In this document: piece by piece, positions 1 through 64,000 of the stretch
Layout of the letters: every line of letters begins with the position of its first letter
How positions within the stretch are numbered: the first letter of the stretch is position 1
Source of the DNA: Patescibacteria group bacterium
GTDB taxonomy: Bacteria; Patescibacteriota; Patescibacteriia; Magasanikbacterales; UBA922
Direction of reading: 5' to 3'
Length of the DNA stretch: 64,000 bases
Assembly (NCBI GenBank): GCA_041658785.1
Contig: JBAZZL010000003.1
Span: 639-64,638 of the forward strand
Notes under the pieces: model-generated
What the model was told of the DNA's origin: nothing
The model's input: only the letters and a program-made list of their open reading frames with translations
Databases searched by the model: none
Position numbers and translations under genes: made by a program

Positions 1-705
1 TTCCCGGGCCGCCGCCCTCTGCGCTTCGTGGGCGCGGACGACCGCCTGCCGGATAAGCTCGCCGCCGGCCCCCCACTCCTTGGATCCAGACTTCTCCTGG
101 AGAATCCGGAAAACCATGGAGCGCAGGTTGCGGGCCCCGCGTTTGGCGAACTGGTTCTCCTCCGGCAGGGGGAACTTCTCAATCCACCGGCCAATGAAGT
201 CCCCGACCACCCACCGAGCGCGGCTGGGCTTGCGCAGAAGCCTGCCCGGCCGGATTCCTCCGGCGAGCGGGTCCGCAAGCCTGGCGTCGACCCAGGCCTG
301 GAGCTCGGCCATGTCGGCCGGCTCACGCTCCCTCCGCGACTTGGCCTCCGCCTCCTGAGACAAGCGGAGCCGACGCTGCTCCTCCTGCCTCTCCCGCTCC
401 TTTTCCCTGCCGGCTGCGGTCAGCTCGGAGAGCGTCACCGTCGCGGACAGGGCGACACCCTGAAAGTTAGCCGACATCCTAAACTGCCGGTGAAGACAGA
501 GGCCGTCCTCCGACAGTCTGGATTCTTCCCCGCCAACACGGACATCAACTTCTGTGGACGGCGTCCAACCGTCCGTTGCTTCGAACAAGAACTTTCCGTT
601 AAACCCCGCCTTGGCGGGGCGAAAGTCCACCAACTTCCCCTCACGGTTGAGGTGAGCGGTGCCCACCGCGCCGTTCTGGGATGTCCAAATCTTCTTGATC
701 GCCAT
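1..705 (-). CDS. hypothetical protein, 5' partial: the ORF runs off the window start. Translation begins MAIKKIWTSQNGAVGTAHLNREGKLVDF... and the C-terminal half is a charged coiled coil
   Basis: Minus-strand frame is open from the ATG at 705 to position 1 with no stop. A strong SD, GGAGGAGAAACC, precedes the ATG. GC3-rich codon usage fits this high-GC block. The ORF track omitted it because it has no in-window stop. Confidence 0.5.
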   Translation of the reverse strand, partial: MAIKKIWTSQNGAVGTAHLNREGKLVDFRPAKAGFNGKFLFEATDGWTPSTEVDVRVGGEESRLSEDGLCLHRQFRMSANFQGVALSATVTLSELTAAGREKERERQEEQRRLRLSQEAEAKSRREREPADMAELQAWVDARLADPLAGGIRPGRLLRKPSRARWVVGDFIGRWIEKFPLPEENQFAKRGARNLRSMVFRILQEKSGSKEWGAGGELIRQAVVRAHEAQRAAARE

Positions 706-854
706 GGTTTCTCCTCCTGTTTCCCACACTTCATGGCAAAAGCGCGGGAGTTGTTTTCTCATCCCGTCCCAACAACATCGTTGAGCCGGGAAGTTGAAGC
801 CCGAACCGTTAACCTCCAGTTTGACGGTTCGGGTAAAGGTGGCGCCGGCGCGCG

Positions 855-1274
855 TCAGAATCTGTCGAGCACATTGCCGAGATCTTTGACCTCGAGCATG
901 GCCCGCAAATCTTCGGGCAGGCGCGCGATCGCCTTCTTCGTGCCGGTGGACATGGCATCCACATGCACGCGAGTGAATCCGCGCTCGCGGCACCGCTCTA
1001 CGGTCGCCCGCATAAGCTCTGTGCCGTAACCCAAGCCGCGAGCGCCCGGAACAACATAGAGCCCGACGATCGCGGGCGTGCCATTTGATCCTTGCTCGCC
1101 CTGCGGCGCGATGGTCGCGGCGCCATAGACGCAGCCGTTCTCCTCAATCAGCACCGCTTCGTCGCAGCACGAGAAGCGGTCGCCGACAAAGAGAATAGCC
1201 GCAACCGGACAGATCGGCCGGCTGTGCAACCACTCCGAAAACTCGCTCATTGAAACGATGCGGGTATCCCTCAT
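855..1274 (-). CDS. GNAT family N-acetyltransferase
   Basis: 139 aa. Acetyl-CoA-binding motifs (VVPGARGLGYGTELM, RERGFTRVHVD). GGAGGAGG RBS directly upstream of the ATG. Confidence 0.8.
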   Translation of the reverse strand: MRDTRIVSMSEFSEWLHSRPICPVAAILFVGDRFSCCDEAVLIEENGCVYGAATIAPQGEQGSNGTPAIVGLYVVPGARGLGYGTELMRATVERCRERGFTRVHVDAMSTGTKKAIARLPEDLRAMLEVKDLGNVLDRF

Positions 1275-1487
1275 CGCCTCCTCCTTTCTAAAGTTGAAAG
1301 AACCACTCGCGCCGCCGAGCCCATCTCGGTTCGCGGATTTTTCCCCTGAAACTTTCGCTTCAGGGGCTTCCGGAAAATCAAAGTATTTTTGATTCTCTGG
1401 AAGATTTGAAATAATTTACGGAGTGATCCCGACTTAGTCGGGACCAGTTTGTCACGTGCTTCGTGTCGCGTAATCATGTCGCGTAAT

Positions 1488-1516
1488 TTGACGGCTAGTT
1501 TTTCCCCTGTTATACT
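1488..1516 (+). promoter_or_regulatory. sigma70-type promoter TTGACG-N17-TATACT with a TTTTCCCCTGT spacer box, ATG 8 nt downstream
   Basis: Consensus hexamers read directly. The same spacer box recurs at 3277, 6883 and 7590. Confidence 0.5.
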
Positions 1517-1524
1517 GGCAAGGT

Positions 1525-1740
1525 ATGACTACCAAACAATTAACTAAACAACTCAACCGGATCGGACAATTAGAAAAGGAACTACAATTGCTTAAAATCG
1601 TTGTTTTTAAAGCTCTGCCCAAACAAACCGGACGGACTTCTTCTGCTCACGCGGAAAGGACTCTGCTAAAAGCCGCGAAAGACGTCCGGAATGATCTTTG
1701 GCAATCACGCTATGCCAAAAAAGTTGCGCGTGTTTCTTGA
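1525..1740 (+). CDS. small putative antitoxin, partner of the PIN toxin
   Basis: 71 aa basic, helical ORF. It overlaps the downstream PIN gene by ~29 nt and sits behind a consensus promoter. Confidence 0.45.
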   Translation: MTTKQLTKQLNRIGQLEKELQLLKIVVFKALPKQTGRTSSAHAERTLLKAAKDVRNDLWQSRYAKKVARVS

Positions 1741-2146
1741 TACCAGCGCGATTTTAGCTGGGCTTAACTCGCCAAATGGAGCCGCCGGCATAATTCTGGC
1801 GGCTTGTTTTGTTCATGAAGCTATTCCGGTTATCTCCCCTCAAGTCGTTGAGGAGGCCGAACGGGTAATCGCTCAAAAATTTCCAAGGTTATTCGCCGGC
1901 TGGATCATTTTTTTGCTTATACCGCCGCAAATCGCTTCTCCACCTACTCTGGCTCAAGTAAGAAAGGCCTATCGTGTCCTGCCGACAAACGACGCGCCTA
2001 TTCTCGCCGCCGCTCTCAACACCCGCCCTGACGCTCTGGTAACTTGGAACACGCGCGACTTCATGCGTCCGGCAGTGGTGGAGGCATCGCCTTTTCCCAT
2101 TTTGCGGCCGGGTGAATTTCTGCGCCTGCTCCAACGCGGCAACTAA
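1712..2146 (+). CDS. PIN-domain ribonuclease (VapC-like toxin)
   Basis: Acidic PIN residues are present: VFLDTSAI, NDAPILAAAL, TWNTRDF. Typical toxin-antitoxin overlap with the upstream small ORF. Confidence 0.7.
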   Translation: MPKKLRVFLDTSAILAGLNSPNGAAGIILAACFVHEAIPVISPQVVEEAERVIAQKFPRLFAGWIIFLLIPPQIASPPTLAQVRKAYRVLPTNDAPILAAALNTRPDALVTWNTRDFMRPAVVEASPFPILRPGEFLRLLQRGN

Positions 2147-2492
2147 TCCCGCGGCAACCGGCAAAATAACAGACACTATCGGTATTTTTTGTTTTTTTGG
2201 AATGTAATGAACGTTGTCACCAGTCACAAGACACATGCCACGCATCATCCCTGCGATTTGTAAGCGCGGCTCACAGCTTACAACGCAAGCAAGCGCCGGT
2301 CATGGCGCTTGCGCTGGGCTCCGATTGAGCCGCGCAACCACCACGAAGGCGGCCAACGGAACCTCGCGAGAGTCCCCTTGACCGATGGTGGTTGCTTTGT
2401 TTAATTGTTTAATTGTTTAATTGTTACATTGTCAAATTGTTACATTGTTATTATGTTGTCGGTGTTGCAGTGTTGCAGCGCTGTCGTCTTAT

Positions 2493-3155
2493 TTACTTCA
2501 CCGTTACCCGTTTGTCCCAATATTCAACTGATTTTTTATACTCCTCGGGGTCAAGCGGCACGCCGCTGCCGCCGTATTCTTTGCCCAGAGCGTTACGGAG
2601 CATTGTTGTCGGATCAATCGGTTCTGCTTCCGGCGTGGGCAGGCCCATAATTTTCACAATCCCCCAATCGGCCGCGGGCACATCCGCCTCGCCGCTCGCT
2701 TCCGCTTCTTTTCGCAGTTGATCCTGGCGGTAAAGAACGATTCCCAAATAATTTGCCGCAGGCGTCTCCACTCCTTCGGCCCAGCGCGTCAAAACTGGCA
2801 GTTCATTTTCACGGCGCGCCTCAAAACCGTTCCGAATTTCCCCCCGATTTTCGTCCGTGATTTCCACGGAACCCACCCGCGCGTCGGTAAAATTTTCCAC
2901 AAAGAGCAGGCGGCAAAAATCGGCATATCCGGGCTTTACTGTTGCCCCGGCCAAGCGCGCCGCCAGCTCCTGTTCAAACTCTTCCGGCGTATGGCTGGAA
3001 ATTTTCGTGCCGGCAAAATCTTTTTTAAAATGCCGCTTGACGAATTCAGTCATGCCGGCGGACGAAATCGTCAACCCCTCTTTTTGCTCGGCGTCAGAAT
3101 GTTCCGCGTTCACGGACGGCCGCTCGCCGGTATTTTCGTTGGTCATAGGTGTCAT
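2493..3155 (-). CDS. hypothetical protein
   Basis: 220 aa ORF, acidic, balanced composition, no recognisable motif. It lies between repeat-rich intergenic regions. Confidence 0.45.
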   Translation of the reverse strand: MTPMTNENTGERPSVNAEHSDAEQKEGLTISSAGMTEFVKRHFKKDFAGTKISSHTPEEFEQELAARLAGATVKPGYADFCRLLFVENFTDARVGSVEITDENRGEIRNGFEARRENELPVLTRWAEGVETPAANYLGIVLYRQDQLRKEAEASGEADVPAADWGIVKIMGLPTPEAEPIDPTTMLRNALGKEYGGSGVPLDPEEYKKSVEYWDKRVTVK

Positions 3156-3276
3156 AGATAATGTGAGTTAAGAATAAATACGATAATTATATCATGTAAC
3201 GTGTAGCGTGTAACTTGTAACGTGGCGCACATTTTTAAAAATAGAATATCCACATTCCGCAACGGGAAAATGATAT

Positions 3277-3305
3277 TTGACAATCATTTTTCCCCCTGTT
3301 ATACT
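3277..3305 (+). promoter_or_regulatory. consensus promoter TTGACA-N17-TATACT (TTTTCCCCCTGT box) for paralog A, leaderless or near-leaderless
   Basis: Exact -35 and -10 hexamers. The ATG lies 9 nt after the -10. Confidence 0.55.
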
Positions 3306-3313
3306 CATTTTAT

Positions 3314-3595
3314 ATGAACCAAACATCAGACCCGACAATCAAAGACGTTATGGAGGTCGTTGAATTCATCCGTGACAATGCCGCGACTAAGGATGACGTC
3401 CAGGCAGTTAGAGCCGAGCTACAAAAAGAAATCCAAGACGCTAAAAATGAAACGATCGGCCATATTGATGGTTTTGTCAAACTGCACAAAGACATGGACA
3501 CTGAAATCGCCGCACTCAAATCATCTTACCAGCGGCACGAAGAGCAAATCAGCCAAATCGTCCGCCACCTCGGCCTCCAATTGTCTAATGGCTGA
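3314..3595 (+). CDS. small coiled-coil protein, paralog A of a DUF1640-like ATKDD(L/I) repeat family
   Basis: 93 aa. The N terminus MNQTSDPTIKDV and the C terminus SQIVRHLGLQLS are shared with the ORFs at 6921 and 7627. Identical promoter and start context. Confidence 0.7.
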   Translation: MNQTSDPTIKDVMEVVEFIRDNAATKDDVQAVRAELQKEIQDAKNETIGHIDGFVKLHKDMDTEIAALKSSYQRHEEQISQIVRHLGLQLSNG

Positions 3596-3612
3596 TCTGA
3601 TTTACCGCCAGT

Positions 3613-3640
3613 AATCCCGATGCTATCGGGTTTTTTGTTT
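3613..3640 (+). terminator. intrinsic terminator AATCCCGA-TGCTA-TCGGG followed by TTTTTTGTTTTTTG
   Basis: Hairpin followed by a T-run. A TGTAATGAAC tail motif is also seen after 2200 and 8070. Confidence 0.6.
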
Positions 3641-3695
3641 TTTGTAATGAACACAATTATTTTTTTCAATCGATAACTTTCGCAACGAACTTTGG

Positions 3696-3744
3696 GCGGT
3701 AACCCGCACCTCATCCCCTGCCCTTCTCCTAAAAGGAGAAGGGA
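3696..3744 (+). repeat. fragment (left half) of the MITE-like structured element
   Basis: CGGTAACCCGCACCTCATCCCCTGCCC...hairpin matches the copies at 31411 and 43958. Confidence 0.45.
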
Positions 3745-3839
3745 GCAATCCAACGATCTTTTGATTTTCCGATCTTTTGATCTTCAATCACCCCATCACC
3801 CCATCCTCCTCCACAATCCCTGAATTATCAGAAACTTTG

Positions 3840-4140
3840 GAAGGTGGCGAAGCGAGTGAAGCTTCGCCGCCAAGTGCGTCCAACGAGGGATTAGGAAATC
3901 CCGAATTGTTGGACTTCCCCGCCATGCAAATAGGCGGGGCGTTTGGTGGGAAGGCGGATCGGGAATTAGGTCGTCCGATCCGCCGCGTACTGCGGTGGCC
4001 CGCTTTTTGGGCTTTGGCCGGTACGCGCGGCCTGACGTCTCATCCTCTTACTGCTCCGTCGGAACGGAGCAGGGGACGTCCGCGATCGACGCGGCCCCAC
4101 CTGCCCCACCCTCGTAATGGGTGAAGATCAGGTGGCACCG
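3840..4140. repeat. GC-rich array of at least six perfect stem-loops; candidate structured RNA or a REP-like cluster
   Basis: Perfect stems at 3846-3868, 3887-3902, 3917-3939, 3953-3984 (10 bp), 4051-4072 (9 bp) and 4097-4136 (nested). Confidence 0.4.
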
Positions 4141-4440
4141 CCCATCCGCGGCGTCCCGAAAGAGAATGAGATCGTTCGGCCCGAAATCATCCACGAGGAC
4201 GACCTCGAACCGGCCCGATTCTCCGCCGGTCGTCTCACCGACCTCCACTGGCGGGCGATTTGCCAACCAGATGGCGCCGATGAGAACTGCCAACACCAGG
4301 CCAAAGAGAATGGCCCATATTGGCTCCCGGCGGAGAAGGGACAGAAGGGATCTCATCCCTTTGTCCTTTCCGCCAATCCTTATCGTGTTCCCGATTTTCA
4401 TCGGAACGGGACAAACCCGCCGGATTTCAGCAAGGGACAC
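4048..4440 (-). CDS. hypothetical small membrane protein; the start is uncertain, with M29 at 4356 as an alternative
   Basis: One clear TM helix (IWAILFGLVLAVLIGAIWLA). It is the most protein-like frame in a GC-rich block where the overlapping plus-strand ORFs look spurious. Confidence 0.3.
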   Translation of the reverse strand: MSLAEIRRVCPVPMKIGNTIRIGGKDKGMRSLLSLLRREPIWAILFGLVLAVLIGAIWLANRPPVEVGETTGGESGRFEVVLVDDFGPNDLILFRDAADGRCHLIFTHYEGGAGGAASIADVPCSVPTEQ

Positions 4441-5050
4441 CCTGCCTTATACCGGTTTTTTGGATTGGCGGATTCTCAAAGAGCGCGCTTCGCAAGCCCA
4501 GTATGGCTTTCGTTTCCTGGCACGCGCCAAGAAAACCTGCGAAGAAACACCTCTTCATTCACCCGACGCGCGATGCACGCATCACGACCCAAGTCCGCGT
4601 GTTTCGCATATCGTGTCAATGAAAAGGTGTTTGTTTTTTTATTTGAAAGAACGGAACACGAATCCTTCACACGAATTTACACAAATTATATTCGTGTGAA
4701 TTCGTGAAAAAATTCGTGTTTCCCCTTCAACCCTCAATCTTTTAATCAGCGCAATCAATGATTCAGAGTCCAAGGGGATAGATGAATGGCGTGTGCAGTG
4801 CTGTTCATCTCATCCCGAATGCGCAACTGATTCGGCAGTTGCCACCTACACGCGTAGATAACCCATCAGCGTGATCTGGGGGCAAGACAATTTATTTAAC
4901 GCCGTCTGCCGGGGCGCGCGGGTTCGCGTAGGTTAGCGTACCTACAGGAACCCGGTGGTGTACCTCACGGTGCACCTCCTTCTTGGGGTTAATCTACCTC
5001 TTGTTCCTCACTACCCCTTGAGTGAGGAGAGGTTGTCGCGGAATGCGACA

Positions 5051-5959
5051 CTACTTCGCGAACCGCCTGCATATCTCCAGCACCTGCTCGGGGATGAGCT
5101 TCGACTGGCTGCCGTCCGGGTTGCGCGGGCTACCGCCGACGGAGCTGGCGCCGCCCCAGTTCGCCGCGTGCGACTGTTCCGGGTTGACCTCGATCTCCTT
5201 CAGGGCGAGCTGCCCCAGGATCGTGTCCTTCCGGTAGTCGTCGAGCGACGTGGGCGGGCGCTTGGTGGCGCCGGGGCCGACCGCGAGCGGCACGAGGTCC
5301 GACCGCTTGGCGACGGTGTACATGAGCGTTCCGTTGGGCGCGTCCGTGAAGAGCACGCCCGCGAGGAAGCCCTGGTTGTACACGTCGTCGAAGCCGATCT
5401 TCGTCTCGACCGCCTGCCAGCAGGTCTTCGGCGACCACGCGTAGCCCTTCGACGGGCGCTCCAGACGCGCGGGCGGGGCCTGCCACTCGCCGTTGGCGTA
5501 CTGGGTCACCTTCACGAGGAAGGTTTCCAGCATAGCCACGGTCTGTGGCTCCTTGCTCCCGTAAGCCGGGGCCAGCTCGCGGTGGATGTCGTGCGGGGCG
5601 AAGATCGGGCCGTGCGCGTCGGTGAGGCCAACGCGCTCGACGAGCTCCTTCACCTTCTCCTCGTTCACGCGCTCCGGGTTGGCGAGCAACCAGACCGAGA
5701 GGCTCGTGTCCGCGTCCAGGTCGTTGATGTAGACCTGGGTGTCCTCGTCCACCACGAGCCCGAGGCGGATCGCCGTCGCCACCTGCTGGCACGTGGCCAG
5801 GGTGACGAGGCGGGTGCACGCCGCATGGTGATCAAACGAGAACTTGCGGTTCACGGCGTCGATCTGCGGGCCCTGGACGGCTCCGTCGAGCGCAATGCTG
5901 TTAGCGGGAAGGTTCGCGAAATCGACAACCTGACCGAACACGAAATTGATACGCGCCAT
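5051..5959 (-). CDS. hypothetical protein in a high-GC block
   Basis: ~302 aa starting at MARINFVFGQ with RBS GAGGAGGAAGAA. GC3-rich. The frames at 4955..6007(+) and 5130..5819(-) are shadows of it. Confidence 0.55.
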   Translation of the reverse strand: MARINFVFGQVVDFANLPANSIALDGAVQGPQIDAVNRKFSFDHHAACTRLVTLATCQQVATAIRLGLVVDEDTQVYINDLDADTSLSVWLLANPERVNEEKVKELVERVGLTDAHGPIFAPHDIHRELAPAYGSKEPQTVAMLETFLVKVTQYANGEWQAPPARLERPSKGYAWSPKTCWQAVETKIGFDDVYNQGFLAGVLFTDAPNGTLMYTVAKRSDLVPLAVGPGATKRPPTSLDDYRKDTILGQLALKEIEVNPEQSHAANWGGASSVGGSPRNPDGSQSKLIPEQVLEICRRFAK

Positions 5960-6479
5960 TTCTTCCTCCTCTCGGAGACTCCTGCGGACAAACCCACCCA
6001 TGGCTAGGTGGGAGGAGTGCCCTTGCGGGCTTGTTTCTGCTTGTCCGCTTAGCCATATCCCATCCCCCGCAAAAGCGAAGAAATTTTTCCCCACACCATG
6101 CGGGGAGGGATATTTTGGAAAAGGCATCTCGGGTCGGCTTCTGCCCCGAGTTACCTACCCTAAATCACTCAACACGATTTACACACTTCACAAAACATCT
6201 GCATTCGCATTTGTTTCGTGCTGTATGTCTCGTGCCTCGTGAAAAAAGGATTCGATCTGTCCGCCCTCTCGAGCGCCACGGAACTTCCCCGCGGTATTAC
6301 TGCCCAGAGCCAGACGACAATTCAGCTTGCGCCGAACTTCGCGAGGCATTTTTATTTTTACAACGTCATTGGTTGGACGTTGGTTTTATTAAATTTTATA
6401 GAACAAGAGCCTGTCTGCGGCTCTCGCGAAACTTTTTTCTCAAAAAATCTTGCGAGAACCCCGGAACACGAATTTTTCC

Positions 6480-6580
6480 GCCATCGCGGAGTATGGAATT
6501 GAACGCAGCGAAGCGAAGTGAAATTTCATTCGCCGCGGCGTAAATGGCGGAATTTCACTTCGTTCAATTCCGCACTCCAC
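6480..6580. repeat. long imperfect inverted repeat (~25-bp arms, GGAATTGAACG..AAGTGAAATT) around a CGCCGCGGCG core
   Basis: Arms at 6487-6518 and 6552-6576 are reverse complements apart from a 9-nt insertion. Confidence 0.4.
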
Positions 6581-6624
6581 AACAATAAGACAATACGGAA
6601 GAATAACATCGGAATGTCAATCTT

Positions 6625-6653
6625 TTGACAAGCGCCATGCTCTTTGATATGCT
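6625..6653 (+). promoter_or_regulatory. promoter TTGACA-N17-TATGCT, 8 nt before the ATG at 6662
   Basis: Hexamers read directly. Confidence 0.45.
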
Positions 6654-6661
6654 ATTGTTAT

Positions 6662-6886
6662 ATGACTCACGCCCAGGCCGCAACGCTTACCAAACACGTT
6701 CAAACGTTGAATCGCGAAGTCGCTCTTTTGCGTTCTTTTATGATTGGCATGACGCATGATCCGGAAGGCGATTACCGTCCGTCGTTTGTCAAAACAATTC
6801 GCAAACGTACTATATCATCTGAATCGCGCCAGCGCTTTCTTGGAAAAGAGGCGTTCCTTGCCGAGCTCAAAAAGAGAGCAATTTGA
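6662..6886 (+). CDS. small hypothetical protein (74 aa)
   Basis: ORF with a leaderless-type promoter. Its stop codon TGA lies inside the -35 box of the paralog B promoter. Confidence 0.4.
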   Translation: MTHAQAATLTKHVQTLNREVALLRSFMIGMTHDPEGDYRPSFVKTIRKRTISSESRQRFLGKEAFLAELKKRAI

Positions 6887-6912
6887 CAAACCAATTTCAC
6901 GCCTGTTATACT
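6883..6912 (+). promoter_or_regulatory. promoter TTGACA-N18-TATACT for paralog B
   Basis: Same TATACTCATTTTATATG start context as at 3300. Confidence 0.5.
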
Positions 6913-6920
6913 CATTTTAT

Positions 6921-7277
6921 ATGAACCAAACATCGGACCCGACAATCAAAGATGTCATGGAGGTCGTAGAATTCATCCGCGATAATGCCGCGACCAAAGA
7001 CGATATTAAAAATTTCGCGACCAAAGATGATCTTAAGAACCTCGCGACCAAGGACGACTTAAAGAACTTCGCGACCAAAGACGATCTGCAAAACTTTGCC
7101 ACCAGGGACGATCTTAGAAATGCTAAAGATGAAATGATCGGCCATATTGATGGTTTCATTAAACTGCACAAGGACATGGACACTGAAATCGCCGCGCTCA
7201 AATCATCTTACCAGCGGCACGAAGATCAAATCAGCCAAATCGTCCGCCACCTCGGTCTCCAATTGTCTGCCGCCTAA
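6921..7277 (+). CDS. small coiled-coil protein, paralog B, with a 5x ATKDDLKNF tandem repeat expansion
   Basis: The N and C termini match paralog A. The repeats read ATKDDIKNFATKDDLKNLATKDDLKNFATKDDLQNFATRDDLRN. Confidence 0.7.
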   Translation: MNQTSDPTIKDVMEVVEFIRDNAATKDDIKNFATKDDLKNLATKDDLKNFATKDDLQNFATRDDLRNAKDEMIGHIDGFIKLHKDMDTEIAALKSSYQRHEDQISQIVRHLGLQLSAA

Positions 7278-7292
7278 GTCCGACAAACCCAT

Positions 7293-7478
7293 ATGGATAG
7301 AAACTCTGCCAAACCCACAATCGCTCCTCACGTCCCCTACCATCTTACGCCAGAAGGAATTGCGCTGACTCACCGAAAATTTGAGCTGGAAAAGCAAATG
7401 CTTTTGCGCGATTATGCTAAGCTGGAAAGAAAAATCAAGCAGATTGCGGACCATCTTGGTCTAAAGTTCAAGTCCTAA
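7293..7478 (+). CDS. degenerate C-terminal fragment of the same paralog family (61 aa)
   Basis: The C terminus KQIADHLGLKF resembles the SQIVRHLGLQL of paralogs A-C. Confidence 0.3.
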   Translation: MDRNSAKPTIAPHVPYHLTPEGIALTHRKFELEKQMLLRDYAKLERKIKQIADHLGLKFKS

Positions 7479-7589
7479 CTTTTCTAACACTTTGATTGAT
7501 AGAAAATACTTTTTTCACCACCGTTTCTATTGAACCGAAATTCAGCACAAACTGTGATGAAATTTTAACGGAAGAATAATATAATAATA

Positions 7590-7619
7590 TTGACAATCAA
7601 TTTTCCCCCTGTTATACTC
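7590..7619 (+). promoter_or_regulatory. promoter TTGACA-N18-TATACT for paralog C
   Basis: Near-identical to the 3277 cassette. Confidence 0.55.
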
Positions 7620-7626
7620 GTTTTAT

Positions 7627-8007
7627 ATGAACCAGACATCAGACCCGACAATCAAAGACGTACTGCAAGAGCTGAAAGAAAATAGAGAAATAATCGAGTT
7701 CATCCGCGACAACGCCGCGACCAAAGATGACATCGCCGACATCCGCAGAGAGATGGCGACCAAAGATGACATCGCCGACATCCGCAGAGAGATGGCGACC
7801 AAAGATGATTTGCGATTGGTGAAGACAGAACTGCGGCAGGAAATTCAGGATGCCAAAAATGAAATGCTTACTCATGTAGATGCTTTCGTGGGCTTGTACC
7901 AAAAACACGAACAAGAACTCGCCGCCGTAGTGGCTCGCGTCAATCGTTTTGAAGAAAAATTAAACGCCGTCATCAAACACCTCGGCCTCCAGCTTGAGAC
8001 CGCGTAA
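7627..8007 (+). CDS. small coiled-coil protein, paralog C, with the repeat ATKDDIADIRREM in three copies (the third partial)
   Basis: 126 aa. Conserved MNQTSDPTIKDV...IKHLGLQL termini with a different repeat array. Confidence 0.7.
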   Translation: MNQTSDPTIKDVLQELKENREIIEFIRDNAATKDDIADIRREMATKDDIADIRREMATKDDLRLVKTELRQEIQDAKNEMLTHVDAFVGLYQKHEQELAAVVARVNRFEEKLNAVIKHLGLQLETA

Positions 8008-8120
8008 ACGACTCGCGCGCTCCATGCTTCTCCGCTCCAAACCCTGGCCATTCGCCGGGTTTTTTATTTTGTAATGAACAATCTCACTAGTCACCAGCCG
8101 AATACCACGAATCACTTAAA

Positions 8121-8190
8121 AGTGTCTCGTGATATGTGCCTTGTGTCTCGTGACATGTCTCGTGCTGCGTGTCTCGTGCCTCGTGATAAA
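8121..8190 (+). repeat. 5x degenerate direct repeat GTCTCGTG
   Basis: Read directly. A related tract lies at 6222-6245. Confidence 0.5.
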
Positions 8191-9320
8191 TACCGACTGC
8201 CTTTCTCTCCACCACCTTGCGGCGGTCAAGAGAAGGCGCACTCGGTACCACATTCTCTGGTGAAAATGTGGAGCGGTCGCGAGGGAGTTTTGACCGAATC
8301 GCTTCAGCCAAAGCTATCAACCTCCACCGCCGTTCCCCGATTTAATCGGAGAAAAAAACCAGATGTGTATCTCACATCGCCGATAGGACTCTCTCCTATT
8401 TTTCATACGGGCAATGCGGGATCAAACACTTGAATTTAATGAACCTATAGTCAGATATATTCCACTCTTGCTCGCAACCGGATTAACAACCGACAAGCGT
8501 TTGTCAATCCAAGTCTATTGAGCAGGGATTATTCCGACAGAACAGGTGGCATGGCTTTTACCCGTCCGAGTGTCGCTCGCGCGGCAGGTGGACAGATATT
8601 TGCTTGTCAGAGGATGTCCGCAGGCATTGGGCAATAAATATTACTTTTCCCCGCCAATGGACACTGTGATCTCTCTCCATGTCACCCCATCTATCGGAAC
8701 AAAAAATCCCTCTTTGGGGAAAGGGGGTTTGATTTCAGATTTCAGATTGCAGATTTATTTCACAAATCAATCTCCAATCTCTTGATCTTTTGATCTTTAG
8801 ATCTTTTGATCTTCAATCGTTCATTTTGCCCTCTCTCCAAGGCAATTTTTGTTATAAGTTGTATTGAACGGTCTCTTTTGCTTTTTGATTTTAACAGAAC
8901 AGTATAACATCATTTGGGGTAATTGTCAAGAGTTGTTTGGAAATTGGAAATTAGTAATTGGTAATTTGTTTTATTTGAGCTAAATTTTGTCATAAAAAAT
9001 ATGTCTATTCTTTACTTGACATATTTATTTGGCTATGTTATACTATGTTTATGATTAGCCAAGAAAATTGTATCTCCATCTTAAATTATTTCATGGGGTT
9101 TCAATGAAAAAAAACGTATATTTGGCTAAAATAACTGTTGTAATTAGTAAATGGTAAACAGTAATTGATAATTGTTCCATTGCCCCATTGTCCTATTGTC
9201 AATTACTAATTACAATTTACAAATTACCCAATCGCCCAATTACCAATTTCTATTTACCATTTACCCTCAAATTAGAACCATCCGTAAATCAGGATTATCC
9301 GTCATCCGTAAGTTAAACCT

Positions 9321-10157
9321 ATGCCCGCCATCAATACATTAACCAACTACGGCTTTGAGCCATCTGAAGCCGAAATCTATCAGATATTAGTAGAAAACGG
9401 CGAAATGTCCGTTCCCCGGATATTAGAAAAAACCGCGCTTTCCAGAGCTAGTATTTATGATTCTCTAACCACGCTCATGGCCAAAGATCTGCTGGATTAT
9501 CGCAAGGACGGCCGAACCGCCCTGTACAAACCAACACACCCGAACAAACTGTTTGGCTTAATTGAACAAAAAAAACGCGAGACCGCGCTTTTGAATCAAG
9601 AAATGGAAGAGACGATTAGAGGATTCACCGGCGCTTTTAATCTGTCGCAGAATCGGCCGGGGGTGAGGTTTTTTGAAGGCGAAGAGGGAATAAAAGAAGT
9701 AACTTTTGATTCTTTGAAATCCAACGGAGATATATTAACTTATCTAGACGTGGACGCGACCCAGAAGTACATCGCGGAAATGAATAAAGAATACGTGGCC
9801 GAAAGAGTAAGATTGAATATTAAAAAAAGAATGATTGTGCCGGACACTCCCCAAACCAGAGAGCGGTATAAAAATTATTCTCCTCTGCTGGAAGTCCGGT
9901 TGATGCCGCCGAACATTAAACCGTTTAGGACTATCACGCAAATTTACAATAACACTGTTTCTTTTTCCACTTTGAATGAACAAAAAATGATCGGCGTGAT
10001 CATTGAGGATGAACAGATTGCCGAACTGCACCGTTCGGTGTTTGAGTTTGTCTGGCAGTCCCTCCCGGATATTCAGTTGATTGAAAACAAAAAATCTACG
10101 CCGCCTCCTTCAATTCCTCCGCCGCCTCTTCAGCCGCCGCCGGCCGCAACATCCTAA
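9321..10157 (+). CDS. TrmB family transcriptional regulator with a Pro-rich tail
   Basis: N-terminal wHTH (EAEIYQILVENGEMSVPRILEKTALSRASIYDSLTTLMAKDLL) typical of TrmB. Confidence 0.7.
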   Translation: MPAINTLTNYGFEPSEAEIYQILVENGEMSVPRILEKTALSRASIYDSLTTLMAKDLLDYRKDGRTALYKPTHPNKLFGLIEQKKRETALLNQEMEETIRGFTGAFNLSQNRPGVRFFEGEEGIKEVTFDSLKSNGDILTYLDVDATQKYIAEMNKEYVAERVRLNIKKRMIVPDTPQTRERYKNYSPLLEVRLMPPNIKPFRTITQIYNNTVSFSTLNEQKMIGVIIEDEQIAELHRSVFEFVWQSLPDIQLIENKKSTPPPSIPPPPLQPPPAATS

Positions 10158-12441
10158 CATATTCCTTGCCGGATTTGGGATTGATATATTGGTCAATGAC
10201 TGCAAAGCCCAGCCGCGCGTACAATCTTTGAGCCGGATTTTCGGTCCGCACATTCAATTCCACGCCGCGGCCTGGCGCTTCTCTCGCGAGCGCTTCTTTC
10301 AAAAACGCGTTGCCAATGGCCATGCCTTTTACATCCGGCCGCGTGTTGATAAAACCGGTGTACAAATTTCCATTTGCCAATTCATCAAAACGAGCGAAGC
10401 AGATGATTTCCCCGTCCTTTTTCAACAGGTAAAATTTATGTCCGGCCTCTTTCATCACCGGATCAAATTCCTCTCGCACGCGAAATTCGGCAAACTCCGG
10501 CGAAAGTTCGGCGCGATTATCATGAAAAATTCGGCGCATGGCAGCGATATCTTCCCGGTTAAGCCTGCTGGAATCAGAGCTTTGCAGGTCCAACCCTCTT
10601 ACGTCGGAAAAATCAACGCGCTCTTTGCCTTTGAAAGCGGTTTTGAAAATGGCGGCAAACAGCACAATATCGCGGCGGATCGCGTCCAATTTTTGATTGA
10701 TTTCTGTCGTCGGCTCCTCGCCCTTCTTTGCTTCGGCAAACTTGGCCAGCATGCCCGCCGCTCGTTTCAAAATTTCGCCGGTAACCGATTGCGCCGCGAC
10801 CCGCTCCGGCCCTCCGGCCGAAACAAAAAATTGCCTGATCTCCGCTTCCGCTTCATCCGCGAGCGAGACAAGAGATTCGTATTTTCGGAAGATTTTTTCC
10901 GCCGACCGTCCGCTGTTATTTTCAGCAATCGCAAAAATTTTATCACCCGCTTGCGCGTCCAACTCCAAAGAAATAAAACTCTTAAGCCCCGCTTCGCCAT
11001 ATTGTCGGACAAATCCCAACGCTTTTTCCTGCTCCGCCGCGCTCGCGCGCAACGCAAACCGCATAAACCAGGCCTGTTCGCGAAAATTGAGATTGTTAAA
11101 GCGCACGCCGGTATCTTTGAAAAATTCGTCGTCGTAAAATTGAAAATAATTTCTCTTAAATTCTTCCAAAATTTCTTCCTGTTGCCTTCTTTCTTCACTG
11201 CCCTCGGCCGCCGGAGCGGAAAAAAATTGTTCCAGAGTAAAATTAAGCACCGTTGCTTTGACCTGCTTTTCTTCGGAGCTTAAATCGCCCAGATTAAAAA
11301 ATTTCTGCAATACCCGCTCTTCATCAAACACGCCGATCTCCCCGTTGGCAGTCAGACGGCGGACGGAATAACCGGGATTATTGTATTCTCCTAAATCATA
11401 TAGCCGTTCAAGATAACGGACGCCTTCTGCCGAGATGCCGATCTGGCCGAATTCCAGCCGATGCAGAACGCGCGACACCCGCCGGTTGAGCCACGCCTGT
11501 TTCCGCGCCGATTCAGGATTATCATCCGGTTTCTGCCGCAACAGCGACAACAGCCGCGCCGCCGCGTGATCGGGATTAATCTGGGAAAAAACCAGGTCCG
11601 CCCACTTGGTCGCATCTTCGCCATATTTAGGTATTAACTCAATAAGTTGGTCAATGGTTCTCTCGCTGCCAAAACAGCCGATTTCTCGCATCGTTTGATT
11701 CAAAACCAGAATAGGCTCGCGGGTCAACGAATTGCCAAACTGATCTGAATCATGTTCCCACATATCAACCATATAGTCCGGTTCATCTTTGTCGTCTTCG
11801 TCGCCGATGTTTACAATCTCAAGTTCTCCTCTAGCCGCCATTTCTTTTTCCAGTTTCCACTCTTCGCGCAGTATTCTGGCGGAACGTTCAATGATCCGCT
11901 CAATCACGCTGTCAATAAATTCTTTGGTAATAGCGTCGGGATTTTTTTGAGCCGTCTTTCTTATTTTGTCCACCAGCGCCAAGATCATAAAATCTTCGCC
12001 ATTTTCCGGACCGCCAAAATCATAAAGAATATCCAATTTATCCCAGTCTTGGCGATATTCGGCTCGCGCTTCTTTTTTTGGAATGTCCTCGGTTTTTGGT
12101 CCGATAAAATATCGTACCAATTCTTCCCAGTCATCCGGTCCGGTTATTGGGGTTTTCATCACTTGCTGTCTCGCTTGCTCGCGCAATTGGAATAATTGTT
12201 CCGGCCCGTCATAAGCATTCTCAAGAGATTCAGGGTCTATTTGCGTCAAAAAAGTTTCCAAATCCAAAAAGAGCTGGCGCGGGCCGCTGGCGGCTAAACG
12301 GTCTAAACTTGAGTCGGGTATACCCGGTTGGATTACTTCTTTTGACATAATGGCATTTTGAGATGGCGCTTCTTTAGCGTTCCTTATTCTCCCATAAAAA
12401 TCAACCCTCGTCAATTCAGGAATTTCAATTAGAATATTCAT
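10096..12441 (-). CDS. large (781 aa) protein with a C-terminal GNAT acetyltransferase domain and a ~640-aa N-terminal region of unknown function
   Basis: The C terminus KFYLLKKDGEIICFARF...VKGMAIGNAFLKEA...QRLYARLGF is a GNAT fold. The rest matches nothing I recognise. Confidence 0.7.
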   Translation of the reverse strand: MNILIEIPELTRVDFYGRIRNAKEAPSQNAIMSKEVIQPGIPDSSLDRLAASGPRQLFLDLETFLTQIDPESLENAYDGPEQLFQLREQARQQVMKTPITGPDDWEELVRYFIGPKTEDIPKKEARAEYRQDWDKLDILYDFGGPENGEDFMILALVDKIRKTAQKNPDAITKEFIDSVIERIIERSARILREEWKLEKEMAARGELEIVNIGDEDDKDEPDYMVDMWEHDSDQFGNSLTREPILVLNQTMREIGCFGSERTIDQLIELIPKYGEDATKWADLVFSQINPDHAAARLLSLLRQKPDDNPESARKQAWLNRRVSRVLHRLEFGQIGISAEGVRYLERLYDLGEYNNPGYSVRRLTANGEIGVFDEERVLQKFFNLGDLSSEEKQVKATVLNFTLEQFFSAPAAEGSEERRQQEEILEEFKRNYFQFYDDEFFKDTGVRFNNLNFREQAWFMRFALRASAAEQEKALGFVRQYGEAGLKSFISLELDAQAGDKIFAIAENNSGRSAEKIFRKYESLVSLADEAEAEIRQFFVSAGGPERVAAQSVTGEILKRAAGMLAKFAEAKKGEEPTTEINQKLDAIRRDIVLFAAIFKTAFKGKERVDFSDVRGLDLQSSDSSRLNREDIAAMRRIFHDNRAELSPEFAEFRVREEFDPVMKEAGHKFYLLKKDGEIICFARFDELANGNLYTGFINTRPDVKGMAIGNAFLKEALAREAPGRGVELNVRTENPAQRLYARLGFAVIDQYINPKSGKEYVRMLRPAAAEEAAEELKEAA

Positions 12442-12530
12442 GCCAGTGTGGTGTCAATACAAATTTTTATCCCTTTTCCCAAAAATGTGCTATTATATAT
12501 AATGAGTAAGTCCTAATACTATCAACACTT

Positions 12531-14258
12531 ATGCTCCCAGAAAAACTTTTAAATAAACTGCTTGACAGCCAATTCAAAATTGGAAAGAAAGATATGAAAG
12601 GATATATCGCCCGGGCAAAAAAGCTCAACCGAAGCTTGGAAGAGCACCTGGTCCACGAAGGCATTATTGATGAAGTGGAACTTTATACCGAAGCGGCCAA
12701 AATAATGGGCGTGCCAATGATCGCGCTAAAGGGCAGGGAGATAAAAAAAGATGTGCTGAATCTTATACCGCCGCCGCTGGCCCAGACGCACAATGTTATT
12801 GCTTTTGCCAGATCAAAAAACGAAGTGTCTCTTGCCATGCTTGATCCGGAGGACATCCAGACAATTGAATTTATCCAAAGAAAGACCGGATTGTCGCCTA
12901 AGGTTTTTCTTACTGCTCCGAATGACATCAAAGACGCTCTGCATCGGTATCACGCGGATCTGGAAAGCGATTTGCAAATAAACCAGCTGACAGAGGGGGA
13001 AGATATTGAAGCGGGAGAACTGAAGAAAGCGGCGGAAGAGTTGCCGATTGTGAATATTGTCAATAGCATTCTTGAACATGCGGTGTACGAAGGAGCGAGC
13101 GATATTCATATTGAACCGAGCGAAAAAGAAGTCACGGTGCGGTATCGCGTTGATGGGGTGTTGAGAAACGTAATGACTCTGCCCAAAAAGGTAAAAAACG
13201 GCATTATCGCTAGGATAAAGATTTTAGCCAACCTTAAAATTGACGAGCATATGGTGCCGCAGGACGGAAGGTTTAAAATACAGGTGCAGGACGAAAAGCT
13301 TGCCTTTCGCGTTTCAATTATTCCAGTTTATGATGGAGAAAAAATCGTCATGCGTATTTTGCATGAAGGGCAAAAACCTTTATCGCTTGACCAGCTGGGA
13401 TTTTTGCCAGAACCAAAAAAATTGCTGGCGGCCGCAATTTCCAAACCGCACGGAATGATCTTGGTTACCGGCCCTACTGGAAGCGGAAAGACTACCACGC
13501 TTTACTCCATTTTGGGGATTTTGAATAAGCCGGACGTAAATATTTCTACGATTGAAGATCCGATTGAATATCATGTAGACGGCATAAACCAAAGCCAAAC
13601 CAACTCGCGCGTTGGCTTCACATTTGCCACTGGTTTGCGTTCATTTCTGCGCCAAGATCCAGATATTATAATGGTAGGAGAAATCCGCGATCAAGAAACC
13701 GCGGAAATTGCCATCCACGCGGCCATGACCGGGCATTTGGTTCTCTCAACACTGCATACCAATGACGCGCCCACGACTTTACCGCGCTTGTTTGATATGG
13801 GAATCCCGCCATTTCTAGTTGCTTTTACCTCCAATATTATTGTGGCGCAACGTTTGGTAAGAAAATTATGCGAATATTGCAAAAAAGAATTCAAACTTGA
13901 AAGGCAAGCCATCAATGAAATGGAAAAGGCATTCAATACTAAAGAGATTTTGCCATTGTTTAAAAGCCAGGGCATTAAACTTGATTCCAAAGAAAAACAG
14001 TTGTCCAATATGACATTTTATCGCGGCGAAGGCTGCCGGCGCTGCGACAAAAGCGGGTACAAAGGCAGAATTGGCATTTATGAGACGTTGGTTATTGATA
14101 AAGAAATTGTAAAAAAAATTAATGAACGCGCCACCGCCGTTGAAATTGGCGAGTATGCCAAAGATCATGGCATGATTACCATGCTGCAAGATGGATTGGT
14201 AAAAGCCAAACAGGGGATTACCACGATTGAAGAGGTATTGCGAGTTACAAGAGACTGA
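12531..14258 (+). CDS. pilB: type IV pilus assembly ATPase PilB (GspE family)
   Basis: Walker A GPTGSGKTTT, Asp/His boxes and a C-terminal CxxC...CxxC zinc motif. Confidence 0.9.
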   Translation: MLPEKLLNKLLDSQFKIGKKDMKGYIARAKKLNRSLEEHLVHEGIIDEVELYTEAAKIMGVPMIALKGREIKKDVLNLIPPPLAQTHNVIAFARSKNEVSLAMLDPEDIQTIEFIQRKTGLSPKVFLTAPNDIKDALHRYHADLESDLQINQLTEGEDIEAGELKKAAEELPIVNIVNSILEHAVYEGASDIHIEPSEKEVTVRYRVDGVLRNVMTLPKKVKNGIIARIKILANLKIDEHMVPQDGRFKIQVQDEKLAFRVSIIPVYDGEKIVMRILHEGQKPLSLDQLGFLPEPKKLLAAAISKPHGMILVTGPTGSGKTTTLYSILGILNKPDVNISTIEDPIEYHVDGINQSQTNSRVGFTFATGLRSFLRQDPDIIMVGEIRDQETAEIAIHAAMTGHLVLSTLHTNDAPTTLPRLFDMGIPPFLVAFTSNIIVAQRLVRKLCEYCKKEFKLERQAINEMEKAFNTKEILPLFKSQGIKLDSKEKQLSNMTFYRGEGCRRCDKSGYKGRIGIYETLVIDKEIVKKINERATAVEIGEYAKDHGMITMLQDGLVKAKQGITTIEEVLRVTRD

Positions 14259-14270
14259 TTTTATATTGCT

Positions 14271-15398
14271 ATGCCCAAAAAAGATAAAAATAAAAAAAAA
14301 AAAGAGCGTTCCGCTTTTGAACAGAAGTTTGATTATTGGGCCGGCAAACTTTTCCGCGTCAAATCAACTGACAAGATTTTTTTTGTAGATCACCTCAGGA
14401 TAATGGTAAAAGCCGGGCTTTCTTTGGTTGACGCGTTAAATATTCTGGCCAAGGAGGTAGCGAACAAAAAATTTAAAAAAATTATTTCGCAAATCAGAGA
14501 TGAGGTAGAAAAGGGGAGGCAGTTAAGCGAGGTTTTGGGAGAACATCCAAAGGTATTTCCAATCATTTATGTAAAAATGATTGCGTCTGGCGAAGTTGCC
14601 GGTAAACTGGAAGAGTCGCTGGAGCAGATTGTCAATCAGATGAAAAAGTCGCATGAATTGGTATCCAGCATCCGGGGCGCGATGATATATCCGGCAGTGA
14701 TACTGACAGCGATGAGCGGCATTGGCATTATGATGACTACTTTTGTGCTACCCAAGATTCTTGAGCTATTCAAAGATTTTGACGCCGAGTTGCCGCTGGC
14801 GACGCGGACGCTTATCGCCATTGTAGATTTTTTGAGCAATCCGGTATATTTGGTGCTAATCATCGCCGTTGCGGCGGGATCAATCGCGTTGTTTGCGGCC
14901 ATGATGAAGCGTTCTCCAAAATTTAAAAAAACTATCCATACAATAAATTTATACTTGCCGATTTTTGGCCGGGTAGTGAAGCAGATAAATTTGGCAAAAT
15001 TTTCTTTGACGCTTTCATCGCTTTTAAAAAGCACGATTCCAATCATTGACGCGATGGATATTACTGCCGATACTTGCGCGAATGTAAATTATCAAGAATC
15101 CCTTCATAGCGCGGCGGTAAAAATGAAAAGCGGAGAGCCTTTGTCAGAAATTTTACGAGAATATGATAAATTTTTTCCTCCCATGGTTACCGAAATGATA
15201 ATGGTGGGAGAGAGATCGGGCGAGGTTGACCAGATGTTGATTGAATTGTCTGAATTTTATGGGCGCGAAGTAGACAAGACGATGAAGAATTTTTCTACTA
15301 TTATTGAGCCGGTTATCATCATCTTGCTGGGCATCGCGGTAGCAGGCATCGCTGTTGCCGTAATAATGCCGATGTTTAGCCTGGCGCAAAGTTTTTAA
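14271..15398 (+). CDS. pilC: type IV pilus inner-membrane platform protein PilC (GspF family)
   Basis: Two GspF repeats, TM helices and the gene order. Confidence 0.85.
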   Translation: MPKKDKNKKKKERSAFEQKFDYWAGKLFRVKSTDKIFFVDHLRIMVKAGLSLVDALNILAKEVANKKFKKIISQIRDEVEKGRQLSEVLGEHPKVFPIIYVKMIASGEVAGKLEESLEQIVNQMKKSHELVSSIRGAMIYPAVILTAMSGIGIMMTTFVLPKILELFKDFDAELPLATRTLIAIVDFLSNPVYLVLIIAVAAGSIALFAAMMKRSPKFKKTIHTINLYLPIFGRVVKQINLAKFSLTLSSLLKSTIPIIDAMDITADTCANVNYQESLHSAAVKMKSGEPLSEILREYDKFFPPMVTEMIMVGERSGEVDQMLIELSEFYGREVDKTMKNFSTIIEPVIIILLGIAVAGIAVAVIMPMFSLAQSF

Positions 15399-15483
15399 CC
15401 ACGACGCGCGATACCCACGGCACGATTCATTACGAATTGTCCAAATTGAGTCGTGTTGCGTGCATTATGAATCGTGATTTAAT

Positions 15484-16590
15484 ATGTTCACCAATCCTTT
15501 TCCCAACGCATTTGGTCTAGACATCAGCGACCTTTCAGTCAAGACAGTGTGGCTTAGGAATATTTCGCATAGACGAAAATCGCCATCGTATGAATTGGCC
15601 GTTTGCCGATCCGCAAAATTGCCCCACGGCCTGATTGTTAATGGTGAAATCCAAGAGCCGGAATTGGTAAGAAAATATATCAAACATCTTTTGGCAGGAA
15701 AGAAAGGAGAACAGAAGGCCATTAGCGGGAGCTGGGTGGTTGCTTCGCTGCCGGAAACGCAGAGTTTTATAAAAAAACTCACCATCCAAAAACAGCAGGA
15801 TGAAATTATAGAGGACGAGATACTCAGCGCGGCTAAGAAGCATATTCCATTTGACGAGGATAGCTATTATACTGACTGGCAGATTGTGCCGAATGAGACC
15901 GTGAAACAAAACTTTACCAATATATTGGTCGGAGCTGTGCCCAAAACAATTGCCAACAGCTATACTTATCTTTTGGAAAGCATGGGCATGGGAGTGATTT
16001 CTCTGGAAATTGAGGCTCTATCTATCGCTCGGGCGATGATTACCGCGCCGAAGAATTATTCAGGAGAAGCGCGCGCTCTCTTGGATTTGGGGGCGACTAG
16101 ATCCAGTTTTATTATTTATGATCACGACAGCGTGCAATTCAGCATCTCCATCCCATTTTCCGGAGAAATGATTACAACTGCTCTATCGCAAAAGCTGGGG
16201 ATATCGTATGATGATGCAGAGCAGAGAAAGATAAAATGCGGCCTTGATTCAAAGGAGGGCAAAGGAAAGACGTTTATAATAATTTCAACGCTAACCAATC
16301 AATTGGCTGATAATGTAGAAAAAGCGATACAATTCTATTACTCGCATTTTCCCGGCGCGAACAAGATTACCCATATTACTATGTGCGGCGGCATGGCAAA
16401 TTTAAAGAGGCTGGACAAGGTGCTTTCGTTGAAATTGAAAATCAATGCCAAGCCTGGCCGGCCATGGAAAAATCTTATGTCAAAAAAACCAATTCCAGTT
16501 GATATTGAAGAATCCCTTTCGTATGCGACCGCCATCGGCCTGGCGTTGCGCGCCGCGGACAATCCTTTTTTTAGGCATAACATAATATGA
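15484..16590 (+). CDS. pilM: type IV pilus assembly protein PilM (actin-like ATPase)
   Basis: N-terminal GLDISDLSVK motif and the operon position. Confidence 0.7.
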   Translation: MFTNPFPNAFGLDISDLSVKTVWLRNISHRRKSPSYELAVCRSAKLPHGLIVNGEIQEPELVRKYIKHLLAGKKGEQKAISGSWVVASLPETQSFIKKLTIQKQQDEIIEDEILSAAKKHIPFDEDSYYTDWQIVPNETVKQNFTNILVGAVPKTIANSYTYLLESMGMGVISLEIEALSIARAMITAPKNYSGEARALLDLGATRSSFIIYDHDSVQFSISIPFSGEMITTALSQKLGISYDDAEQRKIKCGLDSKEGKGKTFIIISTLTNQLADNVEKAIQFYYSHFPGANKITHITMCGGMANLKRLDKVLSLKLKINAKPGRPWKNLMSKKPIPVDIEESLSYATAIGLALRAADNPFFRHNII

Positions 16591-16608
16591 TTTAAGATTT
16601 TCATTAGT

Positions 16609-17136
16609 ATGTTTCCAACCCGCCTCAATTTGTTGCCGCCAGACAAAAAGAAATATCTTCAGAGGATGATATTTACAGAATTCTCCAAAAGCGCGCTGGA
16701 GTCCATTTTGTTTTTTTTGTGCATCATTGGCATCGCGCTCTTGGGCGGCAGGTGGGTGTTGCAGGGTTATTTCAATGGGCTTGTTGAAGGTATCATTGCC
16801 GTTTCCAGCGAATATGCGCATGCGAATCAGGAGATAAAAAAAATCAATCATATATTGCGCGGCGTCCAGCAGATTCAAGACCAGTATTTTTTGTGGACGC
16901 CAGTTCTTTCAGAATTCACCACAAAAATACCAGACGCAGTCATCCTATCAAGACTTTCTTTTGATATAAAAACCAAAACCGCCGCGCTAAGCGGAACAGC
17001 GGCTACGCGCGATGATCTTTTGGATCTTCAGCGCCGGCTGGAATCTCTATCGTTTATCGCGTCGGCGAGCATCCCATTGTCTCAATTAACAAAGAAAGAA
17101 AATATATCGTTTTCACTTACCGCCCAAATGAATTGA
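16609..17136 (+). CDS. pilN: PilN-like single-pass membrane protein
   Basis: N-terminal TM helix and a position after pilM; weak sequence evidence. Confidence 0.5.
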   Translation: MFPTRLNLLPPDKKKYLQRMIFTEFSKSALESILFFLCIIGIALLGGRWVLQGYFNGLVEGIIAVSSEYAHANQEIKKINHILRGVQQIQDQYFLWTPVLSEFTTKIPDAVILSRLSFDIKTKTAALSGTAATRDDLLDLQRRLESLSFIASASIPLSQLTKKENISFSLTAQMN

Positions 17137-17137
17137 T

Positions 17138-17677
17138 ATGAAAACTTTATCGTTACAACGGAAGATGACATTATTTATTATCGGCATCGCGGCAGTCCTG
17201 ATAGCGATTATCTTTTTGGTTATTATACCATCAGTTTCGCACATAAAAAACTTGAAAAAAGATATAACGAAAACAGAAGAATTTTTGGAAGAACAATATC
17301 AAAAGACCCGTAATTTGCAGAAATCCGTCCGCCGTTTTGAGGAGATCTTGGAACAGACGAAAAAATTCAATGGCATTGCTATCGCCGAGGGAGAAGAGCT
17401 GTCCGTCATCACCCAGCTGGAACAGCTGGCGGCGCAATATAATATTGAACAAAATTTGGATGTTCGGTTCAATAGCGAACCCGCCCTTGGAGCAGGCCTG
17501 CGATCCTATACCTTCTCTTTTTTGAATCTCGGTCTTTTCGCGGACCAGATGCGTTATCTCAAATCCTTTGAGCTGCTGCCGTATTATTTGAATATAGATT
17601 CATTGGATTGGCAAGCGAAACAGTCCGAAGGGGCGGTAACATTAAGATTTAATGCCACAGTGTATGCGACTCTTTAG
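17138..17677 (+). CDS. pilO: PilO-like membrane coiled-coil protein
   Basis: TM helix plus coiled coil, translationally coupled to pilN. Confidence 0.45.
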   Translation: MKTLSLQRKMTLFIIGIAAVLIAIIFLVIIPSVSHIKNLKKDITKTEEFLEEQYQKTRNLQKSVRRFEEILEQTKKFNGIAIAEGEELSVITQLEQLAAQYNIEQNLDVRFNSEPALGAGLRSYTFSFLNLGLFADQMRYLKSFELLPYYLNIDSLDWQAKQSEGAVTLRFNATVYATL

Positions 17678-18017
17678 TAAATTTGGCAAAATAAAAGAAA
17701 ATGCGGTTTTACAGGCCGTTGAGTACAAACATTTTGCCGCCTTGCGGCTGATAAGCTTGGGCTTGATCGGCATTTTTGCAATTAGCATTATTAGTGTGGG
17801 CTTTTTTATCTACCAACACATCTATACTGTGGTCGGGCAAGTGCAGTCAATACTGGTATTGGAATCGCAACTAGGCGCGGCGGTAGTGGATTTTAACACG
17901 CTTGAAAAAGTTGAAGCCGCCTGGCAAGAAAAGTATTCAGCCAATCCGCCGCTCATAGCCAGAGATCCTTTCAGTCCAGCCAATGTTGCGGCTCTTGAGG
18001 AAGAATCAAAAAGATAA
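17652..18017 (+). CDS. hypothetical membrane-anchored protein
   Basis: One TM helix; overlaps the end of pilO. Confidence 0.35.
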   Translation: MPQCMRLFSKFGKIKENAVLQAVEYKHFAALRLISLGLIGIFAISIISVGFFIYQHIYTVVGQVQSILVLESQLGAAVVDFNTLEKVEAAWQEKYSANPPLIARDPFSPANVAALEEESKR

Positions 18018-18070
18018 TAAGCGATGGAAATAGTTTTTGCGGTTGGTTTTGATAATTTGGGCAGCATCTT

Positions 18071-19216
18071 TTGCGAATGAATTTTATGCTTTATTTATTT
18101 CAACTCGGACATCAGCCGCACATCTCCGTTGCTGAAATTGAAGCGGTTTTTTCTAGATTAAGCATTGGATGTAAAACAATTAAACAAGCCGGGCAAAATT
18201 TGCTTATAGAAATTCAAACCAAGCTGGATTGCGGCAAATTGATCCAACTGTTGGGGGGCACAGTAAAAATTTCAGAAAAGATTATTGAAGACAAAAACGC
18301 CATCTCTTCGCTTGTTCAGCACCTAAATAAATTGTATTCAACCGGGAAAATACATTTTTCGCTTTCTGGTAAAAATGCAAAATCAGCGGCGCTTGAAATA
18401 AAAAAAGGCTTAAAAAAAATAGGGCGGTCCGTTCGCTATATTGAACCAAAAAATACCGCCACTATCTTACATAATAAATTAGTAGAAAAAGAGGCTGATC
18501 TCGCTGTCGTCGGCAGTTCAATCTTTGTAACCCGCGCTATTCAGCCTTTTGAAGAATTCAGCGAACGGGATTATGGCCGGCCGAAGAGCGATAGCGCCAG
18601 CGGCATGCTGCCGCCCAAGCTAGCGCGGATAATGATCAATCTCTCAGGATCCAAACAAGGAGAAATAATCCTTGATCCGTTCTGCGGTTCTGGCACAATA
18701 TTAATGGAAGCGGCGTTCATGGGATATACCAATTTTGTCGGATCGGACATTGCTGGAAAAGCCATCCAAGATACTGGACACAACTTGGAATGGATAAAAA
18801 ATAATTTTTCACTCCCCAGTCTTCCTTATCGTTTGTTAAATGCCGGCGCTGCCGAGCTGGGCGAGCGTCTGGATGAGAAATCCATTGATTTTATTGTTAC
18901 CGAGCCATACCTTGGCGGCGCTCTCAAAGGAAATGAAAGCAGAGATAAATTGTCGGCGCAAGCAAAAGAATTGAAAGAACTTTATCTGGGCGTCTTTATG
19001 GTGTTTCATAAGATTCTAAAAGCAGGCGGTTCAGCCGTATTCATAATTCCTCGTTTTAGACACCAAAGCGGTTGGATCACAATTGATTGCGCGGATGAAA
19101 TTAAAAAAACAGGATTTGAAATTATCCCGCTTTCAAAAAAAGAACGGTTTTTGTTGTACTGGCGGACAAAACAACGTCTGGGGAGGGAAATCTGGAAATT
19201 TAAAAAGATCCAGTAA
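18071..19216 (+). CDS. THUMP-domain RNA methyltransferase (putative m2G methyltransferase, Trm11/RlmL-like)
   Basis: SAM motif ILDPFCGSGTIL and catalytic TEPYLGG. Confidence 0.65.
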   Translation: MRMNFMLYLFQLGHQPHISVAEIEAVFSRLSIGCKTIKQAGQNLLIEIQTKLDCGKLIQLLGGTVKISEKIIEDKNAISSLVQHLNKLYSTGKIHFSLSGKNAKSAALEIKKGLKKIGRSVRYIEPKNTATILHNKLVEKEADLAVVGSSIFVTRAIQPFEEFSERDYGRPKSDSASGMLPPKLARIMINLSGSKQGEIILDPFCGSGTILMEAAFMGYTNFVGSDIAGKAIQDTGHNLEWIKNNFSLPSLPYRLLNAGAAELGERLDEKSIDFIVTEPYLGGALKGNESRDKLSAQAKELKELYLGVFMVFHKILKAGGSAVFIIPRFRHQSGWITIDCADEIKKTGFEIIPLSKKERFLLYWRTKQRLGREIWKFKKIQ

Positions 19217-19248
19217 GGGTTTTTTTATCTGACTGTCTGCCGTGTCAG

Positions 19249-19971
19249 TTATTTTTGTAGAAAAAAATTATCAACTGCCTGCCCGACCGCGTAGCCGACA
19301 ATCGCCGCAACGCTGGCAAGTCCGAGCATCTCAAGCCCGGCGAGCCACCACTTTCGTTTTGAATACCGCGTGGTAGCAACGCCCAAAAAGAAAAGGCCGA
19401 TGAGGGTTGTAACCACAGAGATTACAATCGCCAGATGCATTTGAAAAAGAAGATAGGGGACCAAAGGAATGGTTCCGCCGGCGATATAAGAAAAGAACAT
19501 GAATGATCCATTTCGAAATGGTTTTTCAAAGTTTTCCGTGTCTACTTTCAATTCCCTATAAGTCATTTCTTTGAGTAGTAAGGCTTCATCCTTTGCCGCT
19601 TCTTCCGCCATTTTTGCCGCCAGATCCTTGGGCCAGCCGTCATCTACATACATATCAAACAGTTCATTTTTTTCATCTTTGGGAAATTTTTTTATTTCTA
19701 TTTTTTCTTCCGCGATTTTCCGTTCGTCGATAACGCGCTTTGATTTGCTGGACAAGAAAGAACCAACAGCCATTGAAATCGACTCAACAGAAACAATAAC
19801 AAAACCAGCCAGAATAACAGTAAAATGATCTTGGACACTGGCGGCGATGCCGGTAATCGCCCCCAAGGTAGAAACCATTCCATCCTCCATTCCAAAAACA
19901 ACTTCCCGCACTGTTGTTGATAAGCCGTGGTTTCTGTGGTGGATGTATTCAGGGTTGTATTCTATTGACAT
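19249..19971 (-). CDS. VIT1/CCC1 family iron/manganese transporter
   Basis: GMEDGMVSTLGAITGIA motif and C-terminal TM helices. Confidence 0.8.
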   Translation of the reverse strand: MSIEYNPEYIHHRNHGLSTTVREVVFGMEDGMVSTLGAITGIAASVQDHFTVILAGFVIVSVESISMAVGSFLSSKSKRVIDERKIAEEKIEIKKFPKDEKNELFDMYVDDGWPKDLAAKMAEEAAKDEALLLKEMTYRELKVDTENFEKPFRNGSFMFFSYIAGGTIPLVPYLLFQMHLAIVISVVTTLIGLFFLGVATTRYSKRKWWLAGLEMLGLASVAAIVGYAVGQAVDNFFLQK

Positions 19972-20105
19972 AACGGGAATAGTATATCATAAAGAAATTA
20001 TACAACAAAAATCCTCCCGAGCTTTCTCCGGAGGATTTTTTAAATTAAAATTTAACCTGAATTTTTATTTTTGTTTCACCACATATTTTTTGTTTTGATT
20101 AATTC

Positions 20106-20135
20106 CCCGTTTGTCATTCCGGAATGACAAACGGG
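20106..20135. repeat. 30-bp perfect palindrome CCCGTTTGTCATTCC|GGAATGACAAACGGG
   Basis: Read directly. The core TGTCATTCCGGAATGACA recurs at 27237, with a half-copy at 42884. Confidence 0.7.
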
Positions 20136-20145
20136 AAGCATACAA

Positions 20146-23100
20146 TTACCTAATGCCATAACCTTCCTCCGCCGCGGCCGCGCCAATGTTAAAGAATCTG
20201 AAAATCGGCACAAACTGTTCTATGAGCCCCCGCGCAATCCTGACATCAAGCAGTAAAGATGTGTTTGGCGCGGGCGAATTGCCGCCGCCGGCCGGCGTCG
20301 TCGGCTGGGGCGCTGGTGAGAAACTGTTCATCGGTTGGGGTTGAAAATCCGGTTTAACTGATGGCTGTTGAACCGGCGCGGGCTGATTGCTTTCAAACTG
20401 CCGCGGTTCCGATGCACCAAAACCTCCGTTCGGCTGGCTCATCGGCTGCATAATCGGCGTCCGGTGAGTCGGCTCGCTTATCGGCATGCGGTTGGCCGGT
20501 TCTGTCATTTTTCTTTGTTCCATCATCGGCTGGAAATTTTGCGGTTGGTTCGGCGCCGCGCCTCCGCTTTCTCCTGAACCGACGAAATCCGGTTTTTGTC
20601 CCTCAAATCTGTCGCTGGAAAAATCTTGGCCGCGAAAATCTTCCCGCTTAAAGGTGTCAACTTGCCCGCCATCTATCATCGGCCGTTCATTCATCCTCGG
20701 TTCAACTGCCGGCTGACGGTAGTTATTCTGTCCTTCGCCACTCGGCAAAGACGGCTCCTGCGGGATCATCTTTTGCGCCTGGCCATCCATTTGTTGGCGC
20801 GCTTGCTCTTCCAAAAACCGCTCCGTCTCTCGCGTAGTGTCATAATATTTTTGCATCTCTCCGTTTTTCTGCCGCTCTATGTCTAACTGTTTGGTAAACT
20901 GTCCTCTTTCTTCTTGCTGGCACCGTTCATCGCAAAATGGATTCAGTTGCACGTTCTTTTCAAAAATCTCCCCCCGTCGTTCCAAATCCTTTTGCCTAAA
21001 GTCAATCTGTTTTTGCTGGTATTCCTGTTCAACCGTCTTCCGCTCTTCTTCACTTTTTACTTCGGAAAATTTTGCCTTAAACTCTTGGTCAAATTTTTGC
21101 CGCTCTTCCTCGCTCTTCCGTCTGATTTGCTTGTCTTGCATAACATCGCGCTTCTCGGCGAACATCTGACCAAAGCCGCCTTGCCGGTTGGTTATCTCCT
21201 GCAAAATTTCCGGCGGAGTAAAACGTAGTTTGTCCTGAAATTGCGCGAACGCTTCCGGGTTCTCCATGCTGTTTAAATTTTTTACCATCATCTCGGTCTG
21301 TTTGCCAATCGCTTGATCAAAGAATTGCCCAAATCCGGGCGGGGCAAATCCCCCGGCCGTGAACGGTGGCGGGCTTGTCTCGCCGAATTGAGGCGGACCA
21401 AACCCTTCCGGCCCAACGCCCGGCGGCATGCTTTCGTTGCCGAACGGCGGTGGACCCGCCTCGCCGAACGGCGGCGGGCCAAAGAAATCATTTGGGTTCT
21501 CGGTAAATTGAGCTTGAAGTTCCTTTAAGACTTTCACGTCATCGGGATTGGTGGAAGCGATTCGTTCAAAAAATTTATCTTTCTCCTTCGCCGCCCGCTC
21601 AACGAACTGCTGTTTTGCTTCCCGCTGCATTTTTTCTATAAACTCCTTCTTACTTGGATCAAGCGCCGCCTCTTTCTCCAAATCCGCGAGCAGACGAAAG
21701 GTGGTCGGATCAGGATTAGCCGCCATCTTTTTGGACAACTCCTCAAATTTGTTCGCCATTTCTTGCGACCCGAGATCGGTAAAGGTCTCTCTGAATTTGC
21801 CAACGGCTTCTTTTTGCCGTTCTTCAATTTCCATCTTTAAATCCTCGTCTTCTGTTTTCACCCGCTGGCGAATCTCTTCCAGCGCGCGCAGTTTGCTGAC
21901 ATCCGGTCCGCCTTCTTCAAATCGGCTGAACATCCGCTCTTTCATCCTCTGCCGAAAGCCTTCATCAAACGAGGATTCTTCCGCTTGTTCCAATTTATTT
22001 TGAAAACGCCGCGCCGCAATGTCTTTGGCCATTTCCGCTTTTTCCAACAGCTCCAGCGGCGCGTCTTCCAGCTGTTTTAATTTATCAAAAATTTCCAAAT
22101 GCCGCGTCTCGTCGCCGCCCATCCCTTCGGCGTAAAGTTCAAACTGCCCGCCGCGCTCCTCGTCCGGCATTTGCGCGAAATTTTTTTTAAATCTGTTCAA
22201 TGCGTTATCTTCCGCCTGCTCCAGCGCCGCCTTGGCTTCCTCCGGCGCCTGATCGGCTATCTGCTTTAAAATTTCTAAGTTTCTAATTTCTTTAAACTCG
22301 CTCCCGCGCTGATTCTCCATTATACGATCCAACCGTTCCACCATGTGGCCGCTGTTTTTTTCCACCGCGAAAAGCACCTCGCCAACCGCGCCGGCCGATT
22401 CGTCGCGCGCTTGCTGAATTTTTTCCAAAACATTCATCCCTCCCGCCGCCCCCTCTGCCTGTACAGCAACATGATTTTCAATTTTTTCCAAAATTTTCTG
22501 CTGTTTAATCTGTTTGTCCAAAATATTGTCCAGCAGTCGGTCAACCTGTTGATCACCCGCGGCCTTTTTTTCGCGGAGCCCCTCGGCTCCATTTTTAATT
22601 TTTTCTATCCGTCCTTCAAACCTTTCCACCGCGCCGGAAACCGCCTCAAACACTTTTTGATCCGGGCCTTTTATTTCCAGCAAACGGCTGGCGTCGGCCA
22701 ATTCCTGATTCGCGTTTTGCAATCTCACCTCCGCCTTTTTCACCGGATTAAATGTAACCGCTTCCCGCAGCGCCCGGCCGAATCTTTTGAAACCATAAAA
22801 CGGGCTGTCCGGCAAAATCCGGCTTTCGTTCGTTCCCAAATCTTCCGGCCGTACCGTCTCATCAATCACTGCCGCGGCGCTCGCCGTTTCCGGCGGTTCA
22901 ACTGGCGGTTCAGTCACTTCCATAACCTGCGGCTCTTCCGGAACAGGTTGTGGCTCACTAACCTCTGTCTCCTGCGGAGCCGGACCAGCCTGTGCGTCCA
23001 TCGCCGGCGTTTCAACCGCCGCCGGAACGGACGCGCTGTCTTCGGTCTGCGCCGACACCGGCTTCACAAATAAAAAAACAGCTATCAACAATGTGATACC

Positions 23101-23187
23101 TGCCAAAAGATACAAATAGATCAGTGTAAATTCGTTTTTTGCCGAATTAGAAAAGAGAATCTGCTTCTCTTCATTATTTTGTTGCAT
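20146..23187 (-). CDS. DUF5667-family large secreted or membrane-anchored protein (1013 aa) with E/K/Q-rich coiled coil and a PPPFG low-complexity C terminus
   Basis: N-terminal TM helix, then the DUF5667 signature (LPDSPFYGFKRFGRALREAVTFNPVKKAEV). Confidence 0.7.
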   Translation of the reverse strand: MQQNNEEKQILFSNSAKNEFTLIYLYLLAGITLLIAVFLFVKPVSAQTEDSASVPAAVETPAMDAQAGPAPQETEVSEPQPVPEEPQVMEVTEPPVEPPETASAAAVIDETVRPEDLGTNESRILPDSPFYGFKRFGRALREAVTFNPVKKAEVRLQNANQELADASRLLEIKGPDQKVFEAVSGAVERFEGRIEKIKNGAEGLREKKAAGDQQVDRLLDNILDKQIKQQKILEKIENHVAVQAEGAAGGMNVLEKIQQARDESAGAVGEVLFAVEKNSGHMVERLDRIMENQRGSEFKEIRNLEILKQIADQAPEEAKAALEQAEDNALNRFKKNFAQMPDEERGGQFELYAEGMGGDETRHLEIFDKLKQLEDAPLELLEKAEMAKDIAARRFQNKLEQAEESSFDEGFRQRMKERMFSRFEEGGPDVSKLRALEEIRQRVKTEDEDLKMEIEERQKEAVGKFRETFTDLGSQEMANKFEELSKKMAANPDPTTFRLLADLEKEAALDPSKKEFIEKMQREAKQQFVERAAKEKDKFFERIASTNPDDVKVLKELQAQFTENPNDFFGPPPFGEAGPPPFGNESMPPGVGPEGFGPPQFGETSPPPFTAGGFAPPGFGQFFDQAIGKQTEMMVKNLNSMENPEAFAQFQDKLRFTPPEILQEITNRQGGFGQMFAEKRDVMQDKQIRRKSEEERQKFDQEFKAKFSEVKSEEERKTVEQEYQQKQIDFRQKDLERRGEIFEKNVQLNPFCDERCQQEERGQFTKQLDIERQKNGEMQKYYDTTRETERFLEEQARQQMDGQAQKMIPQEPSLPSGEGQNNYRQPAVEPRMNERPMIDGGQVDTFKREDFRGQDFSSDRFEGQKPDFVGSGESGGAAPNQPQNFQPMMEQRKMTEPANRMPISEPTHRTPIMQPMSQPNGGFGASEPRQFESNQPAPVQQPSVKPDFQPQPMNSFSPAPQPTTPAGGGNSPAPNTSLLLDVRIARGLIEQFVPIFRFFNIGAAAAEEGYGIR

Positions 23188-23260
23188 ATTTTTTGTTTTT
23201 ATTTTTGTTTTATGAGGATATTATAGCAGAAAAAATGGGGTTTGTCAATTGGAAAAAACC

Positions 23261-23290
23261 AAAAAACCCCACCGGTGGGGGTTTTTTGGT
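23261..23290. terminator. bidirectional intrinsic terminator AAAAAACCCCACCGGTGGGGGTTTTTT
   Basis: Perfect GC stem flanked by an A-run and a T-run. Confidence 0.7.
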
Positions 23291-23308
23291 TTTTCCGTCT
23301 TTAATCAT

Positions 23309-23641
23309 TTACAAAATCCTTATTCCGGTCTGTCTGATTTCATCAATCAACATGCTTCCCTCCTGAAAGTCTCTGGGGTGATAGCCGACCGGTTCAATAA
23401 CCGGTTGGTGGGGATCGCGGATCGGAGCCAAATAATTCCAAAGGTAACGTTTTGCTTTCCACGGATTATTAAATTTTGGCGAAACAATACAAACATCAAT
23501 GTCGCTCCATTTGTTCGCGTTTCCTTTGGCAAAAGAGCCAAAAATATACACCGACCTGATCGGTAATTTTTCTTCTCGAAGCCGGCCGACAAATTCTTCT
23601 ACTTCTTTTTTTATTTTTTTTGGTACTGTCTTTTTAGCCAT
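23309..23641 (-). CDS. minimal nucleotidyltransferase (MNT) antitoxin
   Basis: GSFAKGNANKWSDIDV motif (GSx10DxD). Confidence 0.8.
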   Translation of the reverse strand: MAKKTVPKKIKKEVEEFVGRLREEKLPIRSVYIFGSFAKGNANKWSDIDVCIVSPKFNNPWKAKRYLWNYLAPIRDPHQPVIEPVGYHPRDFQEGSMLIDEIRQTGIRIL

Positions 23642-24021
23642 AAATTATACGAGCGGCAAATTTTAAGCCACTTATTAGCATAGCTTTCCGTGCACCGCTT
23701 ATAAAAAGCGTATTTTTCATCTTCGTATCTTCCCGCGATATTGAAATCGGTAATCTCCCGAAAATCTCTCGTTTGTTTTTGGTTTAGCGCCAAATCCGCC
23801 AATGCCGCCAGTCGCGCCAAATCGTGAATGCGCGGCGGTAATTCTTTCGTCTTCAAAACCACGAGCCCCTTTAACAACTTTTCGATCGTGAGGTGAGCAA
23901 AAAATAAAGAGTCGCTATAGCGCCTGCCCTTGAAAAGATACAGCGCCGTATCCCAATTCCGGCTGGCAGAAAGGCGCCAATAGGAAATCTGTTTGCTAAT
24001 TTTCTGTGACGAAAGCTGCAT
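23611..24021 (-). CDS. HEPN-domain protein (toxin partner of the MNT)
   Basis: 136 aa helical ORF with an R-x-x-HD motif (PRIHDL). It overlaps the MNT gene by ~30 nt. Confidence 0.7.
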   Translation of the reverse strand: MQLSSQKISKQISYWRLSASRNWDTALYLFKGRRYSDSLFFAHLTIEKLLKGLVVLKTKELPPRIHDLARLAALADLALNQKQTRDFREITDFNIAGRYEDEKYAFYKRCTESYANKWLKICRSYNLWLKRQYQKK

Positions 24022-24079
24022 AACATCCTTAGTATACGAAATAATTTTAGCAAAGTCAACATTTTTTAGTTACCACCAA

Positions 24080-25222
24080 TCACGCCGATACATGAAAATA
24101 ACACACATCCCCATCCTTCACCTCATACTCTTTCCCCACCAACTGCAACACTCCTTTCTCCTTCGCGCCGGCCCAGCCGCCGCACGCGACAAAATCCGGC
24201 CACGGCACAACGTCGGCTTTGATATAACCCTTGATAAAATCCGTATGAATCACGCCCGCGGCCCCCGGCCCCTTGGTTCCCCATTTAACCGTCCACGCCC
24301 GCGTCTCCGGCTCGCCGGAAGTGAAGTAAGTAACTAAATCCAACAATTTATAACCGGCGACAATTATCTTATCCAACCCAGACTGCTCCAGCCCGCTCGC
24401 TTTCAGATACTCCCTCGCCTCCGCCGCCGTCAAATCCGCCAACTCCGCTTCCAACTTCGCCGAGATATTCACACCCACTTCGCTGTCTGTCAAAAAATTA
24501 GTTTCCTGCTTGTTTTCCCGCCAAAGCCCCGTAGCGAACGGGGTCCCGCTTCGTTGCGATGACGGGACCCCGCTCGCTGCGGGGCCAGTTTCTTCGCAGT
24601 TAAAAACATACATCATCGGCTTCATCGTCAAAAGATGCAAGTCCTTTATTGTCAGCGCTTCCTCATCGGTGTAATCCAACGAACGCGCCGACTTGCCCGA
24701 TTCCAAATGCGTGTTCAGTTTTTCCAACAATTCAATCTCCGCTTTGGTCTGTTTGTCAACGAGCCCCTTGGCCTTTTTTTTGGTATTCGCAAGGCGATTT
24801 TCCACTGTCTGCCAATCGGCCAAAACTAACTCCAAGTTGATCACTTCCGCGTCTTCTTTGGGATCAACTTTATTATGAACGTGCATCACGTTAGCATCTT
24901 CAAACGCACGCACGACTTGAACAATCGCGTCCACTTCTCTGATGTGCGAAAGAAATTTGTTGCCCAGCCCCTCGCCTTCCGAAGCGCCTTTGACTAAGCC
25001 GGCGATGTCAACAAATTTAATTGCCGTAGGGATTATTTTTTTTGATTTTGAAACATCGGCCAGTTTTTGCAGGCGTTCATCAGGAACTTCAACAATACCA
25101 ATGTTCGGTTCAATGGTGCAAAAAGGATAATTTTGCGCGTCGGCCTGCTTGCTGCGGGTGAGGGCGTTAAACAGGGTTGACTTGCCGACATTGGGGAGAC
25201 CGACGATTCCGAGGGAGAGCAT
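24080..25222 (-). CDS. ychF: ribosome-binding ATPase YchF
   Basis: G1 GLPNVGKST, a coiled-coil domain and the C-terminal TGS domain ([14 protein letters not shown]...GDV). Confidence 0.85.
24527..24587. repeat. GC-rich 61-bp imperfect palindrome (23-nt arms, 2 mismatches) embedded in-frame in ychF
   Basis: GCCCCGTAGCGAACGGGGTCCCG / CGGGACCCCGCTCGCTGCGGGGC. It encodes ...[20 protein letters not shown]... Confidence 0.6.
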
Positions 25223-25452
25223 ATCATGATGCACGATACACGTATCACGAGTCATACACGAATTGTCCAACTGATTTGTGATGTGTTTCTAGTGACTTGT
25301 GGCGTAGTTTGTGATGAGGACGCCATTATTATGAAGAAATGGGGATTAAAAGTCAACCGCGGGTGTCATTTTGTAAATATCATCTCGATTTATTTGAAAA
25401 ACTTTGACTCTCTCTTTCTTTTTAATTATAATTGAAGACGAAGGAGGTGCAC

Positions 25453-25545
25453 ATGTTTTGGAGACAGCTATCTTTCAATTTGGGAATAGTGCTCGCCCTT
25501 TCGTTGCTGGGAATCCTACTCGGCATGCTGATCGACAAGTGCTGA
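25453..25545 (+). CDS. 30-aa hydrophobic small ORF (MFWRQLSFNLGIVLALSLLGILLGMLIDKC)
   Basis: Strong SD AAGGAGGT 5 nt upstream. Single TM helix. Confidence 0.35.
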   Translation: MFWRQLSFNLGIVLALSLLGILLGMLIDKC

Positions 25546-25559
25546 TGTCCCCACCAGGC

Positions 25560-25850
25560 CAAAGGAGGTTCCCCACAAACCACCCGACGCCTGCCCCAAT
25601 TCTGAAACAGATTCAGGGTTGAGGTAGGAGTTTCGCCGGGTGGTTTTGTTGTTGGAGGCGGGGTTTGGGCGGTAATCCGACAACCCTACCTCTGTCTCCT
25701 TCCCTTATGAAAGGAAGGAGAACCTTTTAAGAAAGTTCAACTAAATTCAATTGTTAGCCCCTTTCCATTCATAAGGGAAAGGGGTTGGGGATAGGGTTGT
25801 CGCCAAACACCCACGCACCACATTGACTTTCCCCCCAAAATCAATTATCC
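25560..25850 (+). ncRNA. GC-rich structured non-coding region upstream of tig (candidate ncRNA or cis-regulatory RNA)
   Basis: Long-range stem GAGGTAGG...CCCTACCTC. Two hairpins, CTCCTTCCC-TTATGAAA-GGAAGGAG and CCCCTTTCC-ATTCATAA-GGGAAAGGGG, whose loops are reverse complements of each other. Confidence 0.3.
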
Positions 25851-25924
25851 TATAACAACATTATCCGCATCAATTCGCGTTCGCAACTCATAAACCCTTC
25901 ACCCTTAAACCCATAAATTCAATT

Positions 25925-27211
25925 ATGCAATATTCATCCAAAAAATTAGAAAAATCCCAAATAGAAATCACCATCACCGTCACTCCTGAAGAATGCCGTC
26001 CGCACCTGGAAAAGGCGGCCCAGAGAATTTCCGTGCGGACCGCGATTAAGGGTTTCCGGCCAGGGAAAGCGCCGTATGATATTGTCAAACGCGAGGCCGG
26101 CGAGATGGCGATTTTGCAAGAAGCGCTGGAGTCAATTATTCAAAAAACTTTCTTCCATGCGGCAATAACCGAGGAAAAACTAGAGACTATCGGCATGCCG
26201 AAGATTGACGTTGACAAAATAGCGCCGGGCAATGATCTCGTTTACCGAGCTGTTGTCGCCGTTTTGCCGCTTGTTAATTTGCCTGATCTCAAAAAAATCA
26301 AAGTGGAAAAAAAAGAAGCCAAAATTGATGCTAAAAAAGTTGAAGAAACCCTTGACGCCCTTCGCGGCATGCGCGCCAAAGAGGTGATAAAACAAGGTCC
26401 TGCCCAAGGAACGGACAAACTGACGATTGATATGGACATGTTGATTGATAATGTGCCGGTGGAAGGCGGCCAAGCAAAGAATTACCATGTTTACCTTGGA
26501 GAAAGTCATTACATTCCGGGATTCAACGAGCAAGTGAAAGGGATGAAAGAAGGAGAGGAAAGAGAATTTCAACTGGATTTTCCTGTTACTCATTACCAAA
26601 AACACCTAGCCGGCAGAAGAGTTAATTTTAAAGTAAAAGCCAAGGGCGTTTACGAGCGCCAGTTGCCAGAACTTGATGAAGAGTTTGCCAAAACGTTCGG
26701 TCAGGAGAACGTGGAAAAATTGCGCGCGCTGGTTAATAACAATCTTTTGCAAGAAGCCGAACAGAAAATCAAGCAACAAACCGAGATTGATATTTTGGAA
26801 CAGCTTATCGCGAATACTGAATTCGGCGATCTGCCGGAAGTCTTGATTGATTCCGAGCGGCAAAAAATGTTTTACGAACTCAAGCGCGATCTGGAGCGAA
26901 ACGGAGTTTCTATTGAACAATATTTGCAAGACATTAAAAAAGGAGAAAAAGAACTGTTTGAAGATTTCAAAAATCAAGCCGAAAAACGCGCCAAGGCCGC
27001 GCTGATTTCCCGCCAAGTCGCGAAAGAGCAAAATATTATTGTTTCAGACGAAGAATTAGATAAAGAAGTCGAGCTTATCCGGCAGGCCTATGCCAATGAT
27101 AAAGATACGCGAGAAAATTTGAAAAAACCTAAAGTGAGAGAATCTCTCGCGGTGACGGTGCAGAATCGGAAGATAATGGAGTATTTACGAGCGGCCATAT
27201 TGTCGTCCTGA
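25925..27211 (+). CDS. tig: trigger factor
   Basis: N-terminal ribosome-binding domain (GFRPGKAP), PPIase and C-terminal domains. Confidence 0.9.
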   Translation: MQYSSKKLEKSQIEITITVTPEECRPHLEKAAQRISVRTAIKGFRPGKAPYDIVKREAGEMAILQEALESIIQKTFFHAAITEEKLETIGMPKIDVDKIAPGNDLVYRAVVAVLPLVNLPDLKKIKVEKKEAKIDAKKVEETLDALRGMRAKEVIKQGPAQGTDKLTIDMDMLIDNVPVEGGQAKNYHVYLGESHYIPGFNEQVKGMKEGEEREFQLDFPVTHYQKHLAGRRVNFKVKAKGVYERQLPELDEEFAKTFGQENVEKLRALVNNNLLQEAEQKIKQQTEIDILEQLIANTEFGDLPEVLIDSERQKMFYELKRDLERNGVSIEQYLQDIKKGEKELFEDFKNQAEKRAKAALISRQVAKEQNIIVSDEELDKEVELIRQAYANDKDTRENLKKPKVRESLAVTVQNRKIMEYLRAAILSS

Positions 27212-27254
27212 ATCCCGATTCGCATCGGGATAACATTGTCATTCCGGAATGACA
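27212..27254. repeat. hairpin ATCCCGAT-TCGC-ATCGGGAT followed by the palindrome TGTCATTCCGGAATGACA
   Basis: Read directly. The palindrome overlaps the start codon of the DUF167 gene. Confidence 0.55.
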
Positions 27255-27485
27255 AAAAGATCTATGTTCATCAAACTAAAAACCATTCCTCGCTCTTCCC
27301 GCGACCAAATAATCAAGCTCTCTGAAAACGAATACAAAGTAAAACTAACCGCGGCGCCAGTTGACGGAAAAGCGAACGATAGTCTAGTTGAATTGTTAAG
27401 CGAGGAGTGGAACATCCCAAAATCAAAAATAAAAATCGCCAAAGGCTTGGCGAGTAGAAAAAAGCTGGTTGAAATTTTAGATTAA
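27249..27485 (+). CDS. DUF167/YggU family protein
   Basis: 78 aa. The DGKANDSLVELLSEEW motif is typical of UPF0235. Confidence 0.65.
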   Translation: MTKRSMFIKLKTIPRSSRDQIIKLSENEYKVKLTAAPVDGKANDSLVELLSEEWNIPKSKIKIAKGLASRKKLVEILD

Positions 27486-27761
27486 CTATTCAGGCAAATC
27501 TATCCCGCCTCTGCTCCATGGATTACACCGCAAAACCCGCCAAATAATTTTAGGAATGCCAATAAGGATTCCTCTTTTTTTTATCACCTGGCTGGAGTAT
27601 TCACTGCAGGTTGGAAAATACTTGCAATAGCCGTGCGGGCGGACGCGCTTGGCCCAGAAACTATGATCTGGAGAGAGGATTTTTTGATACAATTTTATTA
27701 ATAAGACCATCAAGCGCCTTGGGAGAAGAAATGATTTTTTATAATTTTGTTTAATTTTCAT
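27486..27761 (-). CDS. yidD: membrane protein insertion efficiency factor YidD
   Basis: CKYFPTCSEY...RCNPWSRGGIDLP motif. Confidence 0.8.
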   Translation of the reverse strand: MKIKQNYKKSFLLPRRLMVLLIKLYQKILSPDHSFWAKRVRPHGYCKYFPTCSEYSSQVIKKRGILIGIPKIIWRVLRCNPWSRGGIDLPE

Positions 27762-28134
27762 ACAACAGCCTCGCTCTTTTAAACACCGTCATAATCGCTT
27801 TTTCTATCTCCGCATATTCACAATCTAAAATATCCGCTTTCGCCAACACCGCGATCATGTATCCGCTTTTTATTTTTTTTTCTTTCAGCAACAATCTCAC
27901 CACCTCGCGCATCCGCCGCTTTATCAGGTTCCTTTTTACCGCGCTTTTGCTGACTTTGATCCCAACCACAAATCCAATTTTTAGATCATCTTTTGGATAC
28001 TTTCGGCGAGGGTATTTTTTTGGATCTATTTTCCAAATTTTTATATTCAAAAAATCGCCGGCAATAAATCCGCCCTCCTTGAAAAGAATTTCAAAATCTT
28101 TCATTTTGCGGAGCCGGTATTGTTTCGGGAGCAT
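27751..28134 (-). CDS. rnpA: RNase P protein component
   Basis: Basic 127 aa ORF with the RNR-like KRNLIKRRMRE motif, directly upstream of yidD. Confidence 0.8.
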   Translation of the reverse strand: MLPKQYRLRKMKDFEILFKEGGFIAGDFLNIKIWKIDPKKYPRRKYPKDDLKIGFVVGIKVSKSAVKRNLIKRRMREVVRLLLKEKKIKSGYMIAVLAKADILDCEYAEIEKAIMTVFKRARLLYEN

Positions 28135-28139
28135 ATTAG

Positions 28140-29645
28140 TTATTTTATAAGCAGTGAAGCGCTGGTCATTTCTTTTGGTTTTTGCAAGTCCATCAAATCA
28201 AGAATTGTCGGCGCTGTTTGATTAAGAAAGCCTGCTTTTGGCAGTTTAACACTTTGTTCGGTGATAACCAGCGGCACCCCATTGAATGTATGCGCGGTAT
28301 GAGGCTGGCCAGCATGATGCATGTATTCAATATTGCCGTGGTCTGCGGTAATAAAAACAGTATAGCCAAGCTCTGCTGCCATGGGGACAATTTGCGAGAG
28401 CGCGCGATCTACCGCCAGCACCGCTTTTATGCCCGCGGCCATCTCCCCGCTGTGTCCCACGATATCTCCATTGGCAATATTGCAAACCAAAAAATCAAAA
28501 GATTTAGTTTCTAGCGCGCGAATTAGGGATTTAGTAATTTCCGGCAAGCTCATTTCAGGCTGAGGCGCGTAGTTTTCCAATCCCAAAGAAGGAATGATGA
28601 TCCTGCTTTCATTGGCAAAAGTGAGTTCCCTGCCGCCATTAAAAAAATATGTAATATGAGCGTATTTTTCTGTTTCAGCGATGCGAAATTGCCTTAGCCC
28701 TTGCGAGTCCAACCGCTCCGGCAACGTGTTGTTTGGAATTTGTTTGGAAAATAATACTTGAACATCGGAGAAATCATCATGGTACTTAGCCATGCTCGCC
28801 AAAAAAAGATTTTGCGGCACCTCAATTGTCTGCTGAATTGCATGCGGCGCGCGCTTGGTAAATAGCCGCGCCATCTGGCGCATTCGATCAGCGCGAAAGT
28901 TGAAAAAGATTATCGCGTCGTTATTATTTACAGTGTGGTCAGAAAAATTCGCCGGTTGCATGAATTCGTCGGTTATTTTTTCCGCGTATCTTTTTTCGAT
29001 GTATTTTATCGGACTGTCTGATTGAATTTCATCATTTTTTAAAATAGCATTATATGCTGTTATTGTCCTTTCCCAATTTTCTGTTCTATCCATTCCAAGC
29101 GATCTGCCAATCAGGGTGCTGATAGCAACATTGTCCGGAAGTTTTTTTTGCAATGGCCGCAACAAGCCCAATGCGCTCATTGGAGGCATGTCGCGCCCAT
29201 CCAGATAGAGGTGCAACGCGGTTGAGCTCATTTTTTCTTTTTGCGTCCATTCAATCAGCGCGTTCAGGTGATTGATATGTGAATGTATACCCGCGTCGCT
29301 CAACATGCCAACAAGATGCAGGGCGCTGGCATATGTTTCAGTGTGCTGTTTTATTTTTTGGAGGATTTCATTATCAAAAAAAGTTCCATTTTCAATAGCT
29401 TTATCAATGGCAGCGGTCTGTTGCCACACCACTCGCCCGGCGCCAATGGCGGTGTGTCCGACTTCTGATCCGGAGAGGCAGCCGTTCGGCAAACCGACAG
29501 ATTCTTCTTTGCAGTGGAGATTTGAGTTTGGATAAATCTTCAGAAGATTGTTCCAGTATGGCGGATCAGCCTCGGCAATCGGGTTGTGTTCTTTTTTTGG
29601 ATTGATTCCCCAGCCATCAAGTATTAAAAGAAGAATTTTTTTCAT
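28140..29645 (-). CDS. gpmI: 2,3-bisphosphoglycerate-independent phosphoglycerate mutase
   Basis: LLILDGWG, SEVGHTAIGAGR and the C-terminal metal-binding DHGN motif. Confidence 0.9.
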   Translation of the reverse strand: MKKILLLILDGWGINPKKEHNPIAEADPPYWNNLLKIYPNSNLHCKEESVGLPNGCLSGSEVGHTAIGAGRVVWQQTAAIDKAIENGTFFDNEILQKIKQHTETYASALHLVGMLSDAGIHSHINHLNALIEWTQKEKMSSTALHLYLDGRDMPPMSALGLLRPLQKKLPDNVAISTLIGRSLGMDRTENWERTITAYNAILKNDEIQSDSPIKYIEKRYAEKITDEFMQPANFSDHTVNNNDAIIFFNFRADRMRQMARLFTKRAPHAIQQTIEVPQNLFLASMAKYHDDFSDVQVLFSKQIPNNTLPERLDSQGLRQFRIAETEKYAHITYFFNGGRELTFANESRIIIPSLGLENYAPQPEMSLPEITKSLIRALETKSFDFLVCNIANGDIVGHSGEMAAGIKAVLAVDRALSQIVPMAAELGYTVFITADHGNIEYMHHAGQPHTAHTFNGVPLVITEQSVKLPKAGFLNQTAPTILDLMDLQKPKEMTSASLLIK

Positions 29646-29671
29646 AGACTAAAAGCATCGGAAAGGATTCT

Positions 29672-30028
29672 TTAAGCGGCCTCTGACAGAGCTTGTTTTT
29701 TTGTGGAAGTATCATCTCTAGTTTGTCCTGGTAATTTGATTTCTGTGAGAGGTATTTCTTTAAAACCCATTGGGTTGCCATGCAGGCCGCTGGGATTGGT
29801 ACGGGGAGCAAAAGAGTCTGCTTTGATTATTTTTTGATTTAATTTATCAGGATCTTTTGGGACAAGAATGTCTCCAAAAGGAACATTTTTTGATTCCATA
29901 TAAAATAATATTAATCCGTCTCCGTCTCTGTCCGCCGAGTTGGCGGACTGCGCCGGATAGGTTTTTGGTTTAATCCCAATTTTAATATCTATACCATTCG
30001 TGTTTATACGGCCCATTGACGCTAACAT
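29672..30028 (-). CDS. hypothetical small protein
   Basis: ORF only; overlaps the end of ahcY; contains DRDGDG. Confidence 0.25.
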
Positions 30029-31391
30029 TAATATACCCCGCCTGTTCTTTCGTTAATCTCGTCAGTTTAACCCCAATCTTATCCAAATGCAAACGCGCCA
30101 CTTCTTCGTCCAGTTCTTTGGGGAGAGTGGTAACGCCGATCGGATGTTTTTTGGTCCAAAGTTCAATCTGGGCGAGCGTCTGATTGCTGAAACTATTACT
30201 CATCACAAAGCTAGGGTGGCCGGTGGCGCAGCCCAGATTGACGAGCCGGCCCTCGGCCAAGAGATAGATTTCATTGCCATTGGGAAAAATATATTTGTCC
30301 ACCTGCGGTTTGATATTGATTTTTTTAACGCCGTTTAGTTTATTTAGCGGTTCAACTTGAATTTCATTGTCAAAATGTCCGATATTGCAGACAATCGCCT
30401 GATCTTTCATTTTTTCCAGATGTTCAACGCGGATGACGTCTCTGTTTCCGGTGGCGGTGATGTAAATGTCCGCCCGCCCCAGAGTATTTTCAACAGTAGT
30501 AACTTCATAGCCCTCCATCGCCGCCTGCAAAGCGCAGATGGGGTCAATCTCGGTTACAATCACTCGCGCTCCCTGCCCGCGCAGGGCTTGGGCGCAGCCC
30601 TTGCCCACTTCGCCATAGCCGCAGACGACCGCCACTTTGCCGCCGATCATCGCGTCCATGGCGCGGTTCAGCCCGTCCAGTACCGAATGGCGGCAGCCGT
30701 AGATGTTGTCAAATTTTGATTTGGTGACAGAATCGTTGACGTTGATGGCGGGGAATAATAGCTTTCCTTCTTTTGCCAACTGATATAGCCGATGCACGCC
30801 CGTGGTCGTTTCTTCGGATACGCCCTTCACATTTTTTGCCACACCTGTCCAGAGGTTTTGTTTTTTCGCGTAAAGATTTTTTAACGCTTTCATCAACTCT
30901 CTAAAATCTTCTCCTTCGCCCGAATAATCTTTTTTCAAAAGCGCGGGGTTGTTTTCTATTTCCACGCCTTGGTGGATCATGAGCGTCGCGTCGCCGCCAT
31001 CATCAACAATTAAATTCGGCCCTTGCCAATTTCCAAAATCAAGCGCTCTCATCGTGCACCACCAATAATCCGCGAGCGTTTCGCCTTTCCAGGCAAATAC
31101 CGGAATGCCCGTTTTCGCTATCGCCGCCGTGGCATGGTCTTGCGTGGAAAAGATGTTACAACTGGCCCAGCGCACTTTGGCGCCGAGGGCGGCGAGCGTT
31201 TCAATCAAGACCGCGGTCTGAATCGTCATGTGGAGCGAGCCGGTGATTTTCGCGCCTTTCAACGGTTTTGTTTTCGCGTATTTTTTCCTGATCGCCATGA
31301 GGCCGGGCATTTCTTTTTCCGCGATTTCAATTTCTTTGCGGCCGAGGAGGGCGAGGGAGAGGTCGGCGACTTTGTAATCTGTTTTTGGCAT
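29982..31391 (-). CDS. ahcY: adenosylhomocysteinase
   Basis: SAHH signatures; NAD-binding [10 protein letters not shown]. Confidence 0.9.
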
Positions 31392-31410
31392 AGTGCTTAT
31401 GAAAATTAAC

Positions 31411-31683
31411 CTAATTTCTAATACTTTGAATTACGAAACGTAGATTTTCATCATTCCCATTTAAAGGACTCTTCGCAGTGTGAATCGGTCTTCGCGGTAA
31501 TCCGCACCTCATCCCCCTGCCCCTTCTCCTTGAAGGAGAAGGGGGGTTGCCAATTGTCCATCTGGCTTCCCCTCTCCTTTTAGGAGAGTGGCTAGGGGTG
31601 AGGTGCGGGTTACCGCGAAGAGTTTTCGGAACGGTGAGTGACAGTTGTGTGCCGTTTCGTAATTCAAAGTAATTAGAAATTAG
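31411..31683. mobile_element. MITE-like structured repeat element, full copy with ~30-bp terminal inverted repeats
   Basis: TIR CTAATTTCTAATACTTTGAATTACGAAACG at 31411-31440 pairs with CGTTTCGTAATTCAAAGTAATTAGAAATTAG at 31653-31683. A ~150-nt core carries the long stem CTTCGCGGTAAYCCGCACCTCATCCCCC...GGGGTGAGGTGCGGGTTACCGCGAAG and two internal hairpins. A near-identical core lies at 43958. Confidence 0.55.
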
Positions 31684-32030
31684 GTCAATTAGGTTAATTT
31701 AAAACTTCTACATGCAAGAATTATCCTCTGTATACTAAATACCCCACATAAACCGCGTACATCATCACAAACATCACCCCCTGCCAGCGGTCTAATTTGT
31801 GTTAAGAAAATAAAACAGACCTTATTATAGTCCGGTTAGAGGAGAAAGACAAGTTTTTGAGGCAGATTAATTTATGTAATCTAGAATTTACGCGTTTGAA
31901 ATCTGATTCACTTTTTAGGTAAAAGGAGTAACAGACGACCCAAAGGGAGTCTGTCCAACGACCGAATTGAACGCACTCCCCACGGGTCGTGCGTTACTCC
32001 AATTTATAATGAAACGCGTAAGTTCTGTAA

Positions 32031-32972
32031 TTATAAATTTATCGTCTCTCCGTACGTCTCCCGATATCTCCCCTCAAACTCTTTCAGAGTAAATCGGTGA
32101 TTCTGCGTACCGTAATTTTCCACCGCGTAAGTGGCCGCGACCGAACCAACCTGGCCGCAGGTTTTGAGATCATGCCCGTTCACATAGGCGGTAAAGAATC
32201 CAGCGCGATAAGCATCGCCGGCGCCAGTCGGGTCGTCAGTGGAGCGTGGCTGGCAAGGCATAATTTCAAGAATTTTATTTTTGGTGGTAATGATTGATCC
32301 TTTGCTTCCCAGTGTAGTAATCAGCACCCCAACATGGTTTAGCATTTCATGTCCATCCCAACCGGTTTTTTCTTCAATCAATTTCATTTCATAATCATTG
32401 CCAATCAAAAATTTCGCCTGGCCAATCGCGGCCATCAGCTCTTGCGGAGACAGAGCCGGTATTTGCTGGCCCGGGTCAAAGACAAATGGAATTTTGAGAT
32501 CATAACATTCTTTGGCATGCTTTACCATCGCGTCTTTTTGCGTCGGAGAGATCAAGGCGAAATCAATTTTTTCTTTAACATCGCTGATATTTAATTTGGC
32601 TGCCTCGGAATGCGCGCCATTGTAAAACGCGGTTATTTGATTATCATCTTTGTCCGTGGTAATATGGGCCGAGCCGGTTAGTTTTTCTTTGGCAATGATA
32701 ATGTAGTTGGTATTGATGCCTTTTTTATTTAGATAATCAAGATAGTCTTTTCCGTCAGTTCCCATCGGAGAGAAGACGATTGGCTCTCCGCCGAGCAATT
32801 TGACAGTATGGGCGATGTTGGCCGCGGTGCCGCCGTAATTTTTGTGCAGTTTGTCCACGGTAAAACAGACATTCAGAATATGAATCTGGTCCGGCAGGAT
32901 ATGATTTTTGAAACTATCCGGAAAGTCCATAATGAAGTCGTAGGCGATGGTGCCGGAGATGAGGATGGTCAT
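32031..32972 (-). CDS. PfkB family carbohydrate/nucleoside kinase (ribokinase or adenosine kinase-like)
   Basis: DPTGAGDA signature, N-terminal GG motif. Confidence 0.8.
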   Translation of the reverse strand: MTILISGTIAYDFIMDFPDSFKNHILPDQIHILNVCFTVDKLHKNYGGTAANIAHTVKLLGGEPIVFSPMGTDGKDYLDYLNKKGINTNYIIIAKEKLTGSAHITTDKDDNQITAFYNGAHSEAAKLNISDVKEKIDFALISPTQKDAMVKHAKECYDLKIPFVFDPGQQIPALSPQELMAAIGQAKFLIGNDYEMKLIEEKTGWDGHEMLNHVGVLITTLGSKGSIITTKNKILEIMPCQPRSTDDPTGAGDAYRAGFFTAYVNGHDLKTCGQVGSVAATYAVENYGTQNHRFTLKEFEGRYRETYGETINL

Positions 32973-33142
32973 AGCTATTGTTTTTTTTGTAATAACTCGG
33001 TATATTATACATTATTTGGCGGATATTTCAAGTGTTTTTTTCCATAAAAATCTATATCAAAATAATTTTGCGCGGCGTTGGCCATGTGATGTTGCAAAAT
33101 AACGCGCTAACAGGATTGTTATTTTTAGAAAGAATATAGAAT

Positions 33143-33787
33143 ATGATACTTTCATTTATTGAAATAATATTTCATCTTGATAAGTACTTGCTGGCGATCG
33201 TAAATGAATATTCGGCGCTGGCGTATCTGATATTGTTTTTAATAATATTTTTTGAGACCGGCATTGTGGTCACCCCGTTTCTTCCCGGGGACAGTCTTTT
33301 GTTTGCCGCCGGCGCGCTCTCCGCGGCCGGTTCGTTTAAACTTTGGGCGCTTTTTTTGGTTATTTTTATCGCCGCCGTCGCCGGCGACGCTCTAAACTAT
33401 CATGTCGGTAAATTTATCGGGCCGAAAATATTTAGCAAGGAGTCGTCTTGGTTATTCCAAAAAAAACATCTGGCGCGAGCGCAAAGATTTTATGAAAAAT
33501 ACGGCAAAAAAACAATCATTCTCGCGCGTTTTATTCCGATAATCAGGACATTCGCCCCTTTTGTCGCCGGCATCGGCCGAATGCCTTACGGGATTTTTTT
33601 GACATATAACATCATCGGCGCCGCGCTTTGGAGCAGTCTGTTTATTTTTGGCGGATTCTTTTTTGGCAATACCCTTTGGGTGAAGGAGCATTTTGGGATA
33701 TTGATTCTGGCGATTATTTTTGTCTCACTGATACCGCTCGCCAAAGAAATAATTGTTTTTTTACGCAAAAAAAATAACACGGCGTAA
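33143..33787 (+). CDS. DedA family membrane protein
   Basis: VTPFLPGDSLLFAAGAL motif and TM helices. Confidence 0.8.
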   Translation: MILSFIEIIFHLDKYLLAIVNEYSALAYLILFLIIFFETGIVVTPFLPGDSLLFAAGALSAAGSFKLWALFLVIFIAAVAGDALNYHVGKFIGPKIFSKESSWLFQKKHLARAQRFYEKYGKKTIILARFIPIIRTFAPFVAGIGRMPYGIFLTYNIIGAALWSSLFIFGGFFFGNTLWVKEHFGILILAIIFVSLIPLAKEIIVFLRKKNNTA

Positions 33788-33923
33788 CTTCATCCGTTTT
33801 CAGTTTTTAACGATAGCCCAGAGAGGCGATCGTTTTTTTGTTATTCTTGCGATGTTTCTTTTTGGCTTGTTTTTTCTTTTTGTACATATTAGTTTGAAAG
33901 TAAAAAGTTAAAAGTTTATAAAG

Positions 33924-34730
33924 TTATTGTTTATCCAAGTATTGGTTGTAGAGATTTCTTAATTGTTGCAATTCATTTGAAATTTTTGCGAATGATTGTT
34001 TGTTGATGGTTTTGATTGGAACAATTTTACCGGAAGTATTGGTTAAAAAAGCTCCATCGCAGTCAAATATTTTGGTAAGAGGAATATCCTGCTCTTTTAT
34101 TTTATAACCATTTTGGGTGGCGCAGTCAATGACGGTTTTTCGTGTAATACCCGAGAGCACCTCTTTTTCAGGTGGAGTATATAGTATTTTGCCTTTAATA
34201 GCAAAAAAGTTTGAACGCGTTCCCTCGGTGATGTTTCCGGCGCGGTCAAGCAAAAGCGCGTCGTAAGCGCCGGCTGCTTTGGCTTTTTGATAAGCGACGT
34301 AACTCGGCAGCATGTTTAGTGTCTTGGCTTGCGGAGCAAAACGTTCGTAAGCAAATGTGATTACTTTCACTCCGTCGCGATAGTCCTTTTTTTCTACAAA
34401 TAATGGATTAAGCATGAAAATGAACAGCTTTGGTTCTTTTCCGCCCAAAAGAATCACTTTGATATTGGCGGTTTCAATTTTATTCATTTTAACCAACTCT
34501 TGAATCCAGCCCCCAACCTGTTTTTGTTTGTAATTGTGTTGGAGATCAATTTGTTTGGCCGAGTAAAACAGCCGTTCCACATGATCGCTGACGAAAAACA
34601 ATTTTTCGTTTCTGATTTTCAAATTTTCATACACGCCAAAGCCGTACATGAGTTCAATCGTGTCAATTGGGAGGACGGCGTCTTTGGTTTTAATTAATTT
34701 GCCGTTTAATGAGGCGCAGGGGCCGAGCAT
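33924..34730 (-). CDS. class IV aminotransferase (branched-chain / D-amino-acid aminotransferase family)
   Basis: EGTRSNFF motif, fold-type IV PLP enzyme. Confidence 0.75.
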   Translation of the reverse strand: MLGPCASLNGKLIKTKDAVLPIDTIELMYGFGVYENLKIRNEKLFFVSDHVERLFYSAKQIDLQHNYKQKQVGGWIQELVKMNKIETANIKVILLGGKEPKLFIFMLNPLFVEKKDYRDGVKVITFAYERFAPQAKTLNMLPSYVAYQKAKAAGAYDALLLDRAGNITEGTRSNFFAIKGKILYTPPEKEVLSGITRKTVIDCATQNGYKIKEQDIPLTKIFDCDGAFLTNTSGKIVPIKTINKQSFAKISNELQQLRNLYNQYLDKQ

Positions 34731-34775
34731 AATACTTACGGATTACTGATAATTCTGATTTACGGATTTTTGTGA

Positions 34776-35516
34776 TTATAATGTTATAGTTAAATCATCA
34801 AAAGCCGCCCGGCTGTTCGGAAAAATTTGTTTAGCGATTCTTTCCGCCTTTTTTCTTGACGCGATTGAATCGTATCTGTCCGCTCCAAAGTGGGTCAGGA
34901 ATAGCCGTTTGGCTCCGGCTTTTTTGGCGATCGCCGCCGCTTCCTTCGGATTGGCGTGGCCCCAGACATCGCTTTCGCCCGGCAAAAAAGCGCATTCGTG
35001 AACGAGAATATCCGCGTTTTTGCCAAGAGCGATTGCATTGTCGCATGGGCCGGTGTCGGAACAATAAGAAATAATTTTATTTTCCAGATAAAGTCTGTAT
35101 CCCAAAGTTAAGTCCGCGTGTTTTAGCAATCGGCAATCAAACTTAAGCGGTTTTTTATAACTGCCTTGTTTCAGCCCGATAATCTTTGCTTTATATTTAA
35201 GATTTTTTAAAGCGCCGGTGAAAGGATGATTGATGATAAATTTGAATTTTTGCATTGATTCTTGGGCGAGTAAAATTGTGAGGGGTTGCTTGAAATCAAA
35301 CAGCGGCAGAAGATGCATGCCGTAGATGTGATCCAGGTGCAGATGACTGATAAAAAGGTAAACTGGCTTATCTTTTTTATAATATTTTTTTAATTTATGG
35401 ATGCCAAGACCCGCATCCAGGATGATGTATTTGTCTTTGGTTTCTATCAGAGTGCAAATGGTGTTGCCGATCTTGGTGTCAAACCAGCCGTTGGTGCCGA
35501 GGAAGGTGATTTGCAT
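34776..35516 (-). CDS. MBL-fold metallo-hydrolase
   Basis: HLHLDHIYG metal-binding motif. Confidence 0.75.
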   Translation of the reverse strand: MQITFLGTNGWFDTKIGNTICTLIETKDKYIILDAGLGIHKLKKYYKKDKPVYLFISHLHLDHIYGMHLLPLFDFKQPLTILLAQESMQKFKFIINHPFTGALKNLKYKAKIIGLKQGSYKKPLKFDCRLLKHADLTLGYRLYLENKIISYCSDTGPCDNAIALGKNADILVHECAFLPGESDVWGHANPKEAAAIAKKAGAKRLFLTHFGADRYDSIASRKKAERIAKQIFPNSRAAFDDLTITL

Positions 35517-35520
35517 AGAA

Positions 35521-35612
35521 GTTGTAAGTTGTAAGTTGTAAGTTGTAAGTTGTAAGTTGTAAGTTGTAAGTTGTAAGTTGTAAGTTGTAAGTTGTAAGTT
35601 GTAAAGTTGCGA
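35521..35612. repeat. (TTGTAAG)n tandem heptamer array, ~12 units
   Basis: Read directly. It is the inverted counterpart of 35974-36018. Confidence 0.9.
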
Positions 35613-35613
35613 G

Positions 35614-35973
35614 TTACTTTTGAACCTTCATCCAACCGTATAGCAGGCGGCCGCATTCTTCCAGATTTTTAAATAGGCCATCATATTCTTTGAGAGACAT
35701 GTAATCTAGGTCTTTTGCCAATAGCAAATGATATTTTAATTCTTCCAGCGACGCAAGGGCGATGTTATAAAATCGCAATGAATCACCTACACACTTTCTT
35801 TTGAAACCTTCCGCAATATTTGCTGGAAATGAAATGGCTGCGCGGCACGATTGGTCAACCAATCTAAACCTTTCATCAGAAGGATATTTTTTTGTAACCA
35901 GGTATACTTTTAGGACCATCGCGTGTCCTTTTTGCCAAGCCAATATTTCTTTAAATGTTCTTATCCCTGCCAT
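35614..35973 (-). CDS. four-helix-bundle protein (23S rRNA intervening-sequence protein family)
   Basis: 119 aa. ...ISFPANIAEGFKR... is typical of PF05635. Confidence 0.7.
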   Translation of the reverse strand: MAGIRTFKEILAWQKGHAMVLKVYLVTKKYPSDERFRLVDQSCRAAISFPANIAEGFKRKCVGDSLRFYNIALASLEELKYHLLLAKDLDYMSLKEYDGLFKNLEECGRLLYGWMKVQK

Positions 35974-36018
35974 AAGCTTACAACTTTACAACTTACAACT
36001 TTACAACTTACAACCCAC
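35974..36018. repeat. (CTTACAA / CTTTACAA)n array, reverse complement of the 35521 array
   Basis: Read directly; together the two arrays are long inverted arms around the 4HB gene. Confidence 0.85.
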
Positions 36019-36019
36019 A

Positions 36020-36970
36020 TCAATCAAAATACCCAAACCCCCACCAATCATACGGATCAACATAGCGGAAATTGATATTTAGGGCATTGATTTTTTTTAT
36101 ATCGTCAACTAGTAAAGAGAAATCAAATATAGCGATGTTTTCTTTTATCCGTTCTGGGTTTACACTTTTGGGAATGACGATGATATTTCTTTCAATCAGC
36201 CAGCGCAAGAGAATCTGGGCCGGGGTTTTGTTATGTTTTCGGGACAGTTCTAATATGATCGGATTATCAATAAGCGGGGACGGGCAATTTGCCGGCAGAT
36301 CATGAGTGCCGGGTTGATATCCCGGCCGGCCCAGCGGAGAATACGCCGTGACGGCGATGCCATGTTTTTGACAGAATTCCACCAGTCTAGGTTGGGAATT
36401 GTAAGCGTGTATTTCCACCTGATTCATCGCCGGTTTGATTTTGGCGTAAGTTAAAAGATCAAACAGCATCATGGTTGTGAAATTGGAAACGCCGATTGAT
36501 TTTACCAGCCCCTTTTCCACTAATTTTTCCATCGCTTCCCAAGTTTCCCGGATCGGAATGGGATCCATCGGCGGCGCGGCGCTGTTCTTTTTATCATATA
36601 CCGCGCCGGCAGAGAGGGCATACCCCCAGTGCATCAAGTAAAGATCCAGATAGTCCAATTTTAAATCAGTCAAAGTTTTTTTGCCGGCCGCTTCCACTTT
36701 ATTTCGCGTATGCTCGCTGTTCCAGAGTTTGCTCGTGACAAAGATTTCTTCGCGTTTTATTTTGCCGCTAGCGAAAATTTTGGCAAAGGCCGCGCCGATT
36801 TCCGGTTCGTTTTCATAAATCGCGGCGCAGTCAATATGGCGATAGCCGGCTTGGGTGATGGCGTATTCCACCGCTTGCCCCACCTCGCTTGGAGCGGATT
36901 TCCAGGTGCCGAGGCCGAGCTGGGGCATTTGGGCACCGGTGTTAAGTTTGACGCTGGGTTGGTTGGACAT
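36020..36970 (-). CDS. aldo/keto reductase
   Basis: AKR catalytic tetrad context (GYRHIDCAAIY, LWNS, IPKS). Confidence 0.85.
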   Translation of the reverse strand: MSNQPSVKLNTGAQMPQLGLGTWKSAPSEVGQAVEYAITQAGYRHIDCAAIYENEPEIGAAFAKIFASGKIKREEIFVTSKLWNSEHTRNKVEAAGKKTLTDLKLDYLDLYLMHWGYALSAGAVYDKKNSAAPPMDPIPIRETWEAMEKLVEKGLVKSIGVSNFTTMMLFDLLTYAKIKPAMNQVEIHAYNSQPRLVEFCQKHGIAVTAYSPLGRPGYQPGTHDLPANCPSPLIDNPIILELSRKHNKTPAQILLRWLIERNIIVIPKSVNPERIKENIAIFDFSLLVDDIKKINALNINFRYVDPYDWWGFGYFD

Positions 36971-37376
36971 AATTTGATAATTTTTGATTAATTATCTGGG
37001 AAATTTGTTCAGCATTTTTGGTGATCAAAAGAATTTTTTTAGGCGCGTCAGCCTTGCGATGAAAGATTTGTATGTATTTTTGCCCCCATTGATTTTTGTA
37101 TTCCACTTTTTCAATCTCGTGATAGTTTAAGAGGATTTGTTTGAAATAGCTGATAATCATAAAATCATTATAAAGGGCGAGTCGGACAAAAGGACGGCTG
37201 AAGTTGGTGTAATTGAACTTGCCGCCGCAGTTTTCTTTGTGAATTGGTACCATGCCGCGCTCCAGATCAAGCAGCTGGTTGCGTTTTTTGAACAGCAAAA
37301 CAAAAACAATGATGATTATTGCCGGCGCTAGAAAAGAGGATAGAAAAGGAATATATTGAATGAACTGTTCTGGCAT
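36942..37376 (-). CDS. hypothetical membrane-anchored protein
   Basis: N-terminal TM helix; ORF only. Confidence 0.45.
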   Translation of the reverse strand: MPEQFIQYIPFLSSFLAPAIIIIVFVLLFKKRNQLLDLERGMVPIHKENCGGKFNYTNFSRPFVRLALYNDFMIISYFKQILLNYHEIEKVEYKNQWGQKYIQIFHRKADAPKKILLITKNAEQISQIINQKLSNYVQPTQRQT

Positions 37377-37403
37377 ATTTTATCTCTGGCGGTGTGCGTT
37401 CGA

Positions 37404-37520
37404 AAAAATTCGAACAGATTTCGCCCAAAATTTGTAGGGCGGGCGGAATTCCCCCCGAACCCCCTTTCCGCCCGCCCGCAGAAGCGACCCTTTCGGATTG
37501 GACGATTTCAAGTTTTTCGC
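37404..37520. repeat. GC-rich hairpins (GGGCGGGCGGAA...TTCCGCCCGCCC 11-bp stem; GCAGGC-GGTA-GCCTGC) in an AT-rich intergenic region
   Basis: Read directly. Confidence 0.45.
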
Positions 37521-37544
37521 AGGCGGTAGCCTGCTAACAAAATC

Positions 37545-38270
37545 TTACAGATTTTGTTTTGTGGCGGCAAATTCTTTATTCAATTCGTATTCTCTAATAA
37601 TTTTTCTTGATTCAGGATAGCAAACTGCATTGCAGGTAATCAAATTAATCTTTTCAGCCTTAAAATTCCCAATTTTCAAATTTCTCATTTTTTTAACCTC
37701 TTCAATAAATTGAGTGCTCGGATTCCGAGTAAAACGGCAAATAGTTATGTTTCCCCAAAATACAGAGCCTGAAAGATATTTTTTATTATCTGGCACACCG
37801 ATTTGTTGTAAACCTTTATTTAAAGCGGAAACCAATTTTTTAAGCGTATCGTTTGAATAAGCCATTAGAGATAAACTTGTTGGAAAAGTCAAAATATCTT
37901 CAACATTAAATTCAAAAGCTGGAAATTTTGGAATTATTTCACTAAATAGTTGATTTACCTTATTGATATCTGACTCAGAAAATAAAGGTGGTTTATTTAT
38001 AGTCCGAACATTTTTAATTGTTAGGTGCATCGATTCAGGCGGATAAAAATAATGTTGGGGTTCAATTTTTTTTAATTTGCCGATAATGCTTGAAATTATT
38101 TTGCTAGAAATTTCATTTGGGATAAAAACGACTGAAGTTAAGCAGATTTGGTCGTCATTCGCGTAATCTTTTTGCATATCAACAACTGTCGATTTATGAA
38201 CGCCATTAGCAAATGAATCTTCAAGCTGTTTCACTAGGCCTTTTTGTTGTAATAAATAATTATTGCTCAT
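37545..38270 (-). CDS. hypothetical protein
   Basis: 241 aa ORF with good codon periodicity and no confident family match. Confidence 0.5.
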   Translation of the reverse strand: MSNNYLLQQKGLVKQLEDSFANGVHKSTVVDMQKDYANDDQICLTSVVFIPNEISSKIISSIIGKLKKIEPQHYFYPPESMHLTIKNVRTINKPPLFSESDINKVNQLFSEIIPKFPAFEFNVEDILTFPTSLSLMAYSNDTLKKLVSALNKGLQQIGVPDNKKYLSGSVFWGNITICRFTRNPSTQFIEEVKKMRNLKIGNFKAEKINLITCNAVCYPESRKIIREYELNKEFAATKQNL

Positions 38271-38289
38271 AAATAATATTGTTTGCTAT

Positions 38290-47130: not shown

Positions 47131-48504
47131 TTATACTGACGTTTCTTGTTGATAAGATGTGGCGATCAGCAAAGCGGGTAAGAGCCAAAATAATATTGCC
47201 AAATCATTTTTTATATATGGACTGTCAACTAAGCCAGTAACAACAATCGCGGTCATACTCGCGAGTAAAAAGATTGAAAGATTAAAAGATTGAAAGCTTG
47301 ACGTATTATCTTTAATCTTACAATCTTTTAATCTTTTAATCTTTAATACCCCAATTATTCCAGTTTTGAAGAACCAGACCATTATTAACAGAAAACCCAC
47401 AAGTCCGGTTAAACCCAAACCCACCCACATCGTTAAGAAAATATTATGCGGATGATGAAAGATTTCAATGCCCTCGCCGTTGACCGCAGTGTGATAGGGA
47501 ATGATTTTTTCTTTATAAGACGCCAGACCGGCGCCGAAGATTGGGTTGTCTTTTAGAAATTGCCAGGTTTCCTGATAAATAGAGAGGCGGATTTGGCCGG
47601 AGCGGTCTTGGAGAGTTAATTCTTTTTTGATGGGATTGTAAGCGGGGAGAAGGGCAAGGGTAAGGAGGCCGGAAGCCAGAAGGATGATGGTGATTAGCCG
47701 CGTTTTTTTATAAAAAAATAATAAGAGCGCGATTCCCGCGGCGAGGCCGGCGAGGCCGCCGGTGGATTTGGCGAAAATAATTGCCAGTGGTGATGAAATT
47801 AGAAATAAGAAACTAGAAACTAGGGTCAGCCAGTTTCCAGTTTCCAGTTTCCAGTTTCTTTTTTTCAACCTCTGAAAAGATTGGATTAGCAAATATAACG
47901 CAATCGGCACAATCGGCGCAAGAAACAATCCTACCGCATTCGGAAATCCATACCACCCAGTAACGCGGAAGGCGTTGCCGTTTTCCCAAAATGCGTAAGG
48001 AACCATGAAACCCGTGAAATGTTGATAGATGGCGAGAAGCGAAGTTGCCAGTCCGGATAGAATGAGAGCAAATAGGATTAAAGATTGAAGATTGAAGATT
48101 AAAGATTTTGTGGTTGATTGTTGATTGTTGATGGTGGTAATTAGGATAATGAAGATTAGAAACGGTTCAATGTAAAACGCTTTCCATTCCCCAGCCGCCG
48201 CTCGGACGTCAACCGAAGTGAATATTGAAGCGGTGGCGGCTACCAGGAAAATGAATGACCCGATGAATAAAATTTTATGTCGTAAAATCTGAAATCTGAA
48301 ATTTGAAATCTGAAATCTTTTGACAATCCAAACGGCGATGATAATCCAAATCATCGCTTCCAGCAGTGTCGTCGGCAACGGTCCAATATTGAAGCGGATT
48401 AAATATGTCGGCAATAGGAGAAATAAAAAAAACAGGCTGAGGCGGAAACGCAACCACGTGATTAAAACGAAGAATAATGAGTAAAGAATAATGAGTAGCG
48501 GCAT
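47131..48504 (-). CDS. O-antigen ligase / polymerase family membrane protein (Wzy_C domain)
   Basis: >10 TM helices; periplasmic loop with ...IFGAGLASY. The gene contains four 7-8-bp tandem-repeat tracts. Confidence 0.65.
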   Translation of the reverse strand: MPLLIILYSLFFVLITWLRFRLSLFFLFLLLPTYLIRFNIGPLPTTLLEAMIWIIIAVWIVKRFQISNFRFQILRHKILFIGSFIFLVAATASIFTSVDVRAAAGEWKAFYIEPFLIFIILITTINNQQSTTKSLIFNLQSLILFALILSGLATSLLAIYQHFTGFMVPYAFWENGNAFRVTGWYGFPNAVGLFLAPIVPIALYLLIQSFQRLKKRNWKLETGNWLTLVSSFLFLISSPLAIIFAKSTGGLAGLAAGIALLLFFYKKTRLITIILLASGLLTLALLPAYNPIKKELTLQDRSGQIRLSIYQETWQFLKDNPIFGAGLASYKEKIIPYHTAVNGEGIEIFHHPHNIFLTMWVGLGLTGLVGFLLIMVWFFKTGIIGVLKIKRLKDCKIKDNTSSFQSFNLSIFLLASMTAIVVTGLVDSPYIKNDLAILFWLLPALLIATSYQQETSV

Positions 48505-48564
48505 ATTGCTTATTGTTTATCGCTTAGTTTCAATTCAGCGATAGGCGATAGGCGATATTTTCAA

Positions 48565-49983
48565 TCAATGCAACGATACTATTTCTTTTATTGTTTCTTT
48601 TGATATTCCACCAAGCGCGAGCAGCATGAGAGAGTAAACTGCGCCACCGATGATTGCGAGCATTATTACATGTAGATCTTTTAATAAAAATAACATTGCG
48701 GCCATGACAATCGCAGAGAAAATTATTTTAGCCAGTGTTTGCATCTGCAACTTTTCTTGGCTGTAATGCCGGATGGTAAAAAACAACATTATTCCGGCGT
48801 AGAGTTCGGAAAATACAGTCATCCATGCCGCGCCGTACATGCCGTATTGAGGAATGAAAATTAAATAGCCGATAAGCGTAATAATTGCGGTAGAAATATA
48901 AATCCAGATAGTCTGCTTTTGTTTGTTGATGGCGACCGCGGTGTGGCCAAAGACCGCACCGAGATACAGGCCAAAAACGGCAATGGCCAAGATTTGGAGG
49001 GCGTCGCCCGAAGCAATGAATTTTGGTCCAGCCACCAGCAACATTATTTTTTTAGCCAGCATGATTACTCCTATGGCCATGGGCACGGCAATCGCCATCA
49101 TGGCGTCAAACGATTGCTGGTAATGTCTTCTAAATCCCAATTTTAAATGGCGCGACCAGTGATAAGCCAAAAGCGGCAGCATTACGCCCATCAGCATCAT
49201 AGCCAGCTGGGTCAAAATATCAATTACTCGATAAGCAGCGCCATATATTCCCACTTCGGTTTGATCGCGGAAAATTGACAGGAGAATTACGTCTCCTTTT
49301 AAATAAATTACATTGAAAATTATGGAAACGGTGATTGGCCACATCTTCACCATGATTGTTTTCCAGATCTGCCAGTCAAAAGCAAAACCAGCCGGACTTT
49401 CTTGATTGGCGCAAATCCACAAGAACGCAGTATAAACAACGCTTGAAGCAACTACTACCCACACCAGAGTTAAAAAAGACGCTTGCAAGTTGATTAAAAG
49501 CCACAGACCAAGGACCAAGATTACCCTCCCAAGATTTTCGCCAATAACCTGAAAAAGCATCTTTAATTTAGTCTGATAAAAGCCGATCAATACCTGATTC
49601 ATGGCAATCGCAAAGAAGGAAATGGTGGTAAAGCTAATTGCCAGTTTAACTTCCAGCGGATAAGGGAAAAACAGCGCGATCAGCGGGGCGATCGCTAGAA
49701 ATATAATAGCGGTAGTAAAGCGGAAACCAAGCAGATTTTTGAATAATTGTTTTTTATCAAAAGCCGGCTCGCTCATCATCTGCGCTGTTACCGGCACCAA
49801 GCCGAAGTCAATCAGGATCCCGACAAAACCTAGAAAAGAAATAACGGTAATATACCAGCCAAACTGCTCTTGGCCCAAATACCTCGTCATCATGCCGAGC
49901 GCGAGCAACCCCAAGATTGTTGAGGTAATTTTTCCGATTATCTGAATGATGGTGTTGCGGGCGATTTTTTTTGTTAATGACAT
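48565..49983 (-). CDS. oligosaccharide flippase (Wzx / MOP superfamily)
   Basis: ~472 aa with 12-14 TM helices and polysaccharide-biosynthesis family composition. Confidence 0.7.
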   Translation of the reverse strand: MSLTKKIARNTIIQIIGKITSTILGLLALGMMTRYLGQEQFGWYITVISFLGFVGILIDFGLVPVTAQMMSEPAFDKKQLFKNLLGFRFTTAIIFLAIAPLIALFFPYPLEVKLAISFTTISFFAIAMNQVLIGFYQTKLKMLFQVIGENLGRVILVLGLWLLINLQASFLTLVWVVVASSVVYTAFLWICANQESPAGFAFDWQIWKTIMVKMWPITVSIIFNVIYLKGDVILLSIFRDQTEVGIYGAAYRVIDILTQLAMMLMGVMLPLLAYHWSRHLKLGFRRHYQQSFDAMMAIAVPMAIGVIMLAKKIMLLVAGPKFIASGDALQILAIAVFGLYLGAVFGHTAVAINKQKQTIWIYISTAIITLIGYLIFIPQYGMYGAAWMTVFSELYAGIMLFFTIRHYSQEKLQMQTLAKIIFSAIVMAAMLFLLKDLHVIMLAIIGGAVYSLMLLALGGISKETIKEIVSLH

Positions 49984-50137
49984 AATATCTTGTAACGCGC
50001 AACCTGTAACTTGTAACATACCATGCGTTTTTTGTCATTAAGATAAGTTACAAGTTACCGGTTACACGATGTAGGTTACAGTATATAGGAGAAAATTTCA
50101 ATTGCCACCCATCCGTTATTTTGTTATAATTATTCGC

Positions 50138-52102
50138 ATGAAAAGCAAACTTGGATATAAAAAAACACACATCCGTTCAGGGACGATTTTTTTTATCAGC
50201 CTCGTTTTATTTTTTGCCGCTGGGAATGTCCGAGCAATGGATTCCAAACCAACGATTCGCGATGAGGCTTATGCCGCTAAATATGTTTCCCAATCCATCG
50301 CTGATCCGATTGAGATTGAAGCCGGAACAGTAAAATGGATTAAAGTAAATTTTAAAAATGTTGGCATTGCCGCATGGGATAATGAGGGCAGTCGTCACAT
50401 TTCCGCCTACACTATGGAACCGCGTGATCGGGAATCGGTTTTTTATGGCGCTGGCGGTTGGAAAAGTCCGAAGCAGATCGGCCGCATGGTCGGCACAATA
50501 AAGCCTGGCGAAACAGGAGAATTTGGCATTCCTCTTTATGCTCCGGCGAAAATCGGTGAGTATACGGAAGAATTTTATTTAGCCGCGGAAAATTGGACAT
50601 GGGTGAAAGGAGGCTATTTCTTTTTAGATATTAAAGTAGTTCCAAAGACAGAAGAAGCGGCATCAGATGTTGATGAAAGCGAAACTGGTCCGCCAGCTGG
50701 CGGATTGAAATTTTCCCGCCCCGCATTGCGCGGGGTGGCGGGAGAAACTGAAAATGATGCGAATAAAGACGATGAAGGATCGTATCAAGCCAACCGTTTT
50801 ATTTTAAACAAGAAGTCAGTGACGGCCGCTGGCGGGGAGCGGGTGAAAATTATTTTAGGGTTTCAAAATTTAGGAACTGCCACCTGGAATAATTTTAGCA
50901 TCTCTGCCGGGACACCGACAACGCTAGCCTCCTTGCCGCAAAAAATTTCGCTGGCAGATGACACTTGGCAAGATCCAACGATCATTGTTAGTAAAGATAA
51001 AATTGTTGAACCTTCAGGGATCTTGCGCCAGGAGTTTTATTTTAGAGCGCCGGCAAAAGTTGGAAATTATACGGCTGAATTTGTTTTGTCCGTTGATGGA
51101 AAGTCAATCCATACTGTTTCCATCCCCGTGACAGTAACTTCTGACGCGCCCAGCTATGTTGAAAATCAGATTATACCGCAGGAAGAAATTTTTAAACCGC
51201 GCTTGGCAGAAGAACCGCGCCTCCGGGTTGGGCTGTGGCAGAAGCCGGAGATCAATACAGTACAATTTGTTTCGTATGAAGATGATTATGATGTTTTTGC
51301 CGGAATAGAAAACCGCGGACGGTTGGGAAAAATAAAAATTGGAATTTTAACTTATGCCGGCGGGGTGTATTCTTTTAAAGGCGGCGGAATAAATTTTCGG
51401 ACCAATGATTATATCCGCCTGTCTCCTGCCAGCAACCCGCACGCGGTGTTCACTCTTTACAATTGGACGCGGAATGTTGGTTGGAAAGGTCAAGGTAATT
51501 TCAATAAGTACCGTGGAGCTATGGAATTAAGAATTGGAGAAATAAACCCTGATCTGTGGGTAGTGAATGATTTGCTTTTAGAAGATTATATGAAAGGAGT
51601 CGCAGAAAATGCCAATACATCCCCGATTGAATACCTCAAAGCCCAGTCTGCGGCGCAGAGGTCGTACGCGTATTATACCAAGCAGAGCGATAAGTATGGG
51701 ATCTTTGATCTTGTCGCGACTACTGGAGACCAGCTTTATCTGGGATATAATAGCGAAGGGTTGCTTTCAAATTTTGTCACGGCAGTTGAGGCAACGCGCG
51801 GATACATGGCAACCTATGATATTGACTCAGATGCATCCACCCCAAACGAAGTGGTTATTACTCCTTATTATGCCAATTCCGACGGCCGCACTCGTTCGTG
51901 GAAAGAGGTCTGGGGCGGGGCAAACAAGGCGTGGCTGGTTTCTGTCACAGCTAATTATGATATTGGTAGAAAAATGTACGGCCATGGCGTGGGTATGAGC
52001 CAGCTTGACGCTTCTGCCCGGGCCAAAGCCGAGGGCTTGACATGGCAGGAACTGGTGAAGTATTATTATAAAGGGGTGGAGGTGGAGAGGATTTATGAAT
52101 GA
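50138..52102 (+). CDS. SpoIID/LytB-domain protein with a signal peptide and N-terminal tandem beta-sandwich repeats
   Basis: C-terminal SpoIID signature (NTSPIEYLKAQSAAQRSYAY..., GHGVGMSQ). Confidence 0.7.
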   Translation: MKSKLGYKKTHIRSGTIFFISLVLFFAAGNVRAMDSKPTIRDEAYAAKYVSQSIADPIEIEAGTVKWIKVNFKNVGIAAWDNEGSRHISAYTMEPRDRESVFYGAGGWKSPKQIGRMVGTIKPGETGEFGIPLYAPAKIGEYTEEFYLAAENWTWVKGGYFFLDIKVVPKTEEAASDVDESETGPPAGGLKFSRPALRGVAGETENDANKDDEGSYQANRFILNKKSVTAAGGERVKIILGFQNLGTATWNNFSISAGTPTTLASLPQKISLADDTWQDPTIIVSKDKIVEPSGILRQEFYFRAPAKVGNYTAEFVLSVDGKSIHTVSIPVTVTSDAPSYVENQIIPQEEIFKPRLAEEPRLRVGLWQKPEINTVQFVSYEDDYDVFAGIENRGRLGKIKIGILTYAGGVYSFKGGGINFRTNDYIRLSPASNPHAVFTLYNWTRNVGWKGQGNFNKYRGAMELRIGEINPDLWVVNDLLLEDYMKGVAENANTSPIEYLKAQSAAQRSYAYYTKQSDKYGIFDLVATTGDQLYLGYNSEGLLSNFVTAVEATRGYMATYDIDSDASTPNEVVITPYYANSDGRTRSWKEVWGGANKAWLVSVTANYDIGRKMYGHGVGMSQLDASARAKAEGLTWQELVKYYYKGVEVERIYE

Positions 52103-52664
52103 GAAAATAGGAAATAAAAAAATAGGAAATTCATTAATTATTAATTTAGTATCTAATATTATGTTAATAGAAACAACAATGGGCGGAAGCAGGAGGGCAG
52201 AAGGCGGGACAGATTTTTTTGGCGCAATGCGCGAAGAATTATCTCATTTTGATTATGCCAATTCCGACTACTGTACTCGTTCGTGGAAAGAGGTGTTGGC
52301 TGGACTAAGCAAAGGGCTTGATATACTGAAAAGATTAAAAGATTATAATGAAGATATGGATTACAAAGATAGCATAGGTGAAATTCAAGAAAGTCAGGAG
52401 GACTTTGATAGAAGACAGAAAGAAGAGGAAGACATAATTAGGATAGTTTTAAACGGGTTGAACGATATTTTTTCGTCTCATTTCAATGATGTTTCCATAG
52501 AGAGTATTGAAAGTGGATTATCTGATAAAGTGAAAAAGCGTTTTGGTATATCCAGAACTGCACATGGTGTTTTTGATGAATACTACAGGACTATTGACGA
52601 GGCTATAGGTTTAATTGAAGGAACAATGAGTTGGGCAAAAGATAAGAATAAAGAAAATGTCTAG
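52095..52664 (+). CDS. hypothetical protein containing a 45-bp duplicated segment of the upstream SpoIID gene
   Basis: YANSDYCTRSWKEV (52254-52297) duplicates YANSDGRTRSWKEV (51872-51915) at the DNA level. Confidence 0.35.
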   Translation: MNEKIGNKKIGNSLIINLVSNIMLIETTMGGSRRAEGGTDFFGAMREELSHFDYANSDYCTRSWKEVLAGLSKGLDILKRLKDYNEDMDYKDSIGEIQESQEDFDRRQKEEEDIIRIVLNGLNDIFSSHFNDVSIESIESGLSDKVKKRFGISRTAHGVFDEYYRTIDEAIGLIEGTMSWAKDKNKENV

Positions 52665-52717
52665 AGAGCTTATAAAAATCTTAAATTCTAAAAAAACGTG
52701 TTCAAACTGGAAAATTT

Positions 52718-53800
52718 CTAATTTCCAATCTCTTCTTCTGTGCTCGTCGCCTCTCCAGGCATTCCCTTTTCCTCCTCCGGCGCTTCGCCTTTGTCTACTA
52801 CTTCCCAAATTTTATCTCTGATTTCTTTAATTAATTTGGGATTTTCTTTCAAAAATAATTTTACTTTTTCTCTGCCCACTCCCAACTTTTCTTCGCCATA
52901 ACTGTAGCTGTTGCCGGATTTGTTCACCACTTTGTGCAGTACGGCCGCGTCAAGCGTGTCGCCAGACATTGAAATACCCTCATTGTACATGATATCAAAT
53001 TCCGTGGTGCGGAAAGGAGCCGCGACTTTGTTTTTTACTACTTTTACTTTTACCCGGTTGCCGATTACTTTTTCGGCTTGCTTTATTTGGGCAGACCGCC
53101 GCACTTCAATTCGGATTGAAGAATAAAATTTCAAGGCGTTGCCGCCGGTCGTGGTTTCCGGATTGCCGAAAAAGACGCCGATTTTCATTCTGGTTTGATT
53201 GATAAAAATAACAATCGTTTTGGTTTTGCTGACAATACCGGCAAGCTTGCGCAAGGCCTGGCTCATTAGTCTGGCTTGCAAACCCATATGCGAGTCGCCC
53301 ATCTCGCCTTCTATTTCCGCTCTTGGCACCAGAGCGGCGACAGAATCAATTACTACGATATCTACGGCGTTAGACCTTACTAACGTTTCCAAAATTTCCA
53401 ATGCCTGTTCGCCGGTATCCGGCTGGGAGATCAAAAGATTGTCCACGTCAACGCCAATCTTGCGCGCGTAATCAGGATCAAGCGCGTGTTCAGCGTCAAT
53501 AAAGGCGGCGATGCCGCCCTCTTTTTGGACTTCTGCGATAATATGCTGGGAGAGGGTTGTCTTTCCGCTTGATTCCGGTCCAAAGATTTCAATCACTCTG
53601 CCTCTCGGCACGCCTTTTACGCCAAGAGCAATATCAAGCGATATCGGGCCGGTTGATACGGCATCCACTTGCATGACGCGCGATTCGCCGAATTTCATGA
53701 TCGCGCCGTCGCCGTATTTTTGCTTAATTTGTTCCACAGCCATTTCAGCTGCTTTAATTTTGCCGGTTTGGCCGTTGGTGTCAGTTGTTGTTTTTGCCAT
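52718..53800 (-). CDS. recA: recombinase RecA
   Basis: Walker [11 protein letters not shown]1/L2 loops, acidic tail. Confidence 0.9.
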
Positions 53801-53914
53801 AGTTTTTTGTTATAAGTTGAAAAAAGGAGGATAATCCTCCGATTGTGGATGTACAATACTGGTTTTTTAACAACGTGTCAAATAGGCGCGCATTTCTCTG
53901 GGGATGAGTTTTTG

Positions 53915-54592
53915 CTACTCTTTTAATACTACGTATCTTGTTTCGCTAGTTTTTTTTCCGTGTTTTTTTTCCGCTGTTACCACAATAGTATTTAGGCCGG
54001 GAACAAGGTTGATAATTTCATTAAATTGTCCGTCTTTTTTAGTTATTATTTTTTTGTCGTTTATTGAAACACCCGTTTCTTTTTCGGTTTTACCTTGAAC
54101 AGTCACGGTTGATTGGTTGCTTACGTACCCATTTTGCGGCGCCAAAAGCGTGAGTTCAGGCGGTTCAATAATATTTTTTACTTGAACAGCGAGATAGGTA
54201 ACAAAGGCTATTACCACTAAGGCGGCAAGAGCAAATCTGATTATTGACGGGATATTGCTCAAACTGATGTTTTGAATGTGTTTTTTTGGATGAGCCGCTC
54301 TTTCCGTGTTTTTTGTGTAATTTATTTCTTCTTCAATAAATTGCCGCAAAAAAGGAGCTGGTTCAATATTTATTGCCTCTAAATATTTTTTTACAAAATT
54401 TTTTTGATATATTTCTCCTTTAGGCAGTTTGTCAAATTCGCAAGCCTCTATTGCGCGCAGATGTTTTTTGCTGATCCGCGTTTTTTTTGAAAGAGCGGTC
54501 AAATTAACGCCCCTTTCTTTGCGAGCTTCTTTCAAACGCAAACAGATTCTTTTGGTTGCGGTTATTTTTTTTTTCTTAAAGACAGCGGCCAT
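53915..54592 (-). CDS. RodZ-like protein: N-terminal XRE HTH, single TM helix, C-terminal beta domain
   Basis: LKEARKERGVNLTALSKKTRISKKHLRAIE HTH; TM helix IIRFALAALVVIAFVTYLAV. Confidence 0.6.
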   Translation of the reverse strand: MAAVFKKKKITATKRICLRLKEARKERGVNLTALSKKTRISKKHLRAIEACEFDKLPKGEIYQKNFVKKYLEAINIEPAPFLRQFIEEEINYTKNTERAAHPKKHIQNISLSNIPSIIRFALAALVVIAFVTYLAVQVKNIIEPPELTLLAPQNGYVSNQSTVTVQGKTEKETGVSINDKKIITKKDGQFNEIINLVPGLNTIVVTAEKKHGKKTSETRYVVLKE

Positions 54593-54638
54593 ACCACAAA
54601 TAACAAATAACAAATAACAAATACAATTTTACCAATTA

Positions 54639-57188
54639 CTAATATCGTTCCTTTTCGTTTATTTTTTCTTCATCTTCTTCTAATTCTTCTTCATTTTTGT
54701 TTTCGTCTTTATCAAAAATTTCTTGCTCGCTTTCTTCCTCCACATCTGTTTCCGTTTCTTCTGTAACATCTTCGTTATAGTTTTCATCACCGGGTCCGTC
54801 ATTGTCTTTTTTTTCGTAATCATTATTTTTTATCTCATCATCTATCTCATCATCTTCCGCATTATTTCCAATTTCTTCATCAGAGTTTTCTTCATTTTTT
54901 TGGTTGCTGCCAGCTGATGGTTGTTCGTCGTCATCATTGAAAACATTTAAATTTCTGCCCGTATCGGTATCAATTTCCACTTCAGTTACGAGGATTTCAC
55001 GCGGCTTCGCGCCATCCGCTGGTCCGATTATTCCCGCTTCTTCCAATTCATCCAGAATGCGGGCGGCTCGCGCGTAGCCAATTTTTAATTTTCTTTGCAA
55101 AAATGAGGCGCTAGCTTTGCCAGCCTCAAAAATGGATTGTTTTGCTTCATTGAATAAGGGGTCTTGGTCATCACTCGGGCCGCCAAATAAATTTAATGTG
55201 CCACGGACGTTTTGTTTATCAACAATTGATTCATCGTATGCCGCATCCTCGCCTTTGGTGAGGTATTTTGTTATCGCCTGCAGTTCTTCTTCTGAAATAA
55301 AAGCTCCTTGGATGCGGATTGGTTTTGATAATTCCGCGGTTAAAAGCAGCATATCGCCGCGGCCCAAAAGTTTTTCCGCGCCGGGCATGTCAAGGATAGT
55401 TCTGGAATCAACCAGTGATGCCACAGAAAACGCAATCCGCCCGGGGATGTTGGCTTTCATTAATCCGGTAATAACGTCCACACTCGGCCTCTGGGTAGCT
55501 AGAATCAAATAAATGCCGACGGCCCGAGCCATTTGGGCCAGGCGGATAATTCCCGGTTCAACCTGGTTGGCCGCAGTTGCCATCAGATCGGCTAGTTCGT
55601 CAATTACAAAAATGATGTGCGGCAGCCGGTTGTTTGGGTGTTGTTTGTTGTACGAATGGATATCTCTATTCCCGGCTTGGGATAAAATTTCAAACCTTCT
55701 TTCCATTTCACTGATGGTCCACCTGAGCGCATTGATTGTTTTTTGGGTATTGGTAATAACCGGGGTAAGCAGATGAGGAATTCCGTCATAACTGGTAAGT
55801 TCAACTCGTTTTGGATCCACTAGAATCATCCGCAAAGTTTCCGCGGTATTTTGGTAAAGCAAACTCAGAAGGATTGTATTTATACAGACGGTTTTGCCAG
55901 AACCAGTCGCCCCGGCGATAAGCAAATGAGGCATGCGCGTAAGATCAATAAACCAGCTTTTGCCGGCAACGTCCGTACCCAGCGCGAGCATCATATTGTG
56001 CGGCCGTTCTTTAAATTCTTTGCTAAGCAGCAGCTCTTTTAGAGTAACGCGCGCGATTTTTTCATTTGGCATTTCAATTCCCACCAATGATTTGCCAGGA
56101 ATAGGCGCTTCAATCCTGATTGGGTGCGCCGCAAGGTTGAGAGAAAGATTATTTGAAAGAGCGGTGATGCGGGAAAGTTTGACGCCTTTTGCCGGCCGGA
56201 CCGAATATTGAGTGACAGAAGGCCCGATGCGAATATCTTCGACATCAACATTAATTTTAAACTGTCTGAACGTATCTTTTATTATCTCCGCGTTTTCTTT
56301 TATATCGCCGCTGGTAGGCTTGCCCTTTTTTGATGAAAGCAAAGAAAGAGGAGGCAGATTTTTTATAATTACGTTTTGCATGTAGGCCGCCTGATCAATG
56401 GCGTTTTTATTTTGTTTTTTTTCAGCCGGGGCTGTTTTTTCTATCTCGCCATCAGCTTCGCCGCCTTCAGCGGCGGCATCTTTTTCTTCACCAATGTTTT
56501 TTGAAAAGAAACGTCGTTTTGTCGGTGTGTCCGAGTCTTCGTTTTCTTCATCATCCACCTCACTTTCATAATTTTCATCAACATCGCCATCATAAATATC
56601 CGAGCCATTTTTTTTGGCGACAAATAAAGTTTTTACCAGATTGGTCAGACTTTTTCCGGCGAATCCAAGCGCGGCGAATAATTTTTTGTGGATTAAGATA
56701 AAGCGGGTTATGGCAGTATTAAAAATCAATAAAATAGAAACAAGAACCAGCGCGATTAAGATTATTATACTCGCCGCTGAACCAAGGTAATTTTTTAACA
56801 ACCATGCCGGCATGCCAAACAATCCGCCGCCATGGCCAGCCAATGCTTGACGCCACATTTCTTCGGTATTAAGCCCGACATGAAACAGGCTTGAGGCAGC
56901 GAGAAAGAAAAGAACCGCGCCAATCAGGTGAGTAGAACGATACTCATACTCCATCTCTCGCATGACGAACCATGCCAAGATCAAGATTATGGCTGGCGCG
57001 GTGAATCGTATAGCGCCAAACAAAAAACTTAAAATATAGTCATTAAGAATAACGCCGATAACTCCCGCTTTTTCAAAAAAACTCAAAATTATCAGGATAG
57101 CTAGGACAGACAACAAAATAGAAATAATACCGCGCGAAAGCACAGGATCCATATAGCTGGATTTGCGGCGGTATTTGTGTTTGGACAT
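54639..57188 (-). CDS. ftsK: DNA translocase FtsK/SpoIIIE with a ~110-aa acidic C-terminal extension
   Basis: N-terminal TM helices, Walker A GATGSGKT, gamma domain (LQRKLKIGYARAARILDELE), then a D/E-rich tail. Confidence 0.9.
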   Translation of the reverse strand: MSKHKYRRKSSYMDPVLSRGIISILLSVLAILIILSFFEKAGVIGVILNDYILSFLFGAIRFTAPAIILILAWFVMREMEYEYRSTHLIGAVLFFLAASSLFHVGLNTEEMWRQALAGHGGGLFGMPAWLLKNYLGSAASIIILIALVLVSILLIFNTAITRFILIHKKLFAALGFAGKSLTNLVKTLFVAKKNGSDIYDGDVDENYESEVDDEENEDSDTPTKRRFFSKNIGEEKDAAAEGGEADGEIEKTAPAEKKQNKNAIDQAAYMQNVIIKNLPPLSLLSSKKGKPTSGDIKENAEIIKDTFRQFKINVDVEDIRIGPSVTQYSVRPAKGVKLSRITALSNNLSLNLAAHPIRIEAPIPGKSLVGIEMPNEKIARVTLKELLLSKEFKERPHNMMLALGTDVAGKSWFIDLTRMPHLLIAGATGSGKTVCINTILLSLLYQNTAETLRMILVDPKRVELTSYDGIPHLLTPVITNTQKTINALRWTISEMERRFEILSQAGNRDIHSYNKQHPNNRLPHIIFVIDELADLMATAANQVEPGIIRLAQMARAVGIYLILATQRPSVDVITGLMKANIPGRIAFSVASLVDSRTILDMPGAEKLLGRGDMLLLTAELSKPIRIQGAFISEEELQAITKYLTKGEDAAYDESIVDKQNVRGTLNLFGGPSDDQDPLFNEAKQSIFEAGKASASFLQRKLKIGYARAARILDELEEAGIIGPADGAKPREILVTEVEIDTDTGRNLNVFNDDDEQPSAGSNQKNEENSDEEIGNNAEDDEIDDEIKNNDYEKKDNDGPGDENYNEDVTEETETDVEEESEQEIFDKDENKNEEELEEDEEKINEKERY

Positions 57189-57419
57189 AATGAACACATT
57201 GTAGCATAAAAAGGGAAATAAGAAAATAAAGAAATAGGGAAAAAATTGATATATACCCCTTCGCCTTATTAATTCCGATCCGCCTTTTGGGCGGATTAAA
57301 TTTTAATTATTTTGTTAAGTTTTAACTATAATTTAACGTTAAGCTACGGGGTATTATACGGAATTTAATTAGCAATTGAGTATAAAAAAAGCCGGTTAGG
57401 CGTTTTTTTAGTGTCTCCC

Positions 57420-57560
57420 ATCTACAAAGCTGTGACACGAGCTCCATGTATTGAGTCAGGCCGGAGGACGGATCACACCTTCCCTTTCGGTTCAGCGGTT
57501 CTGTCGCTACGATCTGACAGCATAAGCTCGCGCACAGCTCTCTAGAGAGGAATTTTATCA
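57420..57560 (+). ncRNA. candidate structured small RNA (possibly an SRP/4.5S-like hairpin); tentative
   Basis: A GC-enriched 140-nt segment folds into a long irregular hairpin (AGCTGTG..CACAGCT outer stem, GTCAGG..CTGAC inner stem). GUCAGGCCGGAGGACGG only loosely resembles the SRP domain IV GUCAGGUCCGGAAGGAAG. Confidence 0.2.
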
Positions 57561-57721
57561 GCATCATATATAGTATACCGCTGTATATGTTTTTGTCAAT
57601 AGAGTCAATAGAATAGATATGTAAGATTTGGCCAGACATTGACAGATTGAGTATATTTTCTTATACTACTGAAACATTATTAGCCAACGGTAGAATTTTA
57701 TAATGTTGTTTGCGCTTGATA

Positions 57722-57800
57722 CCGTCATACATTACTGTGAATTACCTTGAATTACGAAATGGGGGCGGGAATGACAAAAACCGACACTTCGCAATTCAAA
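57722..57800. repeat. reduced copy of the MITE (TIR-like GAATTACGAAA ... TTCGCAATTCAAAG with almost no core)
   Basis: Shares CTGTGAATTACGAAA with the left end of the copy at 43958. Confidence 0.35.
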
Positions 57801-57833
57801 GCATATTAACCAACCAATAGGCTGAAATTTATT

Positions 57834-64000: not shown

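What the first reader, a model, noticed from the sequence alone, without database searches (positions are those of the whole stretch)
3270..8010. Multicopy cassette: near-identical consensus promoter, leaderless start, and a small coiled-coil protein with variable tandem repeats
Three full genes (3314, 6921, 7627) and one C-terminal fragment (7293) share the element TTGACA-N17/18-TATACTC(A/G)TTTTAT-ATGAACCA(A/G)ACATC. They also share the N terminus MNQTSDPTIKDV and the C terminus SQIV(R/K)HLGLQL, but each carries a different internal repeat array: none, 5x ATKDDLKNF, or ATKDDIADIRREM. The PIN antitoxin operon at 1525 uses the same TTTTCCCCTGTTATACT promoter core. Repeat-number and repeat-type variation between neighbouring paralogs suggests a rapidly diversifying locus such as a contingency or surface/adaptor family, or a conserved regulon box.
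Basis: seen in the sequence. Interest (0 to 1): 0.7.

Follow-up and report, generated by a model that had tools for sequence, protein, structure and literature searches.

The report
Small repeat-bearing coiled-coil gene family
Three neighbouring genes in a Patescibacteria genome encode small soluble proteins whose middle is a variable array of the known 'ATKDD' beta-layer coiled-coil repeat; they belong to a widespread family that no database curates, whose function is unknown, and whose genes in many genomes sit directly behind a strong promoter with no leader.

Summary
Genes A (3314-3595), B (6921-7277) and C (7627-8007) are paralogs. Each sits 8 nt behind a near-consensus TTGACA-N17/18-TGnTATACT promoter. 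ORF D (7293-7478) keeps about 10 N-terminal residues and the C-terminal module, and lacks the promoter.

The repeats are the beta-layer motif [aliphatic]-A-T-K-x-[DE] of alpha/beta coiled coils. Gene B matches PDB 5APZ (Tcar0761) at E=3e-12. B carries five 9-residue nonads. C carries 13-residue units (hexad plus heptad).

An exhaustive profile search finds 728 cluster representatives, mostly Patescibacteria. They share a conserved N cap, a hypervariable repeat rod (periods 9, 11, 13, 7) and a conserved C cap. No Pfam or NCBIfam family covers them.

Two other assemblies are 99.7-100% identical to the window but lack one 39-bp unit in gene C.

The promoter-next-to-ATG layout recurs in homologs from other genomes (10/29 versus 8/219 control ORFs, p about 2e-6). 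This suggests it is selected rather than carried along by duplication.

There is no signal peptide or transmembrane segment, and the repeat units are in frame, so a surface or contingency role is unsupported. With only four sites, a regulon box cannot be established.

Most likely these are cytoplasmic trimeric rods of adjustable length. Their cellular role remains unknown.

The parts
3277..3305 (+). Promoter of gene A: TTGACA, 17-nt spacer ending in TGT (extended -10), TATACT. The -10 hexamer ends 8 nt before the ATG.
   Evidence: 11 of 12 consensus matches, TG present
3314..3595 (+). Gene A, 93 aa: N cap, a single AATKDD beta-layer, C cap, no repeat array.
   Evidence: The AF2 model has helix 7-22, a break at A23-A24-T25 and helix 26-86, with pLDDT 90.
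3616..3652 (+). Terminator-like hairpin and T-run of gene A, followed by the invariant TGTAATGAAC.
   Evidence: (family D9)
6883..6912 (+). Promoter of gene B: TTGACA, 18-nt diverged spacer, TATACT. The -35 hexamer overlaps the stop codon of the 74-aa ORF at 6662-6886.
6921..7277 (+). Gene B, 118 aa: the same caps as A, with five 9-residue nonads.
   Evidence: PDB 5APZ, E=3.2e-12. The AF2 model breaks the helix at each xFAT with period 9.
6990..7124 (+). Nonad array of gene B: ATKDDIKNF, ATKDDLKNL, ATKDDLKNF, ATKDDLQNF, ATRDDLRNA (5 x 27 nt).
   Evidence: In the ATKDD core there are 15 synonymous against 4 non-synonymous codon differences between units.
7293..7478 (+). ORF D, 61 aa: a rod-less relative (about 10 N-terminal residues plus the C cap). 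It has no promoter of its own, starts 15 nt after B's stop and is basic (pI 9.8).
7590..7618 (+). Promoter of gene C. It is 38/40 identical to that of A from the -35 hexamer to the ATG.
7627..8007 (+). Gene C, 126 aa: a divergent paralog (C cap 43-67% DNA identity to A) with 13-residue repeats.
7717..7833 (+). 13-residue (hexad plus heptad) array of gene C: two DNA-identical 39-nt units ATKDDIADIRREM and a diverged third, ATKDDLRLVKTEL. One unit is absent in assemblies L002 and L003.
8043..8079 (+). Terminator-like hairpin and T-run of gene C, followed by TGTAATGAAC.
1488..2212 (+). Unrelated cargo in the same frame. The promoter at 1488-1516 has the same TTTTTCCCCTGTTATACT core and lies 8 nt before the ATG. 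It is followed by a 71-aa ORF (1525-1740), a PIN_3 toxin (1691/1715-2146), and a T-run plus TGTAATGAAC (2203-2212).
   Evidence: (families D6, D10)

Best explanation
Genes A, B and C (and the rod-less remnant D) are a local expansion of an uncurated family of small, acidic, soluble proteins found mainly in Patescibacteria.

Each protein has three parts:
- A conserved N-terminal helix that ends in a beta-layer motif (..DILExVxFIKDNAATK[DE]D).
- A central rod made of a variable number of coiled-coil repeat units.
- A conserved C-terminal coiled-coil cap (HxDGFxxLHQKLDTELxAL..KYxRLE...HLxLxL).

The repeat units are those of the alpha/beta coiled coil described by Hartmann et al. 2016. They are 9-residue nonads (gene B) and 6+7-residue units (gene C), each starting with [aliphatic]-A-T-K-x-[DE]. 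In a homotrimer each such motif forms a three-residue beta-layer that rotates the chains by 120 degrees.

Inferred, not shown: the proteins are cytoplasmic homotrimeric rods. Their two conserved ends would be the working surfaces, and the repeat array would set their length. On that reading, paralogs and alleles are length variants of one adaptor or spacer.

Repeat number changes by unequal recombination or slippage between units. The two DNA-identical 39-bp units of C, and the allele with one unit fewer, show this happening now. B's array is old and is kept by selection on the protein.

Each gene is a complete transcription unit that was duplicated from the -35 hexamer to the terminator. The near-consensus extended -10 promoter ends 8 nt before the ATG, so the mRNA should start at or within 2 nt of the start codon (leaderless). 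The same layout recurs in homologs from other genomes, so it is a selected trait of the family.
For: Family and architecture:
- The exhaustive profile search gives 728 cluster representatives at E<=1e-3 and 190 at E<=1e-10, nearly all 85-190 aa and matched end to end.
- The alignment shows two conserved caps around an unalignable repeat region.
- Of 215 proteins fetched, 91 have internal repeats. Periods are 9 (38 proteins), 11 (11), 13 (10), 7, 18 and 22, with 2 to 11 copies.

Beta-layer identity:
- Gene B matches PDB 5APZ (Tcar0761 nonads MATKDDIAN) at E=3.2e-12.
- The motif and the 9- and 6-residue logic are described in PMC4786415.
- AF2 breaks the helix exactly at AAT in A and at each xFAT in B.

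Soluble and acidic.

Polymorphism: L002 is 100% and L003 99.7-99.99% identical to the window over 15-18 kb, apart from one 39-bp unit in gene C.

Selection:
- A against B shows 10 synonymous and 0 non-synonymous changes in the first 28 codons, while the -35 hexamer and the 19 nt from CCTGT to the ATG are identical.
- A and C are 93% identical from -37 to +36 but only 43-67% identical in the C cap.

Leaderless layout conserved: 10 of 29 homologs in other genomes have a promoter with 9 or more of 12 consensus matches whose -10 ends 8-9 nt before the ATG. This compares with 8 of 219 control ORFs in the same loci (p=2.4e-6). With a control that allows generous start-codon choice, p=5.9e-6.
Against: - No oligomeric state, structure, transcript start or partner has been measured. 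The AF2 models are monomers, with pLDDT only 65-70 in B's repeats.
- The cellular function is unknown. Gene neighbourhoods differ between lineages.
- The C cap has no informative match in the PDB, and the fold search is empty.
- The 39-bp difference could be an assembler artefact at a perfect tandem repeat. L002 may be a re-assembly of the same reads.
- Only about one third of homologs show the promoter-ATG layout, and control ORF starts are less certain than family starts.
- Other genes in this genome also look leaderless (50138 and others), so part of the trait belongs to the organism.
Confidence: 0.6

Rival explanations
1. A plain recent duplication: the shared promoter and start are passengers of gene duplication with no selected role, and the repeat differences are neutral.
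For: Homology between A, B and C starts at the -35 hexamer and ends at the stop codon or terminator, as expected for duplicated transcription units. All copies lie within 5 kb, in an island with an IS integrase just upstream and foreign high-GC genes.
Against: The promoter elements and the -10-to-ATG segment are identical between A and B, although 10 of the first 28 codons carry synonymous changes. A and C keep 93% identity in the promoter and first 12 codons but 43-67% in the C cap. The same layout is enriched in homologs from unrelated genomes. Repeat variability is family-wide.
Confidence: 0.15
2. A contingency or surface-variation locus: the repeat number switches a surface or adhesin-like protein between antigenic or length states in the population.
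For: There is a copy-number difference in gene C between near-identical assemblies. Beta-layer repeats are common in trimeric autotransporter adhesin stalks and phage fibres (PMC4786415). Tandem paralogs have different arrays.
Against: There is no signal peptide, transmembrane segment or anchor in A-D, and only 2 of 149 family representatives have a hydrophobic stretch. The units are 27 and 39 nt, so there is no frame switching. B's array has diverged at the DNA level. No match was found in phage, plasmid or IMG/VR collections.
Confidence: 0.08
3. A regulon: the TTTTTCCCC(C)TGT spacer shared by the promoters of A, C and the PIN operon is an operator for one regulator (for example the antitoxin or the TrmB-like protein at 9321), which co-regulates the coiled-coil genes with the toxin-antitoxin module.
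For: Nine non-consensus bases sit at the same position in three promoters. The A and C spacers are 16/17 identical despite divergent coding regions. A TrmB-family gene lies downstream of the family gene in the window and in L007, and within 6 kb in L009.
Against: There are only three sites, and B (the closest paralog of A) has lost the spacer motif. The motif is not over-represented in the window. It has no dyad symmetry. The three units also share their 3' flanks, which points to common descent of the whole frame rather than an operator. TrmB-family genes recur in several of the fetched Patescibacteria loci.
Confidence: 0.1
4. Part of a toxin-antitoxin or defence island: the small proteins act as antitoxin-like or accessory components of the neighbouring PIN module or the orphan 74-aa gene.
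For: The genes lie next to a PIN_3 operon with the same promoter and terminator frame, and B starts inside the end of a small antitoxin-like ORF.
Against: There are no PADLOC hits of note. Most homologs elsewhere are single genes among housekeeping genes (dnaK operon, tsaD, recA, smc). No recurrent partner gene is found beyond synteny within one clade.
Confidence: 0.05

Closest known systems
Tcar0761-type alpha/beta coiled-coil proteins (Thermosinus carboxydivorans; PDB 5APZ; Hartmann et al., eLife 2016, PMC4786415; grouped there with the DUF3782 coiled coils)
   Same: The beta-layer motif [aliphatic]-A-T-K-[polar]-[DE] repeated as 9-residue nonads. Gene B aligns to the crystallised segment at E=3.2e-12. 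Both are flanked by heptad coiled coil and both lack an enzymatic domain. A Tcar0761-like protein (P0209) aligns to the family profile just after the repeats with 95% hhalign probability.
   Different: The N and C caps are different and are conserved in their own right. With the C cap alone, the match to P0209 vanishes. The Pfam DUF3782 model does not hit A, B or C. These proteins are much shorter (85-190 aa), with 1-5 units here against 14 in Tcar0761. Gene C uses 13-residue hexad-plus-heptad units as a regular array.
DUF1640 / CCDC90-like family (MCUR1, CCDC90B and prokaryotic relatives; Pfam PF07798; PDB 6H9L is a weak hit)
   Same: An ATK[DE][DE] beta-layer at the start of a trimeric coiled-coil stalk (PMC4786415). 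Three of 38 family members touch the Pfam model at up to E=4e-7. 6H9L aligns over ATKEDIE repeats.
   Different: A, B and C give no hit to PF07798 at E<=1. They have no C-terminal transmembrane segment. The match of other members is confined to the repeats.
Mycoplasma pneumoniae DUF16 proteins (MPN010, PDB 2BA2)
   Same: Small soluble proteins containing beta-layers (PMC4786415). That they form a multicopy paralog family of unknown function in a reduced genome is my own recollection and was not checked here.
   Different: No sequence match was detected in any search here. DUF16 has its own conserved core and hendecad stalk. No membership test was run.
Leaderless genes such as lambda cI and many mycobacterial toxin-antitoxin operons (general knowledge, not tested here)
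   Same: The -10 hexamer lies 6-9 nt upstream of the ATG with no Shine-Dalgarno sequence. These are small regulatory or accessory proteins.
   Different: Here the layout is conserved across a protein family in different genomes. No transcript mapping exists for any member.

Membership tests
Alpha/beta coiled coil (beta-layer) proteins, sensu Hartmann et al. 2016 | Motif [aliphatic]-A-T-K-[polar]-[DE] at each discontinuity | tested here: met
   A has AATKDD. B has (A/F/L)AT(K/R)DD five times. C has (A/M)ATKDD three times. The consensus is taken from PMC4786415.
Alpha/beta coiled coil (beta-layer) proteins, sensu Hartmann et al. 2016 | Insertions of 2 or 6 residues into the heptad pattern, giving 9-residue nonads or 6-residue hexads | tested here: met
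   B has period 9 (27 nt). C has period 13, which is 6+7 (39 nt). The family-wide periods of 9, 13, 18 and 22 dominate, alongside 7 and 11.
Alpha/beta coiled coil (beta-layer) proteins, sensu Hartmann et al. 2016 | Three residues in beta conformation interrupting the helix | tested here: inconclusive
   AF2 monomer models break the helix at AAT (A, pLDDT 90) and at each xFAT (B, pLDDT 65-70). No trimer model or experiment is available.
Alpha/beta coiled coil (beta-layer) proteins, sensu Hartmann et al. 2016 | Homotrimeric assembly | not testable with these tools
   Only monomer prediction is available. [quoted passage not shown]
Pfam DUF1640 / CCDC90-like (PF07798) | Score at or above the Pfam gathering threshold | tested here: not met
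   No hit for A, B, C or D at E<=1. Only 3 of 38 relatives hit, through their repeats.
Pfam DUF1640 / CCDC90-like (PF07798) | C-terminal transmembrane segment after the stalk | tested here: not met
   The maximum 19-residue Kyte-Doolittle score is 0.05-0.63.
Pfam DUF3782 (coiled coil of PD-(D/E)XK endonucleases; Tcar0761 is filed there) | Match to the Pfam model | tested here: not met
   Not listed for A, B or C at E<=1, nor among the 25 families most often hit by the 38 relatives.
   No hit at E<=1. PHROGs returns only weak matches, mostly to families of unknown function.
Contingency (phase-variable) locus | A simple-sequence repeat whose length change shifts the reading frame or the promoter spacing | tested here: not met
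   The units are 27 and 39 nt, so they stay in frame. The promoters contain no repeat tract.
Leaderless gene | Transcript starts at or within a few nt of the start codon | not testable with these tools
   Only the geometry is available: the -10 ends 8 nt before the ATG, there is no Shine-Dalgarno sequence, and no upstream in-frame start exists for A.

The most novel reading that the evidence does not exclude
The family is an obligatorily leaderless, highly expressed set of trimeric 'ruler' proteins in Patescibacteria. Rod length would be tuned by adding or removing beta-layer units, both between paralogs and within populations. The conserved promoter-ATG junction would tie their synthesis to a particular translation mode, such as 70S or stress-type initiation. 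That would make this the first protein family in which leaderless expression is itself a conserved family character and in which alpha/beta coiled-coil length is under active diversification.
Probability: 0.2. Interest if true: 0.6.

Novelty: new variant of a known kind. Interest (0 to 1): 0.4.

Why it matters
It adds a large natural family to a structural principle first described in 2016, the beta-layer or alpha/beta coiled coil. The family has about 730 cluster representatives, no Pfam or NCBIfam model, and is found mostly in Patescibacteria.

Neighbouring paralogs use both nonad arrays and hexad-plus-heptad arrays, and one array differs in copy number between near-identical genomes. This offers ready-made length variants for studying how such rods are built and what their length is for.

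The recurrent placement of a strong promoter directly on the start codon across genomes is a testable case of selection on leaderless expression, in a lineage that largely lacks Shine-Dalgarno sequences.

If the function stays unknown, the value is limited to annotation and structural biology.

Tried and rejected
- Pfam, NCBIfam, PHROGs and PADLOC scans of A-D gave only weak coiled-coil noise.
- Rfam found only two tRNAs, both far away.
- The Foldseek search of the A model against the PDB was empty, as expected for a single long helix.
- The PDB profile search with the C cap alone found only designed trimeric Coil-Ser peptides.
- The 71-aa and 74-aa small ORFs (1525 and 6662) are not detectably related.
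- The exact promoter-plus-start element has no match in JGI metagenome contigs.
- Protein-guided scans of metagenome contigs found only distant relatives, so no further alleles of this organism were available.
- There were no relatives in IMG/VR, GenBank phages or PLSDB plasmids, so a phage or plasmid origin was set aside.
- No conserved partner gene was found. The only recurrent neighbour is smc (7 of 33 loci within about 4 kb, or 6 kb in L006; all but L006 are titled Uhrbacteria or Patescibacteria/Parcubacteria group), which I read as clade synteny.
- The 'Gammaproteobacteria' titles of some MAG records could not be verified from neighbouring genes.
- The spacer motif TTTTCCCCYTG is not over-represented in the window.
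- The first family alignment (A4) was too diverse for the search for related loci.

Full report
**1. What is in the sequence**

Positions 3270-8010 hold three complete ORFs on the + strand: A (3314-3595, 93 aa), B (6921-7277, 118 aa) and C (7627-8007, 126 aa). A 61-aa ORF, D (7293-7478), starts 15 nt after B's stop codon.

A strict scan for TTGAC-N16-18-TAYAHT-N4-12-ATG finds seven sites in the 64-kb window. Five of them lie in the first 9.1 kb. Four of these share the fuller pattern TTGAC(A/G)-N17/18-(C)CTGT-TATACT-N8-ATG: A, B, C and the operon at 1525. The 11-mer CCTGTTATACT occurs four times against 0.35 expected, and no shuffle reaches four.

The consensus scan rates the A, B and C promoters at 11 of 12 matches with an extended -10 TG. 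ORF D has no such element.

Tandem Repeats Finder gives two arrays:
- 6989-7120: period 27, 4.9 copies, 78% matches.
- 7717-7808: period 39, 2.4 copies, 100% matches.

D does not share the promoter or the start element. The C-terminal motif is ...HLGL(Q/K)(L/F) rather than SQIV(R/K)HLGLQL in all four.

**2. Extent and age of the duplication**

In a three-way alignment that includes the flanks, homology begins at the -35 hexamer. It ends at the stop codon for A against B, and continues into the terminator for A against C.

- From -37 to +36, all three genes are 93-97% identical.
- The C-terminal half is 97% identical between A and B, but only 43-67% between A and C.
- Between A and B, the first 28 codons carry 10 synonymous and 0 non-synonymous changes.
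- Over the same comparison, the -35 hexamer and the 19 nt from CCTGT to the ATG are identical.

The promoter and the -10-to-ATG segment are therefore better conserved than neighbouring synonymous sites. That argues for selection, or for gene conversion, acting on this module.

B's five units differ mainly by synonymous changes: 15 synonymous against 4 non-synonymous in the ATKDD core. This is an old array maintained at the protein level. C's two full units are identical at the DNA level, so that duplication is recent.

**3. What the repeats are**

Pfam and NCBIfam give no family for A-D. A search of PDB sequences with gene B hits 5APZ at E=3.2e-12. The aligned stretch is EFIRDNAATKDDIKNFATKDDLKN... 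against ITLMQANMATKDDLARMATKDDIAN....

5APZ is the Tcar0761 construct of Hartmann et al. (eLife 2016, PMC4786415). That paper shows the following:
- Inserting 2 or 6 residues into a heptad repeat produces 9-residue 'nonads' or 6-residue 'hexads'.
- In these, three residues adopt beta conformation and form a 'beta-layer' in a trimer.
- Repeated nonads form an alpha/beta coiled coil.
- The consensus in this group is [aliphatic]-A-T-K-[polar]-[DE].

Gene B's units (F/L-A-T-K-D-D-L-K-N) are nonads. Gene C's units (M-A-T-K-D-D + I-A-D-I-R-R-E) are a hexad plus a heptad. Gene A has a single AATKDD.

The AF2 monomer models agree with this reading:
- A: helix 7-22, a break at A23-A24-T25, helix 26-86, pLDDT 90.
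- B: short helices separated by breaks at each xFAT with period 9, then one long helix 62-111. pLDDT is 65-70 in the repeats.

**4. The family**

The word-index search found only five proteins. An exhaustive HMMER search with a profile found 728 cluster representatives at E<=1e-3 and 190 at E<=1e-10. Most are 85-190 aa and match from end to end.

The alignment of 38 members shows three parts:
- A conserved N cap: (T/A)(I/L)xD(I/V)LExVxF(I/L)(K/R)D(N/H)A(A/V)(T/S)K(E/D)D.
- An unalignable middle.
- A gapless conserved C cap: KxE(I/M)xxH(I/V)DGFxxLHQKLDTELxALxxKYxRLE....AxHLxLxL. It has one invariant Asp and near-invariant Phe, Leu and two Glu.

Of the 215 proteins fetched, 91 have clear internal repeats. 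Periods are 9 (38 proteins), 11 (11), 13 (10), 7 (6), 18 (5) and 22 (6), with 2 to 11 copies. All of these are coiled-coil or beta-layer periodicities. Repeat variability is thus a property of the whole family.

No Pfam family covers it. Three of 38 members touch CCDC90-like/DUF1640 through their repeats.

Weaker hits such as P0209, P0204 and P0215 share the nonads but have other C-terminal parts. hhalign links P0209 to the family just after the repeats with 95% probability.

All members examined are hydrophilic and acidic. A-D have no hydrophobic segment, and only 2 of 149 representatives have one.

**5. Distribution and neighbourhood**

Named records are Patescibacteria: Uhrbacteria, Magasanikbacteria, Parcubacteria and 'Patescibacteria group'. 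A few MAGs are titled 'uncultured Gammaproteobacteria', a label I could not verify.

Most loci hold one copy. L012 and L038 hold two. The window's 3+1 cluster is therefore unusual.

Neighbours differ between lineages:
- the hrcA-grpE-dnaK-dnaJ operon (divergent from the family gene)
- tsaD and trmB
- recA
- glycosyltransferases
- ribosomal protein genes

In seven loci the gene lies downstream of smc, within about 4 kb (about 3.7 kb beyond smc in L006). The gap is 28-50 nt in L017 and L020. Six of these records are titled Uhrbacteria or Patescibacteria/Parcubacteria group, and L006 is unnamed. I read this as clade synteny. No relatives appear in IMG/VR, GenBank phages or PLSDB plasmids.

The window itself is ordinary Patescibacteria chromosome, with trigger factor, FtsK, FtsH, UvrA, YchF and type IV pilus genes. 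Its first 9 kb is an island. It contains foreign high-GC blocks and a PIN_3 module. In the longer contig L002, an rve integrase lies just upstream.

**6. Repeat-length polymorphism**

Two ENA assemblies carry the same locus. L002 is 100% identical to the window over 18 kb. L003 is 99.7-99.99% identical over 15 kb. The only length difference is one 39-bp unit missing from gene C, giving a protein of 113 aa (P0004) instead of 126 aa. B's array is the same in all three assemblies.

This is what slippage or unequal exchange between identical units would produce. It could also be an assembler artefact at a perfect repeat, and only read mapping can decide.

**7. The promoter-start layout is a family trait**

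This genome has almost no Shine-Dalgarno sequences, and several other genes have a -10 hexamer 7-9 nt before the ATG. Part of the layout therefore belongs to the organism.

However, the same arrangement appears upstream of homologs in other genomes:
- L014: TTGACA-N17-TATACT-ACTTTTAT-ATG
- L016: TTGACA-N17-TATAAT-N9-ATG
- L021, L028, L013, L020, L018, L024 and others show it too.

I counted promoters with 9 or more of 12 consensus matches whose -10 hexamer ends 6-10 nt before the ATG. Among family genes outside the window, 10 of 29 qualify, against 8 of 219 other ORFs in the same loci (Fisher p=2.4e-6). When any ATG in the first 30 codons of a control ORF is allowed, the control count is 10 of 229 (p=5.9e-6). 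Among the family hits the distance is 8 nt in six cases and 9 nt in four.

'Leaderless' remains an inference from geometry.

**8. The PIN operon and the 'regulon box'**

The PIN_3 operon (a 71-aa ORF plus the toxin) shares with A and C a 31-nt promoter module at 74-81% identity. Beyond the consensus hexamers and the TGn, the shared part is TTTTTCCCC in the spacer.

It also shares the 3' end. A terminator T-run is followed by the invariant TGTAATGAAC at 2203, 3643 and 8070, and PIN against C shows 55 nt at 75% identity. Unrelated cargo therefore sits in a homologous promoter-terminator frame.

This fits common descent of the frame, for example cargo replacement by recombination. It fits an operator less well:
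- B has lost the spacer motif.
- The motif has no dyad symmetry.
- The motif is not over-represented in the window.

With so few sites, a regulon cannot be shown or excluded.

**9. Interpretation**

Shown:
- A paralog cluster of an uncurated but widespread family.
- Beta-layer repeat identity by sequence.
- Family-wide variability of the rod.
- Purifying selection on the caps and on the promoter-start segment.
- A copy-number difference between assemblies.
- Enrichment of the promoter-on-ATG layout in the family.

Inferred:
- Homotrimeric alpha/beta coiled-coil rods in the cytoplasm.
- The length of each rod is set by its repeat array.
- The conserved ends bind something.
- Expression is leaderless and probably high.

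Unknown: the cellular role. A surface or contingency reading is not supported. A recent passive duplication does not explain the conservation pattern.

**10. Novelty and score**

The structural principle is known (PMC4786415). This family is not curated: it has its own caps, it uses nonad and hexad-plus-heptad arrays in adjacent paralogs, and its leaderless layout is conserved across genomes. I rate it a new variant of a known kind. It is of moderate interest (0.4), mainly to coiled-coil structural biology and to the biology of Patescibacteria gene expression.

Noticed in passing
window 59656-60037; 35519-35609 and 35977-36014; 2397-2450; 3195-3224; 8122-8186; 8777-8813; 9171-9265; 47269-48557; 54596-54623: Intergenic regions throughout the window carry tandem arrays of 7-8-nt units, often directly upstream of start codons. 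Examples are about 54 copies of TGGAAAC at 59656-60037 and 13 copies of AAGTTGT at 35519-35609. The second array has its reverse complement on the other side of the 119-aa gene at 35614-35973. I know of no explanation.
   Followed up: partly
window 2203-2212, 3643-3652, 8070-8079: An invariant TGTAATGAAC follows the terminator T-run of the PIN operon, gene A and gene C. A 10-mer would be expected about 0.1 times in 128 kb by a uniform-frequency estimate, not a shuffle test. Together with the shared promoter, this places unrelated cargo in a homologous promoter-terminator frame.
   Followed up: partly
window 1-1300 and 3800-6130; L002 769-1857: Blocks of 55-66% GC sit inside a genome of about 43% GC. 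They carry minus-strand genes: a GNAT acetyltransferase (855-1274), a 302-aa protein with no family (5051-5959) and a small membrane-like ORF (4048-4356). An rve-family integrase lies just upstream of the window in the longer contig. This is probably horizontally acquired DNA.
   Followed up: partly
window 6625-6886: A 74-aa ORF (6662-6886) has its own TTGACA-N17-TATGCT-N8-ATG promoter. Its stop codon lies inside the -35 hexamer of gene B. It has no family match and is not detectably related to the 71-aa ORF that precedes the PIN toxin.
   Followed up: partly
window, all genes: Almost no gene has a Shine-Dalgarno sequence. Several others (50138+, 23611-, 37545-, 27751-) also have a -10-like hexamer 7-9 nt before the ATG. 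A YchF GTPase gene, reported to modulate leaderless translation in E. coli, lies at 24080-25270.
   Followed up: no
window 8901-8929 (-) and 9016-9044 (+): Two more 11-of-12 consensus promoters face away from each other, upstream of the TrmB-like regulator gene (9321-10157). The + one sits 6 nt before an 18-codon ORF. The - one has no obvious gene. They may drive small RNAs or peptides.
   Followed up: no
L017 1646-4249; L020 277-4315; L006, L018, L022, L023, L025: In seven loci (six titled Uhrbacteria or Patescibacteria/Parcubacteria group; L006 unnamed) the family gene lies downstream of smc, within about 4 kb. The gap is 28-50 nt in two of them. The smc of L020 has an intein-like insertion right after the P-loop (GPNGSGK-CLHGDSRVMLADG...).
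   Followed up: partly
window 2493-3155 (-): A DUF3228 protein (E=2e-57) lies divergently upstream of gene A. Its function is unknown.
   Followed up: no

Follow-up and report, generated by a model that had tools for sequence, protein, structure and literature searches.

REP elements that lie entirely inside known genes have been described, and more than half of these intragenic REPs are dimers or groups that encode 20-30 residues (Di Nocera et al. 2013, PMC3733652). It was argued that intragenic REPs are neutral because they are probably located in flexible loops. In the same study, REPs of the CGTC type were defined by a CGTC, TGTC or CCTC tag, a stem of 8-9 bp starting with A-T pairs, a loop of 4-5 nt and a CCA tail. 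The superfamily of CGTC-tagged elements, of which the units are commonly found as inverted dimers, includes RPE-4 and RPE-6 of Rickettsia as well as dRS3 (Di Nocera et al. 2013). According to a MITE review that summarises the work of Ogata et al. (2000, 2002), the RPEs are inserted in frame in a way that is compatible with the fold of the protein (PMC10969869).

The window analysed here, a 64-kb stretch of a Patescibacteria genome, harbours a GC-rich palindrome inside ychF (Table 1). A sequence-only reading had placed this inverted repeat at 24527-24587; it is indeed present, with the start one base off (24526-24585, 60 nt). Its GC content was given as ~75%, in agreement with the measured 75%. 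The value of ~40% given for ychF proved too low: the gene measures 51% (50% minus the element) and the window 45%, so that the contrast is real but weaker. The two arms are complementary at 21 of 23 positions (91%), and one of the two mismatched positions is a G-U wobble in the mRNA. Folding of 96 nt of RNA around the palindrome yielded -59.8 kcal/mol (z = -7.8), with none of 200 shuffles equally stable, while the DNA fold of the region has a z of -6.0 and the isolated 60 nt fold at -52 kcal/mol. Only three GC-rich hairpins (stem of at least 12 bp, GC of at least 60%) occur in the 64 kb, and the ychF palindrome is by far the longest.

Each arm also forms a small hairpin of its own, with a stem of 6 bp, or 8 bp if one G-T pair is counted, and a loop of 5 nt; the right-arm unit was also detected as a 6-bp stem/5-nt loop hairpin. 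The two units (24527-24543 and 24568-24584), of which the 17-nt sequence is CCCCGYAGCGARCGGGG, are inverted relative to each other with 24 nt between them, and the two small hairpins formed separately amount to -23 kcal/mol. On the coding strand the element reads G / CCCCGC-AGCGA-GCGGGG / TCCCG / TCATCGCAACGAAG / CGGGA / CCCCGT-TCGCT-ACGGGG / C. Four of the six reading frames of the 60 nt are open, and the frame that is used is free of stop codons.

Table 1 Features of the ychF palindrome, its host gene and the RAYT-like locus in the window
Feature	Position	Strand	Basis or remark
GC-rich palindrome, 20 inserted codons (residues 213-232)	24526..24585	.	geometry, folding, deletion test
Left arm, GCCCCGTAGCGAACGGGGTCCCG	24526..24548	+	23 nt; includes small hairpin unit CCCCGT-AGCGA-ACGGGG (24527-24543)
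Central spacer, CTTCGTTGCGATGA, loop of the long hairpin	24549..24562	+	14 nt
Right arm, CGGGACCCCGCTCGCTGCGGGGC	24563..24585	+	23 nt; includes second unit CCCCGC-TCGCT-GCGGGG (24568-24584)
ychF, 380 aa, conserved motifs and domains intact	24080..25222 (stop codon included)	-	ORF listing, Pfam, PDB matches, orthologue starts
Hypervariable G4-G5 loop of YchF, FNCEET...GVNI, 47 aa in the window	24476..24616	-	loop lengths in the best 120 orthologues, pLDDT
REP-associated tyrosine transposase (RAYT)-like gene	46101..46856	-	NCBIfam, Pfam, 4ER8 alignment
Second in-frame GC-rich palindromic repeat, GTAG...CTAC type, ~1.6 copies, inside the RAYT-like gene	46383..46474	.	

The host gene encodes a YchF protein of the regular YchF/Ola1 architecture, in which an Obg-type G domain with the G4 motif NxxE is combined with an inserted helical domain and a TGS domain at the C terminus. 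Pfam assigns MMR_HSR1 and YchF-GTPase_C (TGS), and the protein aligns over its full length to PDB 2DBY (E = 5e-109), to 8KIE of E. coli and to 1JAL of H. influenzae, all with E <= 1e-102. The nearest public proteins are YchFs of Patescibacteria, mostly Magasanikbacteria, of 352-367 aa and 64-75% identity, and the N termini of the orthologues begin with MLSLGIVG. The AlphaFold2 model, for which 110 sequences were aligned, reached a mean pLDDT of 83 and a pTM of 0.80. Two segments of the model are of low confidence, one near the N terminus of the G domain (26-37) and one coinciding with the insertion (214-237; pLDDT <50). The insertion follows the strand 203-209, which carries G4 (N208-C-E-E211), and precedes the strand 249-253, both of them well modelled, with the helical domain (121-195) upstream and the TGS domain downstream. 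The site had been described as lying between the helical domain and the TGS domain, which is right as a linear order but imprecise: the model places it within the G domain, in the second half, directly after the G4 NxxE motif. The modelled structure further indicates that the inserted 20 residues, which are rich in Gly, Pro, Ser, Ala and Thr, are probably a floppy, disordered surface loop.

The G4-G5 loop is the most length-variable loop of YchF. When the segment bounded by the conserved KPMMYV strand and the SAKLEAE motif was compared among the best 120 YchF matches, loops of 18-44 residues, typically 20-25, were obtained, so that the 47 residues of the window protein make its loop the longest. 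Without the 60 nt the ORF stays in frame and encodes a YchF of 360 aa with a loop of 27 residues, both of which are normal. Within these 120 matches only P0001 shares the inserted residues, and this is a fragment of 268 aa from the same population that is 100% identical. The 20-30 extra residues expected from the sequence-only reading are thus 20 residues that are absent from the 119 closest orthologues found, and no orthologue carrying the same residues in ordinary codons was encountered in this alignment. A lineage-specific in-frame insertion that is tolerated by YchF, as had been proposed, is well supported by the normal ORF after deletion and by the low pLDDT of the segment. Since the closest orthologues lack the palindrome, ychF works without it. 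Moreover, the arms are mismatched at 2 of 23 positions, whereas a quarter of the residues differ between the protein and its nearest relatives; on that scale the insertion is recent.

REPs of the GTAG-tagged, RAYT-associated type are stem-loops that carry an unpaired GTAG at one end. In the window element a GTAG is found at 24531-24534, immediately 5' of a stem of 14 bp, but it pairs with the CTGC of the opposite arm, and GCAG stands at the mirror position; by chance alone a GTAG is estimated to occur in ~45% of 60-nt stretches when both strands are counted. A terminal CGTC, TGTC or CCTC tag is absent from the element, the four bases outside the unit stems being AACT on the coding strand and CCAA on the + strand. 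The unit can form a stem of 8 bp (GGCCCCGC/GCGGGGTC, if one G-T pair is allowed) around the 5-nt loop AGCGA, but the stem begins with G/C instead of A-T and the tail is CCG instead of CCA. The two units do form an inverted dimer like those of the CGTC-tagged REPs, and a RAYT-like gene, of the kind that goes with GTAG-tagged REPs, is present in the genome. As with RPEs, the insertion is in frame and at a permissive site in a conserved gene, judged from the orthologue alignment, the reading frame and the disordered loop in the AlphaFold model. The flanks (CCAAA| and |CAGTT) contain no direct repeat and hence no target-site duplication as found with MITEs, which fits the route of a tyrosine transposase rather than a DDE/MITE route.

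The RAYT-like protein encoded in the window matches NCBIfam NF047646 (REP_Tyr_transpos) in two stretches with E = 4.7e-17 and 62 bits. This score falls short of the cut-off of 80, as an insertion divides the match. The Pfam family Y1_Tnp is matched with 27.1 bits, above its cut-off of 23, and the HUH and Tyr (WQPRFYDH) motifs align to those of TnpA_REP of E. coli (PDB 4ER8). On the basis of these sequence matches the protein is a candidate mobiliser of hairpin repeats in the genome. The palindromic repeat inside the RAYT-like gene encodes VRVEAHCNGRVRVEAHCNAPLHE (also given as VRVEAHCNGRVRVEAHCN) and is situated within the 99 residues that separate the two catalytic motifs, compared to 26 residues in the E. 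coli protein. As the RAYT-like gene is also interrupted in frame by a palindrome, in-frame palindromes are not unique to ychF in this genome. A nested palindrome of ~200 bp is furthermore present in two copies in the window (31440-31640 and 43956-44162).

Palindromes occupy the same YchF loop in other Patescibacteria. A palindrome of 73 nt was found at this position in P0067 (L123:795-867), P0115 (L125:10705-10777) and P0109 (L131). The P0067 unit consists of TGTC, ATTCCCGC, CGCAA, GCGGGAAT and CCA, and agrees with the published definition of CGTC-type REPs (PMC3733652) on all points, with the TGTC variant of the tag, a stem of 8 bp starting with A-T, a 5-nt loop and the CCA tail. The three dimers have the same layout as the window element (hairpin unit, 5-bp inner stem, 11-15-nt spacer, 5-bp inner stem, hairpin unit) and share the peptide words PAASG.P and SG.P...G with it, but they differ in their TGTC...GACA ends, their A/T-starting stems, their length of 73 nt and their GC content of 50%. 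Homology between the window element and the dimer of P0067 and P0115 was considered but is not claimed: the nucleotide similarity to the P0067 dimer has a z of ~3 versus shuffles, a value inflated by palindromic symmetry, which doubles whatever similarity the arms have, and the carriers are not sister lineages, so that the likeness is one of layout. The carriers of the 73-nt palindrome are far from the window sequence in a neighbour-joining tree for which the loop was masked (no support values), and P0067 pairs there with an insert-free sequence. The insertions therefore look independent.

In each lineage that was examined the loop contains a different repeat. Other relatives have tandem heptanucleotide arrays, for example (GAAATTG)4 and (GTGGACA)3.5. 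The loop of P0071, judged from the protein alone, has a peptide of the 'PSPLRRGG' type.

The most probable explanation, which we hold with moderate confidence, is that the ychF element is a REP-like passenger: selfish or neutral hairpin DNA, akin in kind to REP dimers, which has become coding sequence of ychF. A REP-like origin is suggested because the architecture resembles that of REP dimers, because a RAYT-like gene is present in the window and because CGTC-type REP dimers are found in the same loop elsewhere. The element consists of two inverted stem-loop units (CCCCGY-AGCGA-RCGGGG), each followed by TCCCG, that together can form one hairpin of 23 bp. It may have arrived by the single-strand, duplication-free mechanism of tyrosine transposases of the IS200/RAYT type acting on a hairpin repeat of the genome, and it presumably has no function of its own. 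Four circumstances would have allowed it to persist. Its length of exactly 60 nt adds 20 whole codons, and it is read in a frame without stops. The site is the one loop of YchF that is freely variable in both length and sequence among relatives, just after G4 NxxE, and the predicted disordered loop at the surface leaves the G, helical and TGS domains intact. Of the earlier proposal of a REP/MITE-type insertion, the REP-like half is accordingly plausible on the dimer layout, the RAYT-like gene and the dimers in the same loop, with no copies of a family found, whereas the MITE label is unlikely given that there is no target-site duplication.

A local, one-off origin is possible but on balance rather unlikely. 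Template switching or fold-back priming would have copied a stretch of the loop in inverted orientation, followed by neutral drift, and the element would never have been mobile. The searches for further copies agree with such an origin, as the palindrome is a singleton in all data sets searched. The dispersed copies expected of REPs are lacking within the 64-kb window, where no second copy of the arm was found at <=3 mismatches or by blastn-short (0 expected by chance). REP families are often species-specific. A tight pattern and a single-unit pattern gave 0 matches in the viral contigs of IMG/VR, and blastn against phage and plasmid records returned nothing relevant. Among 1.84 billion representative proteins the 33-aa peptide scored only with P0001 (same gene, same population), so that a peptide family spread over many unrelated genes, as known for RPEs, was not found there. 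A six-frame peptide query of 5.8 billion proteins gave 67 word-sharing candidates, none with E <= 10, but this search was insensitive and also missed the known self-match. The tight pattern had one match in the JGI metagenome contigs (L121), which is a weak negative as an element-bearing contig (L122, see below) was not returned. The L121 match was rejected as a copy of the palindrome; it is a chance match to an unrelated terminator that follows a gene of a GC-rich organism. For the genome collection the pattern CGGGGTCCCG N{8,24} CGGGACCCCG was too loose, the matches listed being terminator hairpins of Streptomyces, Sphingomonas and similar organisms.

The lack of both a target-site duplication and a canonical REP tag is likewise in line with a local event, and the loop is generally unstable, the tandem heptanucleotide repeats of relatives arising locally by slippage. 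However, the loop around the element and those of relatives have a GC content of 32-57% compared to 75% in the arms, which does not make a pre-existing loop an obvious source. Each arm being a hairpin with the same 5-nt loop corresponds to the layout of a REP dimer and not to a simple inverted duplication, and the dimers in the same loop of other lineages are true REP dimers.

It is very unlikely that the palindrome is maintained as a functional RNA or DNA structure, which might slow ribosomes, tune ychF mRNA as a site for RNase III, terminate antisense transcription or be bound by the RAYT-like protein. The very high stability of the hairpin and the G-U wobble at one of the arm differences would suit such a role, but its near-perfect pairing is explained equally well by its youth. 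On the antisense strand the 3' unit is followed by CCAGTTTCTT and was flagged as terminator-like; this is a weak consensus match, and 6 such matches were found in the region versus 3.5 expected. Furthermore, the structure is not conserved, the closest orthologues being without the element, and a search against Rfam revealed no family matching it. An integron attC site, a riboswitch or another known RNA was dismissed for the same lack of an Rfam match, and no R'/R'' core sites were visible by eye. An intrinsic terminator of ychF was also rejected, as no run of T follows the hairpin on the sense strand.

An assembly artefact, a hairpin or chimeric join made by the assembler or during library preparation, is extremely improbable: palindromes are known to give rise to artefacts in sequencing and assembly, but the same 60 nt are present in an independent JGI assembly that differs at 30 other positions, and the insert is exactly 20 codons long, stop-free and flanked by intact conserved motifs. 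Over 19.9 kb (window positions 14993-34887) the JGI contig, Ga0265296_1001717 (locus L122), has an identity of 99.85% with the window. None of the 30 differing positions is in or near the palindrome, which is identical base for base. The sole difference within ychF is a one-base deletion in the A-run at window position 25110, which splits the gene call of L122.

The passenger reading extends in-frame palindromic DNA to the small-genome Patescibacteria. A full-text search of the literature found no report of in-frame palindromes in Patescibacteria or the candidate phyla radiation, which is weak evidence of novelty. With its near-perfect arms, the known empty state in relatives and a permissive loop in the model, the locus is a clean and datable example. 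It also holds a warning for annotation, since odd loops rich in G, P, S and A in proteins of candidate phyla may be translated repeat DNA and not lineage-specific functional inserts. It has further been considered that the G4-G5 loop of Patescibacteria YchF is a recurrent, possibly targeted, sink for the hairpin or simple-repeat DNA of each genome, and so not just a site of tolerance. This idea is tentative and seems unlikely. If it were true, the loop would record the repeat repertoire of each genome, and changes in heptamer copy number (not multiples of three) could switch ychF on or off. Repeated hitting of one loop by different repeats, if confirmed by a survey, would be more interesting than a single copy.

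The ychF element can be compared with three groups of known elements. Like the MITEs that give in-frame fusions (ERIC, Correia), it is a small non-autonomous inverted-repeat element inside an ORF, but it differs from them in having no target-site duplication, no TIRs separate from the hairpin and no copies that were found. With RPEs, as they are described in the summarising part of the review, it shares the character of palindromic selfish DNA that is translated in frame in a conserved gene at a site compatible with the fold; according to the same accounts RPEs form families with dozens of copies of about 100-150 bp that encode a conserved peptide, whereas the window holds a single copy of 60 bp. 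From the intragenic REP dimers it is set apart by the lack of dispersed copies found, by the lack of an unpaired terminal GTAG or CGTC/TGTC and by its host, a member of the Patescibacteria. In both, two short stem-loop units are inverted and can form one long hairpin that is situated wholly within a protein-coding gene and adds ~20 residues. The published ranges for stem and loop include the 5-nt loop and the 8-bp stem (with one G-T pair) of the window element, and a RAYT-like gene is also present in the genome. Tolerated selfish DNA inside genes is already known from Rickettsia and other bacteria, and the ychF case behaves alike.

Many YchF proteins related to the one encoded in the window carry a loop (the length-variable G4-G5 loop following NxxE) that is built from tandem heptanucleotide repeats, e.g. 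(GAAATTG)4 and (GTGGACA)3.5. The loci of three of these orthologues are included in the table. Comparison of 105 distinct loops revealed a residue identity of 11.6% at offset 7, against 5-9% at other offsets and against 7.7% in the remainder of the YchF protein. The length of a heptamer is not divisible by three, so slippage in copy number would change the reading frame of ychF. The loop of the orthologue P0071 (SPRPSPLRRGG...PPLPQRKGQG), known from protein alone, resembles what a translated copy of another type of element might yield, namely a nested GC-rich palindrome of ~200 bp. Two copies of this palindrome, 93% identical to each other, are present in the window. The element contains internal hairpins, e.g. 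CCCCTTCTCCTTGAAGGAGAAGGGG, and the copy at 31.5 kb is located between genes according to the gene calls of L122, an independently assembled JGI contig.

Repeat elements, associated genes and orthologue loci
Feature	Location	Strand
Nested GC-rich palindrome, ~200 bp, copy 1	window 31440-31640	
Nested GC-rich palindrome, ~200 bp, copy 2	window 43956-44162	
Nucleotidyltransferase/HEPN gene pair, toxin-antitoxin type	window 23309-24021	
RAYT-like (REP-associated tyrosine transposase) gene	window 46101-46856	minus
GTAG...CTAC palindromic repeat inside RAYT-like gene	window 46383-46474	
Period-7/8 tandem arrays	window 8731-8813, 9140-9265, 35519-35609, 35977-36014, 39231-39322, 47269-47347, 47830-47858, 48076-48318, 49996-50068, 54596-54623, 59656-60094	
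YchF orthologue P0012	L129:1001-2077	
YchF orthologue P0002	L130:2950-4020	
YchF orthologue P0060	L127	

Tandem arrays with periods of 7 and 8 are abundant in the genome (the table lists those within the 64-kb window), and their repeat unit differs from locus to locus. Many consist of an array followed by its own reverse complement, a layout that looks like hairpins built of repeats. The largest one harbours ~54 heptamers (GAAAYTG) at 59656-60037, opposite (CAATTTC)n at 60052-60094.

The nucleotidyltransferase/HEPN gene pair is located immediately downstream of ychF, and is missing from this position in the syntenic loci of three relatives (L123, L125 and L130). The window and L122 differ at 30 positions over 19.9 kb, 20 of which are packed into 184 bp (17425-17608) of a gene without assigned function adjoining the PilN/PilM pilus genes, while nine are found in the T2SSF gene region (15119-15410). 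Both clusters are local patches, hypervariable or recombined. The substitutions displayed no adenine specificity. At position 25110 an A-run is one A shorter in the JGI assembly, in which ychF is consequently called as two genes of 73 and 268 amino acids; the missing A may reflect an error in sequencing or else a true frameshift variant within the population. The first 6000 nucleotides of the window show patches of 58-84% GC, compared to 45% for the window; on these patches are GNAT acetyltransferase, PIN-domain and DUF3228 genes, together with several long ORFs that had no match in Pfam. This region may represent an island gained by horizontal transfer, or else the contig may have a chimeric end here.

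The RAYT-like gene is itself interrupted by a palindromic repeat, with ~1.6 copies of the unit GTTCGTGTAGAGGCGCATTG|CAATGCGCCTCTACACGAAC, across which its reading frame is kept. The repeat translates as VRVEAHCNGRVRVEAHCN, placed between the HUH and Tyr motifs of the RAYT-like protein. Similar peptides, of the 'HCNASL' type, are presumably present at the corresponding spot in other IS200-like transposases.

Follow-up and report, generated by a model that had tools for sequence, protein, structure and literature searches.

A palindromic pair of potential triplex motifs lies between a predicted small-ORF unit and the tig promoter of a Patescibacterium

What occupies the intergenic region upstream of tig, the trigger factor gene of this Patescibacterium, a Magasanikbacteria-like MAG: a regulatory RNA, a toxin locus, a membrane microprotein or something else? 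The initial annotation had described a 30-aa hydrophobic ORF with a Shine–Dalgarno (SD) motif, followed by about 300 nt of GC-rich sequence in which a long closing stem and two hairpins with mutually complementary loops were recognized. We examined the region within the window, by which we mean the whole 64-kb stretch of DNA analysed. All elements that had been described are present, but they belong to separate parts rather than to one regulatory RNA upstream of tig. Positions 25404–25860 probably comprise three adjacent and independent parts: a transcription unit, a DNA palindrome and the tig promoter (Table 1). The transcription, termination, translation and triplex formation that we assign to these parts are predictions from sequence.

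Table 1 Features of the tig-upstream region and related repeats in the window
Feature	Position	Strand	Remarks
Promoter-like site, sigma-70-type, TTGACT-17-TATAAT	25404–25432	+	11/12 matches, consensus scan; near-consensus; predicted activity
SD-like motif AAGGAGGT	25441–25448	+	4 nt upstream of ATG
30-aa hydrophobic small ORF (sORF), peptide MFWRQLSFNLGIVLALSLLGILLGMLIDKC	25453–25545 (ATG to stop)	+	Orphan
Second AAGGAGGT	25562–25569	+	Lacks a following start codon; no conservation in L002, L003, L044
Long interrupted hairpin and U-tract	25577–25655	+	RNA fold, covariance model R1, four-genome comparison
Palindromic element, inverted pair of intrastrand triplex motifs	25678–25802	.	125 nt; weaker extension to ~25660–25815
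Left triplex unit TCTCCTTCCTTT-CAT-AAGGGAAGGAGA-C-AGAGGTAGGGTT	25682–25721	-	11/12 Watson–Crick pairs, 12/12 mirror triads, permutation p ~0.001
Right triplex unit CCCCTTTCCATT-CAT-AAGGGAAAGGGG-TT-GGGGATAGGGTT	25758–25798	+	11/12 Watson–Crick pairs, 12/12 mirror triads, permutation p ~0.002
Canonical G-quadruplex (G4) motif GGGAAAGGGGTTGGGGATAGGG	25775–25796	+	Inside right unit
tig promoter TTGACT-17-TATCCT	25823–25851	+	9/12 matches, consensus scan; downstream of hairpin and palindrome
tig, trigger factor, 428 aa	25925–27211	+	Pfam Trigger_N, FKBP_C, Trigger_C; no SD
Partial family member, one triplex unit 3708–3744 and shared flank TTTGGGCGGTAACCCG	3679–3745	-	Intergenic
Full family member, units 31506–31545 (-) and 31569–31604 (+)	31489–31621	.	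DNA fold z = -12; intergenic between two minus-strand genes
Full family member, units 44038–44077 (-) and 44101–44135 (+)	44016–44157	.	DNA fold z = -14; intergenic

The 331-nt stretch folds as RNA better than its shuffles on both strands (z = -4.2 on the plus strand and -6.7 on the minus strand). It contains two separate structures, a hairpin at 25577–25655, which the initial annotation had not singled out, and a palindrome at 25678–25802. The description as GC-rich suits the first half (GC 0.574, 25546–25700) and not the second (0.419, 25701–25860); the stretch has an overall GC of 0.495, compared to 0.45 for the window. An origin of the GC-rich island as foreign DNA was rejected, since the rise in GC is mild and base composition varies greatly along the window. 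In an independent ENA assembly (L001) the intergenic region is identical except for one difference, at 25365. A consensus scan of the region returned four promoter sites, where 1.1 are expected from shuffles. Self-BLAST of the intergenic region within the window found no second copy by sequence, and BLAST against 79–190 loci showed that, among relatives, only the tig promoter is conserved. Rfam provided no family for the proposed structured RNA: at gathering thresholds the whole window yielded two tRNAs only and nothing at the tig-upstream region, and at E <= 10 positions 25100–26100 gave noise from miRNA-precursor models, far below the gathering score and on both strands, which is the signature of a generic long hairpin.

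The sORF and its SD are present as first described. Transcription is predicted to start at ~25439–25440, and the promoter together with the strong SD would drive a 30-codon hydrophobic ORF whose unit would be ended by an intrinsic terminator on the plus strand. Such an SD is exceptional here: an SD-like motif precedes only 1 of the 49 long ORFs of the window and is missing from the other 48, and AAGGAGGT occurs five times on the two strands of the 64 kb, two of these occurrences lying 121 nt apart at this locus. The best 19-residue Kyte–Doolittle window of the peptide averages 2.44, and the peptide may be a microprotein that spans the membrane once. A search of 1.84 billion representative proteins gave no homologue, the exact peptide sequence is not on record, searches against Pfam, NCBIfam and PADLOC gave no match, and tblastn on 190 loci recovered the same genome only. 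The membrane microprotein put forward in the initial annotation is viable: the ORF, of predicted translation, sits in a complete minimal unit of promoter, SD, ATG and terminator hairpin, and this layout recurs in the slot upstream of tig in L002, L003 and L044. Most likely the sORF encodes a small accessory membrane protein that evolves fast and whose translation and function are putative.

Type I toxins such as TisB, Ibs and Fst are small and hydrophobic, and the same sequence properties raise the question of whether the 30-aa peptide is a membrane toxin, with the downstream structured region encoding or binding an antisense RNA. Its size and hydrophobicity fit, as do the strong promoter and SD, and the ORF in this slot is hypervariable among relatives. 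Like TisB, Ibs, ShoB and Fst, the sORF has ~30 codons, one predicted transmembrane helix, its own promoter and a strong ribosome-binding site; unlike them, it is without homology, a detectable antisense partner or a long structured 5′ leader. The only minus-strand promoter-like sites lie at 25356->25328, on the ychF side, and at 25873->25844, so that none covers or adjoins the ORF; between 25356 and 25844 the consensus scan, which could miss a weak promoter, found none. The 5′ leader of the sORF transcript would be only ~14 nt long, and a fold that sequesters the SD is not significant (z = -1.4). No toxin family is matched, and the slot ORFs of relatives are 84–139 aa long, the one in L002 reading as non-hydrophobic. 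The type I toxin-like locus that had been suggested thus gained no positive support, and we regard it as very unlikely.

The hairpin downstream of the sORF lies 31 nt past the stop codon. It consists of a basal stem AAACCACCCG/CGGGUGGUUU, a middle stem CCUGCC/GGUAGG and an apical stem of 10 bp, followed by UUUUGUUGUU, and its predicted RNA fold has an energy of -42.6 kcal/mol (z = -3.9). The ~26 pairs at 25577–25646 are preceded by an A-rich stretch and followed directly by UUUUGUUGUU. These are the sequence hallmarks of an intrinsic terminator, with a G+C-rich CCACCCG/CGGGUGG stem and a U-tract located after a stop codon on the coding strand. A consensus terminator scan missed the hairpin because its stem is interrupted.

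Covariance model R1 of this hairpin matched three further loci, L003 (80.5 bits), L002 (72.1) and L044 (48.9), and nothing else in 84 sources. Over the four copies, pairing holds in 93% of cells, and in 8 pairs both sides have changed in a compensatory way; slid controls reach 36–60% pairing and at most one such pair. The plus strand scores 101 bits versus 30 for the minus strand. The base CCACCC/GGGUGG is invariant and the U-tract is kept in all four copies. In L002 an insertion of ~130–145 nt is tolerated in the apical loop, which fits a terminator, as only the basal stem and the U-tract are needed. In L003 a new promoter and gene follow the hairpin, indicating that it separates transcription units. 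We therefore interpret 25577–25655 as the putative intrinsic terminator of the sORF unit. Judged by the refuting outcome named in the initial annotation, a lack of conservation in homologous tig-upstream regions, the sORF and the kissing stems fail, as they are not conserved in relatives, and this hairpin passes, as it is kept in four genomes.

The G+C-rich basal stem and UUUUGUUGUU are shared with Rho-independent terminators, and the same form is found at the hppA terminators of L004, L194 and L044. In contrast to ordinary terminators, the hairpin is much longer (~26 pairs, ~-40 kcal/mol) and its sequence is conserved between genomes with only 57–79% Tig identity. Conservation of the 5′ arm at this distance exceeds what a plain terminator needs, and the hairpin may have a second role. 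A fuzzy regular expression applied to 73 metagenomic tig loci found only L002 and L003, L044 being added later by the covariance model. An exact-pattern scan of 185,579 species genomes for the 5′ arm gave 109 matches, about the number estimated for chance, and none has a proper 3′ arm. The single match with GGGTGGTT downstream, in Pseudomonas (L141), has it ~170 nt off in unrelated sequence; the one match in Patescibacteria (L139) is apparently inside a long ORF read as purA. In viral contigs the pattern produced four chance matches only.

The same slot in the three related genomes contains a promoter, an SD-led ORF and the hairpin, and the ORF differs each time. The slot ORFs of L002, L003 and L044 have strong SDs and, as read from sequence, analogous promoters upstream. 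Homology searches showed the sORF to be an orphan, as are the slot ORFs in L002 and L044. We considered whether the sORF is a decayed copy of the 118-aa ORF of L044 and rejected this, as the weak hydrophobic similarity in tblastn has E = 0.14 in a tiny database.

Such diversity could also mean that the sORF is untranslated, in which case ~25439–25655 would specify a small non-coding RNA of ~215 nt, with the 3′ hairpin as its conserved part and the SD-like motifs serving another purpose. The slot ORFs are indeed unrelated orphans of very different lengths, the L002 slot region has long ORFs on both strands, SDs are hardly used in this genome, the second AAGGAGGT has no ORF after it and conservation is confined to the 3′ hairpin. 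However, in all four genomes the promoter is followed by an SD and a properly spaced ATG despite the differing sequences, a recurrence that is hard to explain without selection for translation, and the body of the transcript lacks significant structure (z = -1.4). A non-coding RNA consequently appears rather unlikely.

The slot just upstream of the tig promoter is common to four Magasanikbacteria-like genomes. All of them retain the position of the promoter, the SD and the terminator hairpin, and each has a different orphan ORF. A bolder proposal, which we consider quite improbable, is that Magasanikbacteria-like CPR bacteria conserve the slot as a ‘hypervariable microprotein cassette’ in which the hairpin is more than a terminator; a weaker variant treats the triplex pair described below as a promoter-proximal insulator. 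If the cassette proposal was true, the ORF would be replaced or rewritten in each genome within a frame of fixed promoter position, exceptional SD and conserved 3′ hairpin, and the hairpin could be, for instance, a site of recombination or processing, or it could serve as the handle of a peptide system, either toxin/antitoxin-like or for host interaction. In a lineage so poor in SDs, this one slot regularly carries orphan ORFs that are led by an SD and followed by a conserved hairpin, and it is a cheap target for checks of microprotein expression in CPR bacteria.

The second part of the region is the palindrome. As initially described, it contains two hairpins, at 25695–25721 (TCTCCTTCC CTTATGAAA GGAAGGAGA) and 25758–25784 (CCCCTTTCC ATTCATAAG GGAAAGGGG), enclosed by a long closing stem of 25678–25692 with 25788–25802, and the heptaloop cores UUAUGAA and UUCAUAA are exact reverse complements. 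These features could be interpreted as a single structured cis-regulatory RNA, either a tig leader or riboswitch or an sRNA, whose hairpins kiss or switch to a long extended hairpin and thereby control tig. The better-than-shuffled fold, the perfect loop complementarity and the location upstream of tig are in line with this. Several observations argue against it. None of the closest tig-upstream regions (L002, L003, L004, L193 and L194) has the hairpins or the closing stem, and in L002 and L003 no palindrome lies between the hairpin and the tig promoter. The two hairpins sit between the terminator-like hairpin and the conserved tig promoter. Folded as DNA, the palindrome has the same energy on the two strands (-30.4 and -30.2 kcal/mol, z = -5.7 on both). 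It is a member of a dispersed repeat, and the copies at 31489 and 44016 lack loop complementarity, their loops being GA/TTGAAG and TTT. No Rfam family matches. Finally, an RNA hairpin model leaves unexplained a mirror third strand, a property of DNA triplexes. The kissing-loop reading has thereby been largely refuted, and we consider it extremely improbable.

The mirror third strand places the palindrome in the class of the TM_ECO, PIT (potential intrastrand triplex) and BoxC repeats of E. coli (Hoyne et al. 2000; Holder et al. 2015, PMC4666352). Each half combines a pyrimidine stem with its purine complement and with a mirror purine/T stem able to lie in the major groove, forming G·G:C, A·A:T and T·A:T triads. 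The halves are inverted, with their third strands outside, where they form the ‘closing stem’; either single strand would therefore be drawn as a closing stem and two hairpins with complementary loops. The loop complementarity arises because two similar units lie in inverted orientation. At three positions the left unit differs from the right one in all three strands, and the triad is kept each time.

In the published definition (ITxF, PMC4666352), a pyrimidine stem (C) is combined with a Watson–Crick purine stem and an antiparallel third stem that pairs G-G, A-A or T-A, with stems of 6–15 nt, at most one mismatch and loops of 1–6 nt. The units at 25682–25721 (-) and 25758–25798 (+) belong to its purine class, having stems of 12 nt, loops of 3 and 1–2 nt, one Watson–Crick mismatch and no triad mismatch, and the window contains five more units. 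Our custom triplex finder was validated on four published TM_ECO motifs of E. coli, all recovered within 1–2 nt of their published positions, among them the lldD-trmL pair, whose ‘minus then plus’ layout matches that of the palindrome. In the window it detected seven units with stems of at least 10 nt, compared to none in 100 dinucleotide-preserving shuffles, and per-unit permutation p values range from 0.001 to 0.008. Cognate purine and mirror stems match at 8.4 of 9 positions, versus 5.5 of 9 for non-cognate stems. The covariation of the three strands is sufficiently clear to suggest selection on the mirror third strand, a point relevant to the debated function of such repeats. The label ‘triplex’ denotes a sequence potential only.

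The family was recognized through the inverted-repeat list and the shared architecture. All four of its loci in the window are intergenic and three are inverted pairs. The copies at 25678, 3679, 31489 and 44016 have TTTGGGCGGTAAYCCG and the architecture in common; those at 44016 and 31489 are 92% identical over 213 nt, and the 25678 copy is related to these two by the architecture and the 16-nt flank only, not by BLAST. The same motif class was found in other Magasanikbacteria-like tig loci (L033, L034/35, L043 and L051) and in other phyla (L130, L151 and L161). A literature search returned nothing linking these triplex-type repeats to Patescibacteria. Repeats studied so far mainly in Enterobacteria and Cyanobacteria also occur in small Patescibacteria genomes, at ~3.5 elements per 64 kb here.

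Are these copies a mobile element? A MITE-like element would have the closing stems as its terminal inverted repeats, and its mirror symmetry would either be incidental or help a transposase to recognize it. Within the 64 kb, inverted termini and multiple copies are present: the copies are dispersed, two are 92% identical over 213 nt, presence varies between relatives and another inverted repeat, of 38 nt (31404–31440 with 31653–31690), flanks the 31489 copy. By inspection, however, the boundaries of the 31422–31634 and 43956–44165 copies show no target-site duplication, nor does 25678/25802, and terminal inverted repeats do not predict three-strand covariation in unrelated variants and phyla. 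TM_ECO was also not found associated with mobile elements in E. coli (PMC4666352). REP/BIME and MITE-type repeats (Correia elements, RUP, BOX) resemble the family as short, dispersed, intergenic, non-coding imperfect palindromes that either strand can fold into and that some relatives have and others lack; they differ in that no target-site duplication, RAYT or transposase was noticed here and that a mirror third strand is not a REP or MITE feature. We find mobility unlikely, and it concerns the spread of the repeat, so that it is compatible with our assignment of the palindrome to the triplex class. An integron attC site was considered for the palindromes and the hairpin and dropped, as the R″/R′ core sites RYYYAAC/GTTRRRY are absent by inspection.

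Similarities to TM_ECO/PIT/BoxC extend to the order of a pyrimidine stem, a 3-nt loop, a purine stem, a 1–3-nt loop and a mirror purine/T stem, to the G·G:C, A·A:T and T·A:T triads, and to stems of 10–12 nt with at most one mismatch. Both sets are strictly intergenic and multi-copy with frequent inverted pairs, and the lldD-trmL pair runs ‘minus then plus’ with a spacer. Closest in sequence is the window unit at 44101, CCCTCTCCT-TTT-AGGAGAGGG-CTAG-GGGTGAGGT, in which the terminal C:G·G triad is replaced by T:A·T. The strict pattern CCCTCNCCC-N3-6-GGGNGAGGG-N3-GGGNGAGGG nevertheless has no match in the window, even with three substitutions; as published, the TM_ECO/BoxC family pattern allows one mismatch, and the only exact match was in a member of the Dehalococcoidia (L130). 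The units at 25682 and 25758 differ from TM_ECO in being more A/T-rich (AAGGGAAAGGGG) and longer, with 12 triads. Third strands lie outside in all three full elements here and inside in most E. coli pairs; they also lie inside in all pairs seen at other loci. The host, a Patescibacterium, differs as well.

A G4/hairpin/duplex switch has been proposed for the E. coli TM/BoxC sequences (bioRxiv 10.1101/032615), and the G-rich arm could act in this way here, given the canonical G4 motif at 25775–25796. Four runs of at least three G, and with them a canonical motif, occur in only one of the seven window units, so the feature conserved in the family is not G4. The mirror triad relation is conserved across the units, in contrast to the G-run pattern. 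Such a switch is highly improbable. As a triplex-class repeat, the palindrome would act, if at all, at the DNA level, as a repeat prone to non-B DNA in the form of a hairpin or cruciform, a transient triplex or, in one half, a G4, and not as an RNA switch.

The E. coli MG1655 motifs are always intergenic and often in inverted pairs, form triplexes in vitro as single strands, have shown no promoter or terminator activity and mark loci that are more variable than usual; neither duplex DNA nor in vivo work in E. coli revealed stable triplexes (PMC4666352). By analogy to TM_ECO/BoxC, the consequence of the palindrome is likely local instability, in the form of insertion, deletion or rearrangement, rather than gene regulation. 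The tempting ‘kissing-loop riboregulator upstream of tig’ becomes a strand-symmetric DNA repeat of the BoxC/PIT/TM class beside an ordinary terminator and promoter.

The third part, the tig promoter, is the only segment of the intergenic region that BLAST retrieved in relatives, at 87.5% over 40 nt in L002 and 89% over 37 nt in L003, and its TTGAC(T/A)TTT box is readable in L004, L193, L194, L033 and L044. The best named matches of Tig are from Patescibacteria and Magasanikbacteria. Transcription of tig would start from 25823–25851, independently of the sORF unit and the palindrome. A SecM/MifM-type leader or arrest peptide for tig was rejected, because tig has its own conserved promoter downstream and a whole extra gene intervenes in L003. 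In two independent lineages, the window and L033, a triplex-motif pair lies 16–20 nt upstream of the tig -35 box, a position that could hint at a promoter-proximal role.

The 702-nt gap between ychF and tig contains a small-ORF unit, a terminator-like hairpin and a palindrome (25678-25802). An independent second assembly of this organism has an identical gap save one base at 25365, outside all features discussed here. The source is a Patescibacteria MAG: its trigger factor matches an NCBI 'Patescibacteria group bacterium' protein at 100% identity, the next best named matches being Candidatus Magasanikbacteria. The closest-relative tig loci were collected by exact-protein look-up (L002, L003 and L193 with 79%, 74% and 72% Tig identity; further loci L004-6 with 71%, L194 with 66% and L195-7 with 64%), and a metagenome scan provided 73 more, mostly at 55-63% identity and some as low as 33%. 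The upstream neighbour of tig differs between loci: ychF in the window, hppA in L002-6, L194 and L044, a tRNA in L193 and a LysM peptidase in L195. The tig promoter box is also readable in L004, L193, L194, L033 and L044. As the one piece of the gap that BLAST finds conserved is this box, tig has its own promoter, downstream of all the features described here. Just downstream of ychF, the minus strand (23309-24021) has overlapping genes for a nucleotidyltransferase (110 aa) and a HEPN protein (136 aa), which together make up a typical toxin-antitoxin-like pair.

Features of the ychF-tig gap, the dispersed repeat family and comparison loci
Feature	Position	Strand	Comment
ychF	ends ~25222-25255	minus	5' border of gap
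Promoter-like TTGACT-17-TATAAT	25404-25432	plus	11/12 to consensus
Second AAGGAGGT	25562-25569	plus	121 nt past the first, 8 nt before terminator hairpin; no start codon after
Terminator-like hairpin	25577-25655	plus	
Left unit of palindrome		minus	TCTCCTTCCTTT-CAT-AAGGGAAGGAGA-C-AGAGGTAGGGTT
Right unit of palindrome		plus	CCCCTTTCCATT-CAT-AAGGGAAAGGGG-TT-GGGGATAGGGTT
tig promoter TTGACTTT-N-TATCCTATAAC	25823-25860	plus	sole conserved piece of gap by BLAST
tig	25925-27211	plus	3' border of gap
Family element, same architecture	31489-31621		intergenic; inverted-repeat scan
Family element, same architecture	44016-44157		intergenic; inverted-repeat scan
Half copy	3679-3745		intergenic; inverted-repeat scan
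L002 insert palindrome GTCATCCTGAACCCCCA...TGGGGACTCAGGATGAC	L002 2686-2813		128 nt, in apical loop of hairpin
L033 inverted triplex-motif pair	L033 1126-1257		independent, different sequence; ends 16 nt before tig -35 box

The initial annotation described the ~300 nt after the small ORF as a GC-rich structured RNA with two hairpins whose complementary heptaloops would allow kissing. The hairpins exist (25695-25721 and 25758-25784, within a closing stem of 25678-25692 and 25788-25802), the loop core of one, UUAUGAA, is the exact reverse complement of the other, UUCAUAA, and the 331 nt past the ORF fold better than dinucleotide shuffles (z = -4.2 on the plus strand, -6.7 on the minus strand). 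Contrary to that description, the stretch comprises two unrelated structures, and GC richness holds for its first half (0.574) but not its second (0.419; window 0.45). An Rfam scan returned only two tRNAs in the whole window at gathering thresholds. The region matched no known RNA family; at E <= 10 both strands matched miRNA-precursor models only, with scores far under the threshold, as any long inverted repeat would. Nor are the kissing hairpins conserved: the palindrome is absent from L002 and L003, and in L002 the tig promoter follows ~40 nt past the terminator-like hairpin.

The palindrome belongs instead to a dispersed family with a shared layout, in which a closing stem encloses a polypyrimidine/polypurine hairpin, a spacer and a second hairpin. 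The elements at 31489 and 44016 are 92% identical over 213 nt, and the palindrome has the flank TTTGGGCGGTAAYCCG in common with the family copies. Weak BLAST matches of family elements in two unrelated loci (L051 and L130) revealed the form CCCTCACCCTAACCCTCTCCC-loop-GGGAGAGGG, and a full-text search with that string led to Holder et al. 2015 (PMC4666352), in which the E. coli BoxC/PIT/TM_ECO repeats are described as potential intrastrand triplex motifs. We built a custom finder on the published definition: a pyrimidine stem is followed by its purine complement and then by a mirror stem (G-G, A-A or T-A pairing), with a loop after each of the first two stems and no more than one mismatch apiece. 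In the window it found seven units with stems of 10-12, exactly at the four family loci, plus one weak 8-nt match; no unit with a stem of at least 10 appeared in 100 dinucleotide shuffles of the window, and those with a stem of at least 8 numbered 0.03 per shuffle. Both units of the palindrome form 12/12 triads, a score that third-stem permutation reaches in ~0.1-0.2% of trials. From one of these units to the other, three positions change in every stem at once, with the triad kept. In a set of 22 units taken from the window and other loci, purine stems agree with their cognate mirror stems at 8.4/9 positions, versus 5.5/9 for non-cognate stems. As a positive control, the finder recovered TM_ECO 1, 2, 17 and 18 of E. 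coli MG1655 within 1-2 nt of their published positions. The TM_ECO 17+18 pair (lldD-trmL) has the order minus unit, spacer, plus unit, as do the window elements, whereas the strict TM_ECO sequence pattern occurs nowhere in the window. The window elements belong to the structural class and not to the enterobacterial sequence family.

This architecture rationalizes the apparent RNA fold. An inverted pair with third strands outside is necessarily drawn, on either strand, as a closing stem around two hairpins; the closing stem is one third strand against the complementary third strand. As each unit, read in its own direction, has the loop TT-CAT-AA, either strand shows the two loops as reverse complements of each other. 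Kissing is not a family property, since the loops of the 31489 and 44016 copies are not complementary. DNA folding energies are near equal on the two strands (-30.4 and -30.2 kcal/mol). A canonical G4 motif (25775-25796) is present in one unit and missing from the other six. The repeats may have spread by a MITE-like mechanism: the 31489 copy is bracketed by a further 38-nt inverted repeat (31404-31440 and 31653-31690, 95% identical), giving a 287-nt nested composite of MITE-like form, although no target-site duplications were seen. Part of its left arm (GAATTACGAAACG) flanks the 44016 copy too.

Other Magasanikbacteria-like tig loci also have inverted pairs of triplex motifs, upstream of tig in L033 and on its downstream side in L043, L051 and L034/35. 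Further afield, such pairs occur in L151 (alphaproteobacterial), in L161 and in a Dehalococcoidia. Third strands lie inside in these other loci, in contrast to the window elements, where they lie outside. The pair is 20 nt from the tig -35 box in the window, versus 16 nt in L033; such placement in two lineages may be due to chance, long spacers being few in compact genomes. In E. coli, the isolated strand forms a triplex in vitro, but no stable triplex was found in duplex DNA or in vivo, and the motifs showed no promoter or terminator activity and no link to gene function, but raised locus variability (PMC4666352). The presence of the palindrome in the window and its absence from L002 and L003 fit the insertion/deletion behaviour described for the E. 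coli motifs. We propose that 25678-25802 is a DNA-level repeat prone to non-B structures, which by analogy would have no dedicated role in tig expression. Thus the observation of paired hairpins is real, but its interpretation as a structured cis-regulatory RNA is unsupported: they represent a known class of triplex-type intergenic repeats, with the tig promoter downstream. What is new is the phylum, the orientation being less common; our literature search found no paper linking these motifs with Patescibacteria.

The first of the two structures is of a different nature. Reading the loci revealed a hairpin, AAACCACCCGACGCCUGCC...GGUAGG...CGGGUGGUUUUGUU, common to the window, L002 and L003. A covariance model of these three copies, searched in 84 sources (490 kb in total), added a fourth in L044 (48.9 bits, E ~3e-10) and nothing else convincing. 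With only four copies and an alignment fitted to the model, 93% of pair cells are standard and 8/26 pairs change on both sides; slid-register controls gave 36-60% paired and at most one double-changed pair. The basal stem CCACCC/GGGUGG and the U-tract after it are invariant. G-U pairs lie on the plus strand, which scores 101 bits versus 30 for the minus strand. The L002 copy carries an unrelated palindromic insert of ~130-145 nt in its apical loop, with basal stem and U-tract intact, and in L003 a new promoter, SD and 78-aa ORF follow the hairpin. The invariant base and U-tract, the plus-strand bias, the tolerated insert and the new downstream unit all fit an intrinsic terminator of a plus-strand unit. 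Exact-pattern scans of the 5' arm gave chance matches only (one genome each, 185,579 species; IMG/VR); the element is restricted to this lineage and is no widespread RNA. The hairpin is the only conserved RNA-level element of the region. When reverse-complemented, the left arm of the palindrome (25681-25692, GAGGTAGGGTTG) is similar to the hairpin's 3' side (25616-25630, GGGTTGAGGTAGGAG), perhaps by coincidence; TGAGGTAGGAG is retained in the L002 hairpin as well.

Each of the four genomes has, ahead of the hairpin, an ORF ~28-57 nt upstream that comes with a strong SD and a promoter-like site. In the window, the 30-aa ORF (ATG 25453 to stop 25545) and its SD, AAGGAGGT at 25441-25448, were identified correctly by the initial annotation, which missed the promoter-like site; the start predicted from this site lies just before the SD. 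The octamer has only five copies on both strands of the 64-kb window. The genome is nearly devoid of Shine-Dalgarno motifs, making that of the slot ORF remarkable: GGAG, GAGG or AGGA within 20 nt upstream of the first ATG precedes 1 of 49 long ORFs (>=150 aa) in the window, and tig and ychF have none. The lengths of the ORFs in this slot are 30 aa for the window, 84 aa for L003 (39 aa if read in a different frame), 139 aa for L002 and 118 aa for L044, with no relation among the four and no match in databases. That SD and ATG recur although the coding sequence is unconserved argues that something is translated in the slot. The complete lack of sequence conservation precludes confirming that the 30-aa peptide is a functional product; a microprotein is a possibility, with conservation that is positional rather than of sequence. 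A type I toxin had also been suggested, but the peptide matches no toxin, defence or other family, a consensus scan found no antisense promoter near the ORF, and the ~14-nt leader has no significant SD-sequestering fold.

The window contains further repeats. At 59650-60104, a ~390-bp array of 7-nt repeats (GGAAATT/GGAAACT) is followed by the complementary repeat as a block in inverted orientation (60052-60104), and a related 29-nt piece lies at 47830-47858. A 14-nt unit repeated in tandem, together with an inverted copy ~400 nt downstream, occupies 35519-35615 and 35977-36014. Adjoining a gene start is a 92-nt palindrome without spacer (39231-39322; 46-nt arms, 83% complementary) with TTCGTT/AACGAA-like repeats. 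A hairpin at 46383-46474 (36-nt arms, 92% complementary) contains the palindrome GCGCATTGCAATGCGC twice, and a similar GATGCATTGCATTGG lies just ahead of the L002 tig promoter. GC content is strongly raised in a block at positions 1-6100 (as high as 0.75 over 150 nt, mean of the window 0.45), part of which (3269-3586) has duplicates just downstream, at 6881-7661, with 88-94% identity.

Follow-up and report, generated by a model that had tools for sequence, protein, structure and literature searches.

Results

A repeated element upstream of ahcY and in the his operon

The window, by which we mean the entire stretch of 64,000 nucleotides that was analysed, belongs to a Patescibacteria MAG near Magasanikbacteria. 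Its pfkB-ahcY intergenic region contains, 30 nt 5' of the ahcY start codon (31391, minus strand), an element of 250 bp flanked by the adenosylhomocysteinase gene (29982-31391) and a PfkB kinase gene, as assigned with Pfam. A second large copy lies in the his operon, which Pfam resolves, in minus-strand order, into hisG (45304-45909), hisD (44168-45307), hisC (42872-43945) and the hisB domains. When positions 31400-31700 were compared with the window by BLAST, the two large copies (31422-31671 and 43956-44165) aligned with 92.5% identity across 213 nt, 31422-31634 being matched to 43956-44165. A preliminary description had listed repeats at 31411-31683, 43958-44160, 3696-3744 and 57722-57800. 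All four are real, with limits at 31422-31671, 43956-44165, 3688-3744 and 57743-57804, respectively; a diverged core dimer at 25664-25808 had been overlooked in that list. The features of the outer part of the element, hereafter the shell, and of its flanks are given below.

31422-31671, plus strand: full composite copy, shell with a TM dimer inside (BLAST, repeat search, Pfam)
31422-31440, plus strand: left terminal inverted repeat (TIR) TACTTTGAATTACGAAACG, 19 nt, 100% complementary, common to three other copies
31653-31671, minus strand: right TIR, perfect partner of 31422-31440
31403-31421: left half of a flanking palindrome, AAATTAACCTAATTTCTAA; its partner, 31672-31700, has a 9-nt internal duplication
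43956-44165, plus strand: his-operon copy with left TIR, left interior and TM dimer, truncated on the right (BLAST, Pfam)
57743-57804, minus strand (reverse orientation): short 62-bp shell member with both termini and no TM dimer
L027:20230-20322, 7 kb past the left end of the window: 93-bp shell copy with a different internal palindrome, TGTCATTCCCGTCCGCC/GGCGGACGGGAATGACA

A MITE-like shell

The termini TACTTTGAATTACGAAAC(G) are present in four copies that have unrelated flanks and differing interiors, the latter having in common only a TCATTCCC box. These copies measure from 62 to 250 bp and lie within about 85 kb of the host genome; the one in L027 was found by extending the sequence to the left of the window (approximately 7.5 kb gained), and an extension of about 2.7 kb to the right held no further copy. 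None of the four codes for a protein, as they contain only spurious open reading frames of at most 66 amino acids without homologues. Inverted termini of about 30 bp had been proposed initially; the inverted termini are indeed there, but the TIRs proper span about 19 nt, the rest being a flanking palindrome unique to the ahcY site, of which BLAST detects no second copy in the window. This palindrome is probably a pre-existing palindromic target that was split by the insertion rather than a part of the family. The repeat listed at 57722-57800 does lack the core, as had been noted; it is a short shell copy of 62 bp in which both termini are present. The ftsH start (57834) follows it at a distance of 30 nt, and a 10-nt partial duplicate of the terminus adjoins it at 57733-57742. 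All four shell copies are found 10-45 nt 5' of a start codon (those of ahcY, hisC, ftsH and an ATP-cone gene), which may reflect a target preference or mere tolerance of insertions in a compact genome.

Shared termini, unrelated flanks, absence of coding capacity, a left boundary that is exact and, as described below, an empty his site in three relatives bear out, as regards the shell, the earlier suggestion of a MITE-like element. Such features would be consistent with movement by a transposase. No autonomous IS with the same termini was detected in the window and about 20 kb of extra flanks, nor in the roughly 95 kb of this genome covered in all, and the ends of a nearby rve-type IS (in L027) and of a RAYT-like gene are unrelated to the shell termini. 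Candidate target-site duplications of three copies, namely GAAGTA (6 bp, L027 copy), TGATT (5 bp, truncated his copy) and TA/TAAT (full copy), disagree and follow no common rule.

The his copy is a lineage-specific insertion

One copy had been placed between hisD and hisC on first reading, and the gene order obtained with Pfam agrees with this: the copy fills 210 of the 222 nt that separate the hisD stop (44168) from the hisC start (43945). It has no right TIR, homology ending at 44165, 36 nt before the expected TIR start, and the sequence beyond 44165 shows no homology to the full copy. We also considered the idea that the last codons of HisD and its stop derive from the element. This was rejected, given the limit of homology at 44165 and a lower score for the tail than for shuffled controls; the conserved C-terminus of HisD is intact.

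The closest HisD (74% identity) is that of a Ca. Magasanikbacteria MAG, in which the genes for FtsK, RecA, SpoIID, Wzy, a TrpR-like HTH protein and the his genes are syntenic with those of the window. In this MAG (L028) hisD and hisC overlap by 4 nt, and in two other relatives (L031 and L032) they are 5 and 6 nt apart, versus 222 nt in the window. The his copy is therefore a lineage-specific insertion. A search of 57 kb of the relatives' loci revealed neither TM units nor TIRs.

As an alternative to MITE transposition, one could envision that the large copies stem from segmental duplication, from gene conversion or from a recombination event involving pre-existing TM dimers. The missing right TIR of the his copy, with a right boundary that falls off the terminus, and the inconsistent target-site duplications speak for this possibility, as does the link between TM motifs and local rearrangement in E. 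coli (PMC4666352). However, the two large copies begin to match, on the left, precisely at the terminus that four copies have in common, short forms of the shell with both termini occur at unrelated loci, and the hisD-hisC junctions of the relatives offer no dimer that could serve as a recombination substrate. On balance we regard an origin of this kind as distinctly unlikely, although it may hold for the one-ended his copy, and the initial proviso that the copies might be simple segmental duplications is not supported.

Identity of the core

Earlier work on BoxC/PIT elements is reportedly due to Bachellier et al. in the 1990s and Hoyne et al. in 2000. The TM (or TMECO) motif, for which BoxC and PIT element are the older names, consists of a C-rich stem strand, a 3-6-nt loop, the G-rich complement, a 3-nt loop and a second G-rich segment (Holder et al. 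2015, PMC4666352), this last segment being capable of forming a purine-motif intrastrand triplex (PMC4666352). The criteria for membership used here were a first loop of 3-6 nt (9 at most) and a third segment that mirrors the purine stem through G*G, A*A and T*A triads, the class II purine motif. E. coli K-12 contains 23 occurrences of TMECO, all intergenic, with five inverted pairs of two subtypes; the strict TMECO pattern is found in 262 proteobacterial genomes, and G/C-rich motifs of the TM class are abundant in cyanobacteria (PMC4666352). The core of the element described here resolves into units of this general plan, which also occur elsewhere in the window:

31489-31621: TM inverted dimer of the full copy, with 27-nt extended arms that include a GCGGTAAYCCGC mini-hairpin
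31503-31544, minus strand: TM unit of the AGAA type, CCCCTTCTCC / GGAGAAGGGG / CAG / GGGGATGAGG (E=0.01, E. coli-only model)
31569-31606, plus strand: TM unit of the AGA type, CCCCTCTCC / GGAGAGTGG / CTA / GGGGTGAGG, with one stem mismatch (E=0.0048)
44021-44152: TM inverted dimer of the his copy, with units at 44035-44076 (minus) and 44101-44137 (plus) (E=0.01 and 1.6e-5)
25664-25808: diverged TM inverted dimer with no MITE shell, about 115 nt 5' of the trigger-factor gene
25685-25720, minus strand: unit of the 25664-25808 dimer, CTCCTTCC/GGAAGGAG/ACA/GAGGTAGG
25759-25797, plus strand: unit of the 25664-25808 dimer, CCCCTTTCC/GGAAAGGGG/TTG/GGGATAGGG
3688-3744, minus strand: solitary TM monomer with extended arm GGCGGTAACCCGCAC (E=4e-4, E. 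coli-only model)
Example of an asymmetric TM unit: CCCCTTCTCCTTCAAGGAGAAGGGGCAGGGGGATGAGG

In the full copy, a 27-nt stem (31489-31515 with 31595-31621, 93% complementary) surrounds two short, GC-rich hairpins, CCCCTTCTCC-TT-GGAGAAGGGG and CCCCTCTCC-TTTTA-GGAGAG. A 31-nt stem probe matches the window twice, against 0.00 matches expected. The monomer at 3688-3744 corresponds to one arm plus one hairpin and is 84-90% identical to the full copy by BLAST. All TM units are intergenic, each dimer joins two different unit types, and the hairpin loops and the spacer between hairpins vary from one dimer to another.

Membership in the triplex-motif class was examined in three ways. With a covariance model (R1) trained exclusively on 11 E. 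coli TMECO sequences, we searched the window together with several loci. Its matches within the window were 44102-44136 (E=1.6e-5), 3707-3743 (E=4e-4), 31570-31605 (E=4.8e-3) and both 31508-31543 and 44040-44075 (E=0.01); the next match, 25759-25797, was marginal (E=0.048) and turned out to be half of the diverged dimer, no other match being better. Secondly, a sequence-agnostic detector that tolerates no mismatch in an 8-nt pyrimidine stem, in the complement of that stem or in the mirror third segment found 6 of the 7 family units in the window and nothing else, the unit at 31569 being missed on account of its one stem mismatch; in 30 Markov-shuffled windows the same detector found no unit. 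Finally, we parsed units by hand (nine from the lineage, two from E. coli and two from Pseudanabaena), a MAFFT alignment of eight dimers being out of register for the counting of pairs. The nine lineage units have stems of 8-11 bp with 0-1 mismatch and comprise four different stem sequences. In all four stem types (AGA, AGAA, AAA and AAGGA) the third segment mirrors the unit's own purine stem, as seen on pairing GGAGAGGG with GGGGTGAGG, GGAGAAGGGG with GGGGATGAGG, GGAAAGGGG with GGGATAGGG and GGAAGGAG with GAGGTAGG. The mirror match is 100% per unit, except in a unit with a mutated S2; the third segments carry T in place of the second A of the stem and, in one unit of locus L016, of the third A as well.

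The possibility that the third segment is a direct repeat of the stem was rejected, since it fails on asymmetric stems, and the relation is thus a true mirror. Judged by these units, the mirror relation is a constraint of the DNA-triplex type and not an RNA-helix constraint, and the core is an inverted pair of BoxC/PIT/TM-type motifs rather than a structured RNA specific to the family. The bulged T in the long stem has the same origin, because each arm mirrors its own hairpin and does not complement the other arm. The strict TMECO pattern, CCCTCNCCC N3-6 GGGNGAGGG N3 GGGNGAGGG, has 0 matches in the window, because stems here are 8-10 nt long with other A/G patterns; the units consequently belong to the broader G/C-rich TM class and not to the TMECO subtype. 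Within one small candidate-phyla-radiation genome, hairpin and third segment thus co-vary over four stem sequences. Triplex formation by these units might take place in vivo, a suggestion to be weighed against the report that no stable triplex was found in vivo in E. coli (PMC4666352).

Shell and dimer are separable

The material from this lineage amounts to four shell copies and seven TM units. A dimer (25664-25808) and a monomer (3688-3744) exist without a shell; conversely, the shell copies at 57743-57804 and L027:20230-20322 have no dimer. As each of the two modules is seen without the other, they are separable and the element is composite. The repeat had been perceived at the outset as a single complete element of about 270 bp; the repeat is genuine but consists of two separable modules. 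We conclude, with a probability that we would set at roughly three in four, that the 250-bp element combines two small repeats of independent kinds, one nested in the other, with a MITE-like shell around an inverted BoxC/PIT/TM dimer.

RNA folding and transcription context

Transcripts across the large copies are predicted to fold into extremely stable structures. The hisD-hisC spacer, read as RNA in the operon's own direction, has a predicted fold of -117.8 kcal/mol (z = -10.8), and for the ahcY upstream region the prediction is -148.5 kcal/mol (z = -14.5). A consensus scan of the element revealed no sigma-70-like promoter and no T-run terminator; the best promoter-like site for ahcY, 31852-31824, lies upstream of the element. 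Shine-Dalgarno sites accompany 1 of 43 genes of the host, and this near lack throughout the genome makes a missing site before hisC or ahcY uninformative.

Such folds raise the question of whether the element is in fact a strand-specific structured RNA (a cis-regulatory leader, a processing element or a mobile small RNA) in which the conserved fold is the functional unit. Besides their predicted stability, the position of both large and both short shell copies 10-45 nt before start codons argues for this view. So do the shared orientation of the large copies with respect to the gene that follows each of them and the fact that the his copy is necessarily co-transcribed with the operon. Several observations are at odds with it, however. 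The dimer at 25664-25808 has the same orientation in the window and yet faces a plus-strand gene, so that it is opposite relative to transcription; loops and inter-hairpin spacer differ between dimers; and the mirror-derived bulge in the long stem is unexplained by RNA pairing. Moreover, RNA reportedly forms no purine-motif triplexes, and PIT elements showed neither promoter nor terminator activity in E. coli (PMC4666352); the element itself contains no promoter-like or terminator-like site. Rfam at the gathering score finds only two tRNAs in the window, and relaxed settings add, for the element, only sub-threshold matches to generic miRNA-precursor hairpins. The core is thus unmatched by any riboswitch or leader family in Rfam. 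A structured RNA as the functional unit seems to us improbable, and the early view of the core as a conserved family-specific fold or mobile structured RNA gives way to that of a TM inverted pair, which is present also outside the shell, in L016 and on cyanobacterial plasmids.

A RAYT-like gene near the his copy

The gene directly upstream of hisG (46101-46799), 1.9 kb away from the his copy, matches NF047646 (REP-associated tyrosine transposase, 62 bits) as well as PF01797; the syntenic relative has no such gene at the corresponding position. These facts would accommodate a REP/BIME-type element mobilised by this RAYT-like Y1 transposase. Against this, the NF047646 score falls short of the NCBIfam cut-off (80), and the flanks of the RAYT-like gene carry neither TM nor TIR sequence. 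A GTAG-headed palindrome resembling the protein's own REP (GTAGAGGCGCATTG/CAATGCGCCTCTAC) is unrelated to the element and is found, within the window, only inside the RAYT-like gene itself. To our knowledge, Y1/HUH elements do not use TIRs, which also counts against such a mechanism. Mobilisation by this protein is, in our estimation, highly improbable.

Related dimers on cyanobacterial plasmids

In a distant-mode BLAST comparison with plasmids, the core (31507-31603) matches unannotated plasmid repeats of Pseudanabaena (six records), Leptolyngbya, Synechocystis, Kovacikia and Hymenobacter (one), and the cyanobacterial plasmids have the same dimer architecture. Their dimers face outward as in the window, with the order CCCTCAYCCCC, CTTCTCC hairpin, spacer, CTCTCC hairpin, CTA and GGGGTGAGGG; in the loci read, the first hairpin is CCCCTTCTCCC, and CCCCTCTCCC follows the spacer, then CTA and GGGGTGAGGG. 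These dimers are 72-77% identical to the core of the window element along aligned segments of approximately 82-113 nt. Unlike the window dimers, those of the plasmids have no 17-nt arm extension, and the outer TIR shell is absent at four plasmid loci (L023-L026), one of which (L024) has an unrelated flanking inverted repeat of its own. Some plasmid copies sit under annotated ORFs, unlike the units of the window. The similarity of 72-77%, as far as sequence comparison goes, hints at horizontal acquisition.

Among ten loci retrieved in a metagenome scan, only L016, a contig of a different organism, holds a genuine diverged copy. A genome scan with the exact 21-nt stem pattern returned three chance matches only, all in coding sequences of unrelated phyla. 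A viral scan and a comparison with phage records gave no match, and a protein database search with the 55-aa core ORF (…PSPLLKGEGK…LLLQGEGAGG) produced no candidates.

Discussion

The TM units of the window share with E. coli TMECO the succession of S1 pyrimidine strand, loop, S2 purine complement, 3-nt loop and S3 mirror with one A changed to T. In both cases the motifs are intergenic, occur singly or as inverted pairs of two subtypes, and have no associated mobility gene. The differences are equally clear. In the pair at the E. coli hrpB locus the third segments point inward, whereas in the window and cyanobacterial dimers they point outward and, in the window, make the long closing stem. 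The window units carry a lineage-specific 17-nt arm extension (CGCGGTAAYCCGCAC) that E. coli TMECO lacks, and the host here is a member of the Patescibacteria, the 262 genomes in which the strict TMECO pattern was found being proteobacterial. What is described here is a TM/BoxC-like motif in a candidate-phyla-radiation genome together with a new small MITE family; neither constitutes a new class of element.

Bacterial MITEs, which Delihas is said to have reviewed in 2008 as non-autonomous TIR elements, resemble the shell in their TIRs (here about 19 bp), size (62-250 bp), non-coding nature, presence in several copies and location mostly near gene starts. Long hairpin folding upon transcription and the nesting of one small repeat within another are further common traits. 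In contrast to bacterial MITEs, no cognate IS was found in the DNA examined, the candidate target-site duplications are inconsistent and one copy is one-ended. The parallels with the REP/BIME elements of E. coli and Pseudomonas concern palindromic structure, a GC content that is high relative to the host, location between the genes of an operon and a plausible role in protecting mRNA 3' ends. Unlike REP/BIME, the present element has a triplex-type mirror repeat, has no GTAG head and is unconnected to the local RAYT-like gene.

These comparisons allow a tentative history of the element to be outlined. The shell would be a non-coding MITE with termini TACTTTGAATTACGAAAC(G), presumably mobilised in trans by a transposase whose gene lies at another place in the genome, and its cargo an inverted TM dimer whose layout appears suited to a purine-motif intrastrand DNA triplex. 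The composite would have been duplicated as one unit at least once, one copy inserting between hisD and hisC; the right end of that copy may have been lost later or may never have been present. Both large copies would be transcribed within mRNA, one as part of the his operon and the other probably in the ahcY 5' UTR, and the transcribed dimer would form a very stable hairpin. The element could in this way influence his or ahcY expression. By analogy with REP sequences, it would at most act as a barrier to 3'-exonucleases and uncouple the translation of hisD from that of hisC. Most likely, then, it is a tolerated passenger or mildly modulatory, and not a dedicated riboregulator. In the his operon, a 222-nt spacer with a predicted fold of about -118 kcal/mol has replaced the overlapping, presumably translationally coupled hisD-hisC junction of relatives.

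Enterobacteria and cyanobacteria have BoxC/PIT/TM motifs in abundance, yet these motifs lack an accepted function and a known means of spread; in E. coli, no mobility gene or function is known for TM/PIT motifs (PMC4666352). Their occurrence in a reduced Patescibacteria genome and the asymmetric stems, which separate a mirror from a direct repeat, are data points on that question. As to spread, the data point is a dimer inside a TIR shell copied into the his operon, with relatives that have an empty site. It is tempting to speculate that BoxC-like motifs are directly selected for three-stranded DNA and, in this lineage, are carried as the cargo of a TIR transposon. We consider this doubtful. 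Were it true, motifs that have spread in an unexplained manner, a puzzle since the 1990s, would for the first time have an identifiable vehicle in the shell, and the host would provide a minimal-genome system for asking what TM motifs do.

On a practical note, all same-strain assemblies hold both large copies, and short-read (Logan) contigs terminate within them; the elements thus disrupt short-read assembly of the host.

Other palindromes within and around the repeats

The terminal-inverted-repeat (MITE) shell can hold cargo other than the TM dimer, the inverted pair of BoxC/PIT/TM-type intrastrand triplex motifs, and two TM dimers of other organisms lie beside or within palindromes of their own.

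L027:20230-20322, short MITE copy on the contig extending the window leftwards, 7 kb past the window's left end and upstream of an ATP-cone (NrdR-like) gene
L016:1-115, diverged TM dimer on a different organism's contig (Ga0265292_1002256)
L024:275-440, cyanobacterial TM dimer on a plasmid of Pseudanabaena sp. ABRG5-3

The short MITE copy, which has direct GAAGTA repeats on both sides, carries a palindrome with 17-bp arms, TGTCATTCCCGTCCGCC-AGCT-GGCGGACGGGAATGACA. The diverged dimer has an insertion of about 30 nt in the loop of its first hairpin and adjoins, at the end of the contig, a second palindromic element, TAATCTACCCCGCTTTAGCGGGGGT … ACCCCCGCTAAAGCGGGGTAGATTA. Since the Pseudanabaena dimer is surrounded by an unrelated 15-nt inverted repeat of its own, CTCACCTTACGCAGA / TCTGCGTAAGGTGAG, nesting of TM dimers in TIR shells may occur in other phyla as well.

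A further palindrome lies within a coding sequence next to hisG.

46101-46799, minus strand, gene for a RAYT-like (REP-associated) Y1 transposase, immediately upstream of hisG
46394-46433, perfect 40-bp GTAG-headed palindrome, GTTCGTGTAGAGGCGCATTG/CAATGCGCCTCTACACGAAC, in frame within this gene
46439-46463, additional half copy of the palindrome, within the same gene

The gene matches NF047646 at 62 bits, under the cut-off of 80, and is missing from the corresponding position in the syntenic Magasanikbacteria relative. Palindrome and half copy are read in frame as a repeated VRVEAHCNAPLH; this looks like a REP that inserted into its own transposase gene.

Other features of the window

39314-40786, minus strand, a single 490-aa ORF with two His_biosynth domains
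3282-3396, 6889-7003 and 7595-7709; 3440-3586 and 7122-7268; 6989-7123, duplicated small genes or gene segments
59560-60119, 35505-35616, 47773-47860, 2389-2460, 3746-3789 and 8767-8818, long heptamer tandem-repeat arrays

The two-domain ORF, apparently a hisA-hisF fusion, is common to the window and the closest relative, and is represented by separate genes in two more distant relatives. The duplicated segments, 88-94% identical, contain in-frame tandem repeats of 27 nt and 39 nt (CGCGACCAAAGACGAT…), and suggest a small family of repeat-containing proteins. Only one of 43 long ORFs across the whole window is preceded by a Shine-Dalgarno-like motif; the organism appears to start translation without such sites.

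The heptamer arrays, with units including GGAAAYT, AAGTTGT and GATCTTT, are sited between genes and at gene ends. Breakpoints of the ENA assemblies fall near 20110-20134 and near 47776; the second of them lies at one of these arrays.

Follow-up and report, generated by a model that had tools for sequence, protein, structure and literature searches.

What is a gene of the 23S rRNA intervening-sequence (IVS) protein family doing in the spacer between two protein-coding genes, and what are the short repeats that bracket it? The question is raised by a 64,000-nucleotide stretch of a Patescibacteria genome (contig JBAZZL010000003.1; hereafter the window). A first-pass annotation described a PF05635-like gene set between inverted heptamer arrays whose arms could form a stem of 40 bp or more, and it suggested a mobile, IVS-like module or a hairpin-bounded selfish element lying outside rRNA. 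We find that the locus is probably an IVS-type selfish cassette, in which a basic four-helix-bundle (4HB) gene of the Avd/S23p family and complementary, lineage-specific heptamer arms have settled in a CPR operon spacer.

Anatomy of the cassette

The features at the locus are as follows.

36020..36970, minus strand: aldo/keto reductase (AKR) gene, the upstream neighbour, co-oriented (context)
35977..36014, minus strand: 5' arm in gene sense, GTTGTAAG/GTTGTAAAG units, about 5 copies, 38 nt
35614..35973, minus strand: four-helix-bundle gene, 119 aa, PF05635 / TIGR02436 (23S rRNA-IVS protein family)
35519..35609, minus strand: 3' arm in gene sense, (CTTACAA), about 13 copies, 91 nt
34776..35516, minus strand: MBL-fold hydrolase gene, the downstream neighbour, co-oriented (context)

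On reading the minus strand one passes from the AKR stop through short arm, ATG, ORF, stop and long arm to the MBL ATG, and inspection of the sequence shows the 503-nt spacer between AKR and MBL to be entirely taken up by the cassette. The 5' arm starts 5 nt past the AKR stop codon and stops 3 nt short of the 4HB ATG, while the 3' arm begins about 4 nt past the 4HB stop and ends about 3 nt ahead of the MBL ATG. In gene sense, the upstream array is (GTTGTAA/GTTGTAAA)x5 and the downstream array (CTTACAA)x13. Tandem Repeats Finder gives the array at 35977-36014 a period of 7/15 and 5.1 copies, with units alternating between 7 and 8 nt, and the array at 35519-35609 a period of 7 and 12.9 copies with 98% matches. 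Both the sequence itself and this program bear out the first-pass description of an ORF between reverse-complement arms, and its placement of the cassette among protein-coding genes also stands, the flanks being AKR and MBL and the only Rfam matches in the window being two tRNAs. Two details need correcting. The arrays were counted as 12 and 6 units and have about 13 and about 5, and the gene and both its neighbours lie on the minus strand, so that the short arm is the 5' arm.

The nearest named relatives of the neighbouring genes are Patescibacteria, mainly Magasanikbacteria. Because the locus is present in three independent assemblies, with an identical 4HB protein in all of them, the cassette is not an assembly artefact. 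One of these contigs (L001) is the same as the window at the cassette locus, and in another (L002) the long arm is longer by a single CTTACAA unit while the short arm is unaltered; copy number from short-read assemblies is not fully reliable, yet the 91-nt array fits within read length. We read the extra unit as replication slippage, with array copy number drifting by single units. Independent variation of the two arms had been named in the first-pass annotation as evidence that would speak against its proposal; such variation is seen in copy number only, and the unit sequences of the arms are complementary everywhere. Scans for promoters and terminators within the cassette gave no signal beyond shuffled expectation.

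The protein belongs to the PF05635 / TIGR02436 family, with both scores above the curated thresholds (PF05635, E=4.8e-31, 107.6 bits against a cut-off of 33.8; TIGR02436, 102.2 bits against a cut-off of 24). In the 4HB alignment, made of 20 sequences that are 48-71% identical, an RAAxSxPxNIAEG motif is conserved and 24 columns are invariant. With a pI of 9.3 (the family median is 9.1), the protein is basic. Among solved structures it comes closest to 2GSC (E=3.7e-13) and 2RLD, whose entries contain five chains apiece; judging from these similarities, it is probably a pentameric four-helix bundle. The defence-system libraries returned no PADLOC match, and neither phmmer, tblastn with 120 homologs nor HMM searches of six-frame translations found paralogs or gene relics elsewhere in the window.

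The two arrays are reverse complements of each other. Their longest perfect match is 21 nt, an ungapped pairing of 43 nt is 77% complementary, and the best gapped alignment contains 38 Watson-Crick pairs, 3 G·U and 1 A·C. When the flanks were folded together with the gene as RNA (35510-36025, minus strand), as the first-pass annotation had proposed, the prediction was a stem of about 42 bp closing the ORF, in line with the 40 bp or more it had anticipated, at a minimum free energy of -142.8 kcal/mol (z = -5.5); none of 100 shuffles of this segment folds as stably. In the predicted fold the 5' arm takes up about 42 nt of the 3' arm, whose extra units are left single-stranded. The centroid structure of the cassette RNA lacks the closing stem because many pairing registers are possible.

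Recurrence across homologous loci

A scan of one genome per species, with the 20-sequence alignment as query, returned 593 relatives. We analysed the best 80 loci, which are the top matches to one subfamily and come from more than 15 phyla; the array thresholds are arbitrary and the phylum labels are taken from MAG titles. Four close homologs (64-71% identity) lie on unrelated contigs among differing housekeeping neighbours, both of them co-oriented with the gene in 4/4 cases, and in each of them degenerate repeats of 7-8 nt precede the gene and their complement follows it. None of the 20 homologous loci that we scanned for rRNA was an rRNA-embedded copy.

The same arrangement can be detected in the larger set. 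Compared with dinucleotide shuffles, the duplex between upstream and downstream flanks fell below z = -2 in 42 of 81 loci; 30 of these were also below -3 and 19 below -4. In addition, flank complementarity exceeded that of position-shifted pseudo-genes from the same loci (paired Wilcoxon p = 1.6e-4). Self-match at lag 7 was 0.42 in both flanks versus 0.26 in controls, and flat at lags 3-6 and 9-12. With a fixed detector, arrays were found upstream in 52/80 loci, downstream in 50/80 and on both sides in 41/80. About a third to half of the homologous loci have no detectable arrays; the arms are therefore frequent but not obligatory.

Position and polarity are also shared across the 80 loci. The upstream arm ends a median of 26 nt ahead of the start codon, and the downstream array begins a median of 6.5 nt past the stop codon. 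Along the coding strand, the purine fraction is 0.66 in the upstream arm and 0.36 in the downstream arm, and the upstream neighbour is co-oriented with the 4HB gene in 63 of 73 loci by crude ORF calls. The gene-plus-arms design is a property of the gene family across many phyla. As a side observation, upstream arms close at least two reading frames in 30/52 loci and downstream arms, on the same strand, in 14/50; frame-closing by the upstream arms may be a by-product of their purine richness.

The repeat unit differs from locus to locus, and it does so in step with the protein. Sharing of arm 5-mers rises from 4% for protein pairs below 45% identity to 17% at 55-65% and 43% above 65%. Arm and protein similarity are correlated (Mantel rho = 0.25), a value reached by 0/2000 permutations, and cross-phylum pairs taken alone give rho = 0.24 (again 0/2000). 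Pairs from the same phylum with dissimilar proteins share 5% of arm 5-mers, which is background, and paralogous cassettes within one genome have different units. Since the correlation extends across phyla and paralogs are unlike, the unit belongs to the cassette lineage and not to the host genome. Either whole cassettes are transferred and diverge as units, or protein and repeat co-evolve; the data fit both.

Movement, decay and gene-less hairpins

We compared the locus with L112, a syntenic relative in which AKR is 71%, aminotransferase IV 75%, PfkB 84% and AdoHcyase 83% identical. Its AKR 3' junction has no cassette. Two genes on, after aminotransferase IV, it carries (AGTTGTA)x4.6, a decayed 4HB gene and (AACTTAC)x3.9; residues 1-37 and 93-119 of the protein are left, with a frameshift and an internal deletion. 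Upstream of its AKR is a gene-less (AGTTGTA)5/(TTACAACT)3 hairpin. The (AGTTGTA)n and (AACTTAC)n repeats of L112 are the window cassette's own units, and the hairpin has this unit as well. The window holds a probable counterpart to the decayed copy:

33894..33927, minus strand: probably what is left of another same-family cassette, a degenerate array of the pyrimidine arm (AACTTTT-like x4)

This remnant lies directly after the aminotransferase-IV stop and before a conserved small basic ORF that is also found in L112. One cassette family is present, in two related genomes, at three junctions: intact, decayed and gene-less.

The synteny comparison suggested in the first-pass annotation is therefore answered in part: the AKR junction of L112 is indeed empty, but the next gene there is UppS and not MBL, so it does not form a clean filled/empty pair. 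Searching by AKR or MBL orthologs turned up no clean filled-versus-empty orthologous pair for the AKR-MBL junction: the 18 loci of MBL orthologs found in metagenomes (38-54% identity) have neither AKR nor 4HB nearby, and an AKR ortholog locus (L113) is not syntenic.

The best indication that the gene travels with its arms as DNA comes from one contig, L114, the single match on a viral-collection contig, where a complete cassette is nested within the ORF of another copy. The outer 4HB gene has (TTATGAG)n/(CTCATAA)n arms and is broken after about residue 18 by some 520 nt; this insert has an intact gene between (TTAGCTn)n/(AAGCTAA)n arms of its own. Past the insert, the outer reading frame picks up again at the corresponding residue; it is 78% identical to the inner copy and has a frameshift besides. 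The L114 junction gives a hint, too faint to build on, of a target duplication of 2 nt (GT). Two general marks of mobile elements are found here, namely differing sites in related genomes (L112) and an insertion that interrupts another sequence (L114). Mobility of the gene plus its arms is well supported, by one syntenic relative and one nested contig. The relic and hairpin of L112, the nesting in L114 and the arm sequence that follows protein lineage all agree with the first-pass suggestion of a mobile or hairpin-bounded selfish element.

The cassette is not the only repeat structure in the window. An array scan found 21 arrays, 19 of them with a period of 7 or 8; most are without a 4HB gene, and some lie within a coding region. 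Many consist of an array followed by its complement, that is, gene-less hairpins with z of -5 to -10, each with a different unit. Three examples are:

39244..39309, minus strand: gene-less hairpin with a 9-nt unit, ACGAATTTA / complement; -30.1 kcal/mol, z = -6.0
49989..50089, minus strand: gene-less heptamer hairpin (CTTGTAA.. / ..AAGTTAC); -35.8 kcal/mol, z = -5.1
59656..60094, plus strand: between convergent genes, about 54 units of (TGGAAAC/TGGAAAT) in a row, then a short complementary arm (CCAATTT x6)

The first lies in the spacer of two co-oriented his genes and the second between divergent genes; the terminal part of the third has a predicted RNA fold of -46.2 kcal/mol (z = -9.8). No 4HB gene relic is recognisable within the window's gene-less hairpins. 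A DUF3228 gene is likewise flanked by complementary arrays, and there is a weak IS200-like match 10 kb from the cassette.

How far such hairpins are related to cassettes can be judged from their units. Most arrays neighbouring cassettes have other units, and those near a cassette share its unit in 7% of cases versus 0.9% for arrays from other loci, a weak effect (p = 0.04). Clear gene-less hairpins with the unit of the resident cassette are found at six loci (L021, L028, L055, L069, L093 and L112). The link of cassettes to dispersed heptamer repeats is suggestive, not demonstrated.

Interpretation and relation to known systems

How might such an element persist within an operon? In the model that we favour, the cassette would have no promoter of its own and would be transcribed by read-through from the upstream gene, here presumably AKR. 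The arms would pair in the transcript to give the ORF-closing stem of about 42 bp, and RNase III would be expected, by analogy with the 23S IVSs of Coxiella and Leptospira, to cut it and so take the insert out of the polycistron, much as an IVS is taken out of pre-rRNA. The cut would release or inactivate the 4HB message and leave the flanking cistrons uncoupled and unharmed. Because it would spare these cistrons, insertion could be tolerated in operons and rRNA alike. We favour this model because of the co-orientation of cassette and neighbours, the lack of internal signals, the polarity of the arms on the coding strand and the Coxiella precedent. For the movement of the DNA itself, the 4HB protein is the obvious candidate factor.

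It is possible, though on the unlikely side, that the arms act as DNA, through a hairpin or cruciform or through pairing at replication that mobility or recombination machinery uses, and that the RNA stem is a by-product; template switching within a strand would then keep the arms matched. A wobble test bears on this. Among 33 loci with well-aligned arms there are 53 G·U versus 58 A·C mismatches (p = 0.70), which is no signal of selection for a sense-RNA stem and is what homogenisation at the DNA level predicts. Since G·U is not in excess over A·C, the arms look symmetric at the DNA level, as if complementarity were kept there by recent origin, by template switching within the hairpin or by conversion. 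The nested copy of L114, in which a whole cassette with both arms has moved as DNA, the perfect gene-less hairpins that persist after gene loss and the single-unit change in one arm of L002, a mark of active replication slippage, point the same way. However, a strand-symmetric structure predicts neither the purine polarity of the arms nor the co-orientation at 63 of 73 loci, and the sole experimentally studied member of the family, that of Coxiella, is processed as RNA. A role at the DNA level and the RNA-processing model are compatible and not mutually exclusive.

We consider it improbable that the locus is a domesticated host module, in which the arrays would serve as an operon insulator or a phase-variable switch that tunes MBL, slippage altering the spacing or the strength of the stem, and the 4HB protein would have a cellular job such as RNA binding. 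Such a job could be reflected in the 24 invariant columns of the alignment, and a switch in the long arm, which ends about 3 nt from the MBL start and covers the ribosome-binding region, and in a copy number that differs between samples (L002); the arrays of Xanthomonas, too, lie between co-oriented ORFs at relatively conserved locations (PMC4692102). Yet the neighbours differ at every locus examined, copies decay and nest in each other, and the cassettes of close relatives sit at different junctions, all of which is at odds with a fixed regulatory tie to particular genes.

Could the 4HB gene have come to lie by chance between two arrays of an array-rich CPR genome? The many window arrays without a 4HB gene and the similarly flanked DUF3228 gene fit this idea, and given the many gene-less hairpins with other units, an array-forming process independent of 4HB may operate genome-wide. 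As an account of the cassette, though, coincidence is very improbable. Both arms share one unit in reverse complement. Homologs from more than 15 phyla show the arrangement again, with a unit particular to each locus; it is specific relative to the shifted controls, and its arm sequence follows protein lineage. Furthermore, all the DNA retrieved contains 49 complementary array pairs spaced 150-1500 nt from each other, and 39 of them enclose a 4HB gene, in a set that was chosen for 4HB and so gives no frequency of other cargo; the sole clearly different small cargo among these pairs is a PD-(D/E)XK_3 gene in L003. Finally, a DGR accessory gene (Avd) or DGR remnant is scarcely credible, since the similarity to Avd models is weak, with all scores under the curated cut-offs (PF22296, 38.1 bits against 40; NF033474, 45.5 bits against 80; PHROG Avd, 34 bits), the gene is flanked by those of a reductase and a hydrolase, neither a reverse transcriptase nor a TR/VR pair occurs near the locus, and the repeats are 7-nt tandem arrays.

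Much of this has known parts: the protein family inside and outside rRNA IVSs, the excision of IVSs by RNase III and intergenic heptamer arrays. What appears to be new is the presence, around copies outside rRNA in many bacteria, of heptamer arms that are complementary, polar and specific to the lineage, and the movement and decay of gene and arms as a unit. A full-text literature search, with most subscription journals and curators' notes outside its scope, found no non-rRNA PF05635 genes with flanking heptamer arrays. Two oddities so far described apart, protein-coding 23S rRNA IVSs and the excess of intergenic heptamers, are here tied together: the IVS gene family brings complementary heptamer arms to its various locations, the arms accompany it across phyla, and loss of the gene can leave a naked hairpin. 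If we are right in joining the two, the rRNA IVS would be only the most conspicuous place at which an element of operon spacers in general has landed, and at least part of the heptamer repeats would have a concrete, testable origin. The very large "four helix bundle protein" family would gain a biological context, and nature would be seen to have a way of placing a gene in an operon or an rRNA with no lethal effect on either. Xanthomonas and Bacteroides, which are culturable hosts, have members of the family and offer experimental access.

It is tempting to go further and regard the PF05635 cassette as the autonomous form of a widespread, unrecognised mobile element, with heptamer arrays and hairpins, among them the cyanobacterial STRR, the GGGAATC arrays of Xanthomonas and the hairpins of the window, as its footprints or non-autonomous derivatives and with each 4HB lineage recognising or generating its own heptamer. 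We hold this broader view to be doubtful. If it were true, it would account for the covariation of arm and protein across phyla and for a unit length that is 7 nt everywhere.

Avd, the accessory variability determinant of DGRs, acts by binding nucleic acid and a polymerase. The 4HB protein is a homologous basic four-helix bundle, and the five chains of its solved relatives are consistent with an Avd-type pentamer; unlike a DGR Avd gene, however, it scores below the Avd cut-offs and its locus has neither reverse transcriptase nor TR/VR pair. MITEs and REPINs resemble the present system in their hairpin-forming inverted repeats in spacers and in having gene-less beside gene-carrying copies. Their copies share one sequence per genome and a recognisable transposase, whereas here no transposase is associated, the cassette codes for its own protein and units differ among hairpins and among paralogous cassettes, so that it belongs to neither class.

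Tandem 7-nt units in intergenic DNA, the mark of STRR-type repeats, are present at the cassette, and its arms resemble the arrays of cyanobacteria (STRR), Xanthomonas and Beggiatoaceae in being tandem 7-nt spacer units near stop or start codons. The heptamer arrays of Xanthomonas and Nostoc are transcribed and sit preferentially between ORFs that are co-oriented, in many cases as convergent pairs; those of Xanthomonas are at relatively conserved locations, and the arrays of both were described without reference to any gene (PMC4692102). Arrays of the heptamer TAACTGA have been described in Beggiatoaceae (PMC4679880). These studies treat the arrays as free-standing (G-quadruplex or regulatory) and unconnected to a gene family. 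One Xanthomonas array does touch on it: (GGGAATC)x4 lies 6 nt from accB and overlaps the annotated start of XCC0516, on the XCC0516 strand (PMC4692102, supplementary table), and XCC0516 is the PF05635 protein solved as PDB 2GSC. The GGGAATC unit is common to about 186 arrays in that genome (PMC4692102), and three cyanobacterial 4HB loci in our set (L049, L053 and L081) have GGGAAYA-type arrays. While one unit dominates the Xanthomonas genome, here every cassette and hairpin has its own.

Among the closest known relatives of the cassette are the 23S rRNA IVSs themselves. An IVS in the strict sense is excised by RNase III and its ends are not re-ligated. IVSs with an S23p ORF occur in Leptospira and Haemophilus, and RNase III cuts the 23S IVS of Leptospira. 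The 23S IVS of Coxiella burnetii encodes the PF05635-family member S23p and is bounded by a terminal stem of 28 bp, in the middle of which RNase III cuts (PMC4990558). Directly before its ATG are two to three copies of a purine-rich GACAGAT, variable among strains, and the ORF is in decay, one strain having lost 176 bp; S23p is harmless on expression in E. coli and may not be translated, and the sporadic distribution of this IVS type suggests horizontal transfer (PMC4990558). ORFs annotated 23S_rRNA_IVP are also found in 16S and 23S insertions of CPR (PMC11270868). In its protein family, its upstream heptamers, its copy-number drift and its proneness to decay the window cassette is like these IVSs, as the first-pass annotation had supposed, and it likewise has terminal complementary sequences that would form an enclosing stem (about 42 bp, z = -5.5 in the predicted fold). 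It differs in that its arms are almost wholly tandem heptamers, with a 3' arm that extends far beyond the need of the stem, and in that it lies between protein-coding genes and not in a 23S or 16S rRNA helix, the Rfam matches being the two tRNAs alone. Because of this location, we call the cassette IVS-type and not an IVS.

Array brackets around other genes

The bracketed layout of the 4HB (four-helix-bundle, PF05635/TIGR02436) cassette recurs around other genes and, in one viral-collection contig, within itself.

Window 2493-3155, minus: DUF3228 gene (E=2e-57), in the region 2397-3224
L003 3787-4254: PD-(D/E)XK_3 (PF13366) gene, 133 aa
L114 (IMGVR_UViG_3300037882_004711) 2201-3232: nested 4HB cassettes

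The DUF3228 gene is flanked by arrays with complementary units, which in gene sense are of the CGTTACA type upstream and of the TGTAACAA type downstream. Array brackets are therefore not strictly confined to 4HB genes in the window's genome. At L003, another locus, complementary ATCCGGAT-type octamer arrays bracket the PD-(D/E)XK_3 gene, which is a second small-gene family with a bracketed layout like that of 4HB; its neighbours on either side are two iPGM paralogs. In L114, the outer 4HB gene (TTATGAG-type arms) is interrupted after about residue 18 by a second, complete 4HB cassette whose arms are of the TTAGCT type. Beyond each of its arrays, this inner insert has a further 35-40 nt or so that contain a small GC-rich hairpin.

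Arrays within an open frame and in a region without a convincing one

Window 47131-48504, minus: Wzy_C (O-antigen ligase) domain ORF, 457 aa
Window 47266-47344, 47795-47858, 48074-48132 and 48283-48318: arrays inside this ORF

The Wzy_C frame runs uninterrupted across its four internal heptamer/octamer arrays, two of which are hairpins (array plus complement), and its product seems to include the repeats as in-frame insertions. The folding energy of the hairpin at 47785-47865 is -29.2 kcal/mol (z = -7.2). Window 8100-9270 (about 1.1 kb) has no convincing ORF and holds at least six different short-period arrays, including a complementary pair (8937-8966 and 9201-9265) whose members are 234 nt apart with non-coding sequence between them. 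Decayed cassettes may have accumulated in this region.

Histidine genes and a small basic ORF

Window 38622-40795, minus; L001 2-538: histidine-biosynthesis genes
Window 33807-33887, minus; L112 about 7704-7785: very basic small ORF, 26 aa, MYKKKKQAKKKHRKNNKKTIASLGYR

Amino-acid biosynthesis is unusual in Patescibacteria (CPR), and the window, apparently from a CPR genome, carries histidine-biosynthesis genes. The HisIE assignment is backed by PRA-CH/PRA-PH Pfam matches. A 493-aa ORF looks, from its translation only, like a HisA-HisF fusion; the spacer between the two holds a hairpin of 9-nt units. The small basic ORF is conserved after aminotransferase IV in the window and its syntenic relative L112, and is annotated as a gene in L001, an independently assembled contig with the same 4HB locus.

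The longest array and an ORF with a weak transposase match

Window 59656-60094: about 54 TGGAAAC/TGGAAAT units (380 nt), then a short complementary arm, CCAATTT x6
Window 46101-46856, minus: ORF, 251 aa, with a weak partial PF01797 match

By far the longest array of the window, the TGGAAAC/TGGAAAT array lies between convergent genes, and its arms are unequal in length, as in the 4HB cassette. The 251-aa ORF matches the IS200-like Y1 transposase domain weakly and partially (E=5e-6), over its C-terminal 55 residues only. Transposases of this class move hairpin repeats (REP/REPIN) in other bacteria.

Follow-up and report, generated by a model that had tools for sequence, protein, structure and literature searches.

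Tetranucleotide repeats inside the LOS genes of Haemophilus and Neisseria are cases of SSR phase variation, and in the known SSR switches a gene usually contains a single tract, placed in the promoter or close to the 5' end, with on and off alleles common among isolates. Heptanucleotide repeats in the promoter of Haemophilus influenzae hmw1A also drive phase variation (PMC8262952, PMC12721329), and the switch constructs tested for this gene carried 13-24 copies (PMC8262952). Long heptanucleotide repeats have been described as the cyanobacterial STRR, GGGAATC in Xanthomonas, GGGGAYT in Nostoc and TAACTGA in Beggiatoaceae (PMC4692102, PMC4679880), and, according to the passages of PMC4679880 and PMC4692102 that cite Mrazek 2007, the over-representation of heptamers in many bacteria is attributed to polymerase slippage. 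A further kind of intragenic repeat is the Rickettsia palindromic element, which is ~150 bp long and is grouped in defined families that each encode a conserved peptide of their own (PMC10969869).

The window analysed here (the whole stretch of 64,000 nt) comes from the genome of a Candidatus Magasanikbacteria member, an uncultured, ultrasmall bacterium, and contains an O-antigen-ligase-like gene with several heptamer and octamer arrays in its coding sequence (Table 1). This gene resembles loci under SSR phase variation in that no unit length is divisible by 3, the gene is of the surface-glycan or surface-structure kind and it is a local hot spot of variation. SSR switches are, however, long perfect tracts, whereas the ligase-like gene has 3-5 copies per tract, often imperfect, and several tracts; on and off alleles are typical of such switches, yet no off allele was found in 126 ligase loci. 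With the long heptanucleotide repeats the present arrays share a strong over-representation of heptamers compared to other periods, a mostly intergenic location outside the ligase-like gene, often near gene ends and sometimes as inverted pairs, and occasional intragenic copies at the periphery of proteins. Those repeats have one or few fixed units while the present arrays fall into 113 unit classes, and their intragenic copies are rare and scattered, whereas here, throughout the phylum, five fixed positions in one orthologous gene hold as many as 7 tracts. Like the Rickettsia elements, the arrays are repetitive DNA, hairpin-forming at sites 3 and 4, that lies in frame in unrelated coding genes, leaves these intact and adds peptide where it is tolerated, but they are only 20-36 nt long, have no shared consensus and were apparently generated locally; only a 33-nt GC-rich insert in one strain, L002, resembles these elements. 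As far as the searched literature goes, this is the first showing of heptamer arrays in Patescibacteria.

Table 1. Repeat arrays in and around the ligase-like gene, with the two genes concerned (positions in the window)
Feature	Position	Strand	Evidence
WaaL/Wzy_C-type O-antigen-ligase-like ORF, 457 aa, intact	47131..48504	minus	ORF list and translation
Site 4b: sense octamer (TCAATCTT) x4.5, residues 402-413 (SSFQSFNLSIFL), inverted partner of 4a	47266..47301	minus	TRF 47269-47301, period 8, 4.1 copies
Site 4a: sense octamer (AAAGATTA) x4.2, residues 387-398 (LKIKRLKDCKIK)	47311..47344	minus	TRF period 8
Site 3b: sense (TAGTTTC/TAATTTC) x4.1, residues 228-237 (LVSSFLFLIS), second hairpin arm, helix start	47795..47823	minus	TRF and inverted repeat I5
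Site 3a: sense (GGAAACT) x4.1, perfect, residues 216-225, hairpin arm	47830..47858	minus	TRF 100% match
Site 2b: sense (AATCTTY) x4.9, residues 133-144 (KSLIFNLQSLIL), next helix start	48074..48107	minus	TRF 48076-48107, period 7, 4.6 copies
Site 2a: sense (AATCAAC) x3, residues 125-132 (INNQQSTT)	48111..48132	minus	TRF 48113-48132, 2.9 copies, 100% match
Site 1: sense (AGATTTC) x5, residues 63-74 (RFQISNFRFQIL), turn after helix 2	48283..48318	minus	TRF 48285-48318, 4.9 copies; own detector
N-terminal 14-nt (2 x 7) tandem duplication, residues 3-12 (LLIILYSLFF)	48470..48497	minus	TRF period 14, 2.0 copies, 100% match
Heptamer arrays GCTTATT x2.9 and TAGGCGA x3.3, 60-nt flippase/ligase spacer	48501..48557		TRF 48504-48526 and 48538-48557
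Polysacc_synt/MOP-family flippase gene, upstream of ligase-like gene	48565..50019	minus	Pfam PF01943 E = 4e-22
Weak heptamer array over first codons of flippase gene	49989-50017		TRF
Further arrays just upstream of flippase gene	50045-50089		TRF

The ORF of 1374 nt encodes a protein 100% identical to P0001, an annotated protein of a Patescibacteria MAG, with 12 predicted transmembrane helices and a match to Pfam Wzy_C (PF04932; E = 1.5e-22, 80.4 bits against a cut-off of 31.7). Its AlphaFold model has a pTM of 0.86, and the sole significant fold match given by Foldseek in the PDB is WaaL 7TPG_B (E = 1.8e-5, TM-score 0.59/0.66). The two proteins have in common the Wzy_C domain, the 12-helix fold and a large conserved outward-facing loop, and the adjoining flippase gene is another likeness to the WaaL system; the identity to 7TPG_B is, however, only 13%, and the NCBIfam RfaL equivalog score of 22.1 bits lies far under the cut-off of 277. 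By sequence alone the protein may be a ligase, a polymerase or an O-oligosaccharyltransferase. Patescibacteria are not known to have an outer membrane, and a classical O-antigen role is therefore doubtful for this protein. The neighbour had been called a Wzx flippase; that a flippase of the Polysacc_synt/MOP type adjoins the gene holds, while the Wzx-type assignment finds just weak NCBIfam matches. Near the ligase-like gene Rfam finds no known RNAs, its only matches in the window being two tRNAs elsewhere.

Tracts were identified with Tandem Repeats Finder (TRF) and with our own detector for periods 7 and 8, which found 7 tracts in the ligase-like gene; 500 Markov shuffles give an expectation of 0.016, and no shuffle had more than 1. 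A chance origin of the tracts is excluded. The original prediction had placed four tracts of 3-4 copies in the coding sequence; TRF recovers all four, displaced by a few bases and with 4-5 copies each. Repeats other than these four are an octamer partner at 47311-47344, a heptamer array at 48113-48132 and a 14-nt duplication at 48470-48497. Copy numbers across the gene range from 2.9 to 5.1 and matches from 82 to 100%. All tracts sit inside a single intact reading frame on the minus strand and are thus translated, so that ~86 of the 457 residues are repeat-encoded. The arrays of sites 3 and 4 are paired and yield long hairpins, with predicted RNA folds of -29.6 kcal/mol (z = -5.6) at site 3 and -29.8 kcal/mol (z = -8.2) at site 4, where the two 31-nt arms of the inverted repeat (I1) match each other with 90% complementarity.

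In the protein, the tracts fall on the N-terminal tail and on four probably cytoplasmic turns between helices. The cytoplasmic location is judged by the positive-inside rule and the known topology of WaaL. Extra residues would be tolerated, in a WaaL-like ligase of this kind, in the tail and in four out of five such turns. All four sites are found in indel-rich, unconserved alignment columns that separate conserved blocks, and the array-encoded segments align opposite gaps in homologues, with the host ORF forming one 457-aa frame. The AlphaFold model places the sites at helix end / loop / helix start, with pLDDT below 50 in two of the four loops. The arrays would lengthen helix ends and loops and face away from the conserved outward-facing loops, which by analogy to WaaL would include the catalytic region. 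Because the encoded turns are predicted to be cytoplasmic, the tracts should be unable to vary the exposed surface.

The same five positions recur across Patescibacteria. In 84 orthologues we found 128 tracts with a median of 4.1 copies (n=128), of which 123 lie within five hot spots that make up 37% of the protein: site 3 is the busiest with 47 tracts, site 1 has 23 and residues 1-20 have 17. Tracts occur along the whole length of the gene, up to seven in one gene, and lineages with tracts in the hot spots have proteins that are only 33-59% identical. The repeat units vary from lineage to lineage; the AATCTTC unit recurs at the position of site 2b in L009. The density in the ligase gene is ~0.9 tracts per kb (0.71-0.80 for period 7 alone) compared to 0.03-0.04 in flanking ORFs and 0.007 in other polytopic membrane ORFs, an enrichment of 20- to 100-fold that is phylum-wide. 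Within the hot spots the density reaches ~2.9 per kb, against 0.23-0.49 in non-coding flanks, and is more than 100-fold that of other polytopic membrane genes. The tracts are thus specific to the ligase gene. That AT-rich loops or polytopic membrane proteins carry them in general was rejected, since 148 kb of such ORFs contained a single tract. In L050, L058, L094 and L101, tracts are also present where the ~485-aa ORF upstream of the ligase gene starts.

Such an enrichment is commonly taken to mark a contingency locus, in which one-unit slippage in any tract would reversibly turn the ligase off and on and lead to a phase-variable surface glycan. That other polytopic membrane genes show no enrichment and that the dispensable C-terminal tail is nearly free of tracts (1/128) are in line with this explanation, which had been proposed for the four tracts from the start, as is the gene itself, which is for a surface-glycan enzyme and adjoins a flippase. 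The argument that units which are not a multiple of 3 would shift the frame is borne out, since simulated one-unit slips (+/-1) give truncated products of 78-394 aa. The experimentally studied heptamer switch of hmw1A was, however, tested at 13-24 copies, whereas the present tracts have 3-5, often imperfect, and are spread, up to seven of them, over the whole gene instead of one near the 5' end. Furthermore, in-frame heptamer tracts are tolerated in LeuRS (5 tracts), NAD-dependent DNA ligase and TrmD, which we take to be essential, and are also found in glutamate dehydrogenase and FemAB genes of related genomes.

Variation among strains was judged from consensus assemblies. Three near-identical strains have 2 base differences across ~6 kb of flanks, while the ligase-like gene shows 39 and 20 substitutions and a 33-nt insertion among them. 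Variation in the 7.4-kb locus is thus confined to this gene, as a contingency locus would have it. The differences are nevertheless in frame, with recombinant haplotypes, and no allele of +/-7 or +/-8 nt was seen among these strains, all of which keep the ORF. At the tracts, a GC-rich hairpin of 33 nt interrupts the site 1 array of L002 midway without breaking the frame, and L001 has a different cassette of equal length at site 3a; the arrays of sites 2b and 4b and the N-terminal duplication are identical in the three. The comparison of copy numbers across strains that had been suggested thus yields no one-unit change. In related species most indels are multiples of 3, with two exceptions at the 3' end, and none of the 126 orthologous loci (0/126) matches in more than one reading frame. 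Between strains the tracts do not differ by frameshift. One array-bearing protein, read from 8 contigs, is unchanged in three independent aligned assemblies of one species, and another is listed on 9 contigs. A metagenome scan for further near-identical strains gave just homologues at 41-59% identity, and the index of encoding contigs has no entry for the exact protein of the window.

The apparent truncated alleles were a gene-calling artefact and a contig break. P0111 (384 aa) is identical in DNA to the full-length P0021, P0157 is intact in L057, and P0141 was rejected as a slippage allele because its contig, L129, passes into unrelated sequence immediately ahead of the array and stops a short way on, which is an assembly break or a chimera. 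P0150 (L133) has a real +1 T frameshift, which sits in the GDRSGQIR motif and not at a tract. With no one-unit allele, no frameshifted locus and low copy numbers, on/off switching by slippage finds no counterpart in these consensus assemblies, and we consider the contingency locus an unlikely explanation. The alignment of L005 with L008 shows a mosaic of identical and diverged blocks, and one diverged patch, when translated, contains 9 differences with only 2 residue changes, which fits recombination. Targeted mutagenesis of the DGR type was rejected for these blocks, as visual inspection shows every kind of substitution.

The period bias is not confined to the ligase-like gene. The whole window has 16 tracts of period 7 against 0.8 expected and 6 of period 8 against 0.1, with zero tracts of period 6 or 9-13, and in 80 species-representative loci again only periods 7 and 8 were found. 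The other 20 tracts in the window are nearly all intergenic, at ORF edges or in ORFs judged spurious; the ligase-like gene, for which this census counts 8 tracts, departs from the pattern. Because non-coding DNA shows the bias too, the preference for heptamers and octamers points to mutation rather than to selection on the gene. Coding tracts peak at ~4 copies, 44% of them being 26-31 nt long compared to 18% of non-coding tracts, and are almost never longer than 38 nt.

That the same units populate intergenic arrays, as was originally noticed, is correct: AAACTGG is present at site 3 and in a 54-copy array at 59656-60030, AAATCTG at site 1 and at 8728-8755, and AAATTAG at site 3 and at 60052-60087. 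One conceivable source of the tracts is the in-frame insertion of small mobile palindromic elements of the MITE, REP or RPE-like kind, whose remnants they would be. The inverted-repeat hairpins at sites 3 and 4 would agree with this, site 3 looking like a miniature of the hairpin formed from the arrays at 59656-60094, as would the GC-rich palindromic insert of L002 in site 1, with related copies in a YchF-like gene (window 24562-24583), L069 and L080. A RAYT-like transposase gene lies ~330 nt downstream of the ligase-like gene, with one gene between, and in-frame palindromic insertions are documented in Rickettsia (PMC10969869). However, BLAST of each site against the window gave unit-level matches to other arrays only and no multi-copy consensus, and 210 arrays fall into the 113 canonical unit classes, the commonest of which has 8 members; this diversity favours a generic process over one mobile sequence, and a single mobile repeat family was rejected. 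The arrays have neither terminal repeats nor target-site duplications, a palindrome is missing from sites 1 and 2, most orthologues are without the hairpins, and the GC-rich insert, which alone looks like an element, is a separate feature. A mobile origin of the tracts is therefore very improbable.

Alternatively, the arrays, the encoded peptides or RNA hairpins could be selected for a function, for example in setting the length of a cytoplasmic helical hairpin, in binding a cytoplasmic partner or in pausing translation at membrane insertion. The recurrence of five positions phylum-wide, at a density above the non-coding baseline, would be expected from selection, and site 3 has a similar two-array layout, related units (GGAAAYT, GGAAATG) and NW(K)-type peptides in distant lineages; these related units could mean common descent or selection and not repeated new slippage. 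For RNA structure z-scores were used, since raw sliding-window folding energies are confounded by GC content, and hairpins with z below -3 were found at the sites in 6-11% of genes compared to 0-2% in control regions. The median z is nevertheless ~0 at every site, and a conserved RNA hairpin was rejected. No tract is present in 38 of the 84 orthologues, units and peptides vary freely between lineages and even between near-identical strains, and the model has low confidence in 2 of the 4 loops (pLDDT below 50 at residues 129-136 and 398-406), all of which makes a selected function distinctly doubtful.

On balance, it is somewhat more likely than not that the tracts arose by heptamer-biased slippage and that only those with an in-frame net gain are retained. 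A general mutational process favouring heptamers, and less often octamers, would duplicate units in tandem through replication slippage, and occasional template switching would add an inverted copy, from which the hairpins of sites 3 and 4 would result. Arrays of this sort are mostly intergenic in these genomes, and in genes they would survive only where extra residues are tolerated and the length gained or lost overall is divisible by 3; typically, one seed unit would be joined by three new units, 21 or 24 nt, encoding 7-8 residues. We infer both the slippage origin and this rule of three added units, which is a statistical tendency only, many tracts measuring 3 or 5 copies. Once in frame, an array is protected from decay by one unit, because such a loss shifts the frame, and would later change through turnover of whole cassettes, recombination between alleles and further insertions.

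Tolerance and mutation bias do not account for the gene specificity. The guess we favour is a gene that can be dispensed with under some conditions, such that out-of-frame intermediates may persist until further slips restore the frame, resulting in a ratchet-like build-up of arrays. What speaks for this guess are the two disrupted alleles, in L040 and L133, which are both outside tracts and either of which is possibly an assembly error. As the concentration of tracts in one gene lacks an explanation, some room is left for slow phase variation. The ligase gene would then be a phylum-wide hypermutable locus, repeatedly knocked out and restored by heptamer slippage, with each off-to-on cycle leaving a 21-nt in-frame scar at a cytoplasmic turn, and the arrays would at once record and drive a slow, reversible surface-glycan switch; we hold this to be a speculative and rather unlikely reading.

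Care is needed in annotating this gene family, because assemblies break at the arrays (L129) and gene callers truncate the product (P0111, P0157). One conserved gene for a surface-glycan enzyme gathers arrays at five fixed, predicted inward-facing positions, while its neighbours, including multi-helix membrane proteins, are nearly free of them. If this is neutral, the outcome of slippage, in-frame locking and a dispensable gene, the locus offers a clean natural system for measuring how repeats build loops. If it is selected, the gene is a candidate cell-surface glycan switch in ultrasmall bacteria, many of the Patescibacteria being thought to live attached to host cells. Should the hypermutable locus prove true, it would be the first contingency-type locus for Patescibacteria, and an unusual one in having several tracts per gene and a ratchet-like history.

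The ORF list and translation give a single intact reading frame of 457 aa at 47131-48504 on the minus strand. Its product carries a Pfam Wzy_C domain (E = 1.5e-22), its AlphaFold model (pTM 0.86) has about 12 long helices, and among solved structures only the O-antigen ligase WaaL matches it significantly (7TPG_B; E = 1.8e-5, TM-score 0.59/0.66). As the protein falls well short of the equivalog cut-off for RfaL, we call it WaaL/Wzy_C-like and leave its substrate unassigned. It is 100% identical to a protein of a Patescibacteria MAG, and its homologues belong to Candidatus Magasanikbacteria. Profile matches bear out that the gene upstream is a Polysacc_synt/MOP flippase.

Tandem Repeats Finder recovered every tract of the original prediction within this gene, with coordinates shifted by a few bases and with 4-5 copies in place of 3-4; the inverted partner of the octamer array, the second heptamer array and the 14-nt duplication were absent from that prediction. 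Shuffling 500 times predicts 0.016 tracts of period 7 or 8 in the gene, which has 7, and a chance origin is excluded. Across the window there are 16 tracts of period 7 (0.8 expected) and 6 of period 8 (0.1 expected), and none of periods 6 or 9-13. The two inverted array pairs form long hairpins (RNA folds of -29.8 and -29.6 kcal/mol, z = -8.2 and -5.6), while the tracts at 48060-48140 and 48275-48325 gave no significant RNA structure.

Repeat features of the window (nucleotides) and tract hot spots among ligase orthologues (query residues)
Feature	Position	Period or unit	Number
Tract, site 4	47269-47301	8	4.1 copies
Inverted partner of octamer array, site 4	47311-47344		
Tract, site 3	47795-47823	7	4.1 copies
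Tract, site 3	47830-47858	7	4.1 copies, perfect
Tract, site 2	48076-48107	7	4.6 copies
Second heptamer array, site 2	48113-48132	7	
Tract, site 1	48285-48318	7	4.9 copies
14-nt duplication, codons 3-12	48470-48497		
Array flanking intervening-sequence protein gene	35516-35604	TGTAAGT	12.7 copies
Array flanking intervening-sequence protein gene	35977-36014	CTTACAA	5 copies
Hot spot	residues 1-20		17 tracts
Hot spot	residues 52-82		23 tracts
Hot spot	residues 115-150		16 tracts
Hot spot	residues 203-242		47 tracts
Hot spot	residues 376-418		20 tracts

Repeats encode about 86 of the 457 residues, and the reading of a heptamer in three frames gives peptides with a period of seven residues (NWKLETGNW, FQISNFRFQ). 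Alignment of 22 homologues places every tract in an unconserved, indel-rich stretch flanked by strongly conserved blocks, and in the AlphaFold model each site joins two successive transmembrane helices, covering where one ends, a short loop and where the next begins, with pLDDT below 50 in two of the loops. These variable, Lys/Arg-rich loops alternate with conserved ones (GEWKAFYIEP, DRSGQIR, HHPHN, DSPYIKND). From the known topology of WaaL and the positive-inside rule we infer that the tracts would lie on the cytoplasmic side, in the N-terminal tail and in four of the five turns there.

The comparison took in 41 metagenome loci homologous to this one and, with 10-kb flanks, 80 species-representative loci. 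The conserved peptide patterns that retrieved the latter do not overlap the arrays; one array-encoded peptide was among the metagenome patterns, with hits only 41-59% identical, and therefore retrieval should not have favoured array-bearing genes. At least one tract was present in 46 of 84 unique full-length orthologues (33-59% identity to the query), and five hot spots making up 37% of the protein hold 123 of their 128 tracts. Repeat units vary by lineage, with some recurring (AATCTTC; GGAAAYT or GGAAATG at site 3). Period-7 density in Magasanikbacteria is 0.80 per kb in the ligase gene, compared to 0.03 per kb in flanking ORFs (15 in 505 kb) and 0.23 per kb in non-ORF flanks; the corresponding values in Falkow-, Uhr- and Kuenenbacteria and relatives are 0.71, 0.04 and 0.49 per kb. 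Periods 5, 6, 9 and 10 show no enrichment within the ligase gene at the surveyed loci, and the 113 further polytopic membrane ORFs of the flanking regions (148.5 kb) have between them a single tract of either period, 7 or 8, located at a start codon (0.007 per kb). The enrichment therefore goes with neither membrane proteins as such nor base composition.

The tracts had been proposed to switch the gene on and off. Comparison of 7.4 kb with two near-identical strains (L001 and L002) showed the flanks, some 6 kb, to differ at 2 bases, against 39 substitutions (L001) and 20 substitutions plus a 33-nt insertion (L002) inside the ligase gene. The insertion is an in-frame GC-rich hairpin in the middle of the site 1 array, and at site 3 L001 carries a different cassette (TTGGTCA/TTATTCN) of exactly equal length; the N-terminal duplication and the tracts of sites 2 and 4 are the same in all three. 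L002 is a recombinant of the window and L001 haplotypes, as linked flanking changes show. Alleles differing by 7 or 8 nt were absent among the three, the strain changes being in frame. Indels between related species are mostly multiples of 3, the arrays are identical in three independent assemblies of another species, and loci L005 and L008 are mosaics of 100%-identical blocks and, between them, more divergent ones that hold sites 3 and 4. In a tblastn census, none of 126 loci had matches in more than one reading frame. Its only disrupted ligase genes, L040 (a TAA nonsense codon) and L133 (a +1 T frameshift creating GATCAGATCAG), have their lesions, both at ~2380, in the catalytic motif GDRSGQIR, outside the tracts; this may reflect coincidence, assembly error or recurrent inactivation there. 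Truncated homologues considered as frameshift alleles were traced to a gene-calling artefact and contig breaking at the array. Phase variation is thus supported only in part: the gene is a hot spot of repeats and variation, but no off allele lay at any tract in the 126 loci.

Related genomes have in-frame heptamer tracts of 3-5 copies in genes for LeuRS (five tracts), NAD-dependent DNA ligase, TrmD, glutamate dehydrogenase and FemAB-type proteins, several of which we take to be essential, and such tracts are therefore neither lethally unstable nor switches by nature. The LeuRS gene (L107:15040-18006, another Patescibacteria genome) encodes repeat peptides such as ENPKSEIRNPK and KLQAPSSKLQ, and a NUDIX domain follows its editing domain.

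The L002 insertion is 95% identical (21/22 nt) to part of an in-frame GC-rich block of about 90 nt at 24500-24600 (minus strand) in a YchF-type GTPase gene (24080-25270), which forms 3-4 short hairpins, e.g. CCCCGCAGCGAGCGGGG and CCCCGTTCGCTACGGGG. Related sequence lies at L002:3200-3242, and other genomes have similar copies (L069:13157-13197 and L080:10720-10759), one within another ligase orthologue; the blocks look like a small family of REP- or RPE-like palindromic elements entering coding genes. Some 330 nt downstream from the ligase gene, past a TrpR-like gene, a RAYT-like (REP-associated tyrosine transposase) gene lies at 46101-46799 on the minus strand; it matches the C-terminal part of Pfam Y1_Tnp, and NF047646 at 4.5e-17, under the curated cut-off. 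It has its own in-frame insertion of repeat and palindrome (RVEAHCN twice, then a Pro/Gln-rich stretch; perfect palindrome with a 16-bp stem at ~46394-46429), is also found in L001 and L002, and has a similar counterpart near the ligase gene of L133. Adjoining the YchF gene is a HEPN-domain (PF05168) and nucleotidyltransferase (PF01909) gene pair (23309-24021, minus strand), a typical layout of toxin-antitoxin modules.

The bias to periods 7 and 8 extends to non-coding DNA. A single mobile family as source is ruled out by unit diversity, the 210 arrays falling into 113 classes. Lengths of 26-31 nt account for 44% of coding but 18% of non-coding tracts, and almost no coding tract exceeds 38 nt; this hump is consistent with a seed unit to which three more were added, the smallest in-frame gain. 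An excess of heptamers is on record for many bacteria, with slippage given as the cause (PMC4679880, PMC4692102). The tracts are most likely slippage products with occasional template-switched inverted copies. Slippage would add tandem units and template switching would occasionally make inverted copies; arrays would be kept only in frame and only in tolerant turns, be shielded from one-unit decay because such decay shifts the frame, and be renewed through cassette turnover and recombination.

Elsewhere in the window, a 23S rRNA intervening-sequence protein gene (119 aa, 35614-35973; also bAvd-like, PF05635, E = 4.8e-31) lies between inverted arrays of the same heptamer, which could pair as a long stem around it. 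Between the convergent FtsH (57834-59681) and UvrA (60073-62922) genes, 59656-60094 holds an array of about 54 heptamers (TGGAAAC/TGGAAAT, with 14- and 35-nt super-units), sharing units with site 3, and an inverted array of six CCAATTT units that overlaps the last codons of UvrA. In the gene-poor region 8700-9270 there are six or more distinct arrays of heptamers or octamers (8728-8755, 8777-8813, 8937-8966, 9171-9200, 9201-9227, 9245-9265), and positions 1-6000 may be a compositionally foreign segment.

Our literature search found no paper tying Magasanikbacteria to tandem repeats, and among the papers listed by a second search none brought phase variation, heptamers or simple sequence repeats together with Patescibacteria. 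Compared to heptanucleotide long SSRs (STRR, GGGAATC and TAACTGA types), the ligase-gene arrays are a variant with many units, concentrated in one gene; like Rickettsia palindromic elements they are translated in-frame insertions (PMC10969869), yet they have no element consensus.

Tolerance and mutation bias leave unaccounted for both the 20- to 100-fold specificity for the ligase gene and the hot-spot density of ~2.9 per kb, higher than in non-coding DNA. This leaves two readings. The gene may be conditionally dispensable, so that out-of-frame intermediates last until the frame is restored and arrays build up as a ratchet. Alternatively, selection for mutability may have made it a true contingency locus, with which it agrees in unit length and in enrichment in a surface gene, but not in tract length or on/off alleles; the heptanucleotide switch of Haemophilus influenzae hmw1A, a promoter repeat, was studied with 13-24 copies (PMC8262952). 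The main interest lies in the unexpected phylum-wide specificity of the repeats for the ligase gene and its five sites.
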